Assembly: GCA_910588025.1 (NCBI GenBank)
Contig: CAJUQG010000002.1
Location: forward strand, 18,478-82,477
From: an uncultured Bacilli bacterium
GTDB lineage: Bacteria; Bacillota_I; Bacilli_A; RF39; UBA660
Reading direction: 5' to 3'
Length of the DNA stretch: 64,000 nt
Shown here: positions 1 through 64,000 of the stretch, piece by piece
How positions within the stretch are numbered: position 1 is the stretch's first letter
Layout: every line of letters begins with the position of its first letter
Notes under the pieces: generated by a model
Told to the model about the DNA's origin: nothing
Seen by the model: only the letters and a program-made list of their open reading frames with translations
The model's database searches: none
Made by a program: the position numbers and the translations under genes

Positions 1-881
1 GGTTTAATGTTTGTTCTCTTTCATCATGTCCTCCACCAATTCCAGATCCTCTTTGGCGTCCTACGGCATCGATTTCGTCGATAAAGATTAAACATGGAGC
101 ATTTCTTTTGGCATCTTTAAACATTTCTCTTACACGACTTGCTCCAACTCCAACGAATAATTCTACGAAATCAGAACCACTGATATAAAAGAACGGCACA
201 TTTGCTTCTCCAGCTACAGCTTTTGCAAGTAATGTTTTACCTGTTCCTGGAGGCCCTACTAATAAAACTCCTTTCGGAATTCTAGCTCCAAGTTTTTGGA
301 ATTTTTTAGGACTTTTTAAGAAATCAATTAATTCTTTTACTTCTTCTTTTTCTTCTTTTAAACCAGCAACATCTGTAAATTTAACAGTCCCACCATCTTC
401 ACTTAATTTAGCACGACTTTTTCCAAAATCCATACTGCCTTTATTACTGTTTGCCATTTTAGAAAATAAAAAGTAAGTAACTCCAACTAGTAAAAACAAA
501 GGAACAACATTTACTAAAACATACATCCATGAAAAAGTTCCTGGATCTGCTTTGGTTTCGTAAACTTTTAAGTTATTGGCTTCGGCATATTTTACTACAT
601 TGGATAAATCTGCTTCAACAACTTTTGCTTGAAAACTTTCATTTTCTTTGTAGTTGTTTAATTTACCTTCAATATAATAAACATTTTCGTCTCCTTTGGG
701 AGTAATCGTAATTTCAGTAATTGTTTTACTAGAGATTGCATTCATCAATTCTCCAGTCGTTAATTCATGTTCAATGTTTCGTCCCATATTTAAAACGGAT
801 AAAACAATGAATATGACAACTATTAACACAACATACGGAAATAGATTTTTAATCGTATTTGCATTATTTTTTCGTGACATA
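1..881 (-). CDS. ftsH: ATP-dependent zinc metalloprotease FtsH (N-terminal part; gene continues past the window start)
   Basis: The minus-strand translation starts [18 protein letters not shown]... with TM segments, then the AAA+ Walker A motif [18 protein letters not shown] and ...[23 protein letters not shown]. The start ATG is at 879-881 and overlaps the tilS 3' end. Confidence 0.9.
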
Positions 882-2213
882 ATTTTTCTCCTTACTTATT
901 TCATATTTATATATTATATCATATTTCTCATCAATTTCTTTATCAAATTTTGACTTTTTTAAGCCCGGAATCCATAGAATTTGGTCATTTCCATCTACAA
1001 CAATTGGCCACTGGTTTCTTTGCTCTTGAGGTATTTTAGAATCTATAAAAATATCTTTTATTTTTTGATGACCTAAGACATTTTTAGAAGCTATTTTATC
1101 ACCATTTTTTCTCATTCTGACTGATAGCGGAAGTTTGATTTCATCACTATCCAATCTTATAACAGAGTTACTTTTTTCATACGAACTTTCTACTTTTTTT
1201 AGATAATGACCATTTGGAAGTTCGGTTTTGTCTTTGAGAGTAATTTGATAAAATTCATCTTCTAGTTGAGACGTAATATGAAAGGTTTGATAGGTTTTTA
1301 TTCCAATTTTCTTTTTTGGAAGAGAAATTCTTCCTGTCGTTTTGGAAGATGTTAATAAGTCTATAATATTTTGTTTATGAATTTCTTTTATTAAGACAAT
1401 ATCATTTTGATAAATTTGATAAAGATAGTTTTCTAAAACCATTTCCTGAATTAGAGGATCTAAACCCTTAAATTCATCAATAAGTACGTTATCATTCACA
1501 ACACATTCCGTCAAGGCATTTGTCATAATTTTCACAAGAAATTCATTAATTTGACAAATCTTTTCTTGATACTTTAAAAATTTTAAATGTATCTTTTTAT
1601 TTTCTTTTTTTAAAATGGGTAAAAGATGATGACGGAAACGATTTCGTAAGTATTCATCTTCTTCGTTTGTTTTATCTATTACATAAGTGATATGATTTTT
1701 TTGATTATAATTTAGAATATTTTCTTTGGTCATAGTGATTAAAGGTCTTACCAGAGTATAATTTTCTCGTTTTTCAAAAAATTGAAAGCCAGCATAACCC
1801 AAAAATGTAGATCCTCTTGTAAGTCGCATTAAAATAGTTTCGATTAAATCATCTCCGTGATGAGCTGTCATAAAGTAATTTGCCTGATACTTTTGAATGA
1901 TAGATTCAAAAAAGTCACGACGCATTTGATGGGCATTGGCTTCAAAATTTCCTTTTTGATAATGGTTAAATTCTGTTCCTTCAAAAATAATATGATTTTG
2001 GTGACAACTGTTTTTAACAAACTGATATTCCAAATCAGACTCGATTCTTTTTTTATGATTTACATGAGCACAAATTAAGGTAATTTTTATTTTTTTTCGA
2101 ATTTCCAATAATTGATGAAATAAACACATAGAATCCGGTCCACCAGAACATGCGAAAACTACGATGTCATTTGGATGTAAGATTTTTACTAAATCAATTT
2201 GCATGTTTATCAC
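864..2213 (-). CDS. tilS: tRNA(Ile)-lysidine synthetase
   Basis: 449 aa with the PP-loop motif CSGGPDS near the N-terminus, sitting directly upstream of ftsH as in Firmicutes. No hpt gene lies between tilS and ftsH. Confidence 0.85.
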
Positions 2214-2257
2214 GCCTTATCGGTGCTATTTTAAAATACTTTTTATCGTTTTGCAAG

Positions 2258-3106
2258 TTACTTAGTTTTAGGAACCATTTGATTTTCATTTAAGGCTTCA
2301 TAGTTTTCTGTAATGGTGATAAAAGAGGTAGGATCTATTAATTTTAACCCTGTACTTACTTTATAATAATCTGATGTTTTAATACTGCATAAAATTAATT
2401 CTGTTTTATTATTGGAATAACCACCTTTGGCTTCAAAAATGGTTACGTCATAGGATAAATCTTGCGTTAGGTATTTCTTCACTTCATTTCCTTTTTTGGT
2501 TTCTATATAAAATACTTTATGTTTATTAATTTCAAGCATAGTTTTATTACTTAAATTACTTATGAGAAGCAAAGATATAATAGAATAAATCATTTTTTCT
2601 ATTCCAAAAATAAAGCCTCCTAATAGGACAATGGAACCATCAATGTAGATCATAGATTTACTCATAGGAACTTTAAATTTTTTCTCGGCGATTTGATTTA
2701 ATATGTCAGTTCCTCCAGAAGTAAAGTTATTTTTAAATAATAAACCATAACCTATTCCACTTAGAGTTCCACCAATTATGGCAATGATTAATAATTCAAT
2801 GTCTTTTAAAACAACCCAATTATTTATGTTACTAGTTAGTTTGATAAAGATTGGAAACAAGATAGACCCTAATAATGAGTTTTTGGTTAATTCTTTTCCA
2901 AGAACAAAATAGCTTAATATTAATAATAGAATATTAGCAATTAAAATAAAGTTACTTTCCGATATCATGAATAAACTATGTAAGACAATTGCTAAACCAC
3001 TAACACCACCTGTATCAAATTGATATGGAGAAAAGAATAAGTTATAAGATATGGAAACGAAAAAAATTCCTATAATTACAATTCCGTATTTTTTGATATG
3101 TCGCAT
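2258..3106 (-). CDS. YitT-family membrane protein (DUF161/DUF2179)
   Basis: 282 aa. The N-terminal half is multi-TM and contains a GGVSGLAIV segment; the C-terminal half is soluble. This is the typical YitT/YqfU architecture. Confidence 0.6.
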   Translation of the reverse strand: MRHIKKYGIVIIGIFFVSISYNLFFSPYQFDTGGVSGLAIVLHSLFMISESNFILIANILLLILSYFVLGKELTKNSLLGSILFPIFIKLTSNINNWVVLKDIELLIIAIIGGTLSGIGYGLLFKNNFTSGGTDILNQIAEKKFKVPMSKSMIYIDGSIVLLGGFIFGIEKMIYSIISLLLISNLSNKTMLEINKHKVFYIETKKGNEVKKYLTQDLSYDVTIFEAKGGYSNNKTELILCSIKTSDYYKVSTGLKLIDPTSFITITENYEALNENQMVPKTK

Positions 3107-4195
3107 GAAATTCCCACCTTTGTTCTTAAAACAGATTCCATTATTTTTAATAGGTCTCCATCTAATATTTTATCCACATTGCTGGATTCATACCCACTTC
3201 GTAAATCTTTGATTAATTTATATGGCTCTAGTACATAATTTCTAATTTGACTACCCCATTCATTACTTTCTTGTATGCCTTTTATTTGGTTTAATTCTCG
3301 TACTTTTCTTTCTTCTTCTAATTGAAATAATTTACTTTTTAACATCTTCATTGCTTGGTCTTTATTTTTTAGTTGACTTCGCTCATTTTGACAAGTTACA
3401 ACAACTTTAGTGGGCAAATGGGTAATTCGAACAGCGGAATTTGATGTATTTACCGATTGTCCTCCAGCACCACTACTATGATATACATCAATTTTCAAGT
3501 CACTTTCTTTGATTTCTATATCGATATTCTGATTAAACTCTGGGGTAATACTTACGGAGGCAAAACTAGTATGTCTTCGTGCATTTGAGTCGAAGGGAGA
3601 AATTCTTACCAAACGATGAATGCCTTTTTCGCCTTTGAAATAACCATAAGAATAGTCTCCTTTAATTAATAAAATGGCGCTTTTAATTCCAGCTTCATCG
3701 CCTTTTTGTTCATCAATGATTTCATAAGTATAGTTGTTTTTTTCACAAAAGCGTTGATACATACGTAATAACATACTTGCCCAATCGCAAGATTCTGTTC
3801 CACCAGCACCTGGATGAATTTCTAAATAACAATTTAAATGATCAAATTTATCATTTAATAGCGTCTCAATTTCTAATTGTTCTATTTTTTCTTTTAATGA
3901 TGTAATTTCTTTTTCTAAAGAACTTATTTCGGTTTCGTCTAAAATGTTGATAAGTTCTAGGTTATCAACAAGTTCTTTTTTCACACTTAAAATAGAAGTT
4001 GTTGTTTTTTTTAAGTTAGAGCATTCTTTGTTAATAAGATTGGCGTTTTCTAAATTATCCCAAAAACCCTCTTTAGACATTTCTTGTTCTAACCATTCAA
4101 TTCTCTTCTTTTTACTTTCTAAGTCAAAGTGACCTCCCAATATCATTTACTTTATTTTGTAAATGTTCCAATAATGATTTTATTTCTGATTTCAT
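3076..4195 (-). CDS. prfB: peptide chain release factor 2, with programmed +1 ribosomal frameshift
   Basis: The main ORF (3076..4146) carries the RF2 hallmarks, including the GGQ motif (SGAGGQSVNTSNSAVRITHLPT). The upstream short frame ATG(4193-4195) MKSEIKSLLEHLQNKVNDIGRSL ends at an in-frame TGA. The site reads GGGAGG TCA CTT TGA C (plus-strand 4121-4138), which is the canonical internal SD + CUU UGA C shift site. An AGGAG RBS sits 7 nt upstream of the ATG. Confidence 0.9.
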
Positions 4196-4346
4196 TTTCT
4201 CCTCTTTTCTCTACTTATTATAACAAATTTATAATTTTTTTGGAGAAAGATGAACATAAAATTCATGGATTTTAATTAATCAATTACTGAACTGCTATTT
4301 TATTTTTTTATTTGAAAACTTTGAAGATTTGTACAATGATTTAACT

Positions 4347-4910
4347 TTATTCCATTGAATCATTTTTGACACAGCGGACCAAAGATTGTCCCTCATGATA
4401 ATTATACAAAGACATATTTACTGTATTCTGAGAAATTATTTGCTCAAAATATTGACCAATGGATAAATTATGAGAAAGTAAGCCTTTTTCGCGATCTAAG
4501 TTTTGAGATTCTTTTGAATCTTTCAAACTTAAAAGATTAAGACTTAGTATAAGTTGATGATTTTTAGACTCTGCTAATTCTTTCGCTTTTTCATAATTAT
4601 CAAACACTTTTTCAACGGTAACTAATTGATATGTTGGATTACAATATAACGGCTCTTTGGTATTATAATTATATTTTTTTAAAGATGTTTTAAATTCCAG
4701 AAAATCTGTAAAAGGAAAAATTACATCATATTTTTCTTCTTTCATTCCATAGCCAAAATATTCAATGCTTGATTTTTTTAGATAACATTTTGATACAATG
4801 AATCCTCTTGTTACATTATTATAATTTTCTAACCAACCGCCAAGCTCTTTTAACTCTAGTACAGCATATTTTACGGGTAAATCATATATTTCTTGTTTCA
4901 TTTTTTTCAC
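4347..4910 (-). CDS. hypothetical protein (187 aa, soluble, no recognisable motif)
   Basis: Clean ORF with coding-like composition and no family assignment from the sequence. Confidence 0.5.
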   Translation of the reverse strand: MKKMKQEIYDLPVKYAVLELKELGGWLENYNNVTRGFIVSKCYLKKSSIEYFGYGMKEEKYDVIFPFTDFLEFKTSLKKYNYNTKEPLYCNPTYQLVTVEKVFDNYEKAKELAESKNHQLILSLNLLSLKDSKESQNLDREKGLLSHNLSIGQYFEQIISQNTVNMSLYNYHEGQSLVRCVKNDSME

Positions 4911-5302
4911 CTATTTGAATTATAACATTTTTTAAGATTAAATTACTACTAAATACTAATTTTGTTGGAGTTTATCAATATGAATGGAAATACTTTTTTG
5001 AGCAACTAAAAACAAGAATATTAATCATTATTTATAGTAATATTATTGCTATAAATTTCATGAAACAAATATTAAGTAATCTATAATTTTATCTTTTGTA
5101 TTAATACAAATACTACTATGTAATTGAACAAATAATTGATTCAATCAACAAAATAACATTGAAGATTCATAATAAAAAACACTACAAATTATATTTAATC
5201 GTTATGATACCAATAATATTTTTTGCGTTAATGTTTAACTTTCTATCTCTTATTATATTATTTTTGTAGAATTTATTTATTGAATAAGCAAATATCTATT
5301 AT

Positions 5303-7090
5303 TTAGACACATGGATGTGGACAATCATTACAGTTATATAATTCTTTTTTTCTAATCAATTTTAAACTTTTACCTTGATTTAGTATAATTGGCTTTTCTT
5401 CTCCTACTTCTAATTGTACTTTCATTTCACTGTTACTCATCGTTTGTAAGTGATTTCGAACTAATTCCCAACCGTTTCTAGTCATGATATGAACAGGAAT
5501 TTTTACTCCTACTTGAGCTATGGCATTTGGTTTAATATATTCTTTCACATATTTAGAAGCGCACGACCATACGATATCTGCATTCTCTAACATAGTCTTA
5601 GCTGTTTTTTCATCTATTCCTGTTGAACATAAAGCAAATTTATAAATTGTTATACCTTCTTTTTCCAACTCTTTTAGTTGATTTAAAAGTTTATTATCTT
5701 GAGCTGCAAACGTAACGGCTATTTTTTTGTATCCTTTTTCTATGGCTTGTTTTACACCTGTTATTTGGTCAATATTTGCTGAATATGGAAAGACAGGAAT
5801 AATTTTAGATTCTCTTGCTTCATTCATTATATTTTCTGATGGACTAGTATAAAATAATCCAGTCATTCTTTTAACCGCCCCTTGGGTGTTCGTATTATTT
5901 GTCGTAATAATAGTTCCTAAATTATTGGAAACTATTACAGCTGCATCCAACATATCATTTTTAAATGCCGAAGCTATTGTTTCACTAGCACCAAATAAAA
6001 CATTTGCTTCACAAGAATTAAGGGGACGAGATGTATCAAAGTATCCGCCTTTTATAACAATGTTATTTATTAAATTACACATCATTTTTGTTTGTGTTTC
6101 AGTATTTTCTTTTCTAATTGCTTCAATAAATTTTTCACTTTCACTTCCTCCAACTTCATATAGAAGTTTAATCATTAATGGACAATATTTAATTGGGACA
6201 GGTGTGGCTTTAACGGCCTGTAACTCATCATTTATTTTTTGTAGAATTACATAGCTACCAAACATTCTGGTAATGTGCATTTCTTTCATAGCATAAAAAT
6301 CTCTCAATACACGATTTATATTTTTAGCTACTTGATCATCATTCCAATTATTCCAATCATCCATATACATTGTTAATTTGTCATTAGTAATGGTTATATC
6401 TAATATTTGAGTGTTAAAATGTAAGCCCCAACTAAACTTTTCATTATTAAATCTATTTAAAAAGTATTCTATTAAACCTTTTTGTTGAAAGTGATTATAA
6501 TAATCTATACTTTGTTCATCCATATCAAAATATTTTTCAACATGAGGATTTTTTAAAGGCACAGTATACTTATATACTCTTCCCATTTCTGAATAATAGT
6601 ATTTTAACTCTCCTTCTAATAATTGCATGTCTTCATCATTTGTCTTATATAAAGGTATTTCTTGCTTACCTATTTTTAACGTTTTGGCAATCTTTTCGGT
6701 ATTTTTATAATAATCTAATACTTTAGTTTTTAACATATCTTTATATTTTAGACAATTATTATCATCTTGTAAATTATAGAACATATAATCTCTTCTAGAC
6801 TTAATAATGGCACTTTTATAATCACAGCCCATCAAATAATAATAATTTATTCCTATTCCATCTCTGCTTTCATACGATGGGAGCATCACACGAAATGATG
6901 CGTCGCCATTCTTAATTTCCTGATCATCAAATCCTAATAATTGATAAACTTCTATTGCTTTTGTTCCAAAACCAAATTGATTAAAATCAATAAGCATTGC
7001 TTCACTTTCTTTATTCGTAAAACTTCCATCTTCTTTTACATAGCCCTTTTTAGTTTCTAAAATATATTTAAGTCCACTGTGACTTGCCAT
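5303..7090 (-). CDS. uncharacterised two-domain protein (595 aa). The C-terminal ~250 aa have a Rossmann-like beta-alpha pattern and a terminal Cys cluster CNDCPHPCV.
   Basis: Long uninterrupted ORF with a GAAAGAAGG RBS 8 nt upstream. It is transcribed divergently from a LysR regulator. I cannot place it in a known family. Confidence 0.6.
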   Translation of the reverse strand: MASHSGLKYILETKKGYVKEDGSFTNKESEAMLIDFNQFGFGTKAIEVYQLLGFDDQEIKNGDASFRVMLPSYESRDGIGINYYYLMGCDYKSAIIKSRRDYMFYNLQDDNNCLKYKDMLKTKVLDYYKNTEKIAKTLKIGKQEIPLYKTNDEDMQLLEGELKYYYSEMGRVYKYTVPLKNPHVEKYFDMDEQSIDYYNHFQQKGLIEYFLNRFNNEKFSWGLHFNTQILDITITNDKLTMYMDDWNNWNDDQVAKNINRVLRDFYAMKEMHITRMFGSYVILQKINDELQAVKATPVPIKYCPLMIKLLYEVGGSESEKFIEAIRKENTETQTKMMCNLINNIVIKGGYFDTSRPLNSCEANVLFGASETIASAFKNDMLDAAVIVSNNLGTIITTNNTNTQGAVKRMTGLFYTSPSENIMNEARESKIIPVFPYSANIDQITGVKQAIEKGYKKIAVTFAAQDNKLLNQLKELEKEGITIYKFALCSTGIDEKTAKTMLENADIVWSCASKYVKEYIKPNAIAQVGVKIPVHIMTRNGWELVRNHLQTMSNSEMKVQLEVGEEKPIILNQGKSLKLIRKKELYNCNDCPHPCV

Positions 7091-7110
7091 AATAAACCTT
7101 CTTTCTTTTT

Positions 7111-7138
7111 ATAGAAATTCTGCGCGTCTCTTTCTAAT
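7111..7138. promoter_or_regulatory. candidate LysR-type operator (TAGAAA-N13-TTTCTA dyad) in the divergent intergenic region
   Basis: ATAGAAATTCTGCGCGTCTCTTTCTAAT is a dyad with a GC-rich centre inside an AT-rich 120-bp intergenic region between the 595-aa gene and the LysR gene. Confidence 0.3.
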
Positions 7139-7209
7139 CGCATTATAGTTTATTTTGTGGTATAAATATAATATATATTTTTTATATTAAGTATAAGGAG
7201 AATTTATAG

Positions 7210-8109
7210 ATGAATATTAATTATGAATCTTATAAAATTTTTTATTTTGTAGCAATGGAAGGAAACATGTCAAAAGCTGCCAATCATTTACTTATTTCAC
7301 AACCGGCTGTTACCTGGCAGATAAAATCACTTGAAGAGCAATTAAACATAACGTTATTCACTCGTACTAAAAAAGGCGTCTCTTTAACTGAAGAAGGAAA
7401 ATTGTTATTTGAATATGTAAAACAAGGAGTGGAGTGTTTTACTAATGGTGAAAATATGTTAACAAATATAAAAAACTTAGATTATGGCATTATATCAATT
7501 GGCGCGAGTACTACTGTTAGTAAGCATGTTTTAATGCCTTATCTAGAAGTGTTTCATGAGAAATATCCCAATATTGAGATAAAAATAGTGAATGCTCTTA
7601 CAGAAAATCTCATTAAAGATCTTAAAAAAGGTAATTTGGATATGCTTGTACTTAATTTACCTATGAATGAAACAAAAGATTTAAAAATTCAAAAGGTTTT
7701 GAATGTACAAGATATTTTTGTTGGAAACAAAAGATATTACGAATTAACGAAAGGTAATATTACCTTAGAGAAATTAAATAATTATCCTTTACTTTTTCAA
7801 AAGCGCCCTTCTAATACTAGAACTTTTTTGGACAATTATTTACACAAAAATAATACCGTCTTAATACCTAAAACAGAAATAGTTAGTTATAATTTAATAA
7901 TGGATTTTGTAAAAAGTGGATTTGGAATAGGATACGCTACCAAAGAATTTATTAAAGATGATTTAAATAAGTCTTTATTTGAAATAAAAGTTACACCTAA
8001 AATTCCAGCAAGATATATTGGAATCGCAACACTTAATAAAACTATACCTAATTATAGTGTCAAAAAATTAATTCATCTTATGATAAATGATAAAAATATT
8101 AATCATTAA
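7210..8109 (+). CDS. LysR-family transcriptional regulator
   Basis: N-terminal HTH YKIFYFVAMEGNMSKAANHLLISQPAVTWQIKSLEEQLNITLFTRTKKGVSLT, which is the LTTR signature. 299 aa with a C-terminal substrate-binding domain. An AAGGAG RBS is present. Confidence 0.85.
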   Translation: MNINYESYKIFYFVAMEGNMSKAANHLLISQPAVTWQIKSLEEQLNITLFTRTKKGVSLTEEGKLLFEYVKQGVECFTNGENMLTNIKNLDYGIISIGASTTVSKHVLMPYLEVFHEKYPNIEIKIVNALTENLIKDLKKGNLDMLVLNLPMNETKDLKIQKVLNVQDIFVGNKRYYELTKGNITLEKLNNYPLLFQKRPSNTRTFLDNYLHKNNTVLIPKTEIVSYNLIMDFVKSGFGIGYATKEFIKDDLNKSLFEIKVTPKIPARYIGIATLNKTIPNYSVKKLIHLMINDKNINH

Positions 8110-8145
8110 AAGAATAAACTTATCTATCTGATTACAAATATTATA

Positions 8146-8455
8146 ATAATTCTAAATATTTCCTTAACATCTCTATTTCAAGCCTTGTTATTAAGTTAAT
8201 AAAATCTGTGTAATCACCAATTGTATGTGCTTTATCTACTGCTTCGTAATATTTTAGTCTATCCTCTTTTTTTATTATTACTGGATTATATCCATGATTC
8301 ATTAAATCTAAATTCATAAGTAGCCTTGAGGTCCTACCGTTACCATCAACAAAGGAAGAATTTTAACCAATTCTCCACATAATAAGGCTTCATGAAATTC
8401 TGGAACTTTTAAATAATTAGTAGGAATATGAGTTGCACCTTTAATCATTTTATTT
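8146..8455 (-). pseudogene. Fic-family protein gene remnant (3' two-thirds, with internal deletions)
   Basis: About 85% nucleotide identity to 10440..10800, the 3' part of the intact Fic gene at 10431..11360, but with gaps and frame breaks. No intact ORF. Confidence 0.7.
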
Positions 8456-8467
8456 ATAATATTTAAT

Positions 8468-8530
8468 TTATTTGTTTATATTTCGCCATTTCATTTTTGA
8501 TTACTTTTACTAAAAAAGAATGTTAACACT
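8468..8530. repeat. ~50-bp direct repeat, copy 1 (second copy at 12680..12760)
   Basis: TTCATTTTTGATTACTTTTACTAAAAAAGAATGTTAACACTC matches TTCATTTTTTGATTAGTTTTTACTAAAACAAAAAGGAATGTTAACA... upstream of the integrase gene. Confidence 0.7.
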
Positions 8531-8537
8531 CTCTATT

Positions 8538-9425
8538 TTAATCAATTAATAATTCTTTTTCTTCATTAACTTGTTTTTGTAATAATTCTAATTCTTTGAT
8601 ATTCTTATTGTCTTTTAGTACTTTCATTTGTCTTCTTGCGGAATTATTAAGTCTTACTAATCTCTCACTTTGAGGTACTTTTTCTTCAATCAATTCAGCA
8701 TTCGTATTTTGAAGATTATTTAAAATTACTAAATGTAGTAAATCAGTATAATCTCTCATGTTACCTTCTTTTGCCAATTCTGGATTATTATCTCTCCATT
8801 CTTTAGCTGTCATACCAAATAATGCAACATTTAAAACATCTGCTTCTTCAGCATATACAAATTTCTTTTGAGCTTCAGTAAGAGTTGGAACTATATAAGT
8901 TTTTACTGCATCAGTATGAACTACATAATTTAATTTAGATAATAGTCTATTTGCTTGCCAATCAATTTTCTCCTGATATGCTTCATTACTTTTTAATCGT
9001 TCAAATTCTTTTATTAAATATAGCTTAAATTCAGGGCTTAACCAACTAGCAAATTCAAACGCAATATCTGGATGAGCAAAAGTTCCTTTACTATATTTTC
9101 CGCTACTTGGAATTATTCCAATAGCATTAAAATCCTTTTTCCAACGATTAGGTGTCATCGTAAAACGATTATATGGAGCCTCATCAATTTTAATTCTGTG
9201 AAATTCCACGGAATTAAAATCTTCATTATTAATTTCTTCCCATAAACTATAATAATCAAATGAATTTTTATTTGACATCCAATTTCTAATTACACCAGAT
9301 GGATCTTCAGAATTTGCTTGTCTAGCTAAATCAGTTAATGAAATATAATTTACATTACCTACTCTTAAAATTCCTACTTTATTTTCTTTTACTATTATCT
9401 CTGTAGTTACTATATCTTTTTTCAT
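8538..9425 (-). CDS. KilA-N domain protein (phage/mobile-element DNA-binding protein)
   Basis: The N-terminus ...NYISLTDLARQANSEDPSGVIRNWMSNKNSFDYYSLWEEINN is a typical KilA-N domain; the C-terminal half is coiled-coil-like. It lies inside the mobile-element remnant. Confidence 0.7.
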   Translation of the reverse strand: MKKDIVTTEIIVKENKVGILRVGNVNYISLTDLARQANSEDPSGVIRNWMSNKNSFDYYSLWEEINNEDFNSVEFHRIKIDEAPYNRFTMTPNRWKKDFNAIGIIPSSGKYSKGTFAHPDIAFEFASWLSPEFKLYLIKEFERLKSNEAYQEKIDWQANRLLSKLNYVVHTDAVKTYIVPTLTEAQKKFVYAEEADVLNVALFGMTAKEWRDNNPELAKEGNMRDYTDLLHLVILNNLQNTNAELIEEKVPQSERLVRLNNSARRQMKVLKDNKNIKELELLQKQVNEEKELLID

Positions 9426-9586
9426 TACATCACCTCACTTTTTTTAATTTTAAAAGGATGTTCACATACCATTGTTGTTTACATCCTTTATTTTTAGGGC
9501 ATTTAAGCCAAATTTTTAATTATTTACAAACAAATATGAATTTGTTAACATTTTTTAAATTTGCAAAATCCTAGCAGCCCATTTAT

Positions 9587-9636
9587 TTATCTCACTTTCC
9601 GCAGCAATTTTTGTACTTTTTGCCCGAACCACATGT
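9587..9636. repeat. imperfect direct copy of the secA 3' terminus (attachment-site repeat)
   Basis: TTATCTCACTTTCCGCAGCAATTTTTGTACTTTTTGCCCGAACCACATGT is about 38/50 identical to the true secA end at 12811..12860. On the minus strand it still encodes ...TCGSGKKYKNCCGK*, the SecA C-terminal zinc-finger tail, with synonymous changes. Confidence 0.75.
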
Positions 9637-9867
9637 TCTATCAAATTCAGTATTTATAGCACTTATGGTATTACTGGAATTATTGGTATTTTAGGGAAAA
9701 AGTGGTTCCGAAGTATCAGATATTTATGGTATTTATAGTACTATGATTACTATAAATATTTCATCCAATGGGAACAAAATGGGAACATTGTGCTCATTCG
9801 TTCACTAAATCCACTTAAATTATAAACTAAATAATAGATTCAATCAATAACAATGACAAATTGTGCT

Positions 9868-10429
9868 CTAAAAACGCCTTGATAATACACCAACAGTTCT
9901 TAATAAATCGCTTGAATTTTCATATGCATACTTTCGAACATCAAACACTATTTTTGTAAATAAACTATTAATCATTTTTACAAGTTTGATAAATGAACCA
10001 GCATATAGAGTTATCTCTTCATCATCGACTTTAAATGTATAGTCAAATAGAGATAAACTCCCACTTCCAGATGATTTTATTCTAACTCCATGCATCTTAT
10101 GTTGGTATTTATTTCTTACTTTTCTTATCTTTTCTAAAAAATCATAATTTTCTTTTAAAATTTCATTATAATCATTGCTTAAGTATTTTATCTGTTCATT
10201 GTATTCTAATAAACCATCACTGTTTTTAAATTCCAATTGTTTGGTTTTTTTGTTATATGAATATGGAATCAATCTGGGAATATTTTGAATAATTTCTAGT
10301 ATAAATTCTTCACCATTTTCAAAATCATCTATTACATCAATTCCACATAATTTTATTAATTTAATTTAAATGGTATAAAGTTTCAAAGTACCCAAAAAGT
10401 GCATTTGCTATTTCAACATTCATATGCAT
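9868..10429 (-). pseudogene. hypothetical protein with an Rx4H (HEPN-like) motif, interrupted by a +1 frame break; translationally coupled to the Fic gene
   Basis: A short frame MHMNVEIANALFGYFETLYHLN* starts at 10427-10429, 1 nt after the Fic stop. It is out of frame by +1 with the 134-aa ORF 9868..10272, which itself stays open upstream to about 10400 (IKLIKLCGIDVIDDFENGEEF...). The downstream part contains EKIRKVRNKYQHKMHG, which matches R-x4-H. Confidence 0.4.
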
Positions 10430-10430
10430 T

Positions 10431-11360
10431 TTACCTCAACAATTCTAAATATTTCTTTAATGTTTCTATTTCCAGTTTAACTATTAATTTAACAAAATCT
10501 GTATAATCACCAGTTGTATGAGCTTTATCTAATGCTTCATAATATTCTAATCTATCTTCCTTTTTTATTATTACTGGATTAAACCCATAATTCATTAAAT
10601 CTAAATTCATAAGTAACCTTGCAGTTCTACCATTACCATCTACAAATGGATGAATTTTAACTAATTCACCATGTAATAAAGCAGCTTGAATAATTGGATG
10701 AAAATCATTCCAATTTTCGTAATTTAAAACTAACTTTTCCATTAACTCTGGAACTTTCAAGTAATCTGGTGGGATATGAGTTGCACCTTTTATAGTAACA
10801 TTTTCTCTTCTATATCTTCCTGCATTTTCATCACCAATATCTTTTAAAACTAATTGATGAATACCTTTGATATTCCACTCAGTAATCGGGTTATCTTCTT
10901 TTACCAAATCGTTTAAATATAAAATAGCCTTTTCATGATTGATAGCTTCTAAATGCTCTTTTATTGATTTTCCACCAACTGTAATTCCTTCTAATACAAC
11001 TTGTGTTTCTCTAAGTGTCAAAGTATTTCCTTCTATACCATTACTATTGTATGTCCATTCAAGATTAATTGAATCTTCTAATGATCTTAATGTTTCTTTT
11101 GGTATCGGTCTTTTATTATCTAATTCTCTCTTCAACTCATCAACTTCATTAAAATAATTAGCCTCTAAATCAATAATAAATTCTGTAAAATCTGGTTTAA
11201 TAACTCTTTTGTCTACTGGTTTTATTGCATCAACTGGAATATTCCAACTGTTTCCGTTTTTAACAGCTCCTTCAATCCTGCCATCTTGTAATAATTGCCT
11301 TATTCTTCTTTCACTAATATTCCATTTTTTTACAGCTTCTTTAGTAGTCATAAAATCCAA
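10431..11360 (-). CDS. Fic-family protein (class II: N-terminal HTH plus SxxxEG inhibitory motif plus Fic core)
   Basis: Fic motif HPFVDGNGRTARLL. The inhibitory-helix motif is TYNSNGIEGNTLT. The N-terminal ~55 aa look like an excisionase-type HTH (MDFMTTKEAVKKWNISERRIRQLLQDGRIEGAV). Confidence 0.85.
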   Translation of the reverse strand: MDFMTTKEAVKKWNISERRIRQLLQDGRIEGAVKNGNSWNIPVDAIKPVDKRVIKPDFTEFIIDLEANYFNEVDELKRELDNKRPIPKETLRSLEDSINLEWTYNSNGIEGNTLTLRETQVVLEGITVGGKSIKEHLEAINHEKAILYLNDLVKEDNPITEWNIKGIHQLVLKDIGDENAGRYRRENVTIKGATHIPPDYLKVPELMEKLVLNYENWNDFHPIIQAALLHGELVKIHPFVDGNGRTARLLMNLDLMNYGFNPVIIKKEDRLEYYEALDKAHTTGDYTDFVKLIVKLEIETLKKYLELLR

Positions 11361-11426
11361 AACGCTTCACCTCTATATATCATTATACCGCTAACGGTAG
11401 TTTTGGTCAACCATATAAGACTAATT

Positions 11427-12631
11427 TTATCTATATTTAATAATTTCATCTATAATATCTGATTTAACTGTTTGTTCAAATTTTTCACTTGCTTCTTTAA
11501 GTGTTTCATCAGTTGTTGATATATAATAATTTTCAGTAGCTTCTATCTTGCTATGCCCTAAAATGTCAGCTACATCTCTAATTTCTACACCATTTCTTAG
11601 ACTCTTTGTTGCATAACTTCCTCGTAAGTCATAGAATCTGCAATGTTCTATTCCCAATTCTGTATGAACCACTTTATATGGATATTTCATAATATCAGTT
11701 CCACTATAAACACCATTTTCTTTTCTAAATACTAAATCAAGATTTTCCAACAATTTAGCTTTTCTAACTGTTTCAACAATTCTATATTCTATTATTTTTC
11801 CATATTTATTTTTAACTTCTTCTAGATGATAATAGTGATACATTTTACCATATAACTTTTTAAAATTTTCTTGTTTCCTTTTATAATTTTTTAGAGCTAC
11901 TAATAAAGTATTACAAATATATACTTTTCTTACTCCATTTATTGTTTTTGTTGTACCTAAAAACCATTTCCCCTTTTCATCTTTAACTTTACTATAAACA
12001 TTATGCTCTATACTAATTATTCTCTTTTCAAGATCAATATTATCCCAAGTTAGTGCACAGACTTCACCGGTTCTCATTCCTGTAAAACATGCAACTAGAA
12101 ATGCACAGGTGAATGTTTCATTATTTTTAAATCTCTTTAAAATAAAATTCAATTTCTTCTTGAGTATAAATATGCCTTATAGTCTTTCTTTAATTGTTCT
12201 ATGTGCGGCAAACTTATAGTTATTGCTGGATTATAATTAATAAATCCAAATATATCAGTTGCAACTCTAAATGAACATTTTATTACTTTTACAAAATTTT
12301 TTAAATATCCATAAGAATAATCATATCTTCTACATACATCTATTAAATATTTATTTAACTGATAACTTGTAATTGCATTAAGTCTATAATGACCTAAATA
12401 AATCTTTAAATACTTATTAACAATAACTGAATACTCTTCTATTGTTCTATATTTTAAATTCACTTTGCAATAATTATCTAGCCAATAATCCAAATAATCT
12501 CCATATGACATATAGCTTTCCGTTTTACATCCTCCATTTTGATATTCATCATAAGCTTTTTGTCCTGCGGTAAATGCAGCATTTTTTGTTTTAAATCCAC
12601 TTTCTTTTTCCATTAACTTTTGTTGCTTCAA
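11427..12631 (-). pseudogene. tyrosine site-specific integrase, split by a frameshift into an N-terminal part (12149..12631) and a catalytic part (11427..12152)
   Basis: The catalytic domain has R (FTGMRTGEV), H-x-x-R (HCRFYDLRGSYAT) and the Tyr region (LGHSKIEATENYYI). The N-terminal ORF is a SAM-like core-binding domain. The two frames overlap at an AAGAAGAAA tract near 12149-12165. Confidence 0.7.
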
Positions 12632-12679
12632 AGCGATATTGATACACCTTTCCTCTTTTTTGAATACTAATCATTTTTA

Positions 12680-12760
12680 TCATCTCCCTTTCATTTTTTG
12701 ATTAGTTTTTACTAAAACAAAAAGGAATGTTAACATTTTATCTATGTTAACACTCCTTTG
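12680..12760. repeat. ~50-bp direct repeat, copy 2 (with an internal GTTAACA duplication), between the integrase start and the secA stop
   Basis: Matches 8468..8530 and contains ATGTTAACATTTTATCTATGTTAACAC. Confidence 0.7.
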
Positions 12761-12812
12761 TTTATAAGTATTTTAGCTATTTATTTTTTAATTTTAGCTA
12801 AACTTTTTTATG

Positions 12813-15299
12813 CTACTTTCCACAACAATTCTTATATTTCTTTCCTGAACCACATGGACAAGTATCATTTCTTCCTATTTTCTTATCATTTTTGACAGTA
12901 TGACCAACTTTTTCTTTTCCATCGTTGGAAGAACCTTTTATTACTTGTTTTCTTTCAATATTTTGTTCAATTTCGGCTTTTAATAAGAATTGTGCTACAT
13001 CGCTATCTATTTTATCTAATAGACGTTCAAATAGTTCGTAACCTTCCATGGTATATGCTTGAAGGGGATTGGTTTGACCATATCCTCTTAACATAATTCC
13101 GTCTTTTAAATGTTCCATTTCATTTAGGTGATTTACCCATAAAGAATCAATTACACGTAATGTAATGGCTTTCTCAAATTCTTCGAAAGCTGGAGCATCT
13201 TTAATTTTCTCTTCATAATCATCGTTAATTTTATTAAATAATAAATCAATAATTTCTTCTTCGCTCTTATCTTTTAATTCTTCTACAGATAGTTTTTCAC
13301 CTTTGATAAAATTAGAATTTACATATTCGATAATTTCTTGTTTATCATTATCTGTTAAATATCCTTCTGGAGCTATATGACTTTCAATTATATTGGTAAT
13401 CGTATTTTTGAAGGTATCTTTTATATTTTCATGAATACTTTCTAGTTCTAATACTTCATTTCTTTTTTCATAAATAATTAAGCGTTGTTCATTTACTACA
13501 TTGTCATAGTCTAATAAACTTTTACGCATATCGAAGTTATTTCCTTCAACTTTCTTTTGGGCTGATTCAATACTTCTAGTTAATGATTTGGAACGAATTG
13601 CTTGACTTCCTACCATTCCTAAAGCTTCAACCATTCTTTTTACTTTATCTGTTCCAAAACGGCGCATTAATTCATCTTCAAAAGATACAAAGAATTGACT
13701 CATTCCTGGATCACCTTGACGTCCAGCACGTCCACGTAATTGGTTATCAATACGACGAGATTCATGACGCTCTGTACCAATAACACAAAGTCCACCAAGT
13801 TCTTTTACACCTTCTCCAAGTTTAATATCTGTTCCACGACCTGCCATATTGGTAGCAATTGTAATTGCTCCCTTTTCTCCCGCTTTCGCAATGATTTCAG
13901 CTTCACGAGCATGATTTTTAGCATTTAATATTTCATGTTTTAATTTAGCTTTTGTAAGTAATGAACCTAAATATTCGTTTGCTTCTACAGAGATTGTACC
14001 CACTAAGATTGGTTGTCCAGTTTCATGAATTTCTTTAATTGTATTTACAATTGCTTCATATTTACCAGCCATATTAGAATATAATAAATCGGCACGGTCT
14101 TCACGAATTACTGGCTTGTTCGTTGGAATTTGAATAACATACATGTTGTAAATATTTCTAAATTCTTCTTCTTCTGTTTTTGCAGTACCTGTCATACCAG
14201 ATAATTTTTTATACATTCTAAATAAGTTTTGGAATGTAATCGTTGCCATTGTTCTAGTTTCTTCATTTATTTTAACATTTTCTTTGGCTTCTATTGCTTG
14301 ATGTAATCCTTCGCTAAATTGACGACCTTTCATTAAACGTCCAGTAAATTGATCTACAATAATTACTTCATTGTTATCTACAACATAATCTACATCTTTT
14401 TTAAAAGCATAATTTGCCTTTAGAGCTTGATTTACATGATGAACTAATGCTGAATTTTCTAAATCATATAAATTTTTGATATGAAAATATTGTTCAACTT
14501 TTGCAACACCTTTTTCCATTAAAGAGGTATTTTTAGTTTTTGGATCAAAATCATAATCTTCATTTTCAACTAAATTTTGAACAGCGGCATTTGCATCCAT
14601 ATATAAATCTTTTGTATTTGATTTACCTCCAGAAATAATTAAAGGAGTACGAGCTTCATCAATTAAAATTGAGTCAACTTCATCGACAATACAAAAGTTT
14701 AATGGTCTTTGAACACGGTCTGCTGCTTGAACTACCATATTATCTCTTAAATAGTCGAACCCTATTTCACTATTCGTAGAATATAAAATATCTGCATTGT
14801 ATGCTTCTTGTTTTTCTTTTGGACTCATTTCACGTAAATTTAAGCCTATTGTTAAGCCTAAAAATTCAAAAATGCTACCCATCCATTCAGAGTCACGTTT
14901 GGCAAGGAATTCGTTTACTGTTACGATATGAACACCTTCACCAGTTAAAGCATTTAAATAAGCTGGCATGGTTTCTGTTAAGGTTTTTCCTTCTCCAGTT
15001 TTCATTTCGGCAATATTACCATAATGAATGGCAAGTCCTCCTAAAATTTGGACAAAATAAGGCTTTTCTCCAATTACACGATAATCCGCTTCTCTTACTA
15101 CTGCATAAGCTTCGACTAAAATATCATCTAAAGTTTCTCCATTTGCTAATCTTTCTTTTAATTCGCTTGTTTTATTTTTTAGTTCTTCATCAGATAATTT
15201 GCTCATTGTTTCTTCTAAAGCAACTACTTCATTTGCTAAAACTTCGAATCTTTTTAATTCTTTATATTCTGAGTCGATTAATTTTCTAAATAATCCCAT
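12813..15299 (-). CDS. secA: preprotein translocase ATPase SecA
   Basis: 828 aa spanning the full SecA domain set, with the C-terminal zinc-binding tail CPCGSGKKYKNCCGK. Confidence 0.95.
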   Translation of the reverse strand: MGLFRKLIDSEYKELKRFEVLANEVVALEETMSKLSDEELKNKTSELKERLANGETLDDILVEAYAVVREADYRVIGEKPYFVQILGGLAIHYGNIAEMKTGEGKTLTETMPAYLNALTGEGVHIVTVNEFLAKRDSEWMGSIFEFLGLTIGLNLREMSPKEKQEAYNADILYSTNSEIGFDYLRDNMVVQAADRVQRPLNFCIVDEVDSILIDEARTPLIISGGKSNTKDLYMDANAAVQNLVENEDYDFDPKTKNTSLMEKGVAKVEQYFHIKNLYDLENSALVHHVNQALKANYAFKKDVDYVVDNNEVIIVDQFTGRLMKGRQFSEGLHQAIEAKENVKINEETRTMATITFQNLFRMYKKLSGMTGTAKTEEEEFRNIYNMYVIQIPTNKPVIREDRADLLYSNMAGKYEAIVNTIKEIHETGQPILVGTISVEANEYLGSLLTKAKLKHEILNAKNHAREAEIIAKAGEKGAITIATNMAGRGTDIKLGEGVKELGGLCVIGTERHESRRIDNQLRGRAGRQGDPGMSQFFVSFEDELMRRFGTDKVKRMVEALGMVGSQAIRSKSLTRSIESAQKKVEGNNFDMRKSLLDYDNVVNEQRLIIYEKRNEVLELESIHENIKDTFKNTITNIIESHIAPEGYLTDNDKQEIIEYVNSNFIKGEKLSVEELKDKSEEEIIDLLFNKINDDYEEKIKDAPAFEEFEKAITLRVIDSLWVNHLNEMEHLKDGIMLRGYGQTNPLQAYTMEGYELFERLLDKIDSDVAQFLLKAEIEQNIERKQVIKGSSNDGKEKVGHTVKNDKKIGRNDTCPCGSGKKYKNCCGK

Positions 15300-15419
15300 A
15301 GTATTTACCCTCCATCAAATGTATTTTATCATAATCTTAAAAAAAATAGTATTTTTCTTTCTATAATTCCTATTACTAGTTATTTTAACGCATTTTTGAT
15401 TTTATGAAAAGCTTTAACT

Positions 15420-17126
15420 TTATTTCTGTATTTTTTTCCTACTCATACTTTTTTGATTTTTTAAATGTTCATCAATTCTAAAGAAAATACAAATTTGTTT
15501 TTCGTTTTTCTTTTTTAATATTTCATAATTATCTTCGTTTTCATCGCGAATAATTTGCGCATCACTACAAAATTCTTGAAAATCAATCATTTGATAAGTT
15601 CCATTTTGATATTCTACTAAAACGTTTGGTATTATTGTTTGATTCACCGGAACTTTAAAATTCCAAAAAGTATTTTCACTATCTAAATCATATTTTATTT
15701 CATAAAGATCATAATAATAGTTTTCTGGTGTTTTATATTTTTTACTTTCATTATCATAATAGTAATATATTTTATAATCAGTTAGGAAACGCCACATTAT
15801 TTCTTTTCCTTGAATTTTTAAAATTTCTTTTATATTCGCTAAAAAGTATTCTAACATGTTTTGATATAAAGACGCGTTTTCACCGATTTGAAATTCTTTT
15901 TGAGATAAGTATTTTTGTAGTTCATTTATTTCACAAATCTTTTCTAAATTTATTTCAGAATTTAATAAAGAATACAAATAATAATCTAAATAGATTTGAA
16001 GTGTTTGAGGATCCTTTTGATTAAATCCATGAGTGAAAGATGCTAAATCTAGATTTTTTTGCTTTAAATTATTATCCATTTTTTCTAAAAATTGCTGTTT
16101 TGACTCTTGATCGAGATTCAGATAATTTAAAGGCATTTTGTCTGTTACTAAAAAACTTAAAAGCCATAGTGAATAACTTTCTTCTTTGGAAATTTCTTCT
16201 TGCAAAGATTCTCGATTTATTAAGTTTAAGTCATCAGATAAAGAACACGTTTTGTTATTTTTTGAGCTTTGTATTATGGTTGTAGAAAAATAGTTATTAT
16301 GAACACGAACAGGATAAGTATCACTTTTTCTAGATAAAAAGGAACCAGAAGGAATAAAGGTAGGTTCTCTATCTTGAGAAGTTAAGATTTGATTTAATAG
16401 ATGACGTTCAATGGGAATTGTTGAATATTGATTGATAATTAAATTAGTTTTTTTAGAGAATTGATAAGTAAATTTTATGGATTCATTATTGGATAATCTA
16501 TTTAATTGTTCTAAATCATTTAAAAATGAATTCATTTCTTGTTCTGTTAAAGATAATCTTGCTCTTAAAGATTTATATAAAAGTTCTTCTTTGTTAGTTA
16601 AAAGATAATAGACAACATTTTCTTCTCCGATGATATCACACATAATAGATAAACGAAGGTTGCCAACATTTTTTTCTTTATTTCCTAAAACAATGGTTTG
16701 AATACAGTCGAAAATGAGAGAATTTTCTTTTTGATAGTCATAAATATCTTTACTCATTAGTTGATGTATATCAGGTAAATCTGAAACTTTAAGGCGATGG
16801 GCGTAATGGTCCAATAAATAATTCATTGCCATTTGATATTCACTATTAAAGTATGATACATAATCTTGTATATCTTTTAAAATAGCATTTCTTAAAATTT
16901 GATCAGCATTCTCTCGATCAAAGAAACATTCAATATTCATATTAATTTGGTCGATTTTAGAATAACCATTTTTAGGAATAGACCCTAGTATGAGAAAGAA
17001 AAGAAGCAAATAATAGTTGCGCTTTATATTCTCTTTTACTTTTGGCTTTTTTTTCTTGGGATATAAATCTTTATCATCTAAATTTTTTTTCGGATTAACA
17101 TTTCGAAAATAATTATTTTTTTGCAT
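15420..17126 (-). CDS. hypothetical protein (568 aa from the ATG at 17124-17126; Lys-rich N-terminus, one TM, large Asn/Tyr/Leu-rich domain)
   Basis: Uninterrupted ORF between hpf and secA. An AAAGAGG RBS lies 7 nt upstream of MQKNNYF. No family recognised. Confidence 0.55.
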   Translation of the reverse strand: MQKNNYFRNVNPKKNLDDKDLYPKKKKPKVKENIKRNYYLLLFFLILGSIPKNGYSKIDQINMNIECFFDRENADQILRNAILKDIQDYVSYFNSEYQMAMNYLLDHYAHRLKVSDLPDIHQLMSKDIYDYQKENSLIFDCIQTIVLGNKEKNVGNLRLSIMCDIIGEENVVYYLLTNKEELLYKSLRARLSLTEQEMNSFLNDLEQLNRLSNNESIKFTYQFSKKTNLIINQYSTIPIERHLLNQILTSQDREPTFIPSGSFLSRKSDTYPVRVHNNYFSTTIIQSSKNNKTCSLSDDLNLINRESLQEEISKEESYSLWLLSFLVTDKMPLNYLNLDQESKQQFLEKMDNNLKQKNLDLASFTHGFNQKDPQTLQIYLDYYLYSLLNSEINLEKICEINELQKYLSQKEFQIGENASLYQNMLEYFLANIKEILKIQGKEIMWRFLTDYKIYYYYDNESKKYKTPENYYYDLYEIKYDLDSENTFWNFKVPVNQTIIPNVLVEYQNGTYQMIDFQEFCSDAQIIRDENEDNYEILKKKNEKQICIFFRIDEHLKNQKSMSRKKIQK

Positions 17127-17198
17127 ACAAAAACCTCTTTTAAGCTTATATTTTAGCACTTTTTTGGCAAAAGAAAAGAAAAACTTTTTTAGCTTTTC

Positions 17199-17732
17199 TT
17201 ATCTTACATTTATGATCCCATATGTTTCATTTTTTCTTTTATAAACTACGGAAGTGCAACCTTCTGATTCATTTTTAAAAATAAAGAAATCGTGTCCTAA
17301 TAATTCCATTTGTAAAATAGCTTCTTCTTCATCCATTGGTTTCATTTCAAAATCTTTACGACGCATTATTTTCTTTTCGTCTTCTTCCTCTTCTGTTACT
17401 TCAAAAGCCATATTCATCTCAGGAATTACATTGTTTTTAAATTTACGGTTTAATCTTGTTTTATTTTTTCTAATTTGTCTTTCTAATTTGTCTACGACTA
17501 AATTAATAGCGGCATATAAATCTTCCATTGATTCTTCTGCTCGTAGTGTAAATTTTTTGGTTGGAACAGTTACTTCGATTTTTTGGCTTAAACCATTTAT
17601 ACGAATTAACACATTGGCTGTTATTTCTTCTGGATTTTCAAAGTAGTTATCTAACTTTTTTAATTTTTCCATTACTTGTGTTTTAATGGCTGAAGTAATT
17701 TCTACTTTGTCTCCACGAATATTTAATTTCAT
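17199..17732 (-). CDS. hpf: ribosome hibernation promoting factor (long form)
   Basis: 177 aa, MKLNIRGDKVEITSAIKTQVMEKL... with the S30AE/YfiA N-domain and a C-terminal dimerisation domain. Upstream of secA, as in Bacilli. Confidence 0.85.
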   Translation of the reverse strand: MKLNIRGDKVEITSAIKTQVMEKLKKLDNYFENPEEITANVLIRINGLSQKIEVTVPTKKFTLRAEESMEDLYAAINLVVDKLERQIRKNKTRLNRKFKNNVIPEMNMAFEVTEEEEDEKKIMRRKDFEMKPMDEEEAILQMELLGHDFFIFKNESEGCTSVVYKRKNETYGIINVR

Positions 17733-17784
17733 TTATTCACCTTCCTAATTTAAGTATAACAAAAGACGCACAAAAAAACTACTG

Positions 17785-18000
17785 TTATTCTACAGTAGCT
17801 AAATTTGTCTCCATAACATCAACTGCTTGTAATCCTTTAGATGTCTCTATTAATTTAAAGTCTACAAGTTCGCCTTCTTTTAATGTTTTATAACCTTCTT
17901 TAACAATCGCTGAATAATGAACAAAAATGTCTTCTAAATTTTCATATTCAATAAAGCCATAGCCCTTGGTATTGTTAAACCATTTAACTTTTCCACGCAA
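17785..18000 (-). CDS. cold-shock protein (CspA family)
   Basis: M(TTG)RGKVKWFNNTKGYGFIEYENLEDIFVHYSAI... carries the RNP1/RNP2 motifs. A GGAGAGG RBS is present. Confidence 0.85.
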   Translation of the reverse strand: MRGKVKWFNNTKGYGFIEYENLEDIFVHYSAIVKEGYKTLKEGELVDFKLIETSKGLQAVDVMETNLATVE

Positions 18001-18332
18001 CTCTTCTACACCTCTCCTTCTTACTCTTTATTTACTGCTGATACTACTTTATCATGAATTCGTTTTCGTATACAATATAAACTATTCGACAAAATAAATG
18101 CATGCAATTGTCTTTAAAACTCATGATATAACTACCATATCTTAAAAATTTAAAGAAAAATGGTAACTTGTCTTAAATGATTTAAAATATGTCTGAAATA
18201 CATCTTGATATCATTTCACAAGACCACCTTTTCTTTTCGATTTTATTTTATGTTCTTCGAGTCTTAATTGAAATTTTTGAACCTTTTTTTCGATATAATG
18301 CAATTGTGTTACAAGAAAGGATAGTATTTTTA

Positions 18333-18947
18333 GTGAAAAAATGGTTTGTCGAAAATAGCTTTCAATTTATATCGAAATATCAACAATGTGATGATTTAAC
18401 AGAAAGAACAATTCGTTATGGATTAGAAACTTTGTATAATCTTTTTTCTAAACTGATTGTAATGCTTATTTTATCCATCTTTCTTGGAATATGGAAAGAA
18501 TATTTATTATTGGTAATTCTTTTTGCCAGTGCAAGACGATATGCTTATGGTCTTCATGCCAAAAAATCTTATCTTTGTTGGATTACTACTTTACCAATAT
18601 ATATTCTAGGTTGTTATTTCATTCGCTATGTAATGATTCCTCAGCCAATTATCTATATTCTATGGATTTTGGGATTTATATCTTTTGTGAAATGGGCACC
18701 AGCAGATACTCCAGCAAGACCATTAATTCATGTAGAATTAAGAAAGAAACAAAAGATTAAAGCTAGTATAATTTGTATTATTTATTTGATTTGTATTGTA
18801 GGATTTCAAAATCAATTGATTGCTAATGCTATTATTTATTGTTTAACGATCCAAGCGATTTGTATTAATCCTATTACTTATAAAATCACAAAAACACCTT
18901 TTGATAATTACAAATTATATTATGAAAAACATGGTTTAAATTATTGA
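18333..18947 (+). CDS. agrB: accessory gene regulator B (AgrD-processing membrane peptidase)
   Basis: ERTIRYGLETL... then RRYAYGLHAKKSYLCWITT, with catalytic His and Cys spaced as in AgrB. The likely GTG start at 18333 follows GAAAGG and gives 204 aa. The ORF track begins further upstream at 18189. Confidence 0.75.
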   Translation: MKKWFVENSFQFISKYQQCDDLTERTIRYGLETLYNLFSKLIVMLILSIFLGIWKEYLLLVILFASARRYAYGLHAKKSYLCWITTLPIYILGCYFIRYVMIPQPIIYILWILGFISFVKWAPADTPARPLIHVELRKKQKIKASIICIIYLICIVGFQNQLIANAIIYCLTIQAICINPITYKITKTPFDNYKLYYEKHGLNY

Positions 18948-18985
18948 TATAGATTTAAACAAATATAATTAAAGGAGGATTGTTC

Positions 18986-19102
18986 ATGAACTTTTTAGCA
19001 AATTTACTTTCTGGTACTGCATCTAAACTTGCAAATACTGGAAGCCAAGCAAGTGTTGGTTGGATTTGGGAAGAACCAGTTTGTCCAGAAGAAATTTTAT
19101 AA
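18986..19102 (+). CDS. agrD: AgrD-like autoinducing-peptide precursor (38 aa)
   Basis: MNFLANLLSGTASKLANTGSQASVGWIWEEPVCPEEIL. An AAAGGAGGA RBS lies 6 nt upstream. It has an amphipathic leader, an SVGWIW core and an acidic EEPxxPxEI tail, and sits immediately after agrB. Confidence 0.7.
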   Translation: MNFLANLLSGTASKLANTGSQASVGWIWEEPVCPEEIL

Positions 19103-19121
19103 TCAACTAGAGAAAGACAAA

Positions 19122-19157
19122 ATAAAAAAAGGTCAAGGCCATATGATCTTTTTTATT
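19122..19157. terminator. bidirectional rho-independent terminator between agrD and the convergent kinase gene
   Basis: AAAAAAAGGTCA-aggccata-TGATCTTTTTT: an A-tract, a stem with a G·U pair, then a T-tract. Confidence 0.5.
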
Positions 19158-20426
19158 TTACTTTTTTTCAATAATTATTTCATTAAAAAATAAATCATTA
19201 ATAATTGAGGTTTTTATTTTTAATTTTTTTCTTCCAATTAGAGAAAATAGTCCTATTCCGTGTCCTGTTTTTTTCGTTGTATATTTTAATGTTCCTAAGG
19301 CATCAATATCTAGAACAGTTTGGAATGTATTAATAATTTTTATGTGATAAGATTCTTCAGTTTCTTTCATATCAATCATTAAAATTTTTTCTTTCGTTTT
19401 TTCAGTAGCTTCTAGAGCATTATCTAATAAGATACCTAAGGCTTCACACAAGAGGTTATAACTTTTTGGGGTTAATTCATCATATACATTAGAATTAATA
19501 TTGTTATCAATTCCAATCGATAATTCATTGTTTTCAAAACCATATATCTTTTCATAAACAATTCCACTAATTCCCATGGGCATCTTTTGCATATTTTGAA
19601 TGGTTTTCGTATTTTGATTATATTCTTGAATTAAATCATTAATTAATTCTTGGCCTTTTTCATTTGAAACACTTTTCACACCGTTTAATTGATGAATTAG
19701 ATTATGTTTTAGCATTCGATAGTCATTAATAATTGTTAAATAAAACTCGTTGTTTCTAATTATATTTTCGTTGGTGACTTTTAATTCGTAATTATTATAT
19801 TCACGATTTAAAAACATGATTAAGAAAATAGTAATCGAAAAAAATAATAAATATATTTCTAAAGATAAAGAATTTAAACCAAATTTTTGGATAAAATCAT
19901 ATATTGTGAATCCTAAAGAGATTAAAACAATCATAATCAGTAAAAAGGAAAGATAAGGAAACTTAATTTTTTTCATATTTTTGTGTAATTTCGCAGACCA
20001 CTTTTTGATATGATTAGAATTTAATGTAAATAAAAGGATTGTTTCAACTACAATAGTATCAATAAATCGAATTTCTGTAATGCCAAAGGAAAAGAATTTA
20101 AAAGGAATAAGCGTTGAAAAAATCATAACTAAAATATCAATTATCATTCCTATAATACTAATCGTAGCGCCATAAAATATAATATCAAATACATCTTTTC
20201 GATATAATAAGTAATAAAGAACAAAATAAAAAAATAAGGATGTTAAGGTATTTAAAGTCATTAATTTAAAATGATATTCAAGGGTCATTATTAAAGCAAA
20301 GGGAATGATTAATAAATAAGATAAATAATGTACTTTTTTATCATGATTTGTTATTAATTTAAACCCAGTTGATACAGATAATTGAACTATGCAAGCTAAA
20401 AGAAAATAGATCACAAGATTTAGCAT
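19158..20426 (-). CDS. AgrC-like (HPK10) membrane sensor histidine kinase
   Basis: The N-terminal ~200 aa are polytopic. The H-box region is YRMLKHNLIHQLNG. The C-terminal GHKL ATPase has ...TGHGIGLFSL. Confidence 0.8.
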   Translation of the reverse strand: MLNLVIYFLLACIVQLSVSTGFKLITNHDKKVHYLSYLLIIPFALIMTLEYHFKLMTLNTLTSLFFYFVLYYLLYRKDVFDIIFYGATISIIGMIIDILVMIFSTLIPFKFFSFGITEIRFIDTIVVETILLFTLNSNHIKKWSAKLHKNMKKIKFPYLSFLLIMIVLISLGFTIYDFIQKFGLNSLSLEIYLLFFSITIFLIMFLNREYNNYELKVTNENIIRNNEFYLTIINDYRMLKHNLIHQLNGVKSVSNEKGQELINDLIQEYNQNTKTIQNMQKMPMGISGIVYEKIYGFENNELSIGIDNNINSNVYDELTPKSYNLLCEALGILLDNALEATEKTKEKILMIDMKETEESYHIKIINTFQTVLDIDALGTLKYTTKKTGHGIGLFSLIGRKKLKIKTSIINDLFFNEIIIEKK

Positions 20427-21142
20427 ACTCTTTCAACCTCCTTTTTATATTTTTTTGAAAGATATTCTACTTTTCCGCCATTGTCTAGCAAGAAATAGTT
20501 TTTAGGCCAATTCCATTCGTGAACTCTTTGACGATTGGCAATACAACTTCGATGAACTTGAATAAAGCGATCATCTAAAAGATTTACGATATCATTTAAG
20601 TTCATATTTAATTTAAAGACATTTGTATCTGTATGGACTAGTACTTTTCTTTCTTCTTTATCTCTTGTGATATGAGTAATCGCCCGATAGAAAATTTGTA
20701 AGTCAACATTACGATTTGATATACAGAGCATTTTATTATCAAAATTCTTTTGAAAAATCAGTTCTATATCTTTTTCTAATCGTTTTTCCATATCATAAAA
20801 TTTCTCTATAAAATTAAATACTTGGTAAACACTACGATAAACTGTTTCAAACATTTTGTCGTGAGAAGTTATGAATATAATTTCACTTTCCCAATCTTTT
20901 TCTCGAATCATTTTAGCAATCTCAATTCCACTAGTTTTGGTTTCTAATTCGATATCCATAATATACACTTTTCTAGTAGAATTGTCATCTATAATAGTTT
21001 TTAATTCACTTGTGTATTTTGTAAAATATTTGATATTAATGGTATTATCCTTGCTAATGATTACTCTTCTTAATACGTCTTTGATTGTTTCTTGGGTCTT
21101 TTTATCATCTTCAACCACAATAAAACTTGTCAAACTCATCAC
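20420..21142 (-). CDS. LytTR-family response regulator (AgrA-like)
   Basis: A receiver domain (VEDD...IMDIEL) plus a C-terminal LytTR DNA-binding domain (FIQVHRSCIANRQRV). It overlaps the kinase gene start. Confidence 0.85.
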   Translation of the reverse strand: MMSLTSFIVVEDDKKTQETIKDVLRRVIISKDNTINIKYFTKYTSELKTIIDDNSTRKVYIMDIELETKTSGIEIAKMIREKDWESEIIFITSHDKMFETVYRSVYQVFNFIEKFYDMEKRLEKDIELIFQKNFDNKMLCISNRNVDLQIFYRAITHITRDKEERKVLVHTDTNVFKLNMNLNDIVNLLDDRFIQVHRSCIANRQRVHEWNWPKNYFLLDNGGKVEYLSKKYKKEVERVC

Positions 21143-21210
21143 CTATCCTTTTGTTTACTAATTGCAATTATATCATATATTTTAAAATTGACCATACAAA
21201 AAAACACAAT

Positions 21211-21858
21211 TTATGGAAAATTGTGCCAATTTGCATTTTTTAGTAAATATTTGTCGTATTCTTCAAAATATAAAACTCTTTTCCCTGTTTTCCTTTCATA
21301 CTCACTGGCCATAAGTGGGATGTTATGATTGGATCCGATGAAGACAATTTTTTTAATTGATGGTTCATTTCTTAAAAAAAGATTTAGAAATTCTTCTAAT
21401 GAAATATTTATTTTTTTATGCCATAACAGAGATGTTTTCTCATTTTTTTGTAAATAAGTAAAGTAAGCATAATTTAAATTTAAATGAATCCATACAGAAT
21501 TTTTGGTTAATTGATAGAGATTTTTTTCTTTTATGAACTTTATTTCATCAACCGGTAAATCATCCAAAATTAACTTAATAATTTCTTTGTCCACTTCCTC
21601 AAAAGTGGGAGGTGTAATAAAATAAATAATATTGTGACGAAATCTTTTGATTAATTTGTATTTTTTTAAAAAAGTTTTTAACTGTTTTTGAAATTTAGGT
21701 CGATGAATAATTTTGCCAAATTTTAAAGTTTTTGGTAATAAATGATAAGTAATCAATCGGTTTTCTTTTTTCACAAAACAATGAATATTATCGTCTTCTA
21801 GATACATGATAAGTTTATTTTTCATAGAATCCCTCATTTGTTTTAGAAAGTGAATCAC
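21211..21858 (-). CDS. hypothetical protein (215 aa), first gene of the apparent operon with the LytTR regulator and the kinase
   Basis: ORF only; weak resemblance to actin-like/PilM N-terminal folds. Not assignable. Confidence 0.45.
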   Translation of the reverse strand: MIHFLKQMRDSMKNKLIMYLEDDNIHCFVKKENRLITYHLLPKTLKFGKIIHRPKFQKQLKTFLKKYKLIKRFRHNIIYFITPPTFEEVDKEIIKLILDDLPVDEIKFIKEKNLYQLTKNSVWIHLNLNYAYFTYLQKNEKTSLLWHKKINISLEEFLNLFLRNEPSIKKIVFIGSNHNIPLMASEYERKTGKRVLYFEEYDKYLLKNANWHNFP

Positions 21859-21890
21859 CTCTTATTGATTGTGGATAAGAGGTGTGTTTT

Positions 21891-22541
21891 TTATTTGTTT
21901 AAGTCTTCTAATTTCATTTCAAAGAAATCAATTGGATTTACTAAATTACCATTTAAGTATACTTCAAATAATAAGCAGTTTTGTTTTTCATTTTCTAGTT
22001 TGTTTGATCCACTGGTGCCAATGATGTCACCTGTTTTAACATTCATACCAGCAGTTACTTTGACATCACTTAAACTGTAGTAAACTACGGTGACATTTGA
22101 ATTATGTTCTACAGTTACAACAGATCCTAGTATTTCATCTTCTTTGACATCTTTTACAGTTCCTTCTATACTTGCTAAGACTTCAAAGGCTTCATCACTG
22201 CTATACAAAACACCAGTATTTTGCATGTAAGTGTTTTCATAATAGATTAAGGAGTTTTGTTGTTTTTCTTTATCATCTTCAAAATGATAGAAGTTTTTAC
22301 TAATTGTTACTCCATCTTTTGTAAATGGAATAATGGGCTTTTCAGGAACAGGACTTACAACATAAATATCACTGTTTTCTTTGTTATCCACATTAACTGT
22401 TACAGAGTTATCGTTTTGATTTAATTCTGGGGCCGTAAAATTTAAACTATTGTTTAAAAAATATACGGTAGCAAACAAACAAAACACTACTAATCCATAA
22501 ATACTTGGTAATACAAATCCTCTTAATTTTCTTTTTTTCAT
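21891..22541 (-). CDS. M23/LytM-family peptidase with N-terminal TM (SpoIIQ-like position next to spoIID)
   Basis: C-terminal LytM domain ...VKTGDIIGTSGSNKLENEKQNCLLFEVYLNGNLVNPIDFF, with a TM anchor at the N-terminus. Confidence 0.7.
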   Translation of the reverse strand: MKKRKLRGFVLPSIYGLVVFCLFATVYFLNNSLNFTAPELNQNDNSVTVNVDNKENSDIYVVSPVPEKPIIPFTKDGVTISKNFYHFEDDKEKQQNSLIYYENTYMQNTGVLYSSDEAFEVLASIEGTVKDVKEDEILGSVVTVEHNSNVTVVYYSLSDVKVTAGMNVKTGDIIGTSGSNKLENEKQNCLLFEVYLNGNLVNPIDFFEMKLEDLNK

Positions 22542-22591
22542 GGTCTCACCTTCCTACTCCTAGTTTGACCATGTCTACCAATTTTATACAG

Positions 22592-23539
22592 TTATATTTT
22601 TGAAAATTCGATATTTTGATAATAATGGGTTAAAATTTCTTGATAATTTTTGCCTTCTTTGGCCATACCGTTGGCTCCATATTGGCTCATACCCACGCCA
22701 TGTCCACTTCCACGAGTAGTAATTTTAATCTTATCTTCTATTTGAATAACAAAATCAGTAGAGCGTAAAGATAGTTTTTTACGTACTTCTGTACCTTTCA
22801 TTAAATTCCCATTTATTTTTATGGTATTAATGCGCCCTGAACTTGTGCGATTTACATCACTAATATTTATTTCTTCACATGATATATTTAATAAATTACA
22901 AAAATCTTGGGTGCTAAATTCTTTGGTGACTTCATAGTTTTGTAATGTTTCATTGTCCCAATTGGAATCAACACTAGTAAGATAAGGAAGAGCTTCTTGA
23001 AAGACCAATTCACAATTTTCCGTTTGACCATTGCTCATAGAAAAATAAAAGGATTCAATAGTTTGACCTTGGTAGGTCATGATATCGCCTTGGGTTGCTT
23101 GGACAGCATTTTTTATTTTTTCATAATTAGTTTGATAATCAGCTCCCCATTTATTTTGCATTTGTTCAATCGTGTTGTATGCTTGATCGGCGACACCGAT
23201 AATAATATCATAAGCTTCTTGACGATGTTCCATTTTGTAAGTTGCAAATGTTCTTGCGGCAATGGCTTGTGCTTTTAGAGCTTCTAATTCAAAGGAAGCG
23301 GGCATTTCTGCTGCTACAACGCCGAGAATATAATCTTCTAAATTCATATTTTCGATGGTAGTTGTTGTGGGATTATAAACACGAATTATTTTATCTTGTT
23401 TCTCTTGTTGTTTTTCACTTGGTTCATCCACTTGTGGGGGATTATCAAAAGAAAAGTTAGTTTTGGAATGAAAACTAACTTCTAATATTAACACGAAACT
23501 TAATAATACAATAATGCAACAAAGAATTTTATTTTTCAT
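22592..23539 (-). CDS. spoIID: stage II sporulation protein D (SpoIID/LytB lytic transglycosylase)
   Basis: The SpoIID signature ...GSGHGVGMSQYGANGMAKEGKNYQEILTHYY at the C-terminus, and a signal/TM at the N-terminus. Confidence 0.85.
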   Translation of the reverse strand: MKNKILCCIIVLLSFVLILEVSFHSKTNFSFDNPPQVDEPSEKQQEKQDKIIRVYNPTTTTIENMNLEDYILGVVAAEMPASFELEALKAQAIAARTFATYKMEHRQEAYDIIIGVADQAYNTIEQMQNKWGADYQTNYEKIKNAVQATQGDIMTYQGQTIESFYFSMSNGQTENCELVFQEALPYLTSVDSNWDNETLQNYEVTKEFSTQDFCNLLNISCEEINISDVNRTSSGRINTIKINGNLMKGTEVRKKLSLRSTDFVIQIEDKIKITTRGSGHGVGMSQYGANGMAKEGKNYQEILTHYYQNIEFSKI

Positions 23540-23548
23540 AATTTCTCC

Positions 23549-23746
23549 TTAAAGAATTCGACAAGAATTTAAGAAATCAAAGGTAAAATTCGTTAAAAGA
23601 TAACCCATTATGATACTAAGTATCATTACAAGTATTCTTGATTCCCAAATTTTATTTGTCTTCATCCATGAATCAAAATTAACTCCTGTTAAAGCATATG
23701 CACTAAGCATGACAAAAAAGACATATAAATATACTTTAATACTCAT
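23549..23746 (-). CDS. small membrane protein (65 aa, 2 TM), hypothetical
   Basis: ORF only; it overlaps the rpiB start region and may be spurious. Confidence 0.3.
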   Translation of the reverse strand: MSIKVYLYVFFVMLSAYALTGVNFDSWMKTNKIWESRILVMILSIIMGYLLTNFTFDFLNSCRIL

Positions 23747-24188
23747 TAGATTCGTTGCTTTCGTAGAAACTTACTTTATTAATTCTTTTTAAATGCCGTT
23801 CTTCGGTGGCTTTTTTTGTAGAAATAAACATATCGACAATTTCTTTCGCCGTTTCATCAGAGATACCACCAAACGCAATTACATTTGCACCATTATGATT
23901 TTTAGCTTTAAACGCATCGTCACTGTTTGTTACTCTAGCACAGCGAATTCCTTTTACTTTATTAGCAGCGATACTTATTCCAATTCCATTTCCGCAGATA
24001 AGGATACCGAGATTTTTTTCATTTTCTACGACTTTTTGGCAAATATCGAAAGCAAAATCGGGATAATCATCTAAATCATGGTTAGGAAGTTTAGAAATTT
24101 CAACTTCTAACCCTTCTTCTTTTAAATAACTCTCTAAAACATTTCTTAGTGCAACGCCTTGATGGTCAGCACCCATATATATTTTCAT
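23736..24188 (-). CDS. rpiB: ribose-5-phosphate isomerase B
   Basis: 150 aa, MKIYMGADHQG...ILICGNGIGISIAANK, which is the RpiB/LacAB fold signature. Confidence 0.85.
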   Translation of the reverse strand: MKIYMGADHQGVALRNVLESYLKEEGLEVEISKLPNHDLDDYPDFAFDICQKVVENEKNLGILICGNGIGISIAANKVKGIRCARVTNSDDAFKAKNHNGANVIAFGGISDETAKEIVDMFISTKKATEERHLKRINKVSFYESNESNEY

Positions 24189-25207
24189 TCTTCAAATTTC
24201 CTTTCTTCTGCTTCTTTAAATACTGGTAATAGGCCAGTATTATTTTTTCGATGAGGTGGTAAACCATATATATCATGGCCTGGGAATTCATTAGCTTCGA
24301 TAAAAAAACATTTTTCTTTTCCAACACAGACATCCCAACCGACATAACCTACTTGAGGTATTTCTAATGCGGCATTTTCACATAGTTCAATCACTTCATC
24401 AAATTTTGGTATTTCAAGACCAACGATAGGCTTTTTGGTTAAAGGATGTACTTCATATAAGTTACCAGCTTTATCAATCGCTGGATAAATAATTTTACCA
24501 TTTTCTAGTTCAACAGGAGCAACCATCCCACCATGATTAAAATTATCGACCGTATTATGATTATTTCCAATTCTTAAATAACAGGCAACGACACTTCCTA
24601 GTAGAGTAACTACACGTAAGGTATTAATGCTATCTGGATGAAGATCGTTTATTTTTTTACATTGAGTTGCGACACTTTCTATCAATGTTTGATTATTTTC
24701 AATTAATTCTTCATATAACTCTTTTAATTTACGTTCTGACACATCAATCTTTTCGATGTCTTTTCCACACTGTGCTCCGACTGGTTTTACAATGATTTGA
24801 TTATGTTTTAAGCAAAAACTCGCAAATTCATTTTTATTTTTCCCATTTAAATATAACCAATCACGATTTAAATATTTGTCGAATTGTTTGTTAAATTCTA
24901 CTTTATTATGAAATAGGTGAATGAATTTAGGGTCATTGTATTTTACCATAAAACTATTATTAATACCTCTAGTTATCACTGTATTTCGCTCATATTTATT
25001 CATATGATACATTTCAAATAAAGCGTAATCCATATAGCCAGCTTGGTATTTAAAACCGCAATAAATCATATCAAAAAAAATACTTACGCGATTTTTATTT
25101 GATTTTTTATGAACTTCATTCATTACATGAAAGAAATTGCCAAAGTCCATGTGAATAATTCGTTTGATAATATATTTTATTTTTTTCATATAACTCTCCA
25201 ACTTCAT
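24185..25207 (-). CDS. ATP-grasp domain protein (sugar-transfer-associated ATP-grasp-like)
   Basis: 340 aa with ATP-grasp-like features (IVKPVGAQCGKDIEKI..., ...FIEANEFPG). It overlaps rpiB by 4 nt. Confidence 0.5.
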   Translation of the reverse strand: MKLESYMKKIKYIIKRIIHMDFGNFFHVMNEVHKKSNKNRVSIFFDMIYCGFKYQAGYMDYALFEMYHMNKYERNTVITRGINNSFMVKYNDPKFIHLFHNKVEFNKQFDKYLNRDWLYLNGKNKNEFASFCLKHNQIIVKPVGAQCGKDIEKIDVSERKLKELYEELIENNQTLIESVATQCKKINDLHPDSINTLRVVTLLGSVVACYLRIGNNHNTVDNFNHGGMVAPVELENGKIIYPAIDKAGNLYEVHPLTKKPIVGLEIPKFDEVIELCENAALEIPQVGYVGWDVCVGKEKCFFIEANEFPGHDIYGLPPHRKNNTGLLPVFKEAEERKFEE

Positions 25208-25263
25208 TATATCATGAAGTTATTAATCCGAAAATAGTATCCAAAATCTCAAAGAAAAAAAGC

Positions 25264-25476
25264 TTATGCAGCCTTTTGATTTAAATTATACTTACGATTA
25301 AACTTTTCAATATTACCAGTTCTTTTGGTATTTCCTTGTTTTCCTGTATAGAATGGATGACATTCGCTACAAACTTCAACATCAATTTTGTCTTTTGTAG
25401 ACATTGTTTTAAATGAAGCACCACAAGCACACTTTACTTCTACTTCTTTCATTTCTGGATGAATGTTTGCTCTCAT
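25264..25476 (-). CDS. rpmE: 50S ribosomal protein L31
   Basis: MRANIHPEMKEVEVKCACGASFKTMSTKDKIDVEVCSECHPFYTGKQ. An AAGGAG RBS lies 7 nt upstream. The ORF track's longer N-terminal extension lacks an RBS. Confidence 0.9.
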   Translation of the reverse strand: MRANIHPEMKEVEVKCACGASFKTMSTKDKIDVEVCSECHPFYTGKQGNTKRTGNIEKFNRKYNLNQKAA

Positions 25477-25632
25477 AATCAATCTCCTTTCGCCATGCCA
25501 AGTTATAGGCATAGTAATTTCATTTCTAATGTATTATATCATATTTTTCTTTGGTTGCAAGTGAAACATCTATAATAATTATATGTAATGTTTTAATAAT
25601 TACGCTTTTCTTTCATTTTATTTGTTACATAA

Positions 25633-26142
25633 TTATTTCATATGAAGTATATGTTTTATTTTTCCAGCAAAGAATACGAGTCCATCACTTTTTTTCATAG
25701 CAATTTGCTTTCCAATGGCTTTACCACCAACAGTTAAGGCTGAAATAAATGAAGTAACTAGTACCGTAACCCATATTCCATTTGCATTTAATTTTAAAGT
25801 AAGATAAGCTGTTAAAACGGCACCCAGAGATCCACTTACAATTCCACAAATATCACCGATTACATCGTTACAAACACTTGATACGACATTTCCATTTCTA
25901 AGTAAGGATATTGCTTCTTTTGCTCCAGCAATTTTTTTGGAGGACATGGCATGAAAACTTGATTCTTTACTTGTTAGCGCTGCTACACCAATCATATCAA
26001 ATAAGATACCTATAAAAATAACAAGGGTCATAATAAATAATAATATTACAACATTCATATCACTACAAAAACTAGTTAAAGCACTAAAAATAGCTGCTAA
26101 GAAAAAAGATAAACAAAATACTTTGAATGGCCAATATTTCAT
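25633..26142 (-). CDS. small integral membrane protein (169 aa, 4 TM, DVIGD = DxxxD motif), OapA-like candidate
   Basis: Four hydrophobic spans. The motif CNDVIGDICGIVSG lies in the third span. A GAGGTG RBS sits 6 nt before the ATG at 26140-26142. A ~525-nt transcribed ORF-free leader lies immediately upstream. Confidence 0.6.
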   Translation of the reverse strand: MKYWPFKVFCLSFFLAAIFSALTSFCSDMNVVILLFIMTLVIFIGILFDMIGVAALTSKESSFHAMSSKKIAGAKEAISLLRNGNVVSSVCNDVIGDICGIVSGSLGAVLTAYLTLKLNANGIWVTVLVTSFISALTVGGKAIGKQIAMKKSDGLVFFAGKIKHILHMK

Positions 26143-26159
26143 TTCATACACCTCTTTTT

Positions 26160-26702
26160 ATTTTATCAAGAAAAAAGATTCTTTTTAAGAACCTTTTAAG
26201 CTACAATGGTTTTTGTTGTGGTAAATTATAAATTAATTTTACGGCTTAGGTCGAGTTGAATTTCTCTACTTTCTACCTTTGGTTACCCGAGGGCGATTTC
26301 TCTTTCAAGAAAGCAACTAAGTGTTACCAGCTTAATTACTCGATTACCACTGAGTCCGCACTTTAATCCTTATAATTATAACATTCTAGAGGTTTTCCCT
26401 GACACCCACTATCCAATACTTATTCGCTTTTGCAAATACGATTTTGATAATCATCTATTTGATCGGGAATAGACTTTATTCATTATCTCCCACGTATTCA
26501 CTCACGACATGCACTTTTTTTATTTCTTGCGGGATTTTAGGAGATTCATTATATGCCATTATAACTTTCCTAAAATCTTAAATTATATAACCACCCCAAC
26601 TTGGGCAGAAGAAGCGAATTATATAAAGTGCTTTTCATGCAATTGGTAGATTTTTAGCCCTACCTTCATATTGTGTGTGTGACTAGAATAATGCACCACA
26701 TG
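26160..26702 (-). ncRNA. large structured noncoding RNA candidate (~525 nt, about 40% GC versus about 27% in the flanks), possibly an OLE-type RNA
   Basis: No ORF longer than 26 codons on either strand. GC is locally elevated (for example GGTTACCCGAGGGCGATTTC, CCACTGAGTCCGCAC). A consensus sigma-A promoter lies at its 5' end and a terminator at its 3' end. It sits immediately upstream of a 4-TM DxxxD protein. Confidence 0.45.
26168..26197 (-). terminator. intrinsic terminator/attenuator at the 3' end of the large noncoding transcript, just upstream of the membrane-protein RBS
   Basis: Minus strand GGTTCTT-AAA-AAGAATC followed by TTTTTT: a 7-bp stem with one G·U pair. Confidence 0.55.
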
Positions 26703-26709
26703 ACAATGA

Positions 26710-26738
26710 ATTATACACTATTTTTACTTTTTTGTCAA
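26710..26738 (-). promoter_or_regulatory. consensus sigma-A promoter TTGACA-N17-TATAAT driving the large ncRNA/leader
   Basis: Minus strand: TTGACA aaaaagtaaaaatagtg TATAAT. The -35 hexamer is plus-strand 26733-26738 and the -10 hexamer is 26710-26715. Confidence 0.7.
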
Positions 26739-26767
26739 ATTGAGCTTTGAAAGACCTCAATTTACTG

Positions 26768-27451
26768 CTAATTATTTATTGTTCTTAAAATTCGATTCGA
26801 TATTTCTTTATGACCTTTATAGTTTAAATAATAACTATTATTTAATAAAAAGAATTGGGGATTTTCAACTAAATCTTGGATATCAATATAAATGGCTTTA
26901 TATTTCATGGCAATATTTTTTAAATGATCATTGATGCTATTTAATTCATTGTCTGTTATATTATATGCTTTGTATAATCCTAAAATGTAGATTTTTTTGT
27001 CATTAAAATTACGGATTAATTTTATTAAATGTTCCATATCTTTTTTATAATCTTCAATTTCTTTCGTTGGTATATTTGTTTTCAAAGATGTATTCGCTAG
27101 TTCATCTAAACCTAGACCTATTGTAATAATTTTAGCTTTAGCAAAGGCTTGTTGAATGGGAATATTCATTTCTTCTAATTGGTAATTATTTTCTACACAA
27201 GTTATTAAATTTTCAACGGTTTGATTCGTTTTGGCAAAACCAGAAATGTATTTTTCTAAAATGTGTTCGGATTCTAAATAGTCTCTTATGTAATCATTAT
27301 AACTATATCCTTCTACGTTATAAGCCGTCATACCAGTTGCTAAACCATCTCCTAAAGCTAAGAGATATATGTTATGGTTTTCGTTTTTGCGATAGATAAA
27401 GAAAGTTATAAAAATTCCCATTATTATGATTAGAATTATCTTTTTTTTCAT
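26768..27451 (-). CDS. SGNH/GDSL-family hydrolase, membrane-anchored
   Basis: N-terminal TM, then block I LALGDGLATG and a C-terminal YLNYKGHKEIS (D/KxxH) block. Confidence 0.6.
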   Translation of the reverse strand: MKKKIILIIIMGIFITFFIYRKNENHNIYLLALGDGLATGMTAYNVEGYSYNDYIRDYLESEHILEKYISGFAKTNQTVENLITCVENNYQLEEMNIPIQQAFAKAKIITIGLGLDELANTSLKTNIPTKEIEDYKKDMEHLIKLIRNFNDKKIYILGLYKAYNITDNELNSINDHLKNIAMKYKAIYIDIQDLVENPQFFLLNNSYYLNYKGHKEISNRILRTINN

Positions 27452-27486
27452 AATGCCCCCAAAAGAAAAGTAGAGTCTTTTCTCTA

Positions 27487-28743
27487 CTAATTTATGTCAA
27501 TTAATTCTAATTTAGCACCGACATTGGTTAGTTTTTCGACAATTCGTTCATATCCTCTTAAAATATGTTCGGCATCTTGAATCGTTGTAGATCCTTCTGA
27601 TATTAATCCAGCAATTACTAAGGATGCTCCTGCTCTTAAATCAGAAGCTACTACATCTTGTCCTTTTAAGGGTGTAGGTCCTTGGATTTCAATGGTTTGA
27701 TTTTTCACTTTCATATTTGCTCCCATTTTATTTAAGTATGGGACATGTCCCATGCGGTTTTCGTATATGGTTTCTTCAAAAATAGAAGTTCCATGGCACT
27801 GTGTTAATAAAACACTCATTGGTTGACCCCAATCAGTGACAAATCCTGGGTAAACTAAGGTTTTAACATTAATTGCTTTTAAATCTTGATGACCATGAAT
27901 GGTTATTTCATTTTCTAAGATATCCATTTCTACACCAGCACTCGTTAATTTAGTTAAAAGAGCATCAAGATGTTTTCTCACTATATTTGTTATTTTTAAT
28001 TCTTTTCCTATTAAGGATCCTAAAATTAGATATGTACCAGCTTCAATTCGGTCAGGTAAGACTTGAATGGTGGCTTTATGTAAATACTCTACTCCGGTAA
28101 TGGTAATTGTATTTGTCCCAGCTCCAGTAATTTTAGCACCCATGTTGTTTAGGAAATCTGCAACATTTATAATCTCTGGTTCTTTGGCAGCATTTTCAAT
28201 AATTGTTTGACCTTTAGCTTTTACAGCAGCAAGCATTAGATTAATGGTTGCGCCGACACTAGCAAAATCTAAACGAATGGTTGTTCCTTTTAATTCTTCC
28301 GCATGAATAATATATTTGTCATCTTTTTCTTCTACAGTTGCTCCTAGTAGTTGAAAGCCTTTTAAGTGAAAATCAATTTTACGATTACCTATATTACATC
28401 CACCAGGAAAGTAGATTTCTACATGTTTTTTTCTTCCAAGTAAGGCTCCCATAAAATAATAGCTTGCTCTTAATTTACTCGCTAATTCTTCTTTGATGGT
28501 TTGATTTAAAATATTAGATGTATTTATTGTTAAAACAGAATCTTGGTCGTTTACTTGACCATTTAATAATTTAATGATATCAATTAAAGCATGTTTATCA
28601 GAAATGTTTGGGACATTAGAAATCGTTACTTCCTCATCACATAAAATAGAGGCTGGTATTAGAGCCACTGCTGCATTTTTCATGCCAGAAATCGCAATGG
28701 ATCCAGAAAGCGTATACCCTCCTTGAATTTTAATTTGTTTCAT
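27487..28743 (-). CDS. murA: UDP-N-acetylglucosamine 1-carboxyvinyltransferase
   Basis: 418 aa, MKQIKIQGGYTLSGSIAISGMKNAAVALIPASIL..., full-length EPT fold. Confidence 0.9.
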   Translation of the reverse strand: MKQIKIQGGYTLSGSIAISGMKNAAVALIPASILCDEEVTISNVPNISDKHALIDIIKLLNGQVNDQDSVLTINTSNILNQTIKEELASKLRASYYFMGALLGRKKHVEIYFPGGCNIGNRKIDFHLKGFQLLGATVEEKDDKYIIHAEELKGTTIRLDFASVGATINLMLAAVKAKGQTIIENAAKEPEIINVADFLNNMGAKITGAGTNTITITGVEYLHKATIQVLPDRIEAGTYLILGSLIGKELKITNIVRKHLDALLTKLTSAGVEMDILENEITIHGHQDLKAINVKTLVYPGFVTDWGQPMSVLLTQCHGTSIFEETIYENRMGHVPYLNKMGANMKVKNQTIEIQGPTPLKGQDVVASDLRAGASLVIAGLISEGSTTIQDAEHILRGYERIVEKLTNVGAKLELIDIN

Positions 28744-28809
28744 TTAAACTCACCTCGTTTATTCCTTTTTAATATATAGGAATTGATTCATTTTGTAAAG
28801 CTTTTTACT

Positions 28810-29346
28810 TCATTTTAATAAATGGGAAAGACCAATTAGTATTAAAAGTAGTGCACCAAAGAAACTGGCATATACTCCTAGTATTTTGTTGGCATATTTT
28901 CCAATGAATAATCCTAATAAAGTAAAAAAGAAACTTGTTATGGAAAAGATTAGCATAGCTAAAAATAAATTATTGGTGATAGCTGTTAAACCAAGGCCTG
29001 TTGAGAAAGCATCAATGGAAACACCTATTGCAAAGAACAACATACCAGTTAAACTAAAATCAATAGTTTCTTCTTCTTTTACAAATATTTCATAAAGCAT
29101 TTGTCCAGCGATAAGAATTAAGATAATTCCTAGTAAGAAGTTACTGTTTATTTTGAAGAAATTTTGTAGGTTCTTGCCAATTAGAATTCCAAGACATGGC
29201 ATGATAAAGTGCATTACACCTACTATGCTAGATAAAGCAAGACTTTTTTTATTGGATAAGTTACACGTTCCTAAGCCTAAAGAAAGAGAGAAGGTATCCA
29301 TACTTAATGCAACTGCGATAGTAAAAATAGTCACTAGTTCAATCAT
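28810..29346 (-). CDS. mntP: putative manganese efflux pump MntP (2x DUF204)
   Basis: 178 aa, two repeats each carrying ...ALSMDTFSLSLG... / ...GVSIDAFSTGLG... Confidence 0.7.
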   Translation of the reverse strand: MIELVTIFTIAVALSMDTFSLSLGLGTCNLSNKKSLALSSIVGVMHFIMPCLGILIGKNLQNFFKINSNFLLGIILILIAGQMLYEIFVKEEETIDFSLTGMLFFAIGVSIDAFSTGLGLTAITNNLFLAMLIFSITSFFFTLLGLFIGKYANKILGVYASFFGALLLILIGLSHLLK

Positions 29347-29388
29347 AAAAAAAGTCCTCCTACCAAATTATATGGTAAGAGGTCTAAT

Positions 29389-29919
29389 TCATGATAAATA
29401 TTTTTCTAAAACATTTTTGACAAAGAATTGGTATTCAACATTGTCTAATTCCGATTCTTCAGCTTCTAGTAAACATAGTGGCGGAAACATGACACACCAC
29501 CAATTCTCACCAAGCCCGGTACCTAAAGTAATGACTAAGGACTCATATTTTCCAGCATCATAAGTAATTCCTTTGTATTCTTTTTCTGGAAATTCGTTCA
29601 TTCCATAATTCATTTGATAATCCACTTGATAATTATCTACAATAGTTTTTAGATTAGGTAGCGAGTTTTGAATTAAATTTTTGGCTTCTTCTTTACTATT
29701 CGCTAGGGCCATTAAACGATTTAATTCTTTTTCTACTGCTCTTTTAACTTCCATTTTTAATTCTTGGTCTTCCTCAGTATTGCTATTAGCAATTACACGA
29801 AAACGAATGGCATCATCGGGAATTAAAATTTGTTCTTCCCCATGTAATAAACTATATCCAATTGTGATACAAAATAATATCAAAATAATTTTTTTCATGA
29901 TTTCACCTAAGTTAATCAT
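29389..29919 (-). CDS. spoIIR: stage II sporulation protein R
   Basis: IRFRVIANSNTEEDQELKMEVKRAV... and GENWWCVMFPPLC are SpoIIR signatures. There is an N-terminal signal peptide. The true start may be the MKKIIL Met at 29898. Confidence 0.8.
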   Translation of the reverse strand: MINLGEIMKKIILILFCITIGYSLLHGEEQILIPDDAIRFRVIANSNTEEDQELKMEVKRAVEKELNRLMALANSKEEAKNLIQNSLPNLKTIVDNYQVDYQMNYGMNEFPEKEYKGITYDAGKYESLVITLGTGLGENWWCVMFPPLCLLEAEESELDNVEYQFFVKNVLEKYLS

Positions 29920-29930
29920 GGATACTCATA

Positions 29931-31547
29931 TTATTTTTTATTCAATTTATTTTTATTTTCGTAAAATTCAACAATTTTTTTGTCATAATATAAGACTTCT
30001 CCTGCCGGAAGAAGTAAGATACGTTCAATACCAAGTTTGTCAACAAATACAGGATTATGACTAACTAAGAGTATGGAGCCTTGATAGTTTTTAAAAAAGT
30101 CGGCGATAAGATTCTGGGTTTCATAATCTAAGTGATTGGTTGGTTCATCCAAAAGTAATAAATTGGCTTGCGTTAGTGTTAATTTAGCTAGAGCTAGCCG
30201 ACTTCTCTCACCTGGGGATAAGACTGATACTTTTTTATAAACATCGTTTCCGGTAAATAAGAAAGAACCTAAGTGAGCACGTAACTTTCCTTCACTTAAA
30301 CCAAATTCTTTTAAGTTTTCTAATAAATTTAGATTTGCATTTAATGTTTCATGTTCTTGGGCATAATAGCCAATTTTTGTTTTATCAGAAATTTTGATTG
30401 TGCCATTTAAAGGGGTCAGTTGATTGGATATTAATTTTAATAGTGTTGTTTTTCCGGCACCGTTTTCACCTACAATTAAAAACTTTTCTCCACGATATAT
30501 TTCAAAATTTATATTGTTATAAAGTAAATCTTGATTGTAGCCAAATGAAACATTTTCAACTTTAAGTGGTATGGTACTGCCAATGTTTTCTAAAGTCATT
30601 TGTACTTTAACCTTTTTATTGGCTGGTCTTAGTTCAATTTGATTTGCTAGTAATTTGTTTAACGTTTTTTCTCTAGATTGAGCCATTCGTTTTCTTTTTC
30701 CAGATGAATTACTATATAAGTTTACAATACTTTTTAATTTAGCTATTTGTTTTTGTTCTTGTTGATATTCGATTGCTAATTGCATTTCTTGTTCCTCTTT
30801 TTTTCGCTGGTATGTTTCATAATTTCCATTGATTAATTCCATTTTTTTCGTTTTTTTATCAATCCATAATGTTTTCGTCGTTACTTCATTTAAGAATTCT
30901 TGGTCATGAGATATTACCAAAATCATCCCTGGATAATTTTTTAAATATTCAACAATTTGATCTTTGGTTTCTAAGTCTAAATGATTGGTTGGTTCATCTA
31001 ATAATAAAATTTCTGGCTTGTTATACAATAATTTTGCAAATGCTATTTTAGATTTTTGACCACCAGAACATTCCGCTAGTTTTTGATTTAATAAAGTATC
31101 AGAAATTTGGAAGTTTTCAATTAATCGTAATAAAATACTGTCAGCTTCGTAATAATCCCAGTAATCTAATTGACTTTGTAAATAAGATAAACGTTTTTTT
31201 ATTTGAGTATTTTCTGGCTCTTCAGCCATTTTTAAATATAAGTCATTCATTTCCGATTCAATTTTTAAAATAGGACGTCCACTGACCAAGTAGTCAAAGA
31301 CCGTAATATTGGTACTTGGCACTTCATCAGTAATTACTTGTGGCAAATAAGAAATACGATCATTAGGTTTGATTTTAATTTTTCCATAATCAGGAGTTAA
31401 TTCTTTTAGTAATAATTTAAAAAAGGTACTTTTTCCAGCACCATTTACGCCGATGATTCCAATATGGTCTTTATCATTTAATTCGATGGTGACGTCATCA
31501 TAAATTAATTCATCATGGTAAGAAAAGGTTAAGTTTTTTATATTCAT
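29931..31547 (-). CDS. ABC-F family ATPase (tandem ABC domains, no TMD)
   Basis: Two Walker A motifs (GVNGAGKST, GENGAGKTT), two LSGGQ-like signatures (SGGQKSK, LSPGERSRL), and a charged linker between the domains. Confidence 0.85.
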   Translation of the reverse strand: MNIKNLTFSYHDELIYDDVTIELNDKDHIGIIGVNGAGKSTFFKLLLKELTPDYGKIKIKPNDRISYLPQVITDEVPSTNITVFDYLVSGRPILKIESEMNDLYLKMAEEPENTQIKKRLSYLQSQLDYWDYYEADSILLRLIENFQISDTLLNQKLAECSGGQKSKIAFAKLLYNKPEILLLDEPTNHLDLETKDQIVEYLKNYPGMILVISHDQEFLNEVTTKTLWIDKKTKKMELINGNYETYQRKKEEQEMQLAIEYQQEQKQIAKLKSIVNLYSNSSGKRKRMAQSREKTLNKLLANQIELRPANKKVKVQMTLENIGSTIPLKVENVSFGYNQDLLYNNINFEIYRGEKFLIVGENGAGKTTLLKLISNQLTPLNGTIKISDKTKIGYYAQEHETLNANLNLLENLKEFGLSEGKLRAHLGSFLFTGNDVYKKVSVLSPGERSRLALAKLTLTQANLLLLDEPTNHLDYETQNLIADFFKNYQGSILLVSHNPVFVDKLGIERILLLPAGEVLYYDKKIVEFYENKNKLNKK

Positions 31548-31549
31548 TG

Positions 31550-32287
31550 TTATGACCTTTCTAAGAAAATAAAGCGATTTCTATTTTGATAATCCATTTC
31601 TATGGAAATTTGGTATTCAGGTAAGAATTTTGTTTTAATTTTTGTAATCGCACTACCTTGATTCATTCCTATTTCAAAGGCAATTAATTGAGGTTTATTT
31701 GATAATTTACTAATTTTCTCTAATATTATTTGATAAAAATACAAGCCTTCATTTTGCGCAAATATAGCATTTTGAGGTTCATATTTGGTTTCTTCTCCAA
31801 CTACTTCTTCACTGCTTACATATGGGGGATTAGAAATAATGATGTCGTAACCTTCTAATTCTATTTCTTCTATTTTACTATGGATAAATTGAATATTTAC
31901 TTGATTATGCTGAGCATTTTCTTTGGCAAGTTTTAAAGCATGAGGATTGATATCAATTGCTGTCATGCTACAATTTAATTTCTTTTTTAGGGCAATAGCA
32001 ATACAGCCACTTCCAGTACCTAAATCAATCATGTTTAAATTTATATCTTGTTTCGATGTAAGACGTTTGATTAATTTATCTACAAATAATTCTGTTTCAA
32101 ACCGAGGAATTAAAGTGTTTTCATTGACTTTGATTAAACAATCATAAAAATCAACATCACCAATTAAATATTGAACAGGATAATTCTGTTTTAGTTTTTT
32201 TAAAATAGTTTCCATATTATTGGGATATTTTTCTTTTAAAAGGTTCCAATCAGAATTGGTTATATTGTCAGGTTTTATCGTAATCAC
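31550..32287 (-). CDS. prmC: release factor glutamine N5-methyltransferase
   Basis: NPPY motif IISNPPYVS and SAM-binding DLGTGSGCIA. Immediately downstream of prfA. Confidence 0.85.
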   Translation of the reverse strand: MITIKPDNITNSDWNLLKEKYPNNMETILKKLKQNYPVQYLIGDVDFYDCLIKVNENTLIPRFETELFVDKLIKRLTSKQDINLNMIDLGTGSGCIAIALKKKLNCSMTAIDINPHALKLAKENAQHNQVNIQFIHSKIEEIELEGYDIIISNPPYVSSEEVVGEETKYEPQNAIFAQNEGLYFYQIILEKISKLSNKPQLIAFEIGMNQGSAITKIKTKFLPEYQISIEMDYQNRNRFIFLERS

Positions 32288-32345
32288 CTACTTACTTCAT
32301 TTCTTTAGTTTTTTATAATATGAAAAAAGAAATAGGAACTATTTC

Positions 32346-33401
32346 TTATTCTCCAGCTAATTTTCTTCTTAAATCTTCAGTAATTAAAGCTTCAATTATT
32401 GGTTCTACTTCTCCATCCATAACGCGGTCAAGACTCATTACAGAAAAATTAATGCGATGATCTGTAACACGATTTTGAGGATAATTATAGGTTCTAATTT
32501 TTTCTGAGCGGTCTCCAGAACCAATTTTACTTTTTCGCTCACTACCTAAAGCTGACTCTTTTTCTTGATTTAAATTATCAAACAATTTAATTTTCAATAA
32601 TTTCATCGCTTTATCTTTATTTTTTAATTGGCTTCGTTCATTTTGACAAGTTACAACGGTATTGGTAGGTAAATGGGTAATTCGTACAGCGGAATTTGAA
32701 GTATTTACTGATTGTCCACCAGCACCACTACTGTGATATACATCAATTTTTAAATCACTCTCTTTGATTTCAATATCAACATCTTCCACTTCTGGCATTA
32801 CTAGCACGGTAGCGGTAGATGTATGAACTCGACCAGCAGTTTCTGTAACGGGTACTCTTTGAACTCGATGAGCTCCACTTTCATATTTTAATTTAGAATA
32901 AACGTTTTCTCCTTTAATCATACATTCGACATTCGAAAAACCACCACTTGTTCCAGCTATTTCATGATTTATTTCAATTTTCCAACCATTTTTTTCTGCG
33001 TAATAAGTATACATTCTTAGTAAATCTCCCGCGAAAATATTGGCTTCGTCTCCTCCAGCAGCTCCACGAATTTCCATAATGACATTTTTTCCATCATTTT
33101 CATCTTTTGGAATTAAGAGAATTTCTAATTCATGATTTAATTTTTCTAATTTTTCAGTATTTTCAGCTAACTCTAATTCGGCCATTTCTTTAAGCTCTGG
33201 ATCCGCTATCAAAGTTTTTGCTTCTTCTATATTAGCCTTGGTTTTCTTGTATTCTTCGTATTTTTCAACAGTTTCTTTTAAATCACTCTGTTCTTTGGAT
33301 AGTTTTTTTACTTTATTAAAATCTGACATTACTTCAGGATTCATTAATTCTTTTGCAATAATATGATATCTTTCTAATATCGATTCTAATCTTGTTTCCA
33401 T
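32346..33401 (-). CDS. prfA: peptide chain release factor 1
   Basis: GGQ motif SGAGGQSVNTSNSAVRITHLPT and an RF1-type PxT-region domain. No frameshift; 351 aa. Confidence 0.9.
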   Translation of the reverse strand: METRLESILERYHIIAKELMNPEVMSDFNKVKKLSKEQSDLKETVEKYEEYKKTKANIEEAKTLIADPELKEMAELELAENTEKLEKLNHELEILLIPKDENDGKNVIMEIRGAAGGDEANIFAGDLLRMYTYYAEKNGWKIEINHEIAGTSGGFSNVECMIKGENVYSKLKYESGAHRVQRVPVTETAGRVHTSTATVLVMPEVEDVDIEIKESDLKIDVYHSSGAGGQSVNTSNSAVRITHLPTNTVVTCQNERSQLKNKDKAMKLLKIKLFDNLNQEKESALGSERKSKIGSGDRSEKIRTYNYPQNRVTDHRINFSVMSLDRVMDGEVEPIIEALITEDLRRKLAGE

Positions 33402-33434
33402 GGATTCTTCATCCTTTCTTATTACCTTGAAATT

Positions 33435-33857
33435 TTATAAATTTTCGTTTTCTTCATCTTCATCGATTACTACAAGATCTTTTAAATCTTCGTCACGGTC
33501 TTCTTCTTCGTCTTCATCATAGAAGTTATCATTCTCTTCATCTGGTTCTTCTGTTTCAGTTTCTTCGACAAAGACTTCGTCATCATCTTCATCGATTACT
33601 ACTTTTTCACTGTGTTTTTCTTTTAAATCCCAGTAACCGTCAGCAAGCATCGTAAATCTTTTATCAGTCGTTAAGATTTCAAAGAAATCAGCAATGCGTT
33701 CTTCAAATTCTCTATCACTTAATCCTAAAAGGTCGCATACTTTTTTAAACAAATCATTAATTTTCATTTTTTGATTAGCATCTTGTAATATTAAATGTGC
33801 TAAATCATCATAACTCATTAATTCTAATTCTTCTTTTGAAATATCTTTTAATTTCAT
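33435..33857 (-). CDS. rpoE: DNA-directed RNA polymerase subunit delta
   Basis: MKLKDISKEELELMSYDDLAHLIL... N-domain plus a long acidic D/E tail. GGGAGGA lies 7 nt before the second ATG, which is taken as the start. Confidence 0.8.
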   Translation of the reverse strand: MKLKDISKEELELMSYDDLAHLILQDANQKMKINDLFKKVCDLLGLSDREFEERIADFFEILTTDKRFTMLADGYWDLKEKHSEKVVIDEDDDEVFVEETETEEPDEENDNFYDEDEEEDRDEDLKDLVVIDEDEENENL

Positions 33858-34002
33858 TTTTATTCCTCCCATAAAAAATCGTCTATCATAGGTTATAAAC
33901 CAATTTATTTTATACGATATTTTTTAATTTATTATTCTTTTTATGATATTTTTCATAATCATTCTACGCCATTATATGCAATAATTGTGCATCTGTCTAT
34001 CC

Positions 34003-34344
34003 TTAATTGTTAAAATTAATCATTATTTTACTTTTTTCGTCTTCTGTTTCTATTACATAGTGAATTTCTATGGTATTTTCAGAGTCGTTCCAATAAGAAT
34101 CATCGACAATAATATCAAAGTCGCCAGAAATTTCTTTCAGTTGATAAGTGCATTTTTCCTTTTCTAAATCAATGGTAAAACAAAATTCATCCGATTCTCT
34201 TTGAAAAATTTTATGAGTGCGATTAAGGTAGTGGTCAAAGTTTTCTAGCTTAAAATGAATTATATTATTTTCGATATCATAAGGAAGATGCTTTTCCTCC
34301 AACATAATTTGGTCATTTTTTAAGAGTTTTATGTCTAAAAACAA
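34003..34344 (-). CDS. hypothetical protein (113 aa; possibly DUF1934-like)
   Basis: ORF only. Confidence 0.4.
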   Translation of the reverse strand: MFLDIKLLKNDQIMLEEKHLPYDIENNIIHFKLENFDHYLNRTHKIFQRESDEFCFTIDLEKEKCTYQLKEISGDFDIIVDDSYWNDSENTIEIHYVIETEDEKSKIMINFNN

Positions 34345-34493
34345 TCTTAGCCCTCCTTTTTTTCAATCGAATTATAGCATAGGGTAATGATCTACGCAAT
34401 CATTCTTGTTTTAAAATATGTATTTCTGTAAATTATCACGATATTTTGGGATATTTTATCATTTTTTTTCCATAATAAACTTAGGTGGGTCAT

Positions 34494-36428
34494 ATGAAAA
34501 GAAAAATTATGTTTAGTGCTCGTCTTTTTCTATTTCTTTTTTTAGCTGGAGTTGTGTGTTTAATTGGTATCTATACTTATGCTTTTTTTAGTCCAAGATT
34601 AGAACTTACCAATTTGGGAAAACTTTATTTGTATGATAAAGAAGAGCAACTTGTTTTTCAAGGGGCTTCTGGTCAGGAATGGGTCAGTTTAAATGATATG
34701 TCAGAACATTTAATCAATGCGGTAATTAGTGTCGAAGATAAGAACTTTTATCATCATCATGGATTTGATTATTTTCGTATTGGAAAAGCTATGCTTACTA
34801 ATATTATGAAAAATACACGACAAGGAGCTTCTACGATTAGCCAACAGTATATTAAAAATATGTTTTTAACATTTGATCAAACTTGGAAACGAAAGATTGA
34901 GGAAGCTTTTTTAACGGTGGAATTAGAAGTTCATTATGAGAAAGATGATATTTTGGAGGGTTATTTAAATACGATAAATTATGGAGAAGGAAATTATGGA
35001 ATTGGGAGTGCTAGCCAATATTATTTTAATAAATCTGCTAAAGATTTAACTTTGGAGGAAGCGCTGATGCTCGCTGGAGTTCCCAAAAGTCCTAATCGTT
35101 TTAATCCTGTTGTGAATTATGACGCGTGTGTGAAACGAGCGAAAATTGTTGCAAAAGCGATGTTGGAGAATCATTATATTACCGATGAAGTCTATAATCA
35201 TTTGTTTGAAGATAAAATTGAAATTTATGGAAAAGATGAACAAAATCATTCGCAGATGATTCAATATTTTCAAGATGCTGTTTTTAATGAGTTGAAAAGT
35301 ATTAGTGGGATTCCTAGTAGTTTAATGGATGCAGGTGGTCTAAAAATTTATACTACTTTAGATAGTAAGGCTCAAAGGGGTATGGAAGATTCCATTAAAA
35401 CTAATATTGGTGTGGAGGATTTACAAATCGCTAGTGTGCTAATTGATCCAAAAACAGGGGGCGTATTGTCACTAACAGGGGGATTTGATTATTCTAAGAG
35501 TCAATATAATCGAGCAACTCAATCAAAACGACAAGTTGGTAGTACTATGAAACCATTTTTATATTATGCGGCACTAGAAAATGGACTTACTTCTTCTTCT
35601 ACTTTCTTTAGTAGTGAAACCACTTTTGTTTTTTCTAATAATAAAACCTATAGTCCTTCTAATTATAATCAGATATATGCAAACCAAGATATTACTATGG
35701 CAGCTGCTTTAGCTTATTCGGATAATATTTATGCGGTAAAAACACATTTATTTTTAGGAGAAGATACTTTAGTTGAAACGGCAAAACAAGTTGGTATCAA
35801 AGGAGATTTGCAATCGAATCCTTCTTTAGCATTGGGGACAAGTGAACTTAATATGATGGATTTTGCAAACGGATATTTGACTTTAGCTAGTGGAGGATTT
35901 AAACGTGATCTATATTTTATTGAAAAAATTGAGGATATGGATGGAAATATCATTTATCGTCATAAGCCAAAAAAAGAAATGGTTTTAAACAGTAATTATG
36001 TATATATTTTAAATGAAATGCTTACTAATACAACAAATTCGGCTTTTAATTCTTATACGACACCAACGGCCTTGTCATTAAGTGCTAAAATGTCCCGAAA
36101 ATACGCATTAAAGACAGGAACAACGAATACAGATTGTTGGAGTGTTGGTTATACTCCAGATGCTCTAAGTTTGGTATGGGTTGGAAAAGATGATAGTTCC
36201 GAAGTAGGTAGCATTGCTAGTCGTATTTCAAAAAATGTTTGGTTAGAGACTATGGAAGCGTATTTACAAGATAAGGAGCATTCTTGGTATGAAACACCAC
36301 ATAATGTTGTAGGTCTTTTAAAAGATGCAGTGACTGGAAAAGATGTTTTAGATAAAAAAAATTCTACAATCTTTTATTATGAAAAAGGCACAGAGTTACC
36401 AAGTGTGAGCGTTAATCAAACAGAATAA
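34494..36428 (+). CDS. class A penicillin-binding protein (bifunctional glycosyltransferase/transpeptidase)
   Basis: GT51 motifs (EDKNFYHHHGFD, GASTISQQYIKN) and transpeptidase motifs STMKPF, SDN-like, KTGTT. AGGTGG lies 5 nt before the ATG at 34494. Signal-anchor TM. Confidence 0.85.
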   Translation: MKRKIMFSARLFLFLFLAGVVCLIGIYTYAFFSPRLELTNLGKLYLYDKEEQLVFQGASGQEWVSLNDMSEHLINAVISVEDKNFYHHHGFDYFRIGKAMLTNIMKNTRQGASTISQQYIKNMFLTFDQTWKRKIEEAFLTVELEVHYEKDDILEGYLNTINYGEGNYGIGSASQYYFNKSAKDLTLEEALMLAGVPKSPNRFNPVVNYDACVKRAKIVAKAMLENHYITDEVYNHLFEDKIEIYGKDEQNHSQMIQYFQDAVFNELKSISGIPSSLMDAGGLKIYTTLDSKAQRGMEDSIKTNIGVEDLQIASVLIDPKTGGVLSLTGGFDYSKSQYNRATQSKRQVGSTMKPFLYYAALENGLTSSSTFFSSETTFVFSNNKTYSPSNYNQIYANQDITMAAALAYSDNIYAVKTHLFLGEDTLVETAKQVGIKGDLQSNPSLALGTSELNMMDFANGYLTLASGGFKRDLYFIEKIEDMDGNIIYRHKPKKEMVLNSNYVYILNEMLTNTTNSAFNSYTTPTALSLSAKMSRKYALKTGTTNTDCWSVGYTPDALSLVWVGKDDSSEVGSIASRISKNVWLETMEAYLQDKEHSWYETPHNVVGLLKDAVTGKDVLDKKNSTIFYYEKGTELPSVSVNQTE

Positions 36429-36430
36429 AT

Positions 36431-36458
36431 TCTATGATAATACATAGGATTTTTTTTA
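36431..36458. terminator. bidirectional terminator between the PBP and parB-like genes
   Basis: CTATG-ataata-CATAG followed by a T8 run. Confidence 0.4.
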
Positions 36459-36515
36459 TGATTTCTGATTGATTTTTATAAATTAAAAAAAGAAAAAATT
36501 TTAGTAAACTTTTCC

Positions 36516-37736
36516 TTATTTTTTGATTTTAATATTCATTTGATAATTGTCATTTAAATCCATTTCTTCTATTTCAATCACGAAACCTTGTTCATTCATT
36601 TGATTGATTAAATTCCGAACATTATTTATTGCAGTTTTTAAGTCAGTTCCTTTTTCCTCTTCTAACTTCTGCTCGTATGAAGGGTCTAATTTGATAATAG
36701 AAGCAACAGGATCAACAAGCATTTCTTCTTCTACTGGTTCTTTTACTTCTTCTATTTTATTTATGACAGGTTCATTGGTTCCAAAGAAAAAGGGATTTTC
36801 TTGTTCTTCGGTCTTTTTTACTACTGGTTCTTCTAAACCATCATCTAATATTTCCATGTCATTATTTAAAGGATTAATGACTTCTTTATTGGATGAGGAA
36901 ATTAAACCATCCATCATATTCATATTTGCGGCTTCATCTTCTAAAAAATTAAAAAATTTATTAGGAATGGTTGATGATGTCTCTTCTATTTTATTTTGTT
37001 TTGGTTCTTCCATTGGCTTCAACATACTTTCTACGTCATGTAATTCGCGAACTGGGTTAATGTCTGTAGCATTGTTCACAATTGATTCAAGATTTGGCGT
37101 TAAATTTACAAGTGGAATTTCTTCTCCAGCTGTTTCTTCTTTTAGTTTTTTTAGTTCCATATCTAATTGACGGACAGTCATTCTCTTTTCAATAATCTTT
37201 TTTAACCATTTTTTTTGTTCATCTTTCGCAAGCGATAATAAAGCTCTAGCATGGCGTTCAGAGATTTTTTCATTTAATAAAGCATTTTGAACGTCCTCAT
37301 CCAAATTTAAAAGTCTAAGTTTATTGGCTATAGTTGATTGAGAAACTCCCATTTTTTCTGCTAATTGTTCTTGAGTTAAGTAACCACGGTCTAATAAACT
37401 TTTATAAGATTTTGCTTCTTCTATCGCGGTTAAGTTTCGTCTTTGAATATTTTCAACTAATGCTACTTCTGCGCTTTTATTATCATCGATATTGGAAATA
37501 ATTGCTGGAACTTTTTGTAATCCAGCCATCGTTGCAGCTTTGTAACGTCTTTCTCCTGCAATAATCTCATATTTATCGCCAAGGCGTCTTAATACTAATG
37601 GTTGAATGATACCATGTTGTTTTATTGACTCTGAAAGTTCCGTTAGACCACCTTCATCAAATGCTAATCTTGGTTGGAATCGATTGGGTATAATATCTTC
37701 AATCGGTATTAGCTGAATATCCTTCTCCATATTCAC
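36516..37736 (-). CDS. ParB/Noc-family DNA-binding protein with a ~200-aa acidic C-terminal extension
   Basis: ParB N-domain (GIIQPLVLRR...IIAGERRYKAA) and an HTH (LTQEQLAEKMGVSQSTIANKLRLL). No parA/soj gene adjacent. It sits next to rsmG, as noc does. Confidence 0.75.
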   Translation of the reverse strand: MNMEKDIQLIPIEDIIPNRFQPRLAFDEGGLTELSESIKQHGIIQPLVLRRLGDKYEIIAGERRYKAATMAGLQKVPAIISNIDDNKSAEVALVENIQRRNLTAIEEAKSYKSLLDRGYLTQEQLAEKMGVSQSTIANKLRLLNLDEDVQNALLNEKISERHARALLSLAKDEQKKWLKKIIEKRMTVRQLDMELKKLKEETAGEEIPLVNLTPNLESIVNNATDINPVRELHDVESMLKPMEEPKQNKIEETSSTIPNKFFNFLEDEAANMNMMDGLISSSNKEVINPLNNDMEILDDGLEEPVVKKTEEQENPFFFGTNEPVINKIEEVKEPVEEEMLVDPVASIIKLDPSYEQKLEEEKGTDLKTAINNVRNLINQMNEQGFVIEIEEMDLNDNYQMNIKIKK

Positions 37737-37777
37737 ATCAATCAGCCCCTTACGCTATAATTAATTGTAACTTAGAA

Positions 37778-38494
37778 TTAAAGTTTTTTCAATGGCTTTT
37801 TTAAAATAGTCGCATAAGCTCGTGGGTAAGTGGATGGTGTAGACGCTAATTTTTTGATTTTTATGATAGTTCTTAGTCCTGTATCAAAAGGAAGAGAAAA
37901 TTTTTCAATATGTTCTATGGATCCATAAATTTGAGAAAGTATTCCTTCTGAATTTTTTATTTCTTCTTCTACGTTTGATTTCATTGCGAGTAATAAGCCA
38001 TTTCTTTTTAATAAAGGAAAGGAGGTTTCGATAAGAATTCGTAATTCTGCTACTGCTCTTGAAGTAATTACATCATATTGTTCTTGATTTGTTTTGGCAT
38101 ATTCTTCGGTACGATTGTAAATAGTTTTAACATTTTGTAAATTTAATATCTTTATGATTTCGTTTAAAAAATTTATTTTTTTGTTGTTAGAGTCAAGTAA
38201 GTGCACTTCTAAATTAGGAAAACAAATAGCTAAAACTAAGCCAGGAAAGCCAGCACCTGTACCAATATCTAATATTTTTTGGTTTTTTTCTATATGTAGT
38301 ATTTTTGTAATGGTTAAAGAGTCAAAAAAATGTTTTAGATAAACCTCTTCAGGAGTTTTAATGGCAGTTAAGTTAGTGTGCTCATTGTATTCTAATAAAA
38401 AGGCACAATACTTTTTTAAATTGATTATAATTTGCGGCGATAAATCAAGGTTTAATTCTTTTTTGATTTGATCTTTAAAGGTCTCTTCCGTCAT
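37778..38494 (-). CDS. rsmG: 16S rRNA (guanine527-N7)-methyltransferase
   Basis: SAM motif ILDIGTGAGFPGLVLAI; conserved position after mnmG. Confidence 0.85.
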   Translation of the reverse strand: MTEETFKDQIKKELNLDLSPQIIINLKKYCAFLLEYNEHTNLTAIKTPEEVYLKHFFDSLTITKILHIEKNQKILDIGTGAGFPGLVLAICFPNLEVHLLDSNNKKINFLNEIIKILNLQNVKTIYNRTEEYAKTNQEQYDVITSRAVAELRILIETSFPLLKRNGLLLAMKSNVEEEIKNSEGILSQIYGSIEHIEKFSLPFDTGLRTIIKIKKLASTPSTYPRAYATILKKPLKKL

Positions 38495-40349
38495 TTTTAC
38501 TATACTCCTTTTTTAGATAAACAGCTAATATTGAAATATCAGATGGATTTACACCACTAATTCTAGCTGCTTGTCCAATTGATAATGGACGAACTTTTTT
38601 TAATTTTTGGCGAGCTTCTGAAGCGATATTCTTAATTTTGTCATAATCGATATCTTCGGGAATTTGTTTTTCTTCTAATTTAAGCATTCTTTCTACATCA
38701 CGTTCTGTTTTATTAATGTAACCCTCATATTTAATTGCTATCTCTACTTGTTCTTTCATTAATTCATCGAAAGGTAGAGGTAAAAATTCAGCAATTATTT
38801 TTAAATTTATATCTGGTCGTTTTAATAATTCATAAAAACTTTTTGATGATGATAGTTCAATATTATATTTTTTTAGTTTAGATTTATTTTCTTCATTTAA
38901 TTTTATTTTCTCTTTTTTTAATAAATCCATGAGTTCAGTAATTTGGGCTTTTTTCTTTCTGGTCGCTTCATATTGTTCTTTTGTGATGCTTCCTACTTTC
39001 CAAGCGATATCACGAAGTCTTAAATCAGCATTATCGTGACGTAGAAGTAAACGATATTCTGCTCTTGAGGTTAACATACGATAAGGTTCATTAGTTCCTT
39101 TGGTGACTAAATCATCAATTAAAACACCGATATATGCTTCATTTCTTTTTAAGATTAGTGGTTCTTTTTGTTTTAATTTTAAAACAGCATTGATTCCTGC
39201 TATAATTCCTTGACCCGCTGCTTCTTCATAACCACTTGTTCCATTAATTTGACCAGCTGTAAAGATATTATCAATTACTTTGGATTCTAAAGATGGTTTA
39301 ATTTGTAACGGATTTATTGCATCATATTCAATTGCATAAGCATATTTGGTAATGATTGCATGTTCTAAACCTTCTAAGCTATGAACCATTTGCTCTTGAA
39401 TATCTCTTGGCATACTGGTTGAAAATCCTTGTAAATACCATTCATCATAAAATAAACTTTCTGGCTCTAAAAATAACTGGTGGCGTTCTTTGTCTTTAAA
39501 ACGTACTAATTTGTCTTCAATGGAAGGACAGTACCGAGGACCAATTCCTGTGACATATCCTCCATACATAGCTGATTTGTCTAAGTTTGAAAGTACTATA
39601 TTATGAGTTTTTTCATTGGTATAAAGTAAATAACACTTTTGTTGTTCGTTTAGTTTATAAGACGGAGCATGATCCCAACTAAACGTATAGTATTCATTGT
39701 CTCCTACTTCTTCTTTTAATTTACTAAAATCAATGGAAGAATGTTTGATACGTTGAGGGGTTCCAGTTTTTAATCGTTGAATTTCAAACCCTAATTTTTT
39801 TAAGTTATCACTTAGATAATGACTTCTTGGCTCACCATGGGGGCCGCCTTCTGTATTTTCGTTACCAATTAAAATGTTACTTTTTAGGTAAGTTCCTGTT
39901 GTTAGAATTAGTGTTTCTGTTTCTATTTTTTGACCATTATTTAAAACGATTGCTTTTATTTTATTTTTTTCGACAATGATATCCTCAACTGTACCTTCCA
40001 TTAGTTCAAGATTTTTCGTATTTTTTAATTCATGAAACATGTTTTGTGGATAAGTGATTTTATCTGCTTGAGCTCTTAGGGAACGAACAGCTGGACCTTT
40101 TGCACTATTTAGCATTTTGATTTGAAAGTGAGATTGATCAGCGACGCGACCCATTAATCCTCCAAGGGCGTCAATTTCTCTTACAATAATTCCTTTTGCG
40201 GTTCCACCTATCGAAGGATTACATGGCATATCAGCAATATTTTTTTGGTTCATGGTAATTAAAAGAGTTTTAGCTCCCATAAATGCTGAAATATGAGCAG
40301 CTTCACATCCTGCATGTCCTCCACCTACTACAATACAATCAAATTTCAT
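38475..40349 (-). CDS. mnmG: tRNA uridine 5-carboxymethylaminomethyl modification enzyme
   Basis: MKFDCIVVGGGHAGCEAA FAD-binding start (ATG at 40347-40349, AAGGAAG RBS). Full-length GidA. Confidence 0.9.
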   Translation of the reverse strand: MKFDCIVVGGGHAGCEAAHISAFMGAKTLLITMNQKNIADMPCNPSIGGTAKGIIVREIDALGGLMGRVADQSHFQIKMLNSAKGPAVRSLRAQADKITYPQNMFHELKNTKNLELMEGTVEDIIVEKNKIKAIVLNNGQKIETETLILTTGTYLKSNILIGNENTEGGPHGEPRSHYLSDNLKKLGFEIQRLKTGTPQRIKHSSIDFSKLKEEVGDNEYYTFSWDHAPSYKLNEQQKCYLLYTNEKTHNIVLSNLDKSAMYGGYVTGIGPRYCPSIEDKLVRFKDKERHQLFLEPESLFYDEWYLQGFSTSMPRDIQEQMVHSLEGLEHAIITKYAYAIEYDAINPLQIKPSLESKVIDNIFTAGQINGTSGYEEAAGQGIIAGINAVLKLKQKEPLILKRNEAYIGVLIDDLVTKGTNEPYRMLTSRAEYRLLLRHDNADLRLRDIAWKVGSITKEQYEATRKKKAQITELMDLLKKEKIKLNEENKSKLKKYNIELSSSKSFYELLKRPDINLKIIAEFLPLPFDELMKEQVEIAIKYEGYINKTERDVERMLKLEEKQIPEDIDYDKIKNIASEARQKLKKVRPLSIGQAARISGVNPSDISILAVYLKKEYSKNDGRDL

Positions 40350-40564
40350 TTTAGGCACTTCCTTTCTGTTTTTTATCATTATTAACAATTCTCTTCTCCA
40401 AATTATTTTTCTATTTTAAAATACTAAATTTTCAAGAGTTTAGGTCTTTTGTTTGCGGTTTATTTGATATTTCTCGTTATTCTTTTAGAAAGATATCTTT
40501 TTTGCTAGGTTTCAATTGTTTCACATAATATTTTTACTTATTTTAAAATGATTTAAAATACTTT

Positions 40565-41923
40565 TTATTTTCCTAAGCAAAATTTTTGAAATAAGTTATC
40601 AATTAGTTCATCTTCATAAGTTGCTCCAATAATTAATCCTAAATTATTCCAAGCTTCTTTCATTTCAATTTCTAACATGTCAATTGGAATGTTTTCTTGA
40701 ATTTGTTGTTCAACATTTTTTATATTGTTTAAAGCTTTTTTAGCGAGAGTTACTTGTCGAACATTTGATAAATAGTTCATATCTTTACTTTCAATTTCAT
40801 TTAAATGGAATAAGTCAATTATTTTATTTTTTAGAGGTAATATTCCATCTATCGAAGTTGTATTTCCAATTGTAATATTTGGATATTGATAGATTTCTTC
40901 GTCAATCTTTGATTCTAAATCATTTTTATTTAAGAAAATGATACTTTTTTTTGTAGATATTTTGGTCAGTAAATCTCGATCTTCATTCGTTAATTTTTCA
41001 TTAGAATTTAAAACTAGGATTACTAAATCTGCAGAATCTAAAAGTTTTTTACTTTTATCAACGCCGATTTTTTCAACAATATCTTCTGTATCTCTAATTC
41101 CAGCCGTATCAATTAAATTTAGTAGTATTCCATTTAAATTTACTGAGCCTTCTACGATATCTCTCGTTGTACCAGAAATATCTGTTACAATGGCTTTTTC
41201 TTCTTCTAAAAAGGCATTTAATAAACTACTTTTTCCGACATTTGGTCGTCCTATAAAAGCAACATTGATTCCTTCTTTTAGGATTTTCCCATTTTCCGAT
41301 TCTTTGACGATTTTTTGTAATGATAAAGAGATTTCTTTTAATTCTGGTAATATATTTTCATGTGTAATTACTTTTTCATCTTCATATTCTGGGTAATCAA
41401 TATTTACTTCAATGTTAGCTAACAAAGTTACAATCTTTTCTCTTAAATCTTGGATTAATTTTGTTAGTGAGCCAGAGACACCATTCATAGCGAGTGCCCT
41501 TGCTTTATCGTTTTTAGCTTCAATTAAATCACCAACGGCTTCGGCTTCTAAAAGATTAATACGACCATTTAAAAAAGCTCGTTTGGTAAACTCCCCTGGT
41601 TCAGCAAGTTCTGCTCCGTTTAAAATTAAAAGTTCTAAGACTTTATTGGTAGTAGACATACCACCATGACAATTGATTTCTATGATATCTTCTGTTGTAT
41701 ATGTCCGTGGAGATAGCATTTTCATGACTAGTACTTCATCTATTTTTTCACCATCACTGACAATATATCCATAATGTATTGTATGAGTTGGAGCCATCAA
41801 AAAAGATTTATTGCTAAATATTTTACTTGTAATTTCTACTGAGGCTGGTCCACTCATTCTGACAATTGATATTGCTCCACCATTTCCGGGGTTGGTTGAG
41901 ATTGCACAAATAGTTTTTTCCAT
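40565..41923 (-). CDS. mnmE: tRNA modification GTPase
   Basis: G-domain GRPNVGKSSLLN, DTAGIR, and a C-terminal CLGK tail. Confidence 0.9.
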   Translation of the reverse strand: MEKTICAISTNPGNGGAISIVRMSGPASVEITSKIFSNKSFLMAPTHTIHYGYIVSDGEKIDEVLVMKMLSPRTYTTEDIIEINCHGGMSTTNKVLELLILNGAELAEPGEFTKRAFLNGRINLLEAEAVGDLIEAKNDKARALAMNGVSGSLTKLIQDLREKIVTLLANIEVNIDYPEYEDEKVITHENILPELKEISLSLQKIVKESENGKILKEGINVAFIGRPNVGKSSLLNAFLEEEKAIVTDISGTTRDIVEGSVNLNGILLNLIDTAGIRDTEDIVEKIGVDKSKKLLDSADLVILVLNSNEKLTNEDRDLLTKISTKKSIIFLNKNDLESKIDEEIYQYPNITIGNTTSIDGILPLKNKIIDLFHLNEIESKDMNYLSNVRQVTLAKKALNNIKNVEQQIQENIPIDMLEIEMKEAWNNLGLIIGATYEDELIDNLFQKFCLGK

Positions 41924-41995
41924 AATATCACCACTCGCCGGTATTATATCACGTTTTTTAGATTTCAGTTTTGCTTTTCCAAATAAAAAGCAGAT

Positions 41996-42601
41996 TTATT
42001 CTGCTTTGATGACAATGTGACGGTTTGGCTCTTCCCCTTCACTTGTGGTTTTAATTCCTTTAAAATCAGTAAGTTTATTGTGAACAATTCGGCGTTCATA
42101 AGAATTCATATTATCAAGGGCAACATCAATTTTGGAATCACGTACTTCTTTTGCAATTCTTATTGCTAATTTTTCTAAGTACTCTACTCGTTTGGTTTTA
42201 TAATCTTCAACATCTAAACTAATTTTAAAAAAGGTATTCCAGTCTTTTAAATATTTTTGTTTCATTAGCGTTTCTAACGCTTTTAATGTTTGACCGTTTT
42301 TACCAATTAAAATTGGATTGTTGTCAGAATACATATTAATGTAGAAAGTATCGTCTTGAAGACGTGTTTCCATTTCTAGTTTCAATCCTAAGCCTTCTAC
42401 TAAAGTTTGAAGATAATTTTTCATATCATTTAAGAGCTCTCGTTTGGTTACTGCACTTACAAGAAAAGAGGATGATTTAAATAATTTACCTTCTATTTCT
42501 TCCGATTTATAAACGACTTCACTTTGATTTGCATTTAATTCAATTAAAACTTTTTCTAATGCTTCATTTAAAGTCTTACCTTGATTTTCTACTACATTCA
42601 T
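41996..42601 (-). CDS. khpB: Jag/KhpB RNA-binding protein (Jag_N + KH + R3H)
   Basis: 201 aa, in the conserved position between mnmE and yidC. Confidence 0.75.
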   Translation of the reverse strand: MNVVENQGKTLNEALEKVLIELNANQSEVVYKSEEIEGKLFKSSSFLVSAVTKRELLNDMKNYLQTLVEGLGLKLEMETRLQDDTFYINMYSDNNPILIGKNGQTLKALETLMKQKYLKDWNTFFKISLDVEDYKTKRVEYLEKLAIRIAKEVRDSKIDVALDNMNSYERRIVHNKLTDFKGIKTTSEGEEPNRHIVIKAE

Positions 42602-42603
42602 TC

Positions 42604-43638
42604 TTAATTACCTGCTTTCTTGTTCACTTTCTTAATTTTAGCATTGAGTACTTTTTCTTTTTTTGATTCGTCTTTTTTGTCATGATCATTAGCAAGAATT
42701 TTTTTGACTAGTAAATTTTGTACCACAATGAAACCATTCGTAATTATCCAGTAAAATGCTAAAGCGGTTGGTAAACTAAAGGAAGCAATGGAAATCATGA
42801 TAATCATAAATTTAAACATAAAATCCATTTGTTTCATCACTTCATTATTTCCCATATTATTGTTTTGACTCATAGAATGTTTAAATGAAAAATAAGTAGT
42901 TAAGATAATTAAAAGTATTAATAGTATATAAATATATTGACCATTTGCGATTCCTTTTCCAGGAGTCATACCAAGGTTCATTCCAAATAGTTCCCCTTCA
43001 AAAATGGCTGGAACACGATTAATCGCTTGCAGAAAAGCAAAAAATAATGGAATTTGAATAAAAGAAACAAGACATCCACTTACAGGATTAATTTTATATT
43101 TTTGATAAATCAACATTGTTTCTTGACTTTTCATCATCATACTTTCGCTATCTGTTCGATTTGCATATTTTTTTTCAATTTTTTGAATTTCAGGATTTGC
43201 TTTTTTCATATTTTCGGCTTGGCGCATCGTTTTGATGGAAAGCGGAAATAGAATGAAACGAATTAACAATCCTACAAACATTACAGCTAGTCCGAAATTT
43301 TTTAATAAGTAACCAGCTTTCAGAATAATCCAAGCTAGTGGTTTTACAAAAATTGATTCCCATAAGCTATGATAAGCAATTTTATTTGGTACAAACTCAT
43401 TACAAGCTGGTAAATCTTCTAATTTAACTCGTAATTGGTCGTTGTATTGTTCATATATTTTATATAAGCCTTCTTCTGTTGGTTTACATAAGATATCTTT
43501 TTGGACACTTTGACCAGTTTCTTCGTTCATTACAACTTTGTTATCTTGATCTTTAATGTAGTTACTATTTCCACAACCACTGGTGCTAAAAACGATTCCG
43601 ATAAGTAATACACTCATTATTATTTTTTTATGTTTCAT
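42604..43638 (-). CDS. yidC: membrane protein insertase YidC (lipoprotein type)
   Basis: Lipobox LLIGIVFSTSGC plus a 5-TM 60-kDa-IMP core. Confidence 0.85.
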   Translation of the reverse strand: MKHKKIIMSVLLIGIVFSTSGCGNSNYIKDQDNKVVMNEETGQSVQKDILCKPTEEGLYKIYEQYNDQLRVKLEDLPACNEFVPNKIAYHSLWESIFVKPLAWIILKAGYLLKNFGLAVMFVGLLIRFILFPLSIKTMRQAENMKKANPEIQKIEKKYANRTDSESMMMKSQETMLIYQKYKINPVSGCLVSFIQIPLFFAFLQAINRVPAIFEGELFGMNLGMTPGKGIANGQYIYILLILLIILTTYFSFKHSMSQNNNMGNNEVMKQMDFMFKFMIIMISIASFSLPTALAFYWIITNGFIVVQNLLVKKILANDHDKKDESKKEKVLNAKIKKVNKKAGN

Positions 43639-43964
43639 ATTCTCTCCTTAGATAAGAGTTCAAGAAGTTTTGTTTCTAATTCTACAAAACTAGCTTCTTT
43701 GGTCTTTTCTTTCATTATTATAATATAATCATATCCTTTTGAAAACAATTTTTTTTGATTCGTCAAAATATTACGCATGCGACGTTTTATTTTATTTCTT
43801 GCTACGGCATTGCCTAATTTTTTTCCAACAGCAATTCCAAACCGAGCAAGTTGTAAGTCACTTTTCCTTATATATATATTATAAAATTTATTTTTTAAAA
43901 TTGGCCCATTTTTAATAATACTTGTAAACTCTTCATGAGTTTTTACCACTTCATATTTTTTCAT
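43635..43964 (-). CDS. rnpA: ribonuclease P protein component
   Basis: 109 aa, basic, in the conserved rpmH-rnpA-yidC order. Confidence 0.85.
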   Translation of the reverse strand: MKKYEVVKTHEEFTSIIKNGPILKNKFYNIYIRKSDLQLARFGIAVGKKLGNAVARNKIKRRMRNILTNQKKLFSKGYDYIIIMKEKTKEASFVELETKLLELLSKERI

Positions 43965-44003
43965 ATGATCATTTCCTTTATAAAAAAAGCCACTTACCGT
44001 GGT

Positions 44004-44126
44004 TTATTTACATAATTGTTTGCGTCCTTTTCTTCTTCTTCTTTTTAAAATATTTGTTTCTTTGCGTGCGAAGAAGCCATGTTTTTTCGCTTTTTTGCGA
44101 TTATTTGGTTGATAAGTTCTTTTCAT
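44004..44126 (-). CDS. rpmH: 50S ribosomal protein L34 (not in the ORF track)
   Basis: [40 protein letters not shown], with an AGGAGGT RBS. Confidence 0.85.
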
Positions 44127-44159
44127 GTATATACCTCCTTTTTTCTTAAAGCTCCCTTA

Positions 44160-44426
44160 TTATAAACTTAACATCGGAAAAAAGTCAAGAAATAACGGGT
44201 TATACACAAATTCACAATGATGTTTATAAGATTACACATTATCAACGTTGATAATTTTTCTATGTTGATAGTTTTATAAAACAAAGTTGTGGATAATGTT
44301 GATAAGTATATTTTTATCTGTTAGAATATGACTTCTAGAGCGTTGATAGATTGTGAAATCAATGTGAATTGCTGTTTCATACTTGTTTTTAAAATCACAA
44401 CTGCGTTAAAATGAAGTTGATAAAAC
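44160..44426. promoter_or_regulatory. oriC DnaA-box cluster upstream of dnaA
   Basis: One perfect TGTGGATAA at 44288-44296. Several TTATCAAC/GTTGATAA-type variants at 44200, 44240, 44249, 44262, 44297, 44342 and 44416. Confidence 0.7.
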
Positions 44427-45830
44427 GTGAGGGATTGTGGGGTGAAGTGGTTGAAGACGGAAACCGAAACATTATGGCAAAATTTCTTAGATCTCATCTA
44501 TAAAGAAATCAACGCGGCTTCATTTCATGCGTGGTTTCATGATTTGATTTTATTAAGTATTGACCGTTATCAACATCGAATTAAAGTCCAAGTTCCTATG
44601 GAAATTCACAAAAAAATTCTTGGTGATAATTATTATTCCCTCATTGAAGAAACGTTTCTTAAATTAACAGGAATTACTTATGACATTGAATTTTTATTAG
44701 AAGAAGAAAAAGAAGATATTGTGGATAACTTCCAAAAAGAAATTATCCAAGAGGCAAATATAGATAAAGTTTTAGAAGAAAAGTGGGAAACGAATTTAAT
44801 TTCTGAACTAAATTTTGATAATTATGTCGTGGGAGACTCTAATCGACTTGCCAAAGTAGCTGGTATGGCTGTAGCAGAATCGCCTGGTAAAATACATAAC
44901 CCATTATTTATATATGGTAAAAGTGGGCTAGGTAAAACACATTTAATGCATGCCATAGGTAATTATATTGTCGAACATTCAAATAAAAAGGTTTTGTATA
45001 CTACAAGTGATATGTTTATGAATGATTATACAGGTATTGCAAATTTAGAAAATAAGAATAATACAGTGGAGTATGCCAATAACTTTAAAAATAAATATCG
45101 AAATGTGGATGTATTAATTATCGATGATATTCAGTATTTAGTTGGTGCAGAGAAAACTCAACAAGAATTTTTCCACACATTTAATGCACTGCAACAAGCG
45201 AATAAACAAATTATTATTAGTTCAGACCGATCGCCAGATGATTTAAAATTATTAGAAGAACGGCTACGAAGTCGATTTATGTGGGGATTACCTGTGGATA
45301 TCTATCCTCCAGATTTTGAACTTCGTTGTAAAATCATTAAACAAAAAGTAAAAAATACGAGTATTGCTAATAAATTAGATGAAAATGTAGTGGAGTTTAT
45401 TGCAAATAGTTGTCAAAATGATGTTCGTTTTCTAGAAGGTACAATTAACCGATTAATGGCATATACAGCCATGGTTGTTCCAGATCATATTGACTTGGAG
45501 TTTGCCAATGAGGCTTTAAAAGATTTTATAAATAAAAATATTTATTCAGAAAATAGTATTGAGGGCATTCAAAATGCGGTCGCTGAGTATTACAATATTA
45601 CAATTAACGATTTAAAAGGAAAGAAAAAAAGTGCTAATATAGCTTATCCACGCCAAATCGGAATGTATCTTTGTCGAATGCTTACTGATGAAACTTTCCC
45701 ACGAATTGGCTTAGAATTTGGAGGTAGGGACCATTCGACTGTTATTCATGCTTGTGATAAAATAGAAAAGGATTTAAAAACAAATCCAACCCTTTCTAAT
45801 ACGATTAAAGAAATTAAAAATAAAATCTAA
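44427..45830 (+). CDS. dnaA: chromosomal replication initiator protein DnaA
   Basis: AAA+ motifs (GKSGLGKTHLMHA, box VII) and a C-terminal DNA-binding domain. The ORF begins at GTG 44427, but the TTG at 44451 (MKTETETLWQ...) is the more DnaA-like start. Confidence 0.9.
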   Translation: MRDCGVKWLKTETETLWQNFLDLIYKEINAASFHAWFHDLILLSIDRYQHRIKVQVPMEIHKKILGDNYYSLIEETFLKLTGITYDIEFLLEEEKEDIVDNFQKEIIQEANIDKVLEEKWETNLISELNFDNYVVGDSNRLAKVAGMAVAESPGKIHNPLFIYGKSGLGKTHLMHAIGNYIVEHSNKKVLYTTSDMFMNDYTGIANLENKNNTVEYANNFKNKYRNVDVLIIDDIQYLVGAEKTQQEFFHTFNALQQANKQIIISSDRSPDDLKLLEERLRSRFMWGLPVDIYPPDFELRCKIIKQKVKNTSIANKLDENVVEFIANSCQNDVRFLEGTINRLMAYTAMVVPDHIDLEFANEALKDFINKNIYSENSIEGIQNAVAEYYNITINDLKGKKKSANIAYPRQIGMYLCRMLTDETFPRIGLEFGGRDHSTVIHACDKIEKDLKTNPTLSNTIKEIKNKI

Positions 45831-45975
45831 TTGTGGATAAAATTATGAAATCTGAATAAACATCCACATCCAATTTTTAAAATTGGCTTAGCAAATATCT
45901 AAAATTTATGAGCTATGCACATTATAAACGACATTATTATAACTAATATAAATATGAATAAAAAAGAAAGAAGGA
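45831..45975. promoter_or_regulatory. second oriC segment (DnaA boxes plus AT-rich unwinding element) between dnaA and dnaN
   Basis: Perfect TGTGGATAA at 45832-45840, a degenerate CATCCACAT, then a more than 80% AT stretch. Confidence 0.6.
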
Positions 45976-47100
45976 ATGAAAATGAAATTTTCAATTGATA
46001 AAAATATAATTTTAGAAAATTTAAGTAATGTAATAAAAGGAGTATCGACAAAGAACGTAATTCCAGTTTTAAATGGAATAAAGTTTGAATTAAGAAGTGA
46101 AGGTTTGTATTTAACGGCAAGTGATTCAGAACTAGTTATTCAATCATTTATTGAAAGAAAGCTAATTAAAAATGTGGATAACGAGGGAGTTATTATTATA
46201 GGAAGTAAATACATTTTAGAAATTTTAAGAAAAATGCCAAGTGATGTGATTAACTTTGAAGTTATCGACAGTTTAAAAATAAAAATTTACTCCGATTTTA
46301 ATCAATATAACTTAAATTGTTTAGATCCAAGTGAATATCCTAATTTACGTTTAGAAGAACACAAAGATCCTATCGTTTTACAAGGGGAATTGTTTAAAAG
46401 TATTATAAATCAAACGAGTTTTGCGATTTCTACTCAGGAACTGCGTCCATTATTAACTGGAGTTAATATTAAAATTACAGGTGATTTATTAGAATGTATA
46501 GCAACGGATTCCTATCGTTTAGCAAAAAAGAATATTAAATTAGAAAATCCAATTGTTACTGATGTGAATATTGTAATTCCAGGTAAAAATGTGATAGAGT
46601 TAGAAAAAATTATTGTGGATAATGAAAATATTGAAATGCATATTTTTAATAATAAAGTATTATTTAAATATAAAAATATTATTTTTCAAACAAATTTATT
46701 GTCTGGAACATATCCTAATACTTCTAATTTAATTCCAACTGAGTTTGAAATTATTGTTCAAACTAAAAAAGATGAATTTTCATCAGCTGTAGATCGTGCA
46801 GCATTACTTACACAAGGAAAAGATAAAAATATTATTAAAATGCGCATTGAAAATAAAGAGATGATTATTAATTCTTATGCTTCTGAAATAGGTAAGACAG
46901 AAGAACGTTTAATGGTAGAAACAAGTGAAAATTCTAATATTGATATTTCATTTAGTGCAAAATACATGTTGGATGCTTTAAAAACTTTAAAAGATGAAGA
47001 TATTTTAATTTTATTAAATAATGATGTTAAACCAATTGTTATGAAATCATTAAAAGATGAGTCACTAATTCAATTAATTTTACCAATTAAAACTTATTAA
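45976..47100 (+). CDS. dnaN: DNA polymerase III beta sliding clamp
   Basis: 374 aa, three-domain clamp. Confidence 0.9.
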   Translation: MKMKFSIDKNIILENLSNVIKGVSTKNVIPVLNGIKFELRSEGLYLTASDSELVIQSFIERKLIKNVDNEGVIIIGSKYILEILRKMPSDVINFEVIDSLKIKIYSDFNQYNLNCLDPSEYPNLRLEEHKDPIVLQGELFKSIINQTSFAISTQELRPLLTGVNIKITGDLLECIATDSYRLAKKNIKLENPIVTDVNIVIPGKNVIELEKIIVDNENIEMHIFNNKVLFKYKNIIFQTNLLSGTYPNTSNLIPTEFEIIVQTKKDEFSSAVDRAALLTQGKDKNIIKMRIENKEMIINSYASEIGKTEERLMVETSENSNIDISFSAKYMLDALKTLKDEDILILLNNDVKPIVMKSLKDESLIQLILPIKTY

Positions 47101-47104
47101 TTTT

Positions 47105-47127
47105 GAGATATTTTTATCTCTTTTTTT
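47105..47127 (+). terminator. rho-independent terminator of dnaN
   Basis: GAGATA-tttt-TATCTC followed by TTTTTTT. Confidence 0.6.
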
Positions 47128-47261
47128 GTGATTATGCTTTGATTTTCATGTCATTTTGTAAATTTAATTAAAAAAATTGTTTTCTGGGTCTTTTTTCGAC
47201 AAAAAAAATCCTATTTACCCTTTATTATAAACGGCAATTTTCCGAGTTAGGGGGTGAAAAG

Positions 47262-47720
47262 ATGGAAAGTTATGAGATAAATAAAGATACCTTAGCTTTA
47301 ATTGCATTAAAAGATAAAACAGAAGTGTTTGAAGAAAATGATCATTTTTTTGTAGATAAAGTGGCGAACGAAATTATGGAAGCAAGTTGCGAGTATTTTG
47401 GAAGTTCGTTAGCAGGTAGACAAAAAGGAACAGAAAATTTAATTGGTAGTACTTATAAGGCTCCAGTTATTGTAGAAGAGTCTCAAGAAATAATCTTTTT
47501 TCCAACAGAATCTCCAAGACGAGAAGAGTGTTCATGGATTTCTTTACAAAAAATCAATAAATATTTTAGAATGGGTGATAAAATAGTTGTAGAGTTTAAA
47601 AACGGAAGTAGAGTAGTTCTAAATATTTCTTATGGAAAACTGGATAATCAAGTCATGCGCGCAACTCGATTAGAATCAGTTTTAAGAGGAAGAAAATACG
47701 ATAAAAATAGTTTTAAATAA
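47262..47720 (+). CDS. comK: ComK-family competence transcription factor homologue
   Basis: ESYEINKDTLALI..., CEYFGSSLAGRQKGTENLIGSTYKAPVIVEESQEIIFFPTES..., ECSWISLQKIN..., FKNGSRVVLNISYGKLDNQVMRATRLESV. These align block-by-block with B. subtilis ComK. Confidence 0.7.
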   Translation: MESYEINKDTLALIALKDKTEVFEENDHFFVDKVANEIMEASCEYFGSSLAGRQKGTENLIGSTYKAPVIVEESQEIIFFPTESPRREECSWISLQKINKYFRMGDKIVVEFKNGSRVVLNISYGKLDNQVMRATRLESVLRGRKYDKNSFK

Positions 47721-47805
47721 CTTATTCGTGTGTTATAATGTTGATAGGTATAGAGGTACATATATACCTATTATTTTTGTATATGGCTTAAAAAGAGGCA
47801 AAATT

Positions 47806-50821
<3,016 letters not shown>

Positions 50822-50831
50822 GAGGTAGAGT

Positions 50832-53291
50832 ATGGATAGAATAATTGAAAATAATATTGTTAATGAAGTAAAAGATTCTTTTTTAGATTATGCTATGAGT
50901 GTTATTACAGCTCGTGCTTTACCAGATTTGCGTGATGGATTAAAACCTGTTCATCGTCGTATTTTGTATTCGATGTATGAATCTAGTTATACTCCTGATA
51001 AACCTCATCGTAAAAGTGCAAGAATTGTTGGGGATGTAATGGGAAAATATCATCCTCATGGGGATTCTTCTATTTATGATGCTATGGTTCGTATGGCACA
51101 ATCTTTTAGTTTTCGCCATATGCTTGTAGATGGACATGGTAATTTTGGTAATATGGATGGCGATGGCGCTGCAGCGATGCGTTATACAGAAGCAAGATTA
51201 TCTAAGTTATCTCTTGAAATGATAAGAGATATCAATAAAGAAACAGTAAATTTTAGTCCGAATTTTGATGAAACGGAAAAAGAACCAGATATTTTACCTA
51301 GTAGATTTCCTAATATTTTAGTAAATGGGACGATGGGAATTGCGGTTGGAATGGCTACTAATATTCCTCCCCATAATTTAGGTGAAGTGATTGATGGTTG
51401 TGTAGCGTATATTGATAATCATGAAATAACAACTGATGAATTAATGCAATATATTAAAGGGCCAGATTTTCCTACTGGAGCTACTATTTTGGGTAATAGT
51501 GGTATTAAAAAAGCATATGAAACAGGTCGTGGCTCTATAACAATTCGCGGAAAAGTTGAAATTGAAGAAAATAATGGTAAGTCACGGATTATTGTTACAG
51601 AGTTACCATATCAAGTAAATAAAGCTGAATTTCAATCTCGTATTGGTGAACTAGTAAGGGATAAAATTATAGATGGAATTAGTGAATTACATGAAGAATC
51701 TAATTTAGAAAATCCCGTTCGTGTTGTTATTTATTTGAAAAGAGATGCCAATGCGAATGTTGTATTAAATAATTTATATAAGCATACACAGTTACAAACA
51801 ACGTTTGGTATTAATTTCTTGATGTTAGATCAACAAACTCCTAAGATTTTGCCACTGAAAGATATTATTTCGAAATATATTGATTATCAGAAGGAAATTA
51901 TTATACGTAGAACTCAATATGATTTGAGAAAAGCACAAGAACGCGTACATGTGTTAGAAGGATTAAAGATTGCTTTAGATCATTTAGATGAAGTTATTCA
52001 GACAATTCGTAATTCTAAAACTGATGTCATTGCAAAAGAGCAATTGATGCAACTATTTGGTTTAGATGATATTCAAGCTAATGCTATTCTTGAAATGAAA
52101 TTACGTCGTTTAACTGGTTTAGAGCGTGAAAAGATAGAAAATGAGTTATCAGAATTGTTAAAAACTATTGAAGAATTGCAAGCAATATTGGCTAGTGAAG
52201 AAAAGGTTTTAGCAATTATTAAAGAAGAATTGTTGGAAATAAAAAATAAATATGCTGATGAACGTCGTACTAATATAGATATGACAGCAATTGAGTATAT
52301 TGAAGATGAATCTTTAATTCCTGTAGAGAATATCATGATTGCTTTGACAAATAAAGGTTATATTAAACGTACTACTGTAGATACCTTTAAATCTCAAAAT
52401 AGAGGTGGAGTAGGTGTAAAAGGTATGGGAACGAATGAAGAAGACTTTGTTGAGCATTTAATTAACTTATCCACACACGATTATGCATTATTCTTTACCA
52501 ATAAAGGTAAGGTTTATCGTTTAAAGGGTTACGAAATTCCAGAATTTAATAGACAGTCTAAAGGATTGCCAATTATAAACTTGTTACAAATTGAGAAGGA
52601 TGAAATGATTAATAGTGTTATAAACATTAGTAATGATCATGATTATAAATATTTGTTATTTGTAACGAAACAAGGAATTGTAAAGAAAACAGCTATAAAT
52701 GAATTTGATAATATACGTACTTCTGGTAAAATATGTATTAATTTACGAGATAATGATGAACTCATAGCTGTTAAGAAAACAACAGGTGATAATTTAATTC
52801 TTTTAGGATCTAGTGCTGGTCGAATGGTTAAATTTGAAGAAAATGAGCTTAGAGTAATGGGTAGAACTGCAACAGGTGTGAGAGGTATTAATTTAGGTGA
52901 TGCAACTTGTGTTGGTTCTGAAATTGCTACAGACAATGATAAGGTATTGATTGTTACAGAAAAAGGATACGGGAAACAAACAAAAGTTTGTGAATATCGT
53001 GGTACAAAACGAGGTAGTAAAGGTGTAAAGGCTTTAAATGTTACAGATAAAAACGGAAATATTTCAGCATTTAAAGTAGTAAAAGAAAATCAAGATGTCA
53101 TTATAATAACTAATACAGGAATGTTAATTCGAATGCCTTTAGATCAAGTTTCAGTTTTAGGTAGAGTTACTCAGGGTGTTAGATTGATTCATTTAAAAAA
53201 TGAACAATTAGTTTCAACTATTAGTTTAGTTGACCATGAAGAAAATTTAGATGATATAGATGATGAAGAAATATCAAACAATAATGAATAA
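50832..53291 (+). CDS. gyrA: DNA gyrase subunit A
   Basis: Active-site Tyr region [10 protein letters not shown], the QRDR, and the C-terminal beta-pinwheel repeats. Confidence 0.95.
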
Positions 53292-53320
53292 AAAGAATGT
53301 TCCACGTGAAACATTCTTTT
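53291..53320. repeat. palindromic element copy 1 (AAAAGAATGTTCCACGTGAAACATTCTTTT); doubles as the gyrA terminator hairpin
   Basis: A 13-bp-arm inverted repeat around the CACGTG centre, followed by a T-run. Confidence 0.7.
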
Positions 53321-53461
53321 TATTGTTGATAACTAAATAATAAAATTACTTGTAATATTTCTTCTAAATAAAAAATTAGCTAATAAATTAACGTTTTATA
53401 TTTAAAAACTTATTCATTGCTATTAAAATAATTATATTTAGAGTTAAATTCTCATTTTTTT

Positions 53462-53491
53462 CATTCAATGTTCCACGTGAAACATTGAATG
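53462..53491. repeat. palindromic element copy 2 (CATTCAATGTTCCACGTGAAACATTGAATG)
   Basis: Same 20-bp core AATGTTCCACGTGAAACATT as copy 1. Confidence 0.7.
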
Positions 53492-53654
53492 TGTATAACT
53501 TGTTTTTTTACTTAATAATATCAAAAAAATGTTTTTGTCTTTTAAGAAATTGTTAATTTTTTTTATTATTTTTAGTAAAATTGATTAATTTTTCTAATTA
53601 AAATAGGCAAATTTGGTTTTTTTTATTATCTTTTAAATTTTAGTGTGAATAAAT

Positions 53655-53677
53655 ATGTTTCACGTGGAACATTGAAT
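53655..53677. repeat. palindromic element copy 3 (inverted orientation: ATGTTTCACGTGGAACATTGAAT)
   Basis: Exact reverse complement of the 23-nt core of copy 2. Confidence 0.7.
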
Positions 53678-53715
53678 TATAGTTGATAAATATATTTATT
53701 TTTGATAGAATTTAT

Positions 53716-53797
53716 TTGTGCAACAAATATATTGCAAAATGGTCAGGATCGGAAGATAGCAGCCAATGTAATCCCTATTTGTGTGCACTTTTTTTAT
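53716..53797 (+). ncRNA. ffs: small (4.5S-type) signal recognition particle RNA
   Basis: The hairpin GTGCAACAAATA...TATTTGTGTGCAC encloses GGTCAGGATCGGAAGATAGCAGCC, which matches the SRP domain-IV consensus GUCAGGUCCGGAAGGAAGCAGCC. A T-run follows. Confidence 0.65.
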
Positions 53798-53809
53798 TGA
53801 AGGTGAAGT

Positions 53810-54223
53810 ATGGAAAATTATTTTAATATTTGTATAAAACTGGCTGTAAAAGCATCAAAAAAAGGTGAAGTTCCAATTGGTGCAATCGTTGTTTATAATA
53901 AAAAAATAATTGCTAAAGCTTTTAATCTAAGGGAAAAAAGACATGATATAACAGCCCATGCTGAAGTGTTAGCTTTAAAAAAGGCCTCAAAGACGCTAAA
54001 ACGTTGGAATTTAAGTGATTGTGAATTATATGTCACTTTAAAACCTTGTTCTATGTGTGAAAGTATCTTAAAGCAATCTCGTATTAAAAATGTTTATTAT
54101 TTATGTGAAAAACTCTCTTTTAAAAAGGAGTTTGAAAAAACAAATTTTATTTATGAAAATATACCTATTTTAACAGATCAATATAGTAAAATTTTATCTG
54201 ATTTTTTCTCTCATAAAAGATAG
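53810..54223 (+). CDS. tadA: tRNA-specific adenosine deaminase
   Basis: CDA zinc motifs HAEVLAL and PCSMCESIL; 137 aa. Confidence 0.85.
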   Translation: MENYFNICIKLAVKASKKGEVPIGAIVVYNKKIIAKAFNLREKRHDITAHAEVLALKKASKTLKRWNLSDCELYVTLKPCSMCESILKQSRIKNVYYLCEKLSFKKEFEKTNFIYENIPILTDQYSKILSDFFSHKR

Positions 54224-54265
54224 AATTTTTATGTTTATATGTTATAATTAATGTGGTGATTTTCC

Positions 54266-55918
54266 ATGGAATATAAGGTGTTTTATCGTAAATATCGTCC
54301 AGATAGCTTTAAAAATATCGTAGGACAAGATTATTCAAAAAAAATGCTCCAAAATGCGATAAAAAGTGGAAAAATTTCTCATGCTTATATTTTTACTGGT
54401 CCAAGAGGTACTGGAAAAACAAGTACTGCAAAAGTTTTTGCAAAATCGATCAATTGTGAACATCCTATTGAGGGAGAGGCATGTGGAGAATGTATTTCAT
54501 GTCAGAATTTTTTATCAAGTTCTGATATTATTGAAATCGATGCAGCATCTAATAATGGAGTAGATGAGGTTAGAGAATTAATTAATAATGTAAAGATAGC
54601 TCCAACAAATAGTAAATACAAAATTTATATTATTGATGAAGTTCATATGATGACTCAGAGTGCATTTAACGCTTTGCTATTAACTTTAGAGGAACCTCCA
54701 GCACATGTGATTTTTATTATGGCAACTACAAATATTGAAAGTGTTCCTATAACTATTTTATCTAGGTGTCAACGTTTTGATTTTAAAAAGTTTACCTTAG
54801 AAGAATTAGTAACTCAAATAAATTATGTTTGTGAAAAAGAAAATATTAATATTTCATTAGAAGCAGCCACGGAGATTGCTTATATTTCTGAAGGCGGAAT
54901 GAGAGATGCATTAAGTTTTCTTGATCAGTTATCGTCTTCCACAAATGAAATTACGATAGAAAATATATTATCAAATTCTGGTTCAATCTCTTCTGTTTTT
55001 ATTAAAAATTTATTTCAAAATGTTTTAGATAATAAAATTGACAGTATTTTAAAGCAATTTGAAGAACTAAAAAACAGTTCTAGTGATTATAAGATTTTTA
55101 TTAAAAAGTTTATTCAAGAATTAGTTCAATATGCTATTACTTTAAAAACTGAATATAAATCTTCCAGTTTAAGTTATGAACAAATAAAATCGCTTGTATT
55201 TGGCTTAAATGAATGTATGAATCGGGTAAATATTAATATTAATCCTTATACTTTAATAGAATTGGAAGTTCTTAATTACGTAGATAACTCTTCCAATGAA
55301 ATTATTGACAATAAAGCATCTATTAATACTTTTGATAATAAAGTCGCTTTGAAAGACGATAATAAAAAAGAGTTAGAATTAGTTAGTTCTTCGAAAGAGG
55401 AAATCAATTCTTCATTTGTTCAAGAGGAGCAACAAAATGACCAAATTTTAAATCAAATAGATGACTTAAAACGAATTCGAATTAATAACTGCTTTTGTAA
55501 TGCACAAAAAAATGTTTTAAACCAATTAAAGGATTCATGGCAAGACATTTCTATATCGCCAATTCCAGATGATATTATTAATTTATTAGTGGATTCAAAT
55601 ATTGTAGCGGCATCTAATCGCTATGCTATTATTTCAACTAACTTGGAAAGTACAGCTATATTAATTAATAAAAGAATTCATGAAATTGAGGAATATTTAT
55701 GTGAATTTTTTAATCAAGAACTATCATTCATTGCTTTAAGTGAAGAAGAATGGCAAAAAGAAAAAAAAGAATATGTTAGTAAAATAAAAAATGGATTTCA
55801 ATATCAGCTGATGGAGGAACCAGTTTTTAAAGAAGAATTTATTGCTCCAACTTCTGATTCCTCTATGGAAAAAGTTGCGCAAGAGTTATTTGATCATGAT
55901 AAAATAGAAATTGTATAG
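54266..55918 (+). CDS. dnaX: DNA polymerase III subunit tau/gamma
   Basis: GPRGTGKTSTAK Walker A, the Zn module CGECISCQN, and SRC. Confidence 0.9.
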   Translation: MEYKVFYRKYRPDSFKNIVGQDYSKKMLQNAIKSGKISHAYIFTGPRGTGKTSTAKVFAKSINCEHPIEGEACGECISCQNFLSSSDIIEIDAASNNGVDEVRELINNVKIAPTNSKYKIYIIDEVHMMTQSAFNALLLTLEEPPAHVIFIMATTNIESVPITILSRCQRFDFKKFTLEELVTQINYVCEKENINISLEAATEIAYISEGGMRDALSFLDQLSSSTNEITIENILSNSGSISSVFIKNLFQNVLDNKIDSILKQFEELKNSSSDYKIFIKKFIQELVQYAITLKTEYKSSSLSYEQIKSLVFGLNECMNRVNININPYTLIELEVLNYVDNSSNEIIDNKASINTFDNKVALKDDNKKELELVSSSKEEINSSFVQEEQQNDQILNQIDDLKRIRINNCFCNAQKNVLNQLKDSWQDISISPIPDDIINLLVDSNIVAASNRYAIISTNLESTAILINKRIHEIEEYLCEFFNQELSFIALSEEEWQKEKKEYVSKIKNGFQYQLMEEPVFKEEFIAPTSDSSMEKVAQELFDHDKIEIV

Positions 55919-55934
55919 AAAGAAGGCAAATATT

Positions 55935-56234
55935 ATGAATATGCAAAGTATTATGGCACAAGCTCAAAAAATGCAAAGAGATTTGCAAAAAAAGAAAGAA
56001 GAATTAAATCAAGAATTATTTCCCGGGAAATCTGATTGGGTGGAAGTAGTTTTTAATGGTAAAAAAGAATTAGTTTCAGTAAAGATATTGTTTGAAGGTG
56101 ATATTACTTCAGATGATAAAGAGATGCTAGAGGATATGTTTTCTTTAGCTGTAAAAGATGCAATGAATCAAATAGAGAAGTCTTTTCAAGAAAAAATGGG
56201 ACCATATGCAAATATGCTTGATGGTATTATGTAA
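55935..56234 (+). CDS. ybaB: nucleoid-associated protein YbaB/EbfC
   Basis: MNMQSIMAQAQKMQRDLQKK... AGAAGG RBS; conserved dnaX-ybaB-recR order. Confidence 0.85.
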   Translation: MNMQSIMAQAQKMQRDLQKKKEELNQELFPGKSDWVEVVFNGKKELVSVKILFEGDITSDDKEMLEDMFSLAVKDAMNQIEKSFQEKMGPYANMLDGIM

Positions 56235-56236
56235 TA

Positions 56237-56839
56237 ATGATTTATCCAGAAAAATTAGAAAAATTAATTGAATTCTATAAGAAATTACCAGGTATTGGAG
56301 AAAAAAGTGCAGAGAGATTAGCTATTGCAACTTTAGATATTAAAGAGGAAGAACTTTTTGATTTTTCAGAAACATTAAAACATGCGAAACAAGATCTTCA
56401 TCCCTGTCATATTTGTGGGCATTTGACGGATCAGGAAGTATGTTATATTTGTGCAGACGAAGGCCGAGATGGAAATGTGATATGTGTAATTGAAGATTAT
56501 AAAAATGTTTTTTCTTTTGAAAAAGTTGGTAATTTTCGTGGCGTTTATCATGTTTTAAATGGCTTAATATCTCCAATGGAAAATATCGGTGCAGATGATA
56601 TTAATTTATCTTCTTTAGTAAAAAGAGTGGAAGCGTTAGATAATCCTGAAATTATTTTAGCTTTAAAATCATCGATTGAGGGAGAAACAACAACTTTATA
56701 TATTAAGAAAATTTTTGAGAATAAAAAGGTTGTTATTTCTCGATTATCTTATGGTTTACCAATGGGAGCTGAAATTGATTACATTGATACTATAACTTTG
56801 GATCACGCTTTAAGTGATCGAAAACAGATTTCATCATAA
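56237..56839 (+). CDS. recR: recombination protein RecR
   Basis: HhH region, the C4 zinc finger CHICGHLTDQEVCYIC, and Toprim. Confidence 0.9.
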   Translation: MIYPEKLEKLIEFYKKLPGIGEKSAERLAIATLDIKEEELFDFSETLKHAKQDLHPCHICGHLTDQEVCYICADEGRDGNVICVIEDYKNVFSFEKVGNFRGVYHVLNGLISPMENIGADDINLSSLVKRVEALDNPEIILALKSSIEGETTTLYIKKIFENKKVVISRLSYGLPMGAEIDYIDTITLDHALSDRKQISS

Positions 56840-56877
56840 TTTTCTTTTTTTGACATAGATTTCAATGAGGGATCACT

Positions 56878-57066
56878 ATGATAAAAATGATAATAAATGT
56901 GGTAAAGAAAATTGTAATTGGAATTTTTATTTTATATGGATTTAATCTATTAGTAAGTTCTATAAATATTATAATTCCGATTAATTATATTACAGTTGGT
57001 ACAGTTTCTTTTTTAGGGATACCAGGTTTGTTATCATTGGTTTTGTTATTTTTTCTGGTAAAATAG
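56878..57066 (+). CDS. bofA: BofA-family pro-sigma-K processing inhibitor-like small membrane protein
   Basis: ...IPINYITVGTVSFLGIPGLLSLVLL matches the BofA C-terminal PINxxT..GILGIPG block. Same position (after recR) as in B. subtilis. Confidence 0.6.
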   Translation: MIKMIINVVKKIVIGIFILYGFNLLVSSINIIIPINYITVGTVSFLGIPGLLSLVLLFFLVK

Positions 57067-57072
57067 TAGTAG

Positions 57073-57909
57073 GTGGTTAAAGTGGTAAATCAAAATCTTA
57101 ATCAAATATTAGAACATTTTCATGAGAATCGTCTTTCTCATGCTTTTTTGATTGAAACTAATTCTCAGGAACAAACGTTACAGGAATTGAAACAAATTTT
57201 AAAAGAAATTAATTGTGAACAAGAGTATAAAATTGATTGTAATTATTGTAATCTATGTCATATGATAGAATCTGAAAATTTACCGAGTTTAGTAATCATA
57301 CGACCAGATGGTCAGACAATTCGTAAAGAGCAAGTAATGGATTTAAAAAAGAAATTTGCTACTATGCCTATTTATTCAAAGTTTAATATGTATCTAATTA
57401 TGAATGCTGAAAAATTGAATCTTTCATCTGCTAATACACTTTTAAAATTTCTAGAAGAACCAGAAACAGGAATATTAGGTTTCTTTTTAACAAATAATAA
57501 AGAAAATATTATTGATACGATTAAAAGTCGTTGTCAAATCATTACGTGCTTTTATGATAAAAGAGAAGGTATAGATGATTTAACTTATCAATTAACTATA
57601 GAATTAATGACAGAAATACATTTATCTAAAGATAAGGCTTTTTTATATAATAAAGATAAAGTGGGAAGTTTATCAAAAGATAAATTGCAAAAGATATTTT
57701 GTGAGATGATAGAAGTTTATTTTTATTATTATCAACAAATAATAAAAAAATTGGAGATAGAAAAGTATTTGGAGGTTTCTTTTTTAAAGAAAAAGACACC
57801 AGATTATTTAATGAAGCAATTAAATATTGTTCAAAGGTTAGAAGAAGAATTAAATTTTAATGTAAATTTAAATATGATACTGGATCGATTGGTTATAGAA
57901 ACGAGGTAG
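57073..57909 (+). CDS. holB: DNA polymerase III delta-prime subunit
   Basis: AAA+-like N-domain (HAFLIE), zinc module CNYCNLCHMIE, and SRC. The start may be the GTG at 57082, 5 nt after AGGTGG. Confidence 0.8.
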   Translation: MVKVVNQNLNQILEHFHENRLSHAFLIETNSQEQTLQELKQILKEINCEQEYKIDCNYCNLCHMIESENLPSLVIIRPDGQTIRKEQVMDLKKKFATMPIYSKFNMYLIMNAEKLNLSSANTLLKFLEEPETGILGFFLTNNKENIIDTIKSRCQIITCFYDKREGIDDLTYQLTIELMTEIHLSKDKAFLYNKDKVGSLSKDKLQKIFCEMIEVYFYYYQQIIKKLEIEKYLEVSFLKKKTPDYLMKQLNIVQRLEEELNFNVNLNMILDRLVIETR

Positions 57910-57912
57910 TCT

Positions 57913-58704
57913 ATGAATATATATGGTGTAGTTTTACAAGATAAAGGCAAAATGTATTATTTTGATGGCCAAAATTTAAAAATTCCTAATAATGTTACTG
58001 TAATTGTAGAAACAGAAAAAGGAACCCAATTTGGTAAAGTTATATCCAAAGTTCCTCATGAAAAAGTTTTAGATTTTCATGAAAATTTAAAGAAGATTAT
58101 TAGAATAAGTACGAAAAAGGACTATGATCAATATTTAAAAAATTTGAAAGATGCTCATATTGCTTTAGCAAATGCAAAAACTATTGCGAAAACGTTGGGT
58201 TTAGAAATGTATTTTCTTGGTGCAGATTATACATTTGACCGCAAACAATTACTTTTTAATTTTTATGCTGATGAACGCATTGATTTTCGTGAGCTTGCAA
58301 AAAAATTAGCTAGTATTTATCGGACTAGAATTGAATTACGGCAAGTAGGAGCGCGTGATAAAGCAGAGCAAATTGGCGGCGTTGGACCATGTGGTCGAGA
58401 ACTTTGTTGTTCGAGTTTTTTAACTAGAATGAATTCGGTTTCTATGAATATGGCTAAAAATCAAAATATTGCTTTAAATCCTTCTAAAATTAATGGTTGT
58501 TGTGGGCGACTTTTATGTTGTTTAACATATGAAGATGAAGAATATATTAAATGTCAAAAGGGAATGCCTTCCGTGGGTCAAAAAGTTCATACAAAATATG
58601 GTGAAGGTATTGTTAGAAGTATTGACATATTGCAACGTAAGTATCGTGTATTAATTGAAAATGAGGAAAAGGAAATATTTTTAGATGAAGAAAATTCTAA
58701 ATGA
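57913..58704 (+). CDS. ricT: PSP1-domain protein RicT/YaaT
   Basis: Cys cluster GPCGRELCCSSFL...GCCGRLLCCLTYEDEEY; conserved position after holB. Confidence 0.8.
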   Translation: MNIYGVVLQDKGKMYYFDGQNLKIPNNVTVIVETEKGTQFGKVISKVPHEKVLDFHENLKKIIRISTKKDYDQYLKNLKDAHIALANAKTIAKTLGLEMYFLGADYTFDRKQLLFNFYADERIDFRELAKKLASIYRTRIELRQVGARDKAEQIGGVGPCGRELCCSSFLTRMNSVSMNMAKNQNIALNPSKINGCCGRLLCCLTYEDEEYIKCQKGMPSVGQKVHTKYGEGIVRSIDILQRKYRVLIENEEKEIFLDEENSK

Positions 58705-59398
58705 TTTGTATGATTATTCTTCTATGAAAATTTATCAATATGATGAAGCTTTTAAATTTTCATTAGATTCAATTTTATTGGCCGAATTAGTTCAAATTCA
58801 TAAGAATGATCGAAATATACTGGATTTATGTACAGGAAATGCTGTAATTCCTTTGATACTTTCGACAAAAACATCACTTTCTATCGTAGGAATAGAATAT
58901 CAAAAAGAAATTTATGAGTTAGCATCTTTGTCAGTTAATTATAATCAAAAAAATCATCAAATTACTTGTATTAATGACGATATATTAAATATTGATAAAT
59001 ATTTCCCGGGAAATAACTTTGATATTATTACTTGTAATCCTCCTTATTTTAAATATCATAATAAGGAATTTTTAAATCATGATAAATTAAAACAAATTGC
59101 TAGACATGAGGTTAAGATCACTTTAGAGAATGTTATTCGAATAGCTTCATGTAATATAAAAGAAAAAGGAAACTTTTACATGGTTCATATTTGTGAAAGA
59201 TTGCAAGAAATTATGGTTTTGTTAGAAAAATATCATTTTCGTATGAAAGATTTATATTTTGTTTATCCTAATAGAAGTAATAAAGCATTTTTAGTCTTGT
59301 TTCGTGCTATAAAGGGCGGTAATATAGGTATGAAAATTCATAAACCAATTTATTTGGATGAATTAACAACTTATCAAAATATGTTTAAAGGAGAATGA
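58685..59398 (+). CDS. tRNA (adenine37-N6)-methyltransferase-like (YabB/TrmN6 family)
   Basis: ITCNPPYF motif and the SAM region LDLCTGNAVIP. There is no yabA between ricT and this gene. Confidence 0.7.
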   Translation: MKKILNDLYDYSSMKIYQYDEAFKFSLDSILLAELVQIHKNDRNILDLCTGNAVIPLILSTKTSLSIVGIEYQKEIYELASLSVNYNQKNHQITCINDDILNIDKYFPGNNFDIITCNPPYFKYHNKEFLNHDKLKQIARHEVKITLENVIRIASCNIKEKGNFYMVHICERLQEIMVLLEKYHFRMKDLYFVYPNRSNKAFLVLFRAIKGGNIGMKIHKPIYLDELTTYQNMFKGE

Positions 59399-59952
59399 AG
59401 ATGAAATTAATTGTTGGACTTGGAAATCCTGGTGATGAATATCGTAACACAAGGCATAATGTAGGTTTTATGGTTTTAGATTCTTTTTTGAGTAATATAA
59501 CTTGGCAAAAAAAGTTTAATGCTGATTATTATAAAACGACTATTGAAAATGAAACGGTTTTATTTATAAAGCCTTTAACGTTTATGAATCTTTCTGGTCA
59601 AGCAGTACAACAATTTGTTAATTATTTTCATATAGATATTTCTGATATTTTAATTATACATGATGATTTAGATTTACAATTAGGAAATTATAAATTAAAA
59701 CGCAATTCTTCATCAGGTGGGCATAATGGATTAAAATCTATTATAAATTGTTTGCATAGTGAAGCTTTTTTGAGATTAAAAGTTGGTGTTACTTATCAAA
59801 GAAGTGAAGATACAATTGATTATGTATTAGGGAAGTTTTCAAAAAAAGAATTAGAGATGTTGGAAGAAAATTATTTACTTTATCATAAAATTATTCAATC
59901 TTTTATAGATTATGGAGTAGAAAAAACTTTGATGAATTATAGTAAAAAATAG
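59395..59952 (+). CDS. pth: peptidyl-tRNA hydrolase
   Basis: MKLIVGLGNPGDEYRNTRHNVGFM... and GHNGLKS. Confidence 0.9.
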   Translation: MKMKLIVGLGNPGDEYRNTRHNVGFMVLDSFLSNITWQKKFNADYYKTTIENETVLFIKPLTFMNLSGQAVQQFVNYFHIDISDILIIHDDLDLQLGNYKLKRNSSSGGHNGLKSIINCLHSEAFLRLKVGVTYQRSEDTIDYVLGKFSKKELEMLEENYLLYHKIIQSFIDYGVEKTLMNYSKK

Positions 59953-59954
59953 AG

Positions 59955-62900
59955 GTGGGTATGAATATATTAGAACAATTTTCTTTTGAAAATGGTACAA
60001 TTATTCAAGGTTTAACAAATGAGTTAAACGCTTTTTATGTGCTAGAATGCTTTCATCGATTACAAAATAATGTGTTAGTGGTAACAAGTAGTCTTTATGA
60101 GGCAAATCAAATATATAATTCATTAGAAACTTATACAGATAAGGTTTTATTATTTCCAATGGATGATTTTTTAACTTCTGTAGCGGTGGCTATTTCTCCA
60201 GAACTTCAAATGAAACGTTTAGAAACTTTAGAGCGGATAGCATCTGGAACTTGGATTGTTGTTACAAATTTGACTGGATATTTAAGATTTTTACCTAATA
60301 AACAAAAAAAGGATTTATTAAAAGTTACTTTAAAAACAAACGATAACATTGGAAGAGATAAATTACATGAAGTATTAGAACAATTTGGATATAAACAAGA
60401 TTCTATTGTTACTTCCACAGGAGAATATGCAGTTCGTGGTTTTGTATTAGATATTTTTCCTATGTATGAAGACCATCCAATTCGTATAGAATTTTTTGGT
60501 AATGAAATAGAATCAATTCGCTATTTTGATGAATCCAATCAATTATCATTATCTATTCTTGAAGAATGTGTAATTCATCCTTATCAAGAAATGATTACGG
60601 AAGAAAAAAGTTCTTTGTACGAATTTCTGAACTTTCCGATTGTTATTTTTAAAAATTATCATCAAATAGAAGCAAGTAATGAAAAATTAGAAGAAGATAT
60701 TTTTCAATATCAGATATCAAAAGAAGAAAAAGAAAAAAAATATATGTTTTCTTGGAACGAAATTCAGCCAAAGTTTGTAATTCAATTAAATACTTTTGAC
60801 GCGGATGTTTCTAGACAAGGGATTGTGACGTATCATTCACAAGAAATAGAGAACTTTAATGGAAATTTTGAAGCATTAAAGGATTTTGTTATAAAAAATT
60901 TTTTGAGTCATAAAGTAATTTTATTTTGTTTGTCTCGAAATAATCAAATCAAGCAAATTAAAGAGTTGTTTGCAGATTATCCAATTTATGTGAAGCTTGG
61001 AGAGTTAAAGAACGATTCCATTAATATTTGGTTAAAAAAAATAAATCAAGGTTTTTTCTTTCAAAATTATGTTGTAATTTCTGAATTTGATATTGAAAAA
61101 GTTAAAGATACTACAATACATTATAAAAATAATTATCGTATTGGTCGTAAAATTAATGCGTTAGATTCTTTAAAAGCAGGAGATTATGTTGTACATCGTA
61201 TGCATGGAATAGGGATTTATCATGGTGTTGTTACACTTTCACAATATGGTCTTAAAAAAGATTATATTCAAATAGATTATTCAGGAAATGATAAGGTGTA
61301 TATTCCAGTTGAGAAAATTTCGACAATTTATAAATATACTGATAAAGATGGAATGAAACCACAAGTAAATAAGTTAAATTCTACAACATGGGTTAATAAA
61401 AAAAGAGCGATTCAAAAACGGATCCATGATATTTCAGAGGAATTAATTAAGCTTTATGCTGCAAGAAGTAGTATTAAAGGAGAACAATATCGGGATTACG
61501 AGGAAGAAGCGGTATTTGCATCGCATTTTCCATATGATCCTACGAAAGATCAAGTTCGCGCTATACAAGATATTGAACATGACTTAAAAAGTGCTGTTCC
61601 GATGGACCGTTTATTGTGTGGGGATGTTGGATTTGGAAAAACAGAAGTAGCTTTTCGCGCAATTTTTAAAGCAATTTTAAATAATAAACAAGTGTTTTAT
61701 TTGTGTCCAACTACTATTTTAAGTAAACAACAATATGAATCAGCTTTAATGAGATATTCAGAATATCCTATTGAAATTGCTTTATTAAATCGGTTTACGT
61801 CACCAAAAGAAACGAAACGAATTTTAGAAGGATTATCTTCTGGTAAAATTGATTTAGTTTTTGGAACACATCGTTTGTTAAGTGATGATATTAAGTTTAA
61901 AAAATTAGGTCTTTTAATTGTAGATGAAGAGCAGCGTTTTGGAGTAACGCATAAAGAGAAGATTAAAAAATTTAAAAATGATGTCAATGTTTTAACTCTT
62001 TCTGCTACGCCAATTCCAAGAACTTTAAAGATGGCTCTTAGTGGTCTTCGTGATTTGTCTATTATTGATACGGCACCTGTAAACCGTTATCCTGTTCAAA
62101 CTTATGTTGTTGAAGAAAATCCTATTTTAATTAAGGATGCTATTTATAAGGAATTATCTCGAAAAGGACAAATTTTTATTTTATATAATAAAGTTGCTAC
62201 CATTGAAAAGAAAATGCATGAACTTTCTAAATTGGTACCAGAAGCACGTATTACATTTGCTCATGGTCAAATGTCTAAGACAGAATTAGAAAATATTATG
62301 ACTTCTTTTATTAATCATGAATTCGATATTTTGCTTTGTACTACAATTATTGAAACAGGGATTGATATTCCAAATGCTAATACTTTAATTATATATGATG
62401 CAGATCATTTTGGTTTAAGTCAGTTATATCAATTAAGAGGTAGAGTCGGTCGTAGTAATAAAATCGCTTATGCTTATTTACTTTATAATCATGGAAGAAT
62501 ATTAAATGAAGTAGCAGTGAAACGTTTGCAGGCTATTAAAGAGTTTACAGAATTAGGTAGTGGTTATCGTATTGCTATGCGAGATTTAGCAATTCGGGGA
62601 GCTGGGGATTTATTAGGTAGTGAACAGGCAGGATTTGTAGATACAGTAGGAATTTCGCTTTATATGAAAATGGTAGAAGAAGAAATGAAACGTTTACAAG
62701 GAGAAGAAGTAGAAAATGAAGAAACTGAAACAAAATCTCTTTTAAATGTAGAAACGCATATTAGTGATTCTTATGTAAGTGATGAAGATTTGAAAATAGA
62801 AATTCATCAAAAAATAAATGAAATAGATAGTTATGACCATTTATTAAAAGTTAAAGATGAATTAGAGGATCGATTTGGTAAAATTAATGAATCTTTAGAA

Positions 62901-63197
62901 GTATATATGTATGAAGAGTGGTTTGAAAAAATTGCTAAAAAATTAGAAATTCGCAATGTTCGTCAAAATGAAAGAGAAGTTGTTATTGAACTTCCTGAAA
63001 AAATAAGTAATTGTATTAAGGGTGATAAGTTATTTTTGGAAGTTTATAACATTAGTCAAAATTTTCGTTTAAGATATGAGAATAAGAAGATAGTAATATC
63101 ATTAGTACTTAAAGGACTTGAAGACCATTTTGTTTATTATATTGTTCCGCTTATGGATAAAATTCTGCATGAATTTTTAATAAATCATACTGATTAG
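59955..63197 (+). CDS. mfd: transcription-repair coupling factor
   Basis: 1080 aa: UvrB-like N-domain, RNAP-interacting domain, SF2 helicase motifs (GDVGFGKTEVA, DEEQRFGV) and TRCF C-domain. Confidence 0.95.
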   Translation: MGMNILEQFSFENGTIIQGLTNELNAFYVLECFHRLQNNVLVVTSSLYEANQIYNSLETYTDKVLLFPMDDFLTSVAVAISPELQMKRLETLERIASGTWIVVTNLTGYLRFLPNKQKKDLLKVTLKTNDNIGRDKLHEVLEQFGYKQDSIVTSTGEYAVRGFVLDIFPMYEDHPIRIEFFGNEIESIRYFDESNQLSLSILEECVIHPYQEMITEEKSSLYEFLNFPIVIFKNYHQIEASNEKLEEDIFQYQISKEEKEKKYMFSWNEIQPKFVIQLNTFDADVSRQGIVTYHSQEIENFNGNFEALKDFVIKNFLSHKVILFCLSRNNQIKQIKELFADYPIYVKLGELKNDSINIWLKKINQGFFFQNYVVISEFDIEKVKDTTIHYKNNYRIGRKINALDSLKAGDYVVHRMHGIGIYHGVVTLSQYGLKKDYIQIDYSGNDKVYIPVEKISTIYKYTDKDGMKPQVNKLNSTTWVNKKRAIQKRIHDISEELIKLYAARSSIKGEQYRDYEEEAVFASHFPYDPTKDQVRAIQDIEHDLKSAVPMDRLLCGDVGFGKTEVAFRAIFKAILNNKQVFYLCPTTILSKQQYESALMRYSEYPIEIALLNRFTSPKETKRILEGLSSGKIDLVFGTHRLLSDDIKFKKLGLLIVDEEQRFGVTHKEKIKKFKNDVNVLTLSATPIPRTLKMALSGLRDLSIIDTAPVNRYPVQTYVVEENPILIKDAIYKELSRKGQIFILYNKVATIEKKMHELSKLVPEARITFAHGQMSKTELENIMTSFINHEFDILLCTTIIETGIDIPNANTLIIYDADHFGLSQLYQLRGRVGRSNKIAYAYLLYNHGRILNEVAVKRLQAIKEFTELGSGYRIAMRDLAIRGAGDLLGSEQAGFVDTVGISLYMKMVEEEMKRLQGEEVENEETETKSLLNVETHISDSYVSDEDLKIEIHQKINEIDSYDHLLKVKDELEDRFGKINESLEVYMYEEWFEKIAKKLEIRNVRQNEREVVIELPEKISNCIKGDKLFLEVYNISQNFRLRYENKKIVISLVLKGLEDHFVYYIVPLMDKILHEFLINHTD

Positions 63198-63251
63198 AGT
63201 ATAAAATTTATGGAATCTCCAAAACTATAAATAGATTGGAGTGAACGTATT

Positions 63252-63779
63252 TTGAAGTCAACAGGAGTTATTCGTAGAATTGATGAATTGGGAAGAATAG
63301 TGATACCAAAAGAAATTAGAAGACATTTAGGAATTCGAGAAGGGGAAAACCTAGAGATATTTACTGAGGAAGACCGAATTGTGTTGAAGAAATATTCAAA
63401 AATGTTAGAATATGCAGATTTTTCTTCTAAGTTATGTGAAATAGTCCCATCTACGATGGATTTAGGGTTAGTTATCACGGATAGAGATAAGGTTGTATCT
63501 TTTTCATCTAATGTAGAATTAGAATTAAAACATAGTGAAATAGATAATCATTTATTATCTTATATTCAGTCTAGAGAATCTTATGAATCAAAAGTCAGTG
63601 AAAAAATGTTAATTGGTGATTATGAAATAGAAGGTTATTTTTATATTCAGCCTATTATTTCTTCTATAGATTGTTTGGGATTAATTATCTTAATTAAAGA
63701 TCAAGCTTTATTAAAAGAGGAAAAGCAGTTTGCTAAATTTATAGCACAAATGATTGCAAATAAAATTGACATTTCTTAA
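63252..63779 (+). CDS. spoVT: stage V sporulation protein T (AbrB-type swapped-hairpin N-domain plus GAF)
   Basis: MKSTGVIRRIDELGRIVIPKEIRRHLGIREGENLEIF is the AbrB/SpoVT N-domain. 175 aa; follows mfd as in B. subtilis. Confidence 0.85.
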   Translation: MKSTGVIRRIDELGRIVIPKEIRRHLGIREGENLEIFTEEDRIVLKKYSKMLEYADFSSKLCEIVPSTMDLGLVITDRDKVVSFSSNVELELKHSEIDNHLLSYIQSRESYESKVSEKMLIGDYEIEGYFYIQPIISSIDCLGLIILIKDQALLKEEKQFAKFIAQMIANKIDIS

Positions 63780-63837
63780 TATATTGTGATAGAATTTTCG
63801 TAAATTTAGTGATGAAAGAAAGAGAAATATGAATTCT

Positions 63838-64000
63838 TTTTAAGAGAGTCTATATTGGTGAGAGTAGATAAAGAATAGTATGGAAGATGGTTCTGGAACT
63901 AAAACGGAGCAACACGTTACGAAGAGAAAGTGCATGAAAAGTCATGAATAAAGGTGGTACCACGGGTTATCTCGTCCTTTTGTTCAGGGCTTTTTTTATT
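63838..64000 (+). promoter_or_regulatory. T-box leader candidate (partial; runs off the window end)
   Basis: AAGAGAG... stem-I-like start and AATAAAGGTGGTACCACGGG, which resembles the T-box sequence AAUUAGGGUGGUACCGCGG (the UGGU bulge complements tRNA ACCA-3'). A T-run lies at the window edge. Confidence 0.4.

Follow-up and report, generated by a model that had tools for sequence, protein, structure and literature searches.

OLE RNAs are among the most intriguing large noncoding RNAs of bacteria, and have been proposed to be ribozyme-sized, membrane-spanning and dimeric, and to form the centre of a stress-response particle. A stable and abundant transcript, membrane localisation and stress phenotypes upon deletion are known for Halalkalibacterium halodurans only, and the biochemistry of OLE-associated protein A (OapA), which binds OLE RNA at about 2:1, likewise comes only from H. 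halodurans. According to a 2025 review, the H. halodurans ole gene lies within one polycistronic transcript, and ole genes cluster with genes of metal homeostasis, cell wall, translation, central metabolism and sporulation. The same review and a cryo-EM paper describe four RNA-RNA dimer contacts, made by the A-rich P4 loop, by two P5.1-P6.1 kissing loops and by a symmetric kiss of the two P9.3 loops; no dimer contacts come from P7 or P8, and both are reported to be dispensable. In a Nature paper, GGCC, GAUC and AGCU are reported as covarying states of the P9.3 palindrome. The P3/P3.1 stem has been proposed in the literature to span the membrane, and the determinants of OapB binding are a GNRA tetraloop together with one bulged nucleotide within P13. 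OapA itself has been described as a weak CNNM homologue with four helices and a distinctive DxxxD motif, without the conserved CNNM proline. Positive charges grouped on one face are a further OapA feature.

Shorter forms of the RNA were described by Fernando & Breaker (2024, mSphere, PMC11332333). In variant 1 (TANB77 type), P7-P9 are shortened, and the P13 tip often has no OapB site. In variant 2, which is widely distributed and is common in the RF39 clade, P7 and P8 are entirely absent. OapC is reported to be largely absent from the variant-carrying clades.

The DNA analysed here, hereafter the window, is a 64-kb stretch from an uncultured Bacilli bacterium. Its largest ORF-free gap, of 616 bp, lies between an oapA ORF and a GDSL-lipase-like gene. 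Rfam cmscan of the whole window found an OLE (RF01071) match of 242.7 bits in this gap (E 2.3e-67; gathering score 50), which spans model positions 1-616, is not truncated, and aligns 514 nt to the 616 positions. The only other Rfam match in the window is an SRP RNA at 53707-53804. We regard it as almost certain that this is an ole-oapA locus with a short, variant 2 RNA, on the chromosome of an uncultured, spore-forming, low-GC bacterium that is Bacilli/Erysipelotrichaceae-like. The layout of the locus is as follows.

25633..26142, minus strand: oapA with its stop codon; the product is OLE-associated protein A (169 aa)
26149..26154, minus strand: oapA ribosome-binding site GAGGTG, 6 nt before the ATG at 26142
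26171..26193, minus strand: terminator-like hairpin (26177-26193) and T6 (26171-26176), between ole and oapA
26202..26715, minus strand: OLE RNA (RF01071 match; Rfam cmscan 242.7 bits, covariation)
26700-26217, minus strand: OLE conserved core, bounded by the two strands of P1, about 484 nt
26710..26715, minus strand: -10 element TATAAT of the ole promoter, a match to consensus
26733..26738, minus strand: -35 element TTGACA of the ole promoter, 17-nt spacer
26768-27451, minus strand: GDSL-lipase-like gene, the other flank of the ole gap

An earlier reading of the window, made from the sequence alone (the sequence-only reading), had proposed that the gap encodes an OLE RNA of ~525 nt, enriched in GC and with no ORF longer than 26 codons. 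The Rfam comparison that it had suggested bears out the identity. The size was also right, the predicted transcript being about 530 nt, because this is the published short variant without P7 and P8. The GC enrichment is real but modest: the OLE RNA has 34.2% GC, which ranks in the top 4.7% of 514-nt windows, compared with 28.5% for the window, where the reading had given a background of ~27%, and with 20-25% for the immediate flanks. The statement about ORFs essentially holds for the minus strand, where the longest in the gap is 27 aa, but two plus-strand ORFs of 45 and 46 aa, antisense to the OLE RNA at 26444-26581 and 26509-26649, had gone unmentioned.

Projection of the RF01071 structure onto the window RNA retains 114 of the 129 model pairs. 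The elements of the RNA, from its 5' end, are listed below.

26695..26700, minus strand: P1 5' strand UGUGGU, pairing with ACCACA at 26217-26222
26683..26690, minus strand: P2 5' strand UAUUCUAG, pairing with CUAGAAUG at 26382-26389
26668..26680, minus strand: 5' strands of P3 and P3.1, whose partners are 26402-26409 and 26415-26419
26645..26664, minus strand: P4 hairpin (helix 5, 100% paired) with A-rich loop CUAAAAAU, invariant in 37 sequences and published as a centre of dimerisation
26582..26627, minus strand: P5/P5.1 hairpin with conserved GCCCA loop (helix 6, two-sided changes in 10 pairs)
26533..26577, minus strand: P6/P6.1 hairpin with conserved AAUGGCAU loop (Rfam alignment, helices 7-8)
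26509..26532, minus strand: A-rich linker replacing P7/P8 (model 198-277 becomes 14 unaligned nt)
26423..26508, minus strand: shortened P9 arm with terminal loop CCCGAUCA (helices 9-12)
26390..26400, minus strand: small hairpin AGG-GAAAA-CCU between the P3 and P2 3' strands (helix 13)
26223..26379, minus strand: P12-P15 domain including a four-way junction (helices 14-19)
26316..26336, minus strand: P13 hairpin, with a GUAA (GNRA) tetraloop at 26324-26327 and a bulge two positions upstream

Compared with full-length OLE RNAs (RF01071; H. halodurans, Clostridium acetobutylicum), the window RNA has the same conserved blocks, P1-P6 and P9-P15, the same partner gene and the same dimer elements, but falls about 100 nt short of them. 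Two whole hairpins, at model positions 198-241 and 242-277, each give way to 7 nt; the hairpin after this gap (P9) is reduced in length; and the small hairpin of model positions 426-437 has no counterpart. The two skipped hairpins are probably P7 and P8, judging by their order: they come after P5 and P6, which the k-turn paper identifies as the two hairpins preceding them, and before the long arm that the 2025 review identifies as P9. The small hairpin at 26390-26400 is presumably P10. The conserved blocks GUGGUGCA.UAUUCUAGUCA, CUAAAAAU, GCCCA, AAUGGCAU, UGCAAAAGCG, GGACU.AGUGGUAAUCGAGU, CUCGACC.AAGCCGUAAAAUU and ACCAC are all present, and are invariant or nearly so across 37 aligned sequences.

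With P7/P8 gone and the other highly conserved nucleotides kept, the window RNA falls within variant 2. It is not of the TANB77 type (variant 1), in that P7/P8 are absent rather than shortened, and it lacks the length (about 600 nt), the P7 and P8 and the long P9 of full-length OLE. Further features shared with the published variant 2 are an origin in uncultured gut Bacillota and an oapA gene immediately downstream.

Twenty relatives of the window OapA were aligned and the alignment was used to scan GTDB species genomes, which returned 80 loci. The nearest locus, at 91% identity, belongs to a 'Bacilli bacterium' MAG; next come MAGs titled Erysipelotrichaceae, Bacilli, Oscillospiraceae and Clostridia. 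For 78 of the 80 loci, an nhmmer search with the window RNA detected same-strand OLE-like sequence upstream of oapA. When a sample of the loci was compared with Rfam, full-length Clostridia OLEs scored 404-511 bits with lengths of 603-667 nt, and Bacilli-type OLEs scored 212-250 bits with lengths of 481-535 nt, which makes the window RNA a typical member of its clade. Its score is about half that of the full-length RNAs because of the missing stems.

The window RNA and 36 Bacilli-type homologues were aligned with MAFFT (37 sequences), and the structure tested was the Rfam projection onto one aligned sequence with P1, P2, P3 and P3.1 added by hand. Standard pairs are formed in 88.3% of cells, compared with 38-43% after a shift of the 3' partners by 1-3 columns. 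Changes on both sides are seen in 81 of 141 pairs, and none of 500 shuffles reached any of the observed measures. In P1 (helix 1), 95.5% of cells are paired, and GUGGU/ACCAC is replaced by AUGGA/UCCAU in eight sequences. P2 (helix 2) is 100% paired, and its central pair shows six standard types (UA, GC, AU, CG, GU and UG). P3.1 (helix 4) is 94% paired, with all five pairs changing on both sides. P3 (helix 3) is less secure, being just 62% paired in the MAFFT alignment, which is probably in part alignment error around a variable bulge. The comparative alignment thus supports P1, P2, P3.1, P4-P6 and P9-P14, and the covariation analysis with homologous regions that the sequence-only reading had proposed reveals a structure that covaries strongly among the 37 homologues. 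P7 and P8 are missing from all 37 of them, and distal P9 has been lost in most of the 36 relatives of the window RNA, which itself retains a shortened P9.

The reduced score could be taken as a sign that the window ole gene is a decaying, non-functional remnant, as could the fact that P7, P8, some of P9 and the small model 426-437 hairpin have been lost, and rare defective ole genes are indeed mentioned in the mSphere paper (PMC11332333). However, 37 diverged sequences have the reduced architecture in common, almost all of the helices that are left show compensatory changes, long blocks are invariant, and a near-consensus promoter is kept in 36 of 36 cases. Furthermore, oapA is intact and conserved, whereas the reported defective ole genes occur in organisms without OapA, and the hairpins that are gone include P7/P8, reported to be dispensable and free of contacts. 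We therefore consider decay highly improbable. Least probable of all the alternatives, to the point of being negligible, is that the gap encodes a small protein from a short ORF. The two plus-strand ORFs of 45 and 46 aa do exist, but they run antisense to the covarying structured RNA, substitutions among homologues keep base pairs and not reading frame, and alignment indels through the ORFs are not multiples of three. The 625-bp intergenic region is 100% identical in three independent assemblies, and in these the gene callers leave the region empty.

The elements described for OLE dimerisation are present in the short variant RNA at the level of sequence: the P4 loop CUAAAAAU, GCCCA in the P5/P5.1 hairpin, AAUGGCAU in the P6/P6.1 hairpin, and, within the loop of P9, the palindromic GAUC (26461-26464). 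The latter is a known state, since GAUC is one of the published alternatives of P9.3. The P9 arm has a predicted folding energy of -18.2 kcal/mol (z = -2.0). The published features of the OapB site also appear to be retained in P13, where the bulge is a C two nt upstream of GUAA, given a pairing register shifted by one; a G-N-R-A loop is kept in P13 of most clade members in the 37-sequence alignment. The retention of OapB-site features in P13, like that of a shortened P9 with its GAUC loop, sets the window copy apart from published variant 2. The alternative k-turn beside P5, to which OapC binds, is unrecognisable at its aligned position upon inspection of the Rfam alignment. In full-length OLE the k-turn sequence is GAUGA (J4a/5), whereas in the Rfam alignment the consensus J4a/5 CAUCGAUGAAG aligns to UGA-AAAGCAC and the G-A dinucleotide directly 5' of P5 is absent. 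One Pfam scan of ten window ORFs of 58-145 aa found no OapB-like (KOW/SBB) or OapC-like (L7Ae/YbxF) protein; linkage of oapB or oapC to ole is not expected.

The sequence-only reading had also noted a GAGGTG ribosome-binding site and a 169-aa, four-TM protein with a DVIGD motif, all of which are confirmed, and had proposed this protein as the OapA partner. The downstream protein does show the defining features of OapA, and 78 of 80 loci pair such a gene with OLE. Four hydrophobic segments are found at about residues 8-26, 30-55, 94-116 and 122-140, and the predicted structure (pLDDT 82.7) consists of long helices at 4-28, 31-57, 84-118 and 122-150. The DVIGD (DxxxD) motif occupies residues 93-97, and its two aspartates, D93 and D97, do not vary among 20 homologues whose identity goes as low as 56%. 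The sole proline is P5, and clusters of K/R residues are found at 59-82 and 141-169. The window protein has more than 7,800 relatives, and we saw nothing that distinguishes it from other OapA proteins.

The only Pfam match of the window OapA is to CNNM (PF01595), at 16.9 bits and under the cut-off of 28.4; there was no match to NCBIfam models, and a profile search of PDB sequences found nothing. The best structural match is MtCorB (7M1U), and the protein is thus predicted to have a CNNM/CorB-like fold, a relationship visible only by the sub-threshold Pfam match and the fold comparison. It shares this weak PF01595 similarity and the MtCorB 7M1U match with the membrane domains of CNNM/CorB/CorC/MpfA proteins, but differs from CNNM/MpfA in lacking CBS/CorC domains, in having four helices instead of three, in its DxxxD motif and in the absence of the conserved proline, all of them differences already published for OapA.

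Upstream of the RNA, the perfect TTGACA-N17-TATAAT promoter described by the sequence-only reading is present on the minus strand at 26738-26710, and is the sole 12/12 match in the 2.6 kb scanned. Transcription is predicted to start near 26701-26703. A promoter matching at least 10 of 12 positions and ending 7-13 nt before P1 was found for all 36 variant-type ole genes (14 of them perfect), compared with one of 34 control segments to which the same rule was applied. Full-length Clostridia ole genes possess a weaker conserved promoter-like element at the matching place. This conservation indicates that a dedicated ole promoter is common, and that in this clade it sets the 5' end of the RNA. The window ole gene differs from that of H. 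halodurans, reported to be polycistronic, in having its own perfect promoter, and also in having a weak terminator. A second promoter-like sequence, TCGACC-18-TATAAT at 26254-26225, was considered as an internal oapA promoter and rejected: it is built from nucleotides that are invariant in OLE, and it precedes the terminator.

The 7-bp stem with T6 that had been read as a terminator is found at 26193-26171, although it is weak. Its stem, GGUUCUU/AAGAAUC, has one G-U and two G-C pairs among its 7 bp, with an AAA loop and a fold of -8.1 kcal/mol (z = -2.0), and a generic terminator scanner missed it because its rule needs at least three G-C pairs. The stem covaries in loci L001-L004 and L024, and the T-run is invariant in the nearest relatives. 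A census with a fixed search interval and an explicit rule detected a terminator in just 8 of 37 variant loci, and among full-length loci in 3 of 36, which makes it a local feature.

The position of this hairpin, with its T6 directly before the oapA ribosome-binding site, raises the alternative that the region is a cis-acting, riboswitch-like 5' leader or attenuator of oapA, with the terminator as its expression platform, and not a stable RNA acting in trans. The RNA and oapA are on the same strand, oapA starting 75 nt past the P1 3' strand, and a promoter scan saw no strong independent oapA promoter downstream of the hairpin. Nevertheless, the RNA is a full-length OLE match, and the literature describes OLE as a stable, abundant component of an RNP; the terminator is missing from most loci of the census; OLE lies 0.4-3.2 kb away from oapA in L018, L073 and L077; and an alternative anti-terminator pairing was not found. 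We therefore give the leader very little weight, and with OLE identity supported, the long leader or attenuator that the sequence-only reading had held in reserve is not needed. In this lineage, most transcripts would stop at the weak hairpin-T6, and a read-through fraction would supply the oapA mRNA. If so, OLE RNA would be made in excess over the oapA message. Given the weak stem and its absence from most related loci, we put forward this terminator/read-through idea tentatively.

By analogy with H. halodurans, the function of the window locus is probably that of a membrane RNP for stress adaptation. The RNA would be transcribed from near 26702 and would fold as the OLE architecture minus P7/P8. 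Like the RNAs studied in H. halodurans and by cryo-EM in Clostridium, it may be abundant and stable, and may dimerise. A dimer of OapA would then bind the OLE RNA and hold it at, or possibly across, the cell membrane. The particle might help the cell to withstand stresses, among them cold, too much Mg2+, poor carbon sources and short-chain alcohols; genetic work in H. halodurans has shown such a role for Mg2+, alcohols, cold and carbon source.

Published work already covers the OLE family and its short variant, the partner protein with its CNNM-like fold, and the GAUC palindrome, and the locus adds nothing fundamentally new: it is an ordinary member of a known family and is readily detected by the Rfam model. 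Its value is modest, as a clean, well-delimited, minimised OLE with a promoter-defined 5' end. Three points may be mildly new, namely the occurrence of the variant in a spore-forming Bacilli lineage, the retention of the P9.3 loop and OapB site, and the lineage-specific terminator. The window copy has lost P7/P8 while keeping the OapB site and, in a shortened P9, the P9.3 palindrome; reduction has gone further in most of the 36 aligned relatives of its clade, where distal P9 is gone. It is conceivable, though we consider it rather unlikely, that the window copy is an evolutionary intermediate in OLE RNA reduction, and that in its sub-lineage ole has become an autonomous unit, with a strong promoter and a conserved weak terminator, in which terminator read-through sets the ratio of OLE RNA to oapA mRNA. 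If this were so, a comparison of the nested natural deletions would help to define the minimal OLE core and the dimer contacts that are dispensable. The 36 relatives with their progressive loss of P9 could be useful for the minimal core and for the choice of structural constructs.

The gene order spoIIR-mntP-murA-(GDSL)-ole-oapA-rpmE-(ATP-grasp)-rpiB-DUF1146-spoIID-M23 is common to about 16 relatives, and fits the published clustering of ole. The sporulation genes near ole are spoIIR, spoIID and bofA. In having sporulation genes by the locus, the window host differs from published variant 2, and does not look like a reduced, RF39-type genome. The titles of the nearest MAGs and the Firmicute sporulation genes in the window place the host in the Bacillota, as for other OLE hosts, which are typically anaerobes or extremophiles, and an anaerobic lifestyle is suggested solely by the names of gut, rumen and faecal MAGs. 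The host is an uncultured but recurrent species, the exact OapA sequence turning up across public metagenome assemblies, in at least 53 blocks.

Within one clade, the P9 arm of OLE RNA ranges from nothing beyond its base, as in most sequences, to about 50 nt (columns 245-295 of the A2 alignment of the window OLE RNA and its Bacilli-type homologs). In the same alignment, the longer versions often terminate in GAUC or UGAUCA palindromes, as in the window copy and those of the related loci L005, L009, and L016. This range of lengths is a series of naturally occurring deletions that affects the fourth dimer contact, the published kiss between the P9.3 loops of two OLE RNAs.

A sequence resembling a promoter was detected inside the ole gene:

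26225-26254, minus strand, promoter-like TCGACC-18-TATAAT, 10/12 matches

It consists wholly of invariant OLE nucleotides (CUCGACC ... UUUAUAAU), and is probably fortuitous, since the terminator that separates ole from oapA lies downstream of it. We also observed that four independent contigs from metagenome-assembled genomes or metagenomes (L001, L002, L060, and L084) break off within the ole gene. Against a 585-nt query comprising promoter, ole, and terminator, their first bases align at about positions 340-510. These ends may be coincidental; alternatively, assemblies may tend to break repeatedly within ole.

OLE RNA does not always adjoin oapA in the related loci: in L018, L073, and L077 it is found 0.4-3.2 kb upstream of oapA. 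No OLE was detected in the fetched flank of the oapA homologs L010, for which the flank comprised only 502 nt upstream, and L067 (2.7 kb).

A manganese efflux gene that is syntenic in six relatives shares the strand of ole and lies three genes upstream of it:

28810-29346, minus strand, mntP (Mn2+ efflux)

Expression of the Mn2+ exporter YkoY is raised by suppressors of the H. halodurans ole-oapA deletion; the relationship between that result and the position of mntP near ole is one of association only.

A ribosomal protein leader was matched below threshold (30.9 bits, gathering score 33.3) just upstream of the L31 gene:

25484-25514, minus strand, L31-Firmicutes leader (RF03156)
25264-25512, rpmE ORF, 82 aa

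The same leader scores above threshold in relatives L009 and L016. Because the Pfam L31 match begins only at residue 13 of the ORF, translation of rpmE probably begins instead at the ATG at 25476, and the leader match would then lie directly upstream of that start.

On a larger scale, the genes of the window are nearly all on the minus strand over 864-43964 and all on the plus strand from 44427. The orientation switch is flanked by:

43635-43964, minus strand, rnpA, the last minus-strand gene
44427-45830, plus strand, 467-aa ORF, the beginning of the plus-strand block

The region at about 43600-45900 looks like a chromosomal replication origin. Further along the window, another Rfam match, scoring 56.1 bits, is followed by a deaminase gene:

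53707-53804, plus strand, bacterial small SRP RNA (RF00169)
53810-54223, tadA-like deaminase gene

Follow-up and report, generated by a model that had tools for sequence, protein, structure and literature searches.

RESULTS

Gene organization of the origin region

The window, by which we mean the whole 64,000-nt stretch of DNA analysed here, contains a replication origin with the gene order jag < yidC < rnpA < (oriC) > dnaA > dnaN > comK > recF > gyrB > gyrA (Table 1). The GC skew of the window changes sign at ~44 kb, and canonical DnaA boxes (TTATCCACA, TTATCAACA and TTATACACA) are grouped at 44200-44350 and at 45832, flanking dnaA; taken together, the skew flip and the boxes around dnaA identify the region as the chromosomal origin of a Firmicute of ~28% GC.

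Between the dnaN stop codon (47100) and the recF ATG (47806) lies a single open reading frame of at least 40 amino acids, which encodes a protein of 152 residues. This ORF, noticed in the original prediction, is real, and the accompanying proposal that it occupies the slot of a missing yaaA gene is borne out: a scan of the dnaN-recF gap revealed no S4/yaaA-like ORF and, besides comK, no contained ORF longer than 37 amino acids. The recF frame can also be read from a GTG start that lies within the gap. The cluster retains the order of dnaA, dnaN, recF, gyrB and gyrA found in the canonical Firmicute arrangement, dnaA-dnaN-yaaA(rlbA)-recF-remB-gyrB-gyrA, but differs from it in having comK in place of yaaA and in the absence of remB, since recF overlaps the start of gyrB.

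Table 1. Features of the dnaA-recF region, with positions in the window
Feature	Position	Strand	Basis
dnaA	44427-45830	+	ORF call
dnaN (sliding clamp), 5' neighbour of comK	45976-47100	+	ORF call; tblastn orthologues; Pfam DNA_pol3_beta on orthologues
Hairpin GAGATA-TTTT-TATCTC plus T7, terminator-like, immediately 3' of the dnaN stop	47105-47127	+	-6.1 kcal/mol, z = -2.6
A4-N5-T4 tract: chance-level AT-box, not a conserved K-box	47171-47183	.	Window count and orthologues
TTCGACA box, 21 nt 5' of the -10-like hexamer TATTAT (47223-47228)	47195-47201	+	Motif and conservation
-10-like region TATTATAAA of the putative comK promoter	47223-47231	+	Conserved register in orthologues
Ribosome-binding site AGGGGGTG, 5 nt 5' of the comK ATG	47249-47256	+	Sequence
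comK, short-form ComK-family gene, 152 aa	47262-47720	+	ORF and Pfam PF06338
Extended -10 promoter TGTTATAAT for recF-gyrB-gyrA, 10 nt past the comK stop	47731-47739	+	Conservation
recF leader hairpin (47742-47752 paired with 47763-47773), then T5	47742-47778	+	-13.9 kcal/mol, z = -2.1
recF leader motif TAGGTATAGAGGTAC, inside the hairpin	47745-47759	+	Conservation
recF, overlapping the gyrB start (48899)	47806-48906	+	ORF call

The gene in the dnaN-recF gap encodes a short-form ComK

The 152-aa protein belongs firmly to the ComK family, as had been proposed from its peptide blocks, all of which are found in the translation: the Pfam ComK model PF06338 matches it with E=4.5e-41 and 140.6 bits (cutoff 22.3) over model positions 1-149 of 152, and the same domain is present in all of its homologues. 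The family call itself is ordinary, annotation pipelines already naming these MAG proteins ComK. An NCBIfam scan and a PDB sequence search with the 152-aa protein returned no significant match.

Alignment with a 192-aa Bacillus-type ComK (P0264), which we take to be close to B. subtilis ComK, gives 34% identity (E=1e-27) over residues 10-157 of P0264; a further protein of the same length (P0185) carries the NCBI name ComK [Bacillus]. The window protein and B. subtilis ComK (192 aa) belong to the same family over the whole Pfam domain. In this alignment the window protein ends ~8 residues past the aligned core, so that ~35-40 C-terminal residues of the Bacillus-type protein are absent. A profile search of 1.84 billion representatives recovered 1500 family members at E<=1e-3, of which 802 remain at E<=1e-10. 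By length these members form two classes, one of ~146-157 aa, to which the window protein belongs, and another of ~190-200 aa corresponding to the Bacillus type. The short form comprises 4142 sequence clusters at E<=1e-10.

In B. subtilis ComK the C-terminal tail carries the targeting motif for post-translational control by MecA/ClpCP and ComS. The region missing from the window protein is also the one needed for comG activation, as B. subtilis ComK lacking its last 25 residues loses comGA activation while DNA binding is kept (PMC3128618). A precedent is B. cereus ComK2, which is likewise naturally short, lacks the C-terminal activation region and lowers comG expression instead of raising it (PMC3128618). 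However, ComK2 coexists with a full-length ComK1, whereas no ComK other than the short form is seen at the present locus, and in this clade the short form spans thousands of sequence clusters. Given the absence of the activation tail, the short form may act differently from canonical ComK, be it as activator, anti-repressor or repressor, and may recognise a different DNA site; its equivalence to the canonical activator is not firm. Solved LytTR domains resemble the predicted fold of the ComK-like protein in a structure comparison, and the short-form ComK is predicted to be a DNA-binding transcription factor with a LytTR-like beta fold.

The dnaN-comK-recF arrangement is conserved across a large clade

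The synteny of dnaN, comK and recF in related genomes, which the original prediction named as a point to check, was found to hold. A genome scan yielded 17 loci from uncultured MAGs of mouse, rabbit, rumen and human gut, labelled Bacilli, Erysipelotrichaceae, Bacillales or Clostridia bacterium, in which the identity of ComK to the window protein ranges from 93% to 38% and that of DnaA among the loci falls as low as 48%. The comK gene lies directly 3' of dnaN in 17/17 of these and directly 5' of recF in all 15 with enough sequence (L001 and L017 end too early). A metagenome scan with a clade profile added 80 further loci, giving 97 overall: dnaN is upstream of comK in 78/85 loci with at least 700 bp of upstream flank, and recF is downstream in 72/77 with at least 500 bp of downstream flank. 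Conservation of the dnaN-comK-recF arrangement thus extends over a large clade of Bacilli from guts and fermenters that are uncultured, low in GC and endospore-forming. The view that it is unusual stands in comparison with model Firmicutes, but not as a peculiarity of one genome, as it is clade-wide.

Between dnaN and comK the median distance is 132 bp, but genes of 0.57-2.15 kb are inserted there in six loci; L003, for instance, has one for a dCMP deaminase (ComEB-like) and L041 an ORF of 600 aa. In the three insertion loci inspected (L003, L041 and L031) the comK promoter region remains joined to comK. The comK-recF gap measures 63-246 bp and holds an inserted gene in none of 79 loci. Six loci have comK away from the origin, and in two of these (L058 and L076) it is convergent with ligA-pcrA; more distant matches show the same two contexts, origin-linked or ligA-linked. 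In a neighbour-joining tree, which took in four of the six non-origin copies, these four (L045, L058, L064 and L092) form one clade nested among the origin-linked copies. Such a single nested clade suggests one relocation event, and a nested subclade with comK beside ligA indicates that the origin position is not obligatory.

Neither the dnaN-comK-recF arrangement nor ComK in this lineage was found described in a full-text literature search, and no joint mention of ComK with Erysipelotrichales was found; the papers in which ComK, dnaN and recF occur together concern, by their titles and abstracts, unrelated subjects. What is new here is the clade-wide origin address, the radiation of the short form and the phased 0A-type promoter module described below.

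comK and recF-gyrB-gyrA are separate transcription units

Immediately past the dnaN stop codon lies a terminator-like hairpin, which a consensus scan missed because its stem is AT-rich; at most orthologous loci a stronger hairpin with a T-run occupies the same place. A generic promoter and terminator scan gave matches not above those in shuffled sequences and is uninformative in DNA of 28% GC. The comK promoter is suggested by a -10-like region, assigned from its conservation, as TTATTATA or TATAAG, at the same register in orthologues, and no -35 element is found upstream of it at a 17-bp spacing. The ribosome-binding site is typical of the clade, with GGGAGGT and AGGGAGG among the most enriched 7-mers upstream of comK orthologues.

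Downstream of comK, 65 of the 68 unique comK-recF spacers share an extended -10 element of the TGnTATAAT type (T[GA]nTA[TC]A[AC]T) at an unchanged location; the promoter scan, whose output was not above shuffles, also has a match there at 47712-47739. Many orthologues have a separate comK terminator ahead of this extended -10. In the window genome the hairpin of the recF leader probably also terminates comK transcription. The leader contains a motif, GGTAT(A/G)GGAGTAC, that is nearly invariant across loci. Two classes of leader hairpin occur, with different pairing partners, and the motif is kept in both; no consensus RNA structure spans the two classes. Searches of Rfam, at the gathering threshold over the window and at an E-value threshold over 47080-47830, gave no family for the comK or recF leader, and occurrences of the recF-leader motif elsewhere in the window are not above chance.

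These features show that comK is its own transcription unit and that recF-gyrBA has its own promoter. The suggestion that comK is hard-wired into an oriC operon is not supported, in view of the hairpin 3' of dnaN, comK's own promoter region and the conserved extended -10 of recF.

Phased TTCGACA boxes precede comK

Apart from 7-mers of the ribosome-binding site, TTCGACA and TCGACAA are the most enriched in 71 unique comK upstream regions, exceeding background 63- to 68-fold. Their core, TCGAC, is strongly oriented, occurring 100 times on the coding strand compared with 7 on the other, and pairs of cores lie at only two distances, 10 bp (21 pairs) or 20 bp (27 pairs), with A/T flanks. At least two boxes are present in 34 of the 71 unique upstream regions, and the window itself has a single strict box. 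No strict TCGAC is found in 13 of the 71, and at least one lineage, that of L098-L100, lacks any box.

The boxes are closely tied to comK. Phased TCGAC pairs number 58 within 160 bp upstream of comK, as against 1 elsewhere (643 kb, both strands), this lone pair lying in the oriC region of L042. Box arrays also precede relocated copies of comK, with four tandem boxes in L043 and three in L076, which indicates that the boxes are a feature of comK, not of the origin. Measured from the conserved -10, which reads TATAAG or TATTAT and is frequently accompanied by TG, they are located 11, 21 or 31 nt 5'.

Two simpler identities for the repeats were rejected. As a plain -35 hexamer they would be misplaced, the spacers to the -10 being 11, 21 or 31 nt and never 16-18. 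As DnaA boxes they would be out of place, given that canonical TTATCCACA/TTATCAACA boxes gather round dnaA and not upstream of comK, and that the arrays accompany relocated comK copies as well.

DISCUSSION

Spo0A as the candidate regulator of comK

Read on the opposite strand, the TTCGACA box gives TGTCGAA, the core of the Spo0A 0A box, and its arrangement resembles that at known Spo0A-dependent promoters. The tandem 0A boxes of abrB are 10 bp apart, alike in spacing to the boxes of this clade, which are 10 or 20 bp apart. At the Spo0A-dependent sigma-A promoters of spoIIG and spoIIE the 0A boxes overlap a -35-like element 21-22 bp from the -10, a geometry similar to that of the window, where the TCGACA box lies 21 nt from TATTAT. 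The regulated gene here is a ComK homologue, which sets the clade promoter, with its putative Spo0A site, apart from those promoters. The presence of SpoIID, SpoIIR and SpoVT among the proteins encoded in the window (Pfam), and of BofA in relatives, indicates that the hosts are endospore formers, and endospore formers as a rule carry spo0A.

The core of the 0A box has A/T flanks and contact bases at G2, C4 and G5, and the Spo0A proteins of Bacillus and C. difficile recognise it equally (PMC3485338). A direct link between Spo0A and comK also has precedent: the comK promoter of B. subtilis, PcomK, has five degenerate sites to which Spo0A~P binds directly, activating the promoter first and then repressing it (PMC3297582). 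The comK promoter of the window has a site of the 0A type, as judged from its sequence. The two promoters differ in that the clade has consensus, phased 0A-type boxes, whereas B. subtilis comK has five degenerate sites together with sites for ComK, Rok, CodY and AbrB. We consider it somewhat more likely than not that Spo0A is the protein that binds the TTCGACA boxes.

Alternatively, the boxes could be bound by another regulator, either the short ComK itself, which would then be auto-regulatory through a site specific to the lineage, or a response regulator of the OmpR/PhoB type. Arrays that move with relocated comK are what would be expected of an auto-regulatory site, and the LytTR-like fold predicted for the protein favours such a role, as LytTR-fold proteins bind direct repeats. 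LytTR sites are 9-bp repeats ~21 bp apart, however, and B. subtilis ComK recognises A/T tracts. Helically phased same-strand repeats are typical of winged-helix response regulators, and those of the OmpR/PhoB type bind direct repeats with a 10-11 bp period, typically with a TGTC core. Against any binder other than Spo0A stand the commonest 7-mer, which is the exact complement of the 0A box with its A/T flanks, and the strict 10-bp period, which is that of the tandem 0A boxes of abrB. We regard a different binder as unlikely, though by no means negligible.

A proposed mechanism for the origin-proximal ComK

The reading that best accommodates these observations, and to which we would give somewhat better than even chances, is that of a Spo0A-gated, origin-proximal switch of the ComK type. 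The comK gene is its own unit between dnaA-dnaN, with dnaN ending in a terminator, and recF-gyrB-gyrA. Its putative promoter has a -10 without a proper -35, preceded by one to four same-strand TTCGACA boxes spaced exactly 10 bp apart, and phosphorylated Spo0A is the protein most likely to occupy them. As the master regulator of stationary phase and sporulation, Spo0A would then set the timing of ComK production, an arrangement that would resemble the Spo0A gate of B. subtilis comK but be stronger and simpler than it. The short ComK would most likely control genes of DNA uptake and recombination located elsewhere in the genome. No comG, comE, comF or other com genes were recognised in the 64-kb window (ORF translations, with Pfam searches of ten ORFs), and it is membership of the ComK family on which a role in competence, and the candidacy of competence genes as targets of the short form, would be based.

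Adjacency to the origin would give comK the highest and earliest copy number on the chromosome and could make the switch sensitive to the state of replication. A comparable position is known from S. pneumoniae, where comCDE is located at -1 degree from oriC and a rise in its copy number under replication stress triggers competence (PMC5034851). The logic there is unrelated, being built from peptide quorum sensing, a two-component system and sigma X, and the likeness of origin position is an analogy rather than evidence; a gene-dosage role for the position of comK is conjecture.

A bolder form of this model would have the tail-less ComK and the phased Spo0A boxes form a switch that reads both the replication state, as copy number, and Spo0A~P, with the origin position being functional. 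Such a switch would link the sporulation decision to DNA uptake and repair, perhaps with recF-gyrBA among the genes concerned, and would represent a convergent, hard-wired competence circuit of a large uncultured gut lineage, without K-boxes and probably without MecA/ComS. We put it forward as a speculation that is unlikely to hold.

A different proposal is that the ComK-like protein is no competence regulator but a clade-specific regulator of chromosome maintenance, acting for example on recF-gyrB-gyrA or on replication and repair genes, and that its position reflects this function. This would be in keeping with the short comK-recF gap (63-246 bp), which never contains an inserted gene, with the conserved GGTAT(A/G)GGAGTAC at the start of the recF leader, with the absence of the activation tail from the protein, and with the alternative context of comK, which is also beside genes of DNA repair and replication (ligA, pcrA and rmuC). 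However, the genes of the ligA context are convergent with comK, which precludes co-transcription, and the recF-leader motif was not found beside relocated comK copies. Moreover, all characterised ComK proteins, as far as we know and as described in the literature (PMC3128618), govern genes of DNA uptake. On this evidence we hold a maintenance regulator to be improbable.

On the original prediction, the gene would encode a canonical ComK that lies within the origin operon and may activate its own promoter by way of K-boxes. A K-box is defined as two A4N5T4 boxes spaced 8, 18 or 31 bp apart. Of the tracts reported upstream of comK, an A4-N5-T4 does exist (Table 1), but at chance frequency (35 A4N5T4 observed in the window as against 38.7 expected), and T4-N5-A4 is no AT-box. 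The best K-box-like pair, at 47172/47203, has the type II spacer of 18 with two mismatches; the window as a whole contains 12 such pairs. Pairs of this kind are ~7 times commoner upstream of comK (9/72 unique orthologous upstream regions) than in average 160-bp windows (1.8%); their positions vary, however, and most overlap A/T runs in the terminator of dnaN. L001, an orthologue with 93% identity, lacks the pair, and pairs are missing from 63/72 upstream regions, so that K-boxes were rejected as a conserved feature of the comK promoter. The window gene departs from B. subtilis comK both in being adjacent to the origin and in having no conserved K-boxes. Largely refuted by this lack of conservation, and facing in its operon part the hairpin past dnaN, the conserved recF promoter and the comK terminator of many orthologues, a K-box-driven auto-regulation of comK is highly improbable.

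Implications

ComK is the textbook master switch of natural transformation in Bacillus, and to our knowledge almost nothing is known of it outside a few cultured Bacillales. The family is seen here to include a very large radiation of short forms, most members of which share one address beside the origin and a common promoter module of the Spo0A type. The pairing of a cis-element with a protein lends itself to in vitro tests that need no culture of the hosts. Should the clade prove to be transformable under Spo0A control, this would bear on horizontal gene transfer in the gut, that of resistance genes included, and would provide a second, independent case of a competence switch located at the origin.

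The recF-gyrBA leader and the dnaN-comK interval

Downstream of comK, the recF-gyrB-gyrA operon carries a conserved leader in which an extended -10 element is followed in turn by the motif GGTAT(A/G)GGAGTAC, by a hairpin and by a run of T residues. The hairpins fall into two classes that retain the motif and differ in its pairing partner. No Rfam family matched the leader, and a consensus structure was not found across loci of both hairpin classes. Attenuation, 5'-end stabilisation and protein binding are possible roles for the leader.

On the other side of comK, a putative dCMP-deaminase (ComEB-like) gene was identified by eye between dnaN and comK in L003, one of the homologous comK-bearing loci, and other loci carry unrelated insertions at the same spot. 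In another such locus, L101 (FZPS01000227.1, a 2.03 Mb record from a 'Mollicutes bacterium' MAG), ligA is followed directly by gyrA-gyrB, while other contigs with the same ComK have pcrA in their place beside ligA; the record is long and may have been joined by scaffolding or be chimeric.

TCGAC-containing boxes away from comK

The 7-mer TTCGACA, the reverse complement of the Spo0A 0A-box core, is 2.5-fold over-represented in the window (15 observed, 5.9 expected), with copies near agrB and spoIID. AgrB was assigned by Pfam, and on the opposite strand of this agr-like locus the translations, read by eye, include two putative partners, a histidine kinase and a response regulator of the LytTR type. 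Away from comK, a phased TCGAC-N5-TCGAC pair was found just once, in the oriC region of locus L042; it is reminiscent of the 0A boxes carried by B. subtilis oriC.

Features near comK and elsewhere (window coordinates unless a locus is named)
Feature	Position	Strand	Context or basis
Candidate mobile-element remnant	8538-12631	-	adjoins secA; reading of ORF translations only
Putative split integrase	11427-12152, 12149-12631		two overlapping ORFs
TTCGACA box, single	18085-18091		~100 bp upstream of agrB
agr-like locus	18189-21142		AgrB by Pfam; partner genes by eye
TTCGACA box	23557-23563		immediately 5' of spoIID
172-aa membrane-protein ORF	25633-26151		flanks OLE RNA; ORF, Pfam scan
OLE RNA, full-length	26202-26715	-	Rfam scan of window, 242.7 bits
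recF-gyrBA leader, conserved	47742-47778		equivalent position in ~65 loci
Putative dCMP-deaminase gene	L003 5358-6000		between dnaN and comK
TCGAC-N5-TCGAC phased pair	L042 1005-1019		between rnpA and dnaA, oriC region

Other elements of the window

The region adjoining secA is possibly a mobile-element remnant, as judged from its translations alone, where the putative integrase is accompanied by one ORF resembling an antirepressor and another with an apparent Fic domain. Elsewhere, an ornate large extremophilic (OLE) RNA is flanked by a membrane-protein ORF that gave no match in a Pfam scan and by a GDSL-lipase-like ORF (Pfam scan). The presence of OLE RNA is noteworthy for a lineage of gut spore-forming Bacilli MAGs.

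Follow-up and report, generated by a model that had tools for sequence, protein, structure and literature searches.

Three repeats downstream of gyrA are very probably parS sites in the origin region of an uncultured gut Bacilli genome

Introduction

A close described counterpart of the locus reported here is the parS/Spo0J-Soj system of Bacillus subtilis, in which ten single parS sites are scattered round the origin region and Noc, a paralog of Spo0J, coexists with its separate binding site (NBS). Arrays of such sites are known from plasmids, and sopC of the F plasmid is composed of 12 tandem 43-bp repeats with a SopB site in each. Engineered parS16 arrays have also been described (PMC7614844). 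On chromosomes, clustered parS sites are found in Corynebacterium glutamicum (ten in 35 kb) and in Caulobacter, Pseudomonas and Streptomyces, where redundant and mostly intergenic sites make up one nucleation zone near oriC (PMC7083940, PMC7333895). Why the number of parS sites varies and why the sites cluster has been raised as a question in a review (PMC7333895). DnaA is described to bind the Caulobacter parS centromere (Mera et al. 2014, in the account given by PMC6399470), and origin-proximal DnaA-box clusters are known in B. subtilis (PMC3245932).

The stretch of DNA analysed here (64 kb, referred to as the window) comes from a 28%-GC, spore-forming, uncultured gut Bacilli MAG, of which it forms the origin region. 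We report three repeats in its gyrA-ffs spacer which are, with high confidence, chromosomal parS, that is, centromere-like ParABS loading sites clustered ~9 kb to the right of oriC. As parS is an ordinary and well-known element, the site itself is no novelty; what the relatives of this organism add is that the same spot has been expanded into arrays.

Results

In the window, rnpA-yidC-jag-mnmE-mnmG-rsmG lie to the left of the origin and dnaA-dnaN-recF-gyrB-gyrA to its right, and the cumulative GC skew reaches its minimum at ~44 kb. The three sites are origin-proximal, being located 8.9 kb to the right of the dnaA start. They occupy the spacer downstream of gyrA, of which the small SRP RNA gene (ffs) forms the downstream edge. 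As listed in Table 1, the gene calls made round this spacer in the initial annotation (gyrA, SRP RNA and a deaminase) were right, the deaminase ORF having TadA as its best match at a score below the cut-off. No hidden RNA or peptide genes and no Rfam family matches were found within the spacer, and promoter-like sites were no more frequent there than in shuffles.

Table 1. Predicted features of the parS spacer and ParB-family genes (window positions, except ParB, which lies on the overlapping contig L002)
Feature	Position	Strand	Remarks
Noc-like ParB-family gene	36516-37736		406 aa; 197 bits to Noc vs 162 to B. subtilis Spo0J
gyrA	50832-53291		ends just 5' of parS-1
Extended palindrome round parS-1	53287..53324	+	19-nt arms, 95% complementary (inverted repeat I6)
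parS-1	53298..53313	+ (read)	TGTTCCACGTGAAACA, exact match to the TGTTNCACGTGAAACA pattern
DnaA-box-like motif	53324..53332	-	TTATCAACA (+ strand TGTTGATAA); 1 mismatch to TTATCCACA; 10 nt past parS-1
parS-2	53469..53484	+ (read)	TGTTCCACGTGAAACA; within a 15-nt-arm palindrome, 53462-53491
DnaA-box-like motif	53490..53498	-	TTATACACA; exact match to TTATNCACA; 5 nt past parS-2
DnaA-box-like motif	53644..53652	-	TTATTCACA; exact match to TTATNCACA; ends 3 nt before parS-3
parS-3	53656..53671	- (read)	TGTTTCACGTGGAACA on the + strand, the same 16-mer on the - strand; without extended arms
ffs promoter (predicted)	53683..53711	+	-35 TTGATA, 17-nt spacer, TG-extended -10 TAGAAT
Small SRP RNA gene (ffs)	53707..53804	+	Rfam RF00169, 56.1 bits vs gathering score 40
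Deaminase ORF, 137 aa	from 53810		best match TadA, 97 bits vs curated cut-off 150 (below)
ParB, 296 aa	L002:16713-17603		TIGR00180 parB_part, 195 bits

The 16-mer TGTTCCACGTGAAACA was found in three exact copies within 375 bp and nowhere else in the window, with centre-to-centre spacings of 171 and 187 bp; the first copy starts 7 nt past the gyrA stop codon (TAA, 53289-53291). All three sites are 16-bp palindromes of the TGTTNCACGTGAAACA type. The 16-mer is, letter for letter, the consensus parS of B. subtilis (PMC7614844), and it agrees with the idealised parS TGTTTCAC-GTGAAACA at 15 of 16 positions (PMC7383237). In dinucleotide shuffles of the window the expected number of matches was 0.00 for the 20-mer described below and 0.07 for the 16-mer pattern, so the earlier judgement that the repeats lie beyond chance holds. 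The sole further match in the window with two mismatches or fewer, at 25553, has its CACGTG core destroyed.

The repeats had initially been described as three identical 20-mers, each with extended arms. Exact copies of the 20-mer AATGTTCCACGTGAAACATT lie at 53296-53315 and 53467-53486 (both on the + strand). The third (53654-53673, - strand) has the sequence AATGTTCCACGTGAAACATA and matches at 19 of 20 positions; as a reverse complement it is exact over just 19 nt, starting at 53655. The 16-bp core is exact in all three copies and the 20-mer in two. As to the arms, copies 1 and 2 do have extended ones, whereas copy 3 lacks them and folds no more stably than shuffled sequence does (z = +0.18 and -0.21). 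parS-3 and the reverse complement of copy 2 have 23 nt in common (inverted repeat I2).

A protein to read these sites was found on contig L002, which is 100.000% identical to window positions 1-13106 and adds 7.7 kb of flank. ParA and ParB are encoded there, 3–4.5 kb to the left of the window. The best PDB match of this ParB is B. subtilis Spo0J (6SDK), with 212.7 bits compared with 140-147 for Noc. Its specificity positions are R/M/T/G, with the equivalents of the parS-type residues R173 and G201 present, and the GERRxR CTP motif is readable in the sequence. ParA (261 aa) carries the deviant Walker A motif KGGVGKTT, is encoded directly upstream of parB and matches the Pfam families ParA, CbiA and AAA_31, its NCBIfam equivalog scores being under the curated cut-offs. 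Hence the same genome holds a cognate ParB with a helix-turn-helix and parS-type residues, together with a ParA partner. The parAB genes lie ~57 kb from the parS sites, across oriC; many species have parAB adjacent. Within the window itself, neither a ParB paralog besides the Noc-like gene nor a deviant-Walker-A ParA was found.

We compared the locus in 53 related species, with ~21 kb per relative in view against ~72 kb of this genome. As many as 196 parS sites were counted in the interval [-50, +2000] round the gyrA stop, compared with 1 in the other 734 kb, and 196 of the 197 sites were in spacers of the gyrA locus. The initial annotation had stated that its view of the repeats would be refuted if the motif occurred at this locus alone and was missing in related genomes; the opposite was observed, as parS is present at this locus in 51 of the 53 species. 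In 24 of the related species the gyrA stop is followed by a parS at +3 to +20 nt. The copy number ranges from 2 to at least 14. In one relative (L021) the sites form a head-to-tail array of 13.5 x 40 bp with 95% identity and one ParB site per unit, and in some species the array has shifted to the tadA-dnaX spacer. Across species only the 16-18-bp core is invariant, and the flanks vary between copies as well as between species.

All three sites are kept in 5/5 conspecific strains. In 3 of these 5, parS-2 has its asymmetric pair flipped and reads TGTTTCACGTGGAACA, without loss of the site. Recombination between the inverted copies 2 and 3 was considered for this flip and rejected, as strains with the flip show no inversion of the intervening segment; a better fit would be short-patch conversion or a pair of transitions.

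The initial annotation had listed operators of an unknown regulator among its candidates. In such a reading, transcription of ffs, tadA and dnaX, or else of gyrA, would be controlled through the three sites, whether by a ParB that works as a repressor or by a different CACGTG-binding regulator. The geometry of the spacer agrees with this: the -35 hexamer of the predicted ffs promoter begins 11 nt past parS-3, and the final parS starts at a near-constant 49-64 nt ahead of the SRP RNA 5' end in 21 species. This promoter is the top promoter-like + strand match of the region (10/12), and its TGnTAnAAT element and the distance to GTGCAACAAATAT are kept across species. In addition, some ParB-family proteins (KorB; ParB in Pseudomonas) influence transcription. 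However, the spreading of Spo0J in B. subtilis has little transcriptional effect. The motif is the exact, canonical parS consensus of the well-known ParB/Spo0J, for which a cognate protein is present, and arrays of up to 14 copies, or arrays moved to the tadA-dnaX spacer, are a misfit for a promoter-specific operator. We therefore consider operators an improbable explanation of the sites; an operator role could moreover be a secondary function of parS-3 that does not compete with the parS assignment.

The Noc-like protein deserves attention as the product of the sole ParB-family gene within the window and a close paralog of ParB (45% identity across the N-terminal and helix-turn-helix domains), for which the three sites might serve as NBS. 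The Noc-NBS system resembles ParB-parS in protein family and site architecture, with two positions in each half-site setting NBS apart from parS. In the half-site of the NBS consensus TATTTCCC-GGGAAATA (full form TATTTCCCGGGAAATA), position 2 is A and position 7 is C; the three spacer sites carry G and A there, and thus mismatch NBS at exactly the positions that discriminate between the two. As a reader of these sites, the Noc-like protein was rejected on its PDB ranking and its specificity residues Q/K/N/R, which include the Q, K and R of Noc. Perfect and near-perfect NBS sites of its own occur in the window at 59000 and 56017, and in relatives NBS are interleaved with parS yet distinct. The presence of a Noc-like protein with separate NBS sites thus indicates that parS and NBS are distinct site families here, and it is very unlikely that the three spacer sites are NBS.

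Repeated terminators or processing sites had also been proposed, in which case all three copies would act at the RNA level alone, upstream of the SRP RNA, and not as DNA-binding sites. An RNA-level function is supported for copy 1. Its core stem (53295-53316) is followed by the T-run TTTTTATT, and its + strand RNA folds with -14.0 kcal/mol (z = -4.6). Over 16 species, 90.4% of cells in the stem are paired, compared with 80.6% in shuffles (0/500 reach the observed value) and 45-54% in slid controls, and 8 pairs have changed on both sides. Because of this covariation and the T-run, copy 1 probably doubles as an intrinsic (Rho-independent) terminator of gyrA, as initially suggested, with termination predicted from sequence. 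On the + strand the stem is rich in AU and contains 2 G-C pairs; a simple terminator scan flagged copy 1 only on the - strand. Copy 2 folds moderately (z = -2.1 on the + strand and -4.5 on the - strand), but no T-tract lies directly past the stem at copies 2 and 3, and copy 3 stays at the shuffle level. Furthermore, it is the 16-18-bp sequence itself that is invariant, whereas selection on structure alone would permit covariation, and Rfam families find no match in the spacer. Hence a purely RNA-level role for all three copies is highly improbable.

A small dispersed palindromic repeat family (REP/MITE-like) inserted three times in the spacer, for which the longer palindromes round copies 1 and 2 and the tandem and dispersed copies at the same locus in relatives, where assemblies break, could be counted, is hardly credible, since many dispersed copies sharing more than the core would be expected, while 0 further copies were found in the 64-kb window and the 7.7-kb flank, 1/197 copies lies outside the gyrA-locus spacers of the 53 species, conservation stops at the 18-bp core, the flanks differ, and terminal repeats and target-site duplications are absent. 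The initial view of the repeats as protein-binding or structural sites is borne out.

Each parS in the spacer is accompanied by a DnaA-box-like motif on the - strand. Three boxes with at most one mismatch occur in 416 bp, compared with ~0.14-0.26 expected. Across the clade, the 42 exact boxes that were counted all lie on one strand, with 0 on the opposite strand, compared with 2.5 +/- 1.6 in shuffles, although the count is inflated in part because units have been duplicated in tandem within species. At the position orthologous to the box beside parS-3, related species have TGT[GT]NATAA, with variation only at the degenerate positions. DnaA-box clusters flank dnaA, and the variant TTATCAAC is enriched in the organism's own oriC, which has 6 of the window's 15 copies. 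The co-oriented motifs may well recruit DnaA to the parS spot, although this is a weaker conclusion than the identity of the parS sites. The candidate DnaA sequences adjoining parS are TGTTGATAA, TGTGTATAA and TGTGAATAA. The sequence AGTTGATAA past parS-3 was considered as a fourth box and reassigned, as it contains the ffs -35 TTGATA; it also fits the oriC-enriched TTATCAAC variant.

Discussion

The steps that follow were established with B. subtilis and Caulobacter as well as with other ParB proteins; to this organism they are carried over by homology. A ParB (Spo0J) dimer would read each 16-bp palindrome through its helix-turn-helix, and CTP-bound ParB would close to a clamp and slide onto the flanking DNA. 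With such sliding, three neighbouring sites would nucleate a single dense complex of ParB and DNA across the origin region. This complex would load SMC condensin and stimulate ParA/Soj, which would lead to segregation of the origin and feedback on DnaA. Because ~72 kb of the genome is in view, further parS sites may exist elsewhere, and the main centromere may be another one than this cluster.

Compared with B. subtilis, the organism shares the identical 16-bp site, a Spo0J-like ParB, a deviant Walker A ParA, origin-proximal sites and a coexisting Noc paralog with its own NBS. Unlike the scattered single sites of B. subtilis, however, the three sites lie within 375 bp of one spacer, with no others in ~72 kb, and parAB is not beside noc and rsmG but ~48 kb to the left of oriC. 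The locus resembles the clustered chromosomal parS of other bacteria in its redundant, mostly intergenic sites and single nucleation zone near oriC; it differs in its far closer spacing, of 171-187 bp here and as little as a 40-bp tandem period in L021, and in being anchored to gyrA-ffs-tadA-dnaX instead of parAB. The head-to-tail arrays of relatives, with one ParB site per unit, are similar to sopC and parS16, except that they are natural, chromosomal and built on the chromosomal parS consensus; the window has only three copies, which are not in tandem. DnaA-box-like motifs occur beside parS, as DnaA binding does in Caulobacter, and they may make up an origin-proximal cluster outside oriC like those of B. 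subtilis. What differs is that the candidate boxes here are ~1:1 with parS, that the exact boxes have a single orientation (42 vs 0) and that the lineage is a Firmicute one.

By itself, the finding annotates the centromere of an uncultured organism and locates its ParB/SMC loading zone, which is unsurprising. The clade is of wider use as a natural series at one fixed locus, in which the number of sites runs from 2 to at least 14 and their layout from dispersed copies to perfect tandem arrays. Together with the co-occurring DnaA boxes and NBS, this series would allow the question of parS number and clustering to be tackled by comparative genomics. More tentatively, gyrA-ffs-tadA-dnaX could in this clade be a dedicated and rapidly evolving 'origin-organising island', a single site ~9 kb from oriC to which ParB, DnaA and Noc are co-recruited, physically coupling partition, initiation control and nucleoid occlusion; we regard this as a possibility that falls short of being likely. 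If it is true, the three parS and three DnaA-box-like motifs of the window would be its minimal version. Besides the variable number of parS, DnaA boxes are ~1:1 in some species and NBS are interleaved in others.

As a practical warning, parS arrays break short-read assemblies. Of 53 contigs, 11 stop within 900 bp past gyrA.

Origin-proximal repeats with the parS sequence

The window covers the replication-origin region of a Firmicute with 26-33% GC, and the cumulative GC skew turns at ~44 kb. Left of the origin, rnpA, yidC, jag, mnmE, mnmG, rsmG and a ParB-family gene all lie on the minus strand. To the right, dnaA (44427), dnaN, recF, gyrB and gyrA (50832-53291) precede the spacer that holds the repeats, beyond which follow the small SRP RNA gene ffs (53707-53804), a tadA-like deaminase gene, dnaX, ybaB and recR. 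DnaA-box clusters were found on either side of dnaA, whose start is 8.9 kb to the left of the repeat trio. Where the two were compared, over 13.1 kb, the window showed 100% identity to MAG assembly GCA_948624705.1.

The 20-mer AATGTTCCACGTGAAACATT occurs exactly at 53296 and 53467 (region 53291-53681), and a third, minus-strand copy (53654-53673) is 19/20 identical. Hence, the three identical 20-mers of the initial annotation are two exact copies and one near copy, and only the 16-bp core is exact in all three. That they exceed chance by far was borne out, as shuffled sequence gave an expectation of about zero matches. When up to two mismatches were allowed across the 64 kb, the only further hit was at 25553 and did not contain the CACGTG core. 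The 16-mer agrees at every letter with the B. subtilis consensus parS, 5'-TGTTCCACGTGAAACA-3' (PMC7614844), and at 15/16 positions with the idealised parS TGTTTCAC-GTGAAACA (PMC7383237). Judged by their sequence, the three repeats are canonical parS sites, a well-known kind of element.

Positions of parS sites and associated motifs (window coordinates unless a locus is named)
Feature	Position	Strand	Remark
parS-1 core TGTTCCACGTGAAACA (16 bp)	53298-53313	+	exact
parS-2 core TGTTCCACGTGAAACA (16 bp)	53469-53484	+	exact
parS-3 core TGTTCCACGTGAAACA (16 bp)	53656-53671	-	exact
Palindrome around copy 1	53287-53324		19-nt arms
Palindrome around copy 2	53462-53491		15-nt arms
DnaA-box-like motif TTATCAACA	53324-53332	-	adjoins parS-1
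DnaA-box-like motif TTATACACA	53490-53498	-	adjoins parS-2
DnaA-box-like motif TTATTCACA	53644-53652	-	adjoins parS-3
Noc-binding site (NBS) TATTTCCCGGGAAATA	59000-59015		perfect
NBS	56017-56032		one mismatch
Flipped parS-2 counterparts	L062:3659, L064:3659, L066:204		vs window 53469-53484

Two ParB-family systems

Four positions set the specificity for parS or NBS, reading R/T/A/G in ParB and Q/K/K/R in its paralog Noc (PMC7383237). The ParB-family protein within the window (36516-37736, minus strand, 406 aa) carries Q/K/N/R, and Noc proteins rank first among its solved relatives (197 bits vs 162-173 for Spo0J). On these residues and scores it is Noc-like and was ruled out as the reader of parS. 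Its residue set differs from the usual Noc set at one position, and an additional acidic low-complexity stretch of ~120-200 aa stands ahead of the C-terminal domain. Upstream of the start the frame stays open for only 6 more codons, so that the protein lacks ~20-25 residues present at the N-terminus of the solved Noc chains; the membrane-targeting helix of B. subtilis Noc falls in that region.

Following the same contig leftwards out of the window, we located parA (261 aa, KGGVGKTT) and parB (296 aa) ~2.8-4.5 kb beyond position 1. This ParB matched B. subtilis Spo0J best (212.7 bits vs 140-147 for Noc), with an N-terminal ParA-interaction motif, a GERRxR motif and R/M/T/G at the specificity positions. 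With a Noc-like protein and NBS on one side and a Spo0J-like ParB on the other, the genome therefore has two distinct ParB-family systems. The three sites are predicted to belong to the ParB system and not to Noc, and the discriminating bases ruled them out as NBS. The presence of two NBS in the window is consistent with the 406-aa protein being Noc-like. They lie inside ybaB and a methyltransferase-like ORF; none was found in the window's own gyrA-ffs spacer.

The sites thus carry the parS sequence close to the origin, in a genome encoding a cognate ParB and ParA. By analogy with established ParB biology (reviewed in PMC7333895), ParB dimers would nucleate at each parS, bind CTP, close and slide onto neighbouring DNA, and the resulting single partition complex would load SMC and stimulate ParA/Soj. 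Three adjacent sites might provide a higher ParB loading rate and redundancy; one parS is enough for basic function in C. glutamicum and B. subtilis (PMC7614844, PMC7083940).

parS arrays in related genomes

Scanning with the GyrA C-terminal domain gave 57 loci, 53 of them from one clade of uncultured Bacilli MAGs of gut origin (mouse, rabbit, human, goat) at 57-96% identity. The initial annotation had named uniqueness to this locus and absence from related genomes as the outcome that would point to a chance duplication; instead, parS directly follows gyrA in 51/53 clade loci, with 196 sites between 50 bp before and 2000 bp after the gyrA stop (89 kb in total) vs 1 in the remaining 734 kb. A motif restricted to this genome and a duplication by chance are both ruled out by these counts. 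The site, with the 18-bp palindromic logo A-TGTT[T/C]CACGTG[A/G]AACA-T, is under clade-wide selection. The gene order gyrA-ffs-tadA-dnaX is conserved, and the array occupies the gyrA-ffs spacer in nearer species, both sides of ffs in loci L009-L012 and the tadA-dnaX interval in more distant species.

Copy number ranges from 2 to 14, and these counts are lower bounds because 11 contigs end within 900 bp after gyrA; judging from these contig ends, the arrays probably break short-read assemblies. In L021 (10983-11523), a 40-bp unit carrying one parS is repeated 13.5 times in tandem at 95% identity, L014 and L015 each hold 11 parS over ~1.8 kb, and L009, L016, L020, L022 and L023 also have expanded arrays downstream of gyrA. 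NBS are interleaved with parS in 16/52 loci (including L014, L019, L045, L048, L051 and L052), and are ~12-fold denser in arrays (30 in 27.7 kb) than in flanks (71 in 821 kb). The variable copy number and the association with DnaA boxes and NBS bear on what makes parS sites cluster and differ in number (PMC7333895).

All five conspecific strains retain three parS. In 3/5 of them the asymmetric pair of parS-2 is flipped (TGTTCCACGTGAAACA to TGTTTCACGTGGAACA) while adjacent DNA is not inverted, a pattern compatible with short-patch gene conversion from copy 3, as the copies share 23 nt in inverted orientation. Six species (L024, L025, L026, L027, L028 and L031) have a perfect parS within the codons for the GyrA C-terminal tail, 24-39 nt before the stop.

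DnaA-box-like motifs beside parS

Each parS in the window is adjoined by TGT[GT]NATAA, which on the opposite strand reads as the DnaA-box consensus TTATNCACA; three such motifs stand in the spacer vs 0.14-0.26 expected. In the L005-L019 arrays, TTATNCACA or TTATCAACA lies beside nearly every parS in a single orientation. Clade arrays contain 42 exact boxes in this orientation and 0 in the other (shuffles, 2.5 +/- 1.6), counts inflated by tandem duplication. Among 15 near-group sequences (14 relatives and the window), boxes are densest at oriC and in the arrays, and hits elsewhere are only scattered. The TTATCAAC variant is concentrated in the window genome's own oriC. Related species keep the box at the orthologous final parS upstream of ffs, with variation confined to its degenerate positions. 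Because of the inflated counts, binding of DnaA beside parS is rated as no more than plausible. In Caulobacter, DnaA binds boxes within the parS region (Mera 2014, as cited in PMC6399470), and origin-proximal DnaA-box clusters of B. subtilis act synergistically with Spo0J (PMC3245932).

Possible additional roles and alternative readings

The initial annotation was only partly right in its interpretation. Its proposal of a terminator gained support for copy 1 only, and repeated terminators or processing sites failed for copies 2 and 3. The parS-1 stem begins within the last sense codon of gyrA, and TTTTTATT comes after it. In 16 sequences (15 relatives and the window) with parS-1 directly after the stop codon, the stem extension changes yet stays paired (gaa/ttc, taa/tta, caa/ttg, tagaa/ttcta, ggtaa/ttacc), with 8 base pairs altered on both sides. 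Paired cells reached 90.4% vs 80.6 +/- 1.6% in shuffles, 0/500 of which attained that value, and slid controls gave 45-54%. This covariation supports the proposal that copy 1 doubles as the gyrA terminator.

Operators for an unknown regulator were also suggested, a view at odds with the match to consensus parS and the cognate ParB and ParA encoded in the genome. Operator activity is conceivable only for parS-3, as a secondary function; this site abuts the -35 hexamer of a TG-extended ffs promoter (window 53656-53718), and the last parS before ffs starts 49-64 nt ahead of the SRP RNA 5' end, nearly constant in 21 related loci. Because of this contact at a conserved distance, ParB occupancy at parS-3 might touch ffs transcription.

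Extended arms, ascribed initially to every copy, are present around copies 1 and 2; copy 3 lacks them and its fold does not surpass that of shuffled sequence, and copies 2 and 3 were rejected as RNA-only elements. A REP/MITE family was ruled out, since in the 64-kb window and the 53 related loci the motif is not dispersed and the sequence flanking it is not conserved.

Other features of the region

Together, spoIIR and OLE (ornate large extremophilic) RNA mark the host as an anaerobic spore-former. The OLE RNA is full-length (26202-26715, minus strand, 242.7 bits), and the adjoining 172-aa ORF (25633-26151) gave no NCBIfam match. The gene between dnaN and recF (47262-47720, plus strand, 152 aa) has a recorded ComK-family Pfam match; in B. 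subtilis, this position encodes a small S4-like RNA-binding protein. A 3.3-kb segment (~9531-12802), where a split phage-type integrase accompanies a Fic-domain gene and a small ORF, occurs in the window genome and in L002, a contig identical to the left end of the window. The segment is missing from the conspecific strains L003 and L004, where secA lies immediately beside the KilA-N gene.

Follow-up and report, generated by a model that had tools for sequence, protein, structure and literature searches.

Three identical palindromes lie in the spacer between gyrA and ffs, in the origin region of an uncultured Bacilli bacterium that is known from metagenomes only. The locus raises the question of whether these palindromes are chromosomal parS, where the ParB of a ParABS segregation system is loaded onto DNA, and, if so, which of the ParB-family proteins of this species would bind them.

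Palindromes of the gyrA-ffs spacer

The window, i.e. the whole stretch of 64,000 nucleotides that was analysed, spans the origin region in the genome of a spore-forming member of the Bacillota with 28% GC. The GC skew changes sign and the gene strand switches at about 44 kb, DnaA boxes were found at 44200-44305 and at 45832, and the genes are arranged as rnpA-yidC-jag-mnmE-mnmG-rsmG on the minus strand and, after these, as dnaA-dnaN-comK-recF-gyrB-gyrA on the plus strand. The ComK-family gene sits in a block that otherwise has the canonical order dnaA-dnaN-recF-gyrB-gyrA, and its insertion was found in all same-species contigs. Genes for SpoIIR and SpoVT are also located within the window, as is an OLE (ornate large extremophilic) RNA, which is present at full length in this gut-associated low-GC Bacilli genome. 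Coordinates of the features are collected in Table 1.

Each of the three 16-bp sites agrees with TGTTNCACGTGNAACA at every position, and TGTTTCACGTGGAACA of copy 3 is the exact reverse complement of TGTTCCACGTGAAACA of copies 1 and 2. The 18-bp palindrome ATGTTCCACGTGAAACAT is common to the three sites, which are packed within 375 bp of the one spacer. Copy 1 starts 7 bp past the gyrA stop codon and copy 3 ends 11 bp short of the -35-like hexamer that precedes ffs. Beyond 18-22 bp the copies have nothing in common, and in the window spacer neither a tandem repeat nor, at ≤3 mismatches, an additional degenerate parS or a degenerate NBS (Noc-binding site) was detected.

The first-pass annotation of this DNA had described the palindromes as resembling parS, with one mismatch in copy 3, and as clustering near the origin. 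The likeness proved to be complete, since each site is an exact match to TGTTNCACGTGAAACA on one strand; the mismatch given for copy 3 does not exist and arose because a single strand had been read. The origin-proximal placement was borne out as well, with DnaA boxes around dnaA and the sites 8.9-9.2 kb to the right of the dnaA start and oriC, on the origin side of the GC-skew switch.

At ≤2 mismatches, chance alone would give about 0.13 matches across the window, and the observed count was reached in 0 of 100 shuffles, while our own estimate for exact parS is about 1e-4 per 64 kb at 28% GC. The sole other window match at this threshold, at 25553, has 2 mismatches. With ≤3 mismatches allowed, five extra window matches were obtained, each with 2-3 mismatches; as this is a chance-level yield, the distribution of matches is bimodal. 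No further copy at ≤1 mismatch was present in 81.5 kb of contiguous DNA of the species (window-equivalent -7.7 to +73.8 kb), where the copies near oriC amount to these 3 sites in one spacer, and none at ≤2 mismatches in the 17.5 kb added on both sides of the window. Copy 1 is retained in six further same-species assemblies; the same-species contigs (L001-L006) are 98-100% identical and therefore have no comparative power.

DnaA-box-like 9-mers with one mismatch were observed on the minus strand 3-10 bp from each parS (53324-53332, 53490-53498 and 53644-53652). They were considered as a real feature and then treated as chance, with TTATNCACA found near 17 of 266 parS of related genomes. The density of TTATNCACA in the spacers of relatives was 0.68 per kb against 0.25 per kb, a modest difference of the kind expected for AT-rich intergenic DNA.

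Table 1. Coordinates of the features discussed, in window positions unless a locus (L) is named
Feature	Position	Strand	Remarks
parA-parB operon	L010, 15938-17603		window-equivalent -2.8 to -4.5 kb
parA			261 aa; ParA/CbiA/AAA_31-family; overlaps parB start
parB	L010, 16713-17603		296 aa
OLE RNA	26202-26715	-	242.7 bits
Noc-type ParB paralog	36516-37736	-	adjoins rsmG
oriC/dnaA region	44200-45840	+	dnaA 44427-45830; flanking DnaA boxes; GC-skew and gene-strand switch
ComK-family gene	47262-47720	+	between dnaN and recF
gyrA	50832-53291	+	left edge of spacer; Pfam DNA_topoisoIV and DNA_gyraseA_C
Spacer, 415 bp			between gyrA and ffs
Extended 38-nt palindrome around parS copy 1	53287-53324	+	terminator-like hairpin directly after gyrA
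parS copy 1 (predicted)	53298-53313		TGTTCCACGTGAAACA; exact match; 18-bp palindrome 53297-53314
parS copy 2 (predicted)	53469-53484		TGTTCCACGTGAAACA; exact match; 18-bp palindrome 53468-53485
parS copy 3 (predicted)	53656-53671		TGTTTCACGTGGAACA, inverted; exact match; 18-bp palindrome 53655-53672
Promoter-like site	53683-53711		TTGATA-17-TAGAAT; before ffs; promoter scan
ffs (small SRP RNA)	53707-53804	+	right edge of spacer; Rfam RF00169, 56.1 bits
Exact NBS	56018-56031		ATTTCCCGGGAAAT; inside ybaB (codons ELFPGK)
Exact NBS	59001-59014		ATTTCCCGGGAAAT; inside methyltransferase gene (codons YFPGN)
NBS/parS tandem array	L043, 11048-12387		125-bp unit, 10.7 copies
NBS/parS tandem array	L083, 3813-4309		64-bp unit, 7.8 copies
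NBS/parS tandem array	L087, ~11150-11800		75-bp period
NBS/parS tandem array	L076		84-bp period
NBS/parS tandem arrays	L071, L041, L086		further loci of relatives

Two ParB-family proteins and their predicted sites

A ParB/Noc-family protein encoded 16 kb away had been proposed in the first-pass annotation as the protein loaded at the palindromes. Such a gene was indeed found 15.6 kb from the sites, and several of its properties would suit a centromere-binding ParB. It is the only ParB-family gene of the window, it occupies the classic place next to rsmG, the ParB_N and HTH_ParB domains of its product are intact and include GERR, and its homologs are annotated in the sources as 'ParB/RepB/Spo0J family partition protein'. 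With the Noc model TIGR04285, the protein scored 289 bits, below the cut-off of 315 bits.

Other properties mark the protein as Noc-type. TIGR04285 is its best NCBIfam match, and among solved structures the Noc proteins of Geobacillus and Bacillus (197 and 177 bits) outscored Spo0J (162-173 bits). Preference for parS or NBS is decided by four residues, RTAG in ParB and QKKR in Noc, where parS binding goes with R at the first position plus G (or C/S/T) at the last, and NBS binding with Q first, R last and K or R at one middle position (Jalal et al., PMC7383237). Residues Q133, K139, N144 and R161 of the paralog align to Q158, K164, K169 and R186 of B. subtilis Noc, and this Q-K-N-R set, which is invariant across the Noc-like family, places the protein in the NBS-binding class of that study. 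The rsmG-adjacent paralog is predicted to bind NBS, not parS, and thus belongs to the setting of the parS system, not to the system itself.

Two exact NBS (ATTTCCCGGGAAAT) were found in the window, 2.3 and 5.3 kb away from the parS spacer, against about 1e-4 expected by chance according to our own estimate for a GC-rich 14-mer at 28% GC. The three palindromes are not NBS and did not turn up in the search with ATTTCCCGGGAAAT at ≤3 mismatches. The combination of a Noc-type paralog carrying the Q/K/R residues with exact ATTTCCCGGGAAAT is shared with the Noc-NBS systems of B. subtilis and S. aureus, whereas the half-site of the three palindromes is TGTTNCAC and that of NBS is TATTTCCC. Both in-gene NBS encode F-P-G using GC-rich codons in a 28%-GC genome; the one in ybaB is kept at the same codon in the close relatives L016 and L020, and the one in the methyltransferase gene in L014, L016, L020 and L025.

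The N-terminus of the paralog differs from that of B. subtilis Noc, where an amphipathic helix is needed for membrane binding and nucleoid occlusion (PMC8429893). All Noc-like homologs sampled (62-100% identity, ~400-415 aa) were without an N-terminal extension, so that a helix of the B. subtilis type is missing, and the window paralog has an in-frame stop six codons before its start. In the Noc-like proteins, an acidic linker of ~160 aa contains the invariant PNKFFNFLEDEAANM motif together with a PFFF motif that is semi-conserved, and the same build, with the linker and no N-terminal extension, was seen in ~120 homologs of 400-415 aa. The PNKFFNFLEDEAANM motif resembles the N-terminal SRFFGLGEKE helix of B. 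subtilis Noc.

A tblastn search of the window with a Soj query yielded no ParA and no second ParB. Exact-protein look-ups walking past the left end of the window (125.8-kb MAG contig, GCA_948624705.1) located a parA-parB operon on the same contig, followed downstream by mscS, DUF951, an AbgT-family (ABG_transport) gene and ychF. The ParB of this operon opens with the canonical KRKALGKGLEQLF peptide and has GERR. Its specificity positions are R/M/T/G ('GKSRSHVTNMLGLLTLP...LSMGHARAL'), i.e. the 'RXXG' parS-specific class, and among solved structures the protein matches B. subtilis Spo0J best (212.7 bits versus 146.5 for Noc), the reverse of the pattern of the Noc-like protein. The operon ParB is accordingly the predicted parS binder, in place of the Noc-type paralog.

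The operon lies ~48 kb to the left of dnaA and ~57 kb from parS, on the opposite side of oriC, and no parS was found inside the parB gene; a distant parB of this kind, with no parS of its own, is compatible with known systems and gives no support from linkage. As parA-parB and rsmG-noc are ~39 kb apart, the classic rsmG-noc-soj-spo0J block is split in this species. An integrase/Fic/KilA-N island (window ~8.5-12.6 kb) is situated between the two.

That the palindromes load the rsmG-adjacent protein is contradicted by its Noc-type matches, its Q-K-N-R residues, the two exact NBS and the separate ParA-paired ParB with parS-type residues. We consider it very unlikely that this protein acts as the centromere-binding ParB at these sites; weak cross-binding of the Noc-like protein to parS is possible.

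Conservation in relatives

Species-representative genomes were scanned with the GyrA C-terminal domain, which gave 77 relatives at 58-88% identity and three Bacillaceae outgroups. The relatives are all uncultured gut MAGs of the types 'Bacilli', 'Tenericutes', 'Mycoplasma sp. CAG:956' and 'Clostridium sp. CAG:710'. Exact parS, between 1 and 10 of them, were located directly downstream of gyrA in 69 of the 77, with at least three in 44; among the eight relatives with none, most contigs stop within a few hundred bases of gyrA. Exact parS were absent from the three outgroups. Altogether, 266 exact parS were counted in 143.5 kb of gyrA-downstream DNA (≤2.5 kb per locus) versus 0 in 1,083,985 bp of flanking sequence.

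As in the window, ffs usually follows 50-150 bp after the last parS. The window spacer is like the spacers of relatives at the parS cores alone. In the pooled site logo, an A adjoins the 16-mer in 97% of sites and no conservation is visible further out, leaving the 18-bp core ATGTTNCACGTGNAACAT as the only conserved element. Together, the fixed position downstream of gyrA, the likeness confined to the core and the end of the logo there show that an 18-bp protein-binding site is under purifying selection and that the number, spacing and orientation of its copies turn over freely.

Alternatively, the palindromes could act mainly as hairpins in RNA or DNA, serving as intrinsic terminators or attenuators between gyrA and ffs, with a coincidental likeness to parS. 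Copy 1 lies in a hairpin with a 17-pair stem, versus 0.0 expected in shuffles (terminator scan), that begins within the last codons of gyrA; its arms are A- and T-rich and would read as a terminator both ways, and the RNA fold reaches -14 kcal/mol (z = -5.3). Copy 2 has shorter extra complementary arms (z = -2.8), whereas copy 3 has none outside the parS core (z = -0.1), and of the three only copy 1 looks like an intrinsic terminator, a GC-containing stem-loop with a T-tract behind it at a gene end. In a same-species variant, a base of the outer arm of copy 2 is changed and the core is intact. Relatives carry up to 10 copies per spacer, in which the 18-bp core is conserved and stem extensions and T-tracts are not, and a terminator would not be expected to match the parS consensus at 16 of 16 positions in three separate copies. 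A primarily hairpin-forming function is therefore highly improbable. Copy 1 plausibly doubles as the gyrA terminator besides its predicted parS role, so that part of its palindromy could serve RNA; this would make termination at most a secondary role of one copy.

Three identical copies (one inverted) in AT-rich intergenic DNA, and the sites inside tandem repeat units in some relatives, could also suggest short repeats or miniature mobile elements of the REP or MITE type, dispersed and unconnected with segregation. This is hardly credible, since the window copies share only their short core and form no tandem repeat, no copies occur elsewhere in the 81.5 kb of the species or the 1.08 Mb of relatives' flanks, and the position is fixed across 69 species. 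Neither dozens of copies nor a random spread, the outcome named in the first-pass annotation as pointing to a repeat family, was seen within these two bodies of sequence, which favours parS.

Probable partition sites, known systems and composite arrays

The sites combine the 16-bp consensus with origin proximity and positional conservation in relatives, and the genome encodes a ParB with parS-type residues and a ParA partner. Given the exact sequence, the fitting position, the cognate ParAB encoded in the genome and the conservation of the same position throughout the lineage while the spacer diverges, we read the three palindromes, from sequence evidence, as chromosomal parS belonging to a ParABS segregation system, with a probability of about 0.88.

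By analogy with established ParB biology, ParB dimers would nucleate at each 16-18-bp palindrome, and ParB would bind CTP, close into a sliding clamp and spread across the neighbouring kilobases (PMC7022226, PMC7333895 and CTP-clamp work cited therein). One partition complex would form beside oriC, where it would interact with ParA/Soj and probably load SMC. Three sites in 375 bp should raise the loading rate at one place and would in this way behave as one centromere.

Features of this kind are well known, and the window adds a further instance. Spo0J(ParB)/Soj(ParA)-parS of B. subtilis, another member of the Bacillota, has an identical 16-bp site (TGTTNCACGTGAAACA there, TGTTCCACGTGAAACA in the window), origin-proximal sites, a Soj-Spo0J operon to the left of oriC and a separate rsmG-adjacent Noc paralog. 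Its parS are dispersed over hundreds of kb, with one inside spo0J, and noc-soj-spo0J are adjacent, whereas the window species has its three sites in a single short cluster, none in parB, and noc ~39 kb from parAB. Numbers of parS per bacterium range from 3 to 22 (Mycobacterium smegmatis 3, Streptococcus pneumoniae 4, Corynebacterium glutamicum 10, Myxococcus xanthus 22, and B. subtilis 10, with 8 in the origin domain), mostly in the origin domain, with a consensus that agrees with the window sites (PMC7022226). Compact chromosomal clusters likewise consist of few to many near-consensus sites in the origin domain that together form one centromere (PMC7022226). The cluster of the window lineage differs in being fixed to the gyrA-ffs spacer, on the side of oriC opposite parAB. 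In M. smegmatis, S. pneumoniae, C. glutamicum and M. xanthus, the parS clusters mostly adjoin parAB.

Exact NBS were interspersed with parS in 37 of the 77 relatives, with at least three alternations in 20. The alternating sites often form tandem units of 64-126 bp, each with one NBS and one parS, in up to ~11 units (Table 1). NBS density was ~1 per kb in the gyrA-downstream stretches versus ~1 per 35 kb outside. In the spacer of the window species and of its closest relatives (L013-L022), the sites are almost exclusively parS. Flanks of 10 kb were taken from the relatives, a span that leaves the noc and parB genes beyond reach save for a partial noc in L021.

In plasmid F, sopC consists of 12 tandem repeats of 43 bp. 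The head-to-tail units of the relatives, not of the window, are alike in arrangement, but these arrays are chromosomal and their unit pairs one parS with one NBS, the sites of two distinct clamp paralogs. In contrast to sopC, the window species has three non-tandem sites. No published parS/NBS tandem arrays were found in open-access text, an absence that is not proof of novelty, and we know of no description of composite ParB/Noc site arrays.

One reading of these arrays, which we put forward tentatively and regard as rather doubtful, takes the gyrA-ffs spacer for a dedicated composite centromere that evolves fast and in which the sites of two paralogous CTP-dependent clamps are amplified together, often in strictly alternating tandem units. 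ParB would load at parS and a Noc-derived protein at NBS, the latter being recruited to the origin or partition complex. On this tentative reading, the Noc-derived clamp would have lost the N-terminal membrane helix and gained a 160-aa linker bearing the invariant PNKFFNFLEDEAANM, and might serve, for example, in origin tethering or replication control instead of chromosome-wide occlusion, and the window species would represent a parS-only state with its NBS 2.3 and 5.3 kb off.

For the window itself, the result is a good annotation, not a discovery. Reading the palindromes as parS would fix the centromere of an uncultured gut Bacilli species and assigns each of the two ParB paralogs, by prediction, its own sites: the ParB from the parAB operon receives parS, and the rsmG-adjacent Noc-like protein receives NBS, which corrects a tempting mis-assignment based on proximity. 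For the lineage, it suggests a rule by which the centromere is always the spacer after gyrA. The value of the finding lies in this corrected annotation and in the entry point that it offers to the parS/NBS arrays at the level of the lineage. If these arrays are functional, they would provide a ready-made system in which to study the sharing of, or competition for, one DNA by a pair of related sliding clamps, and would reveal what a Noc without the N-terminal membrane helix does.
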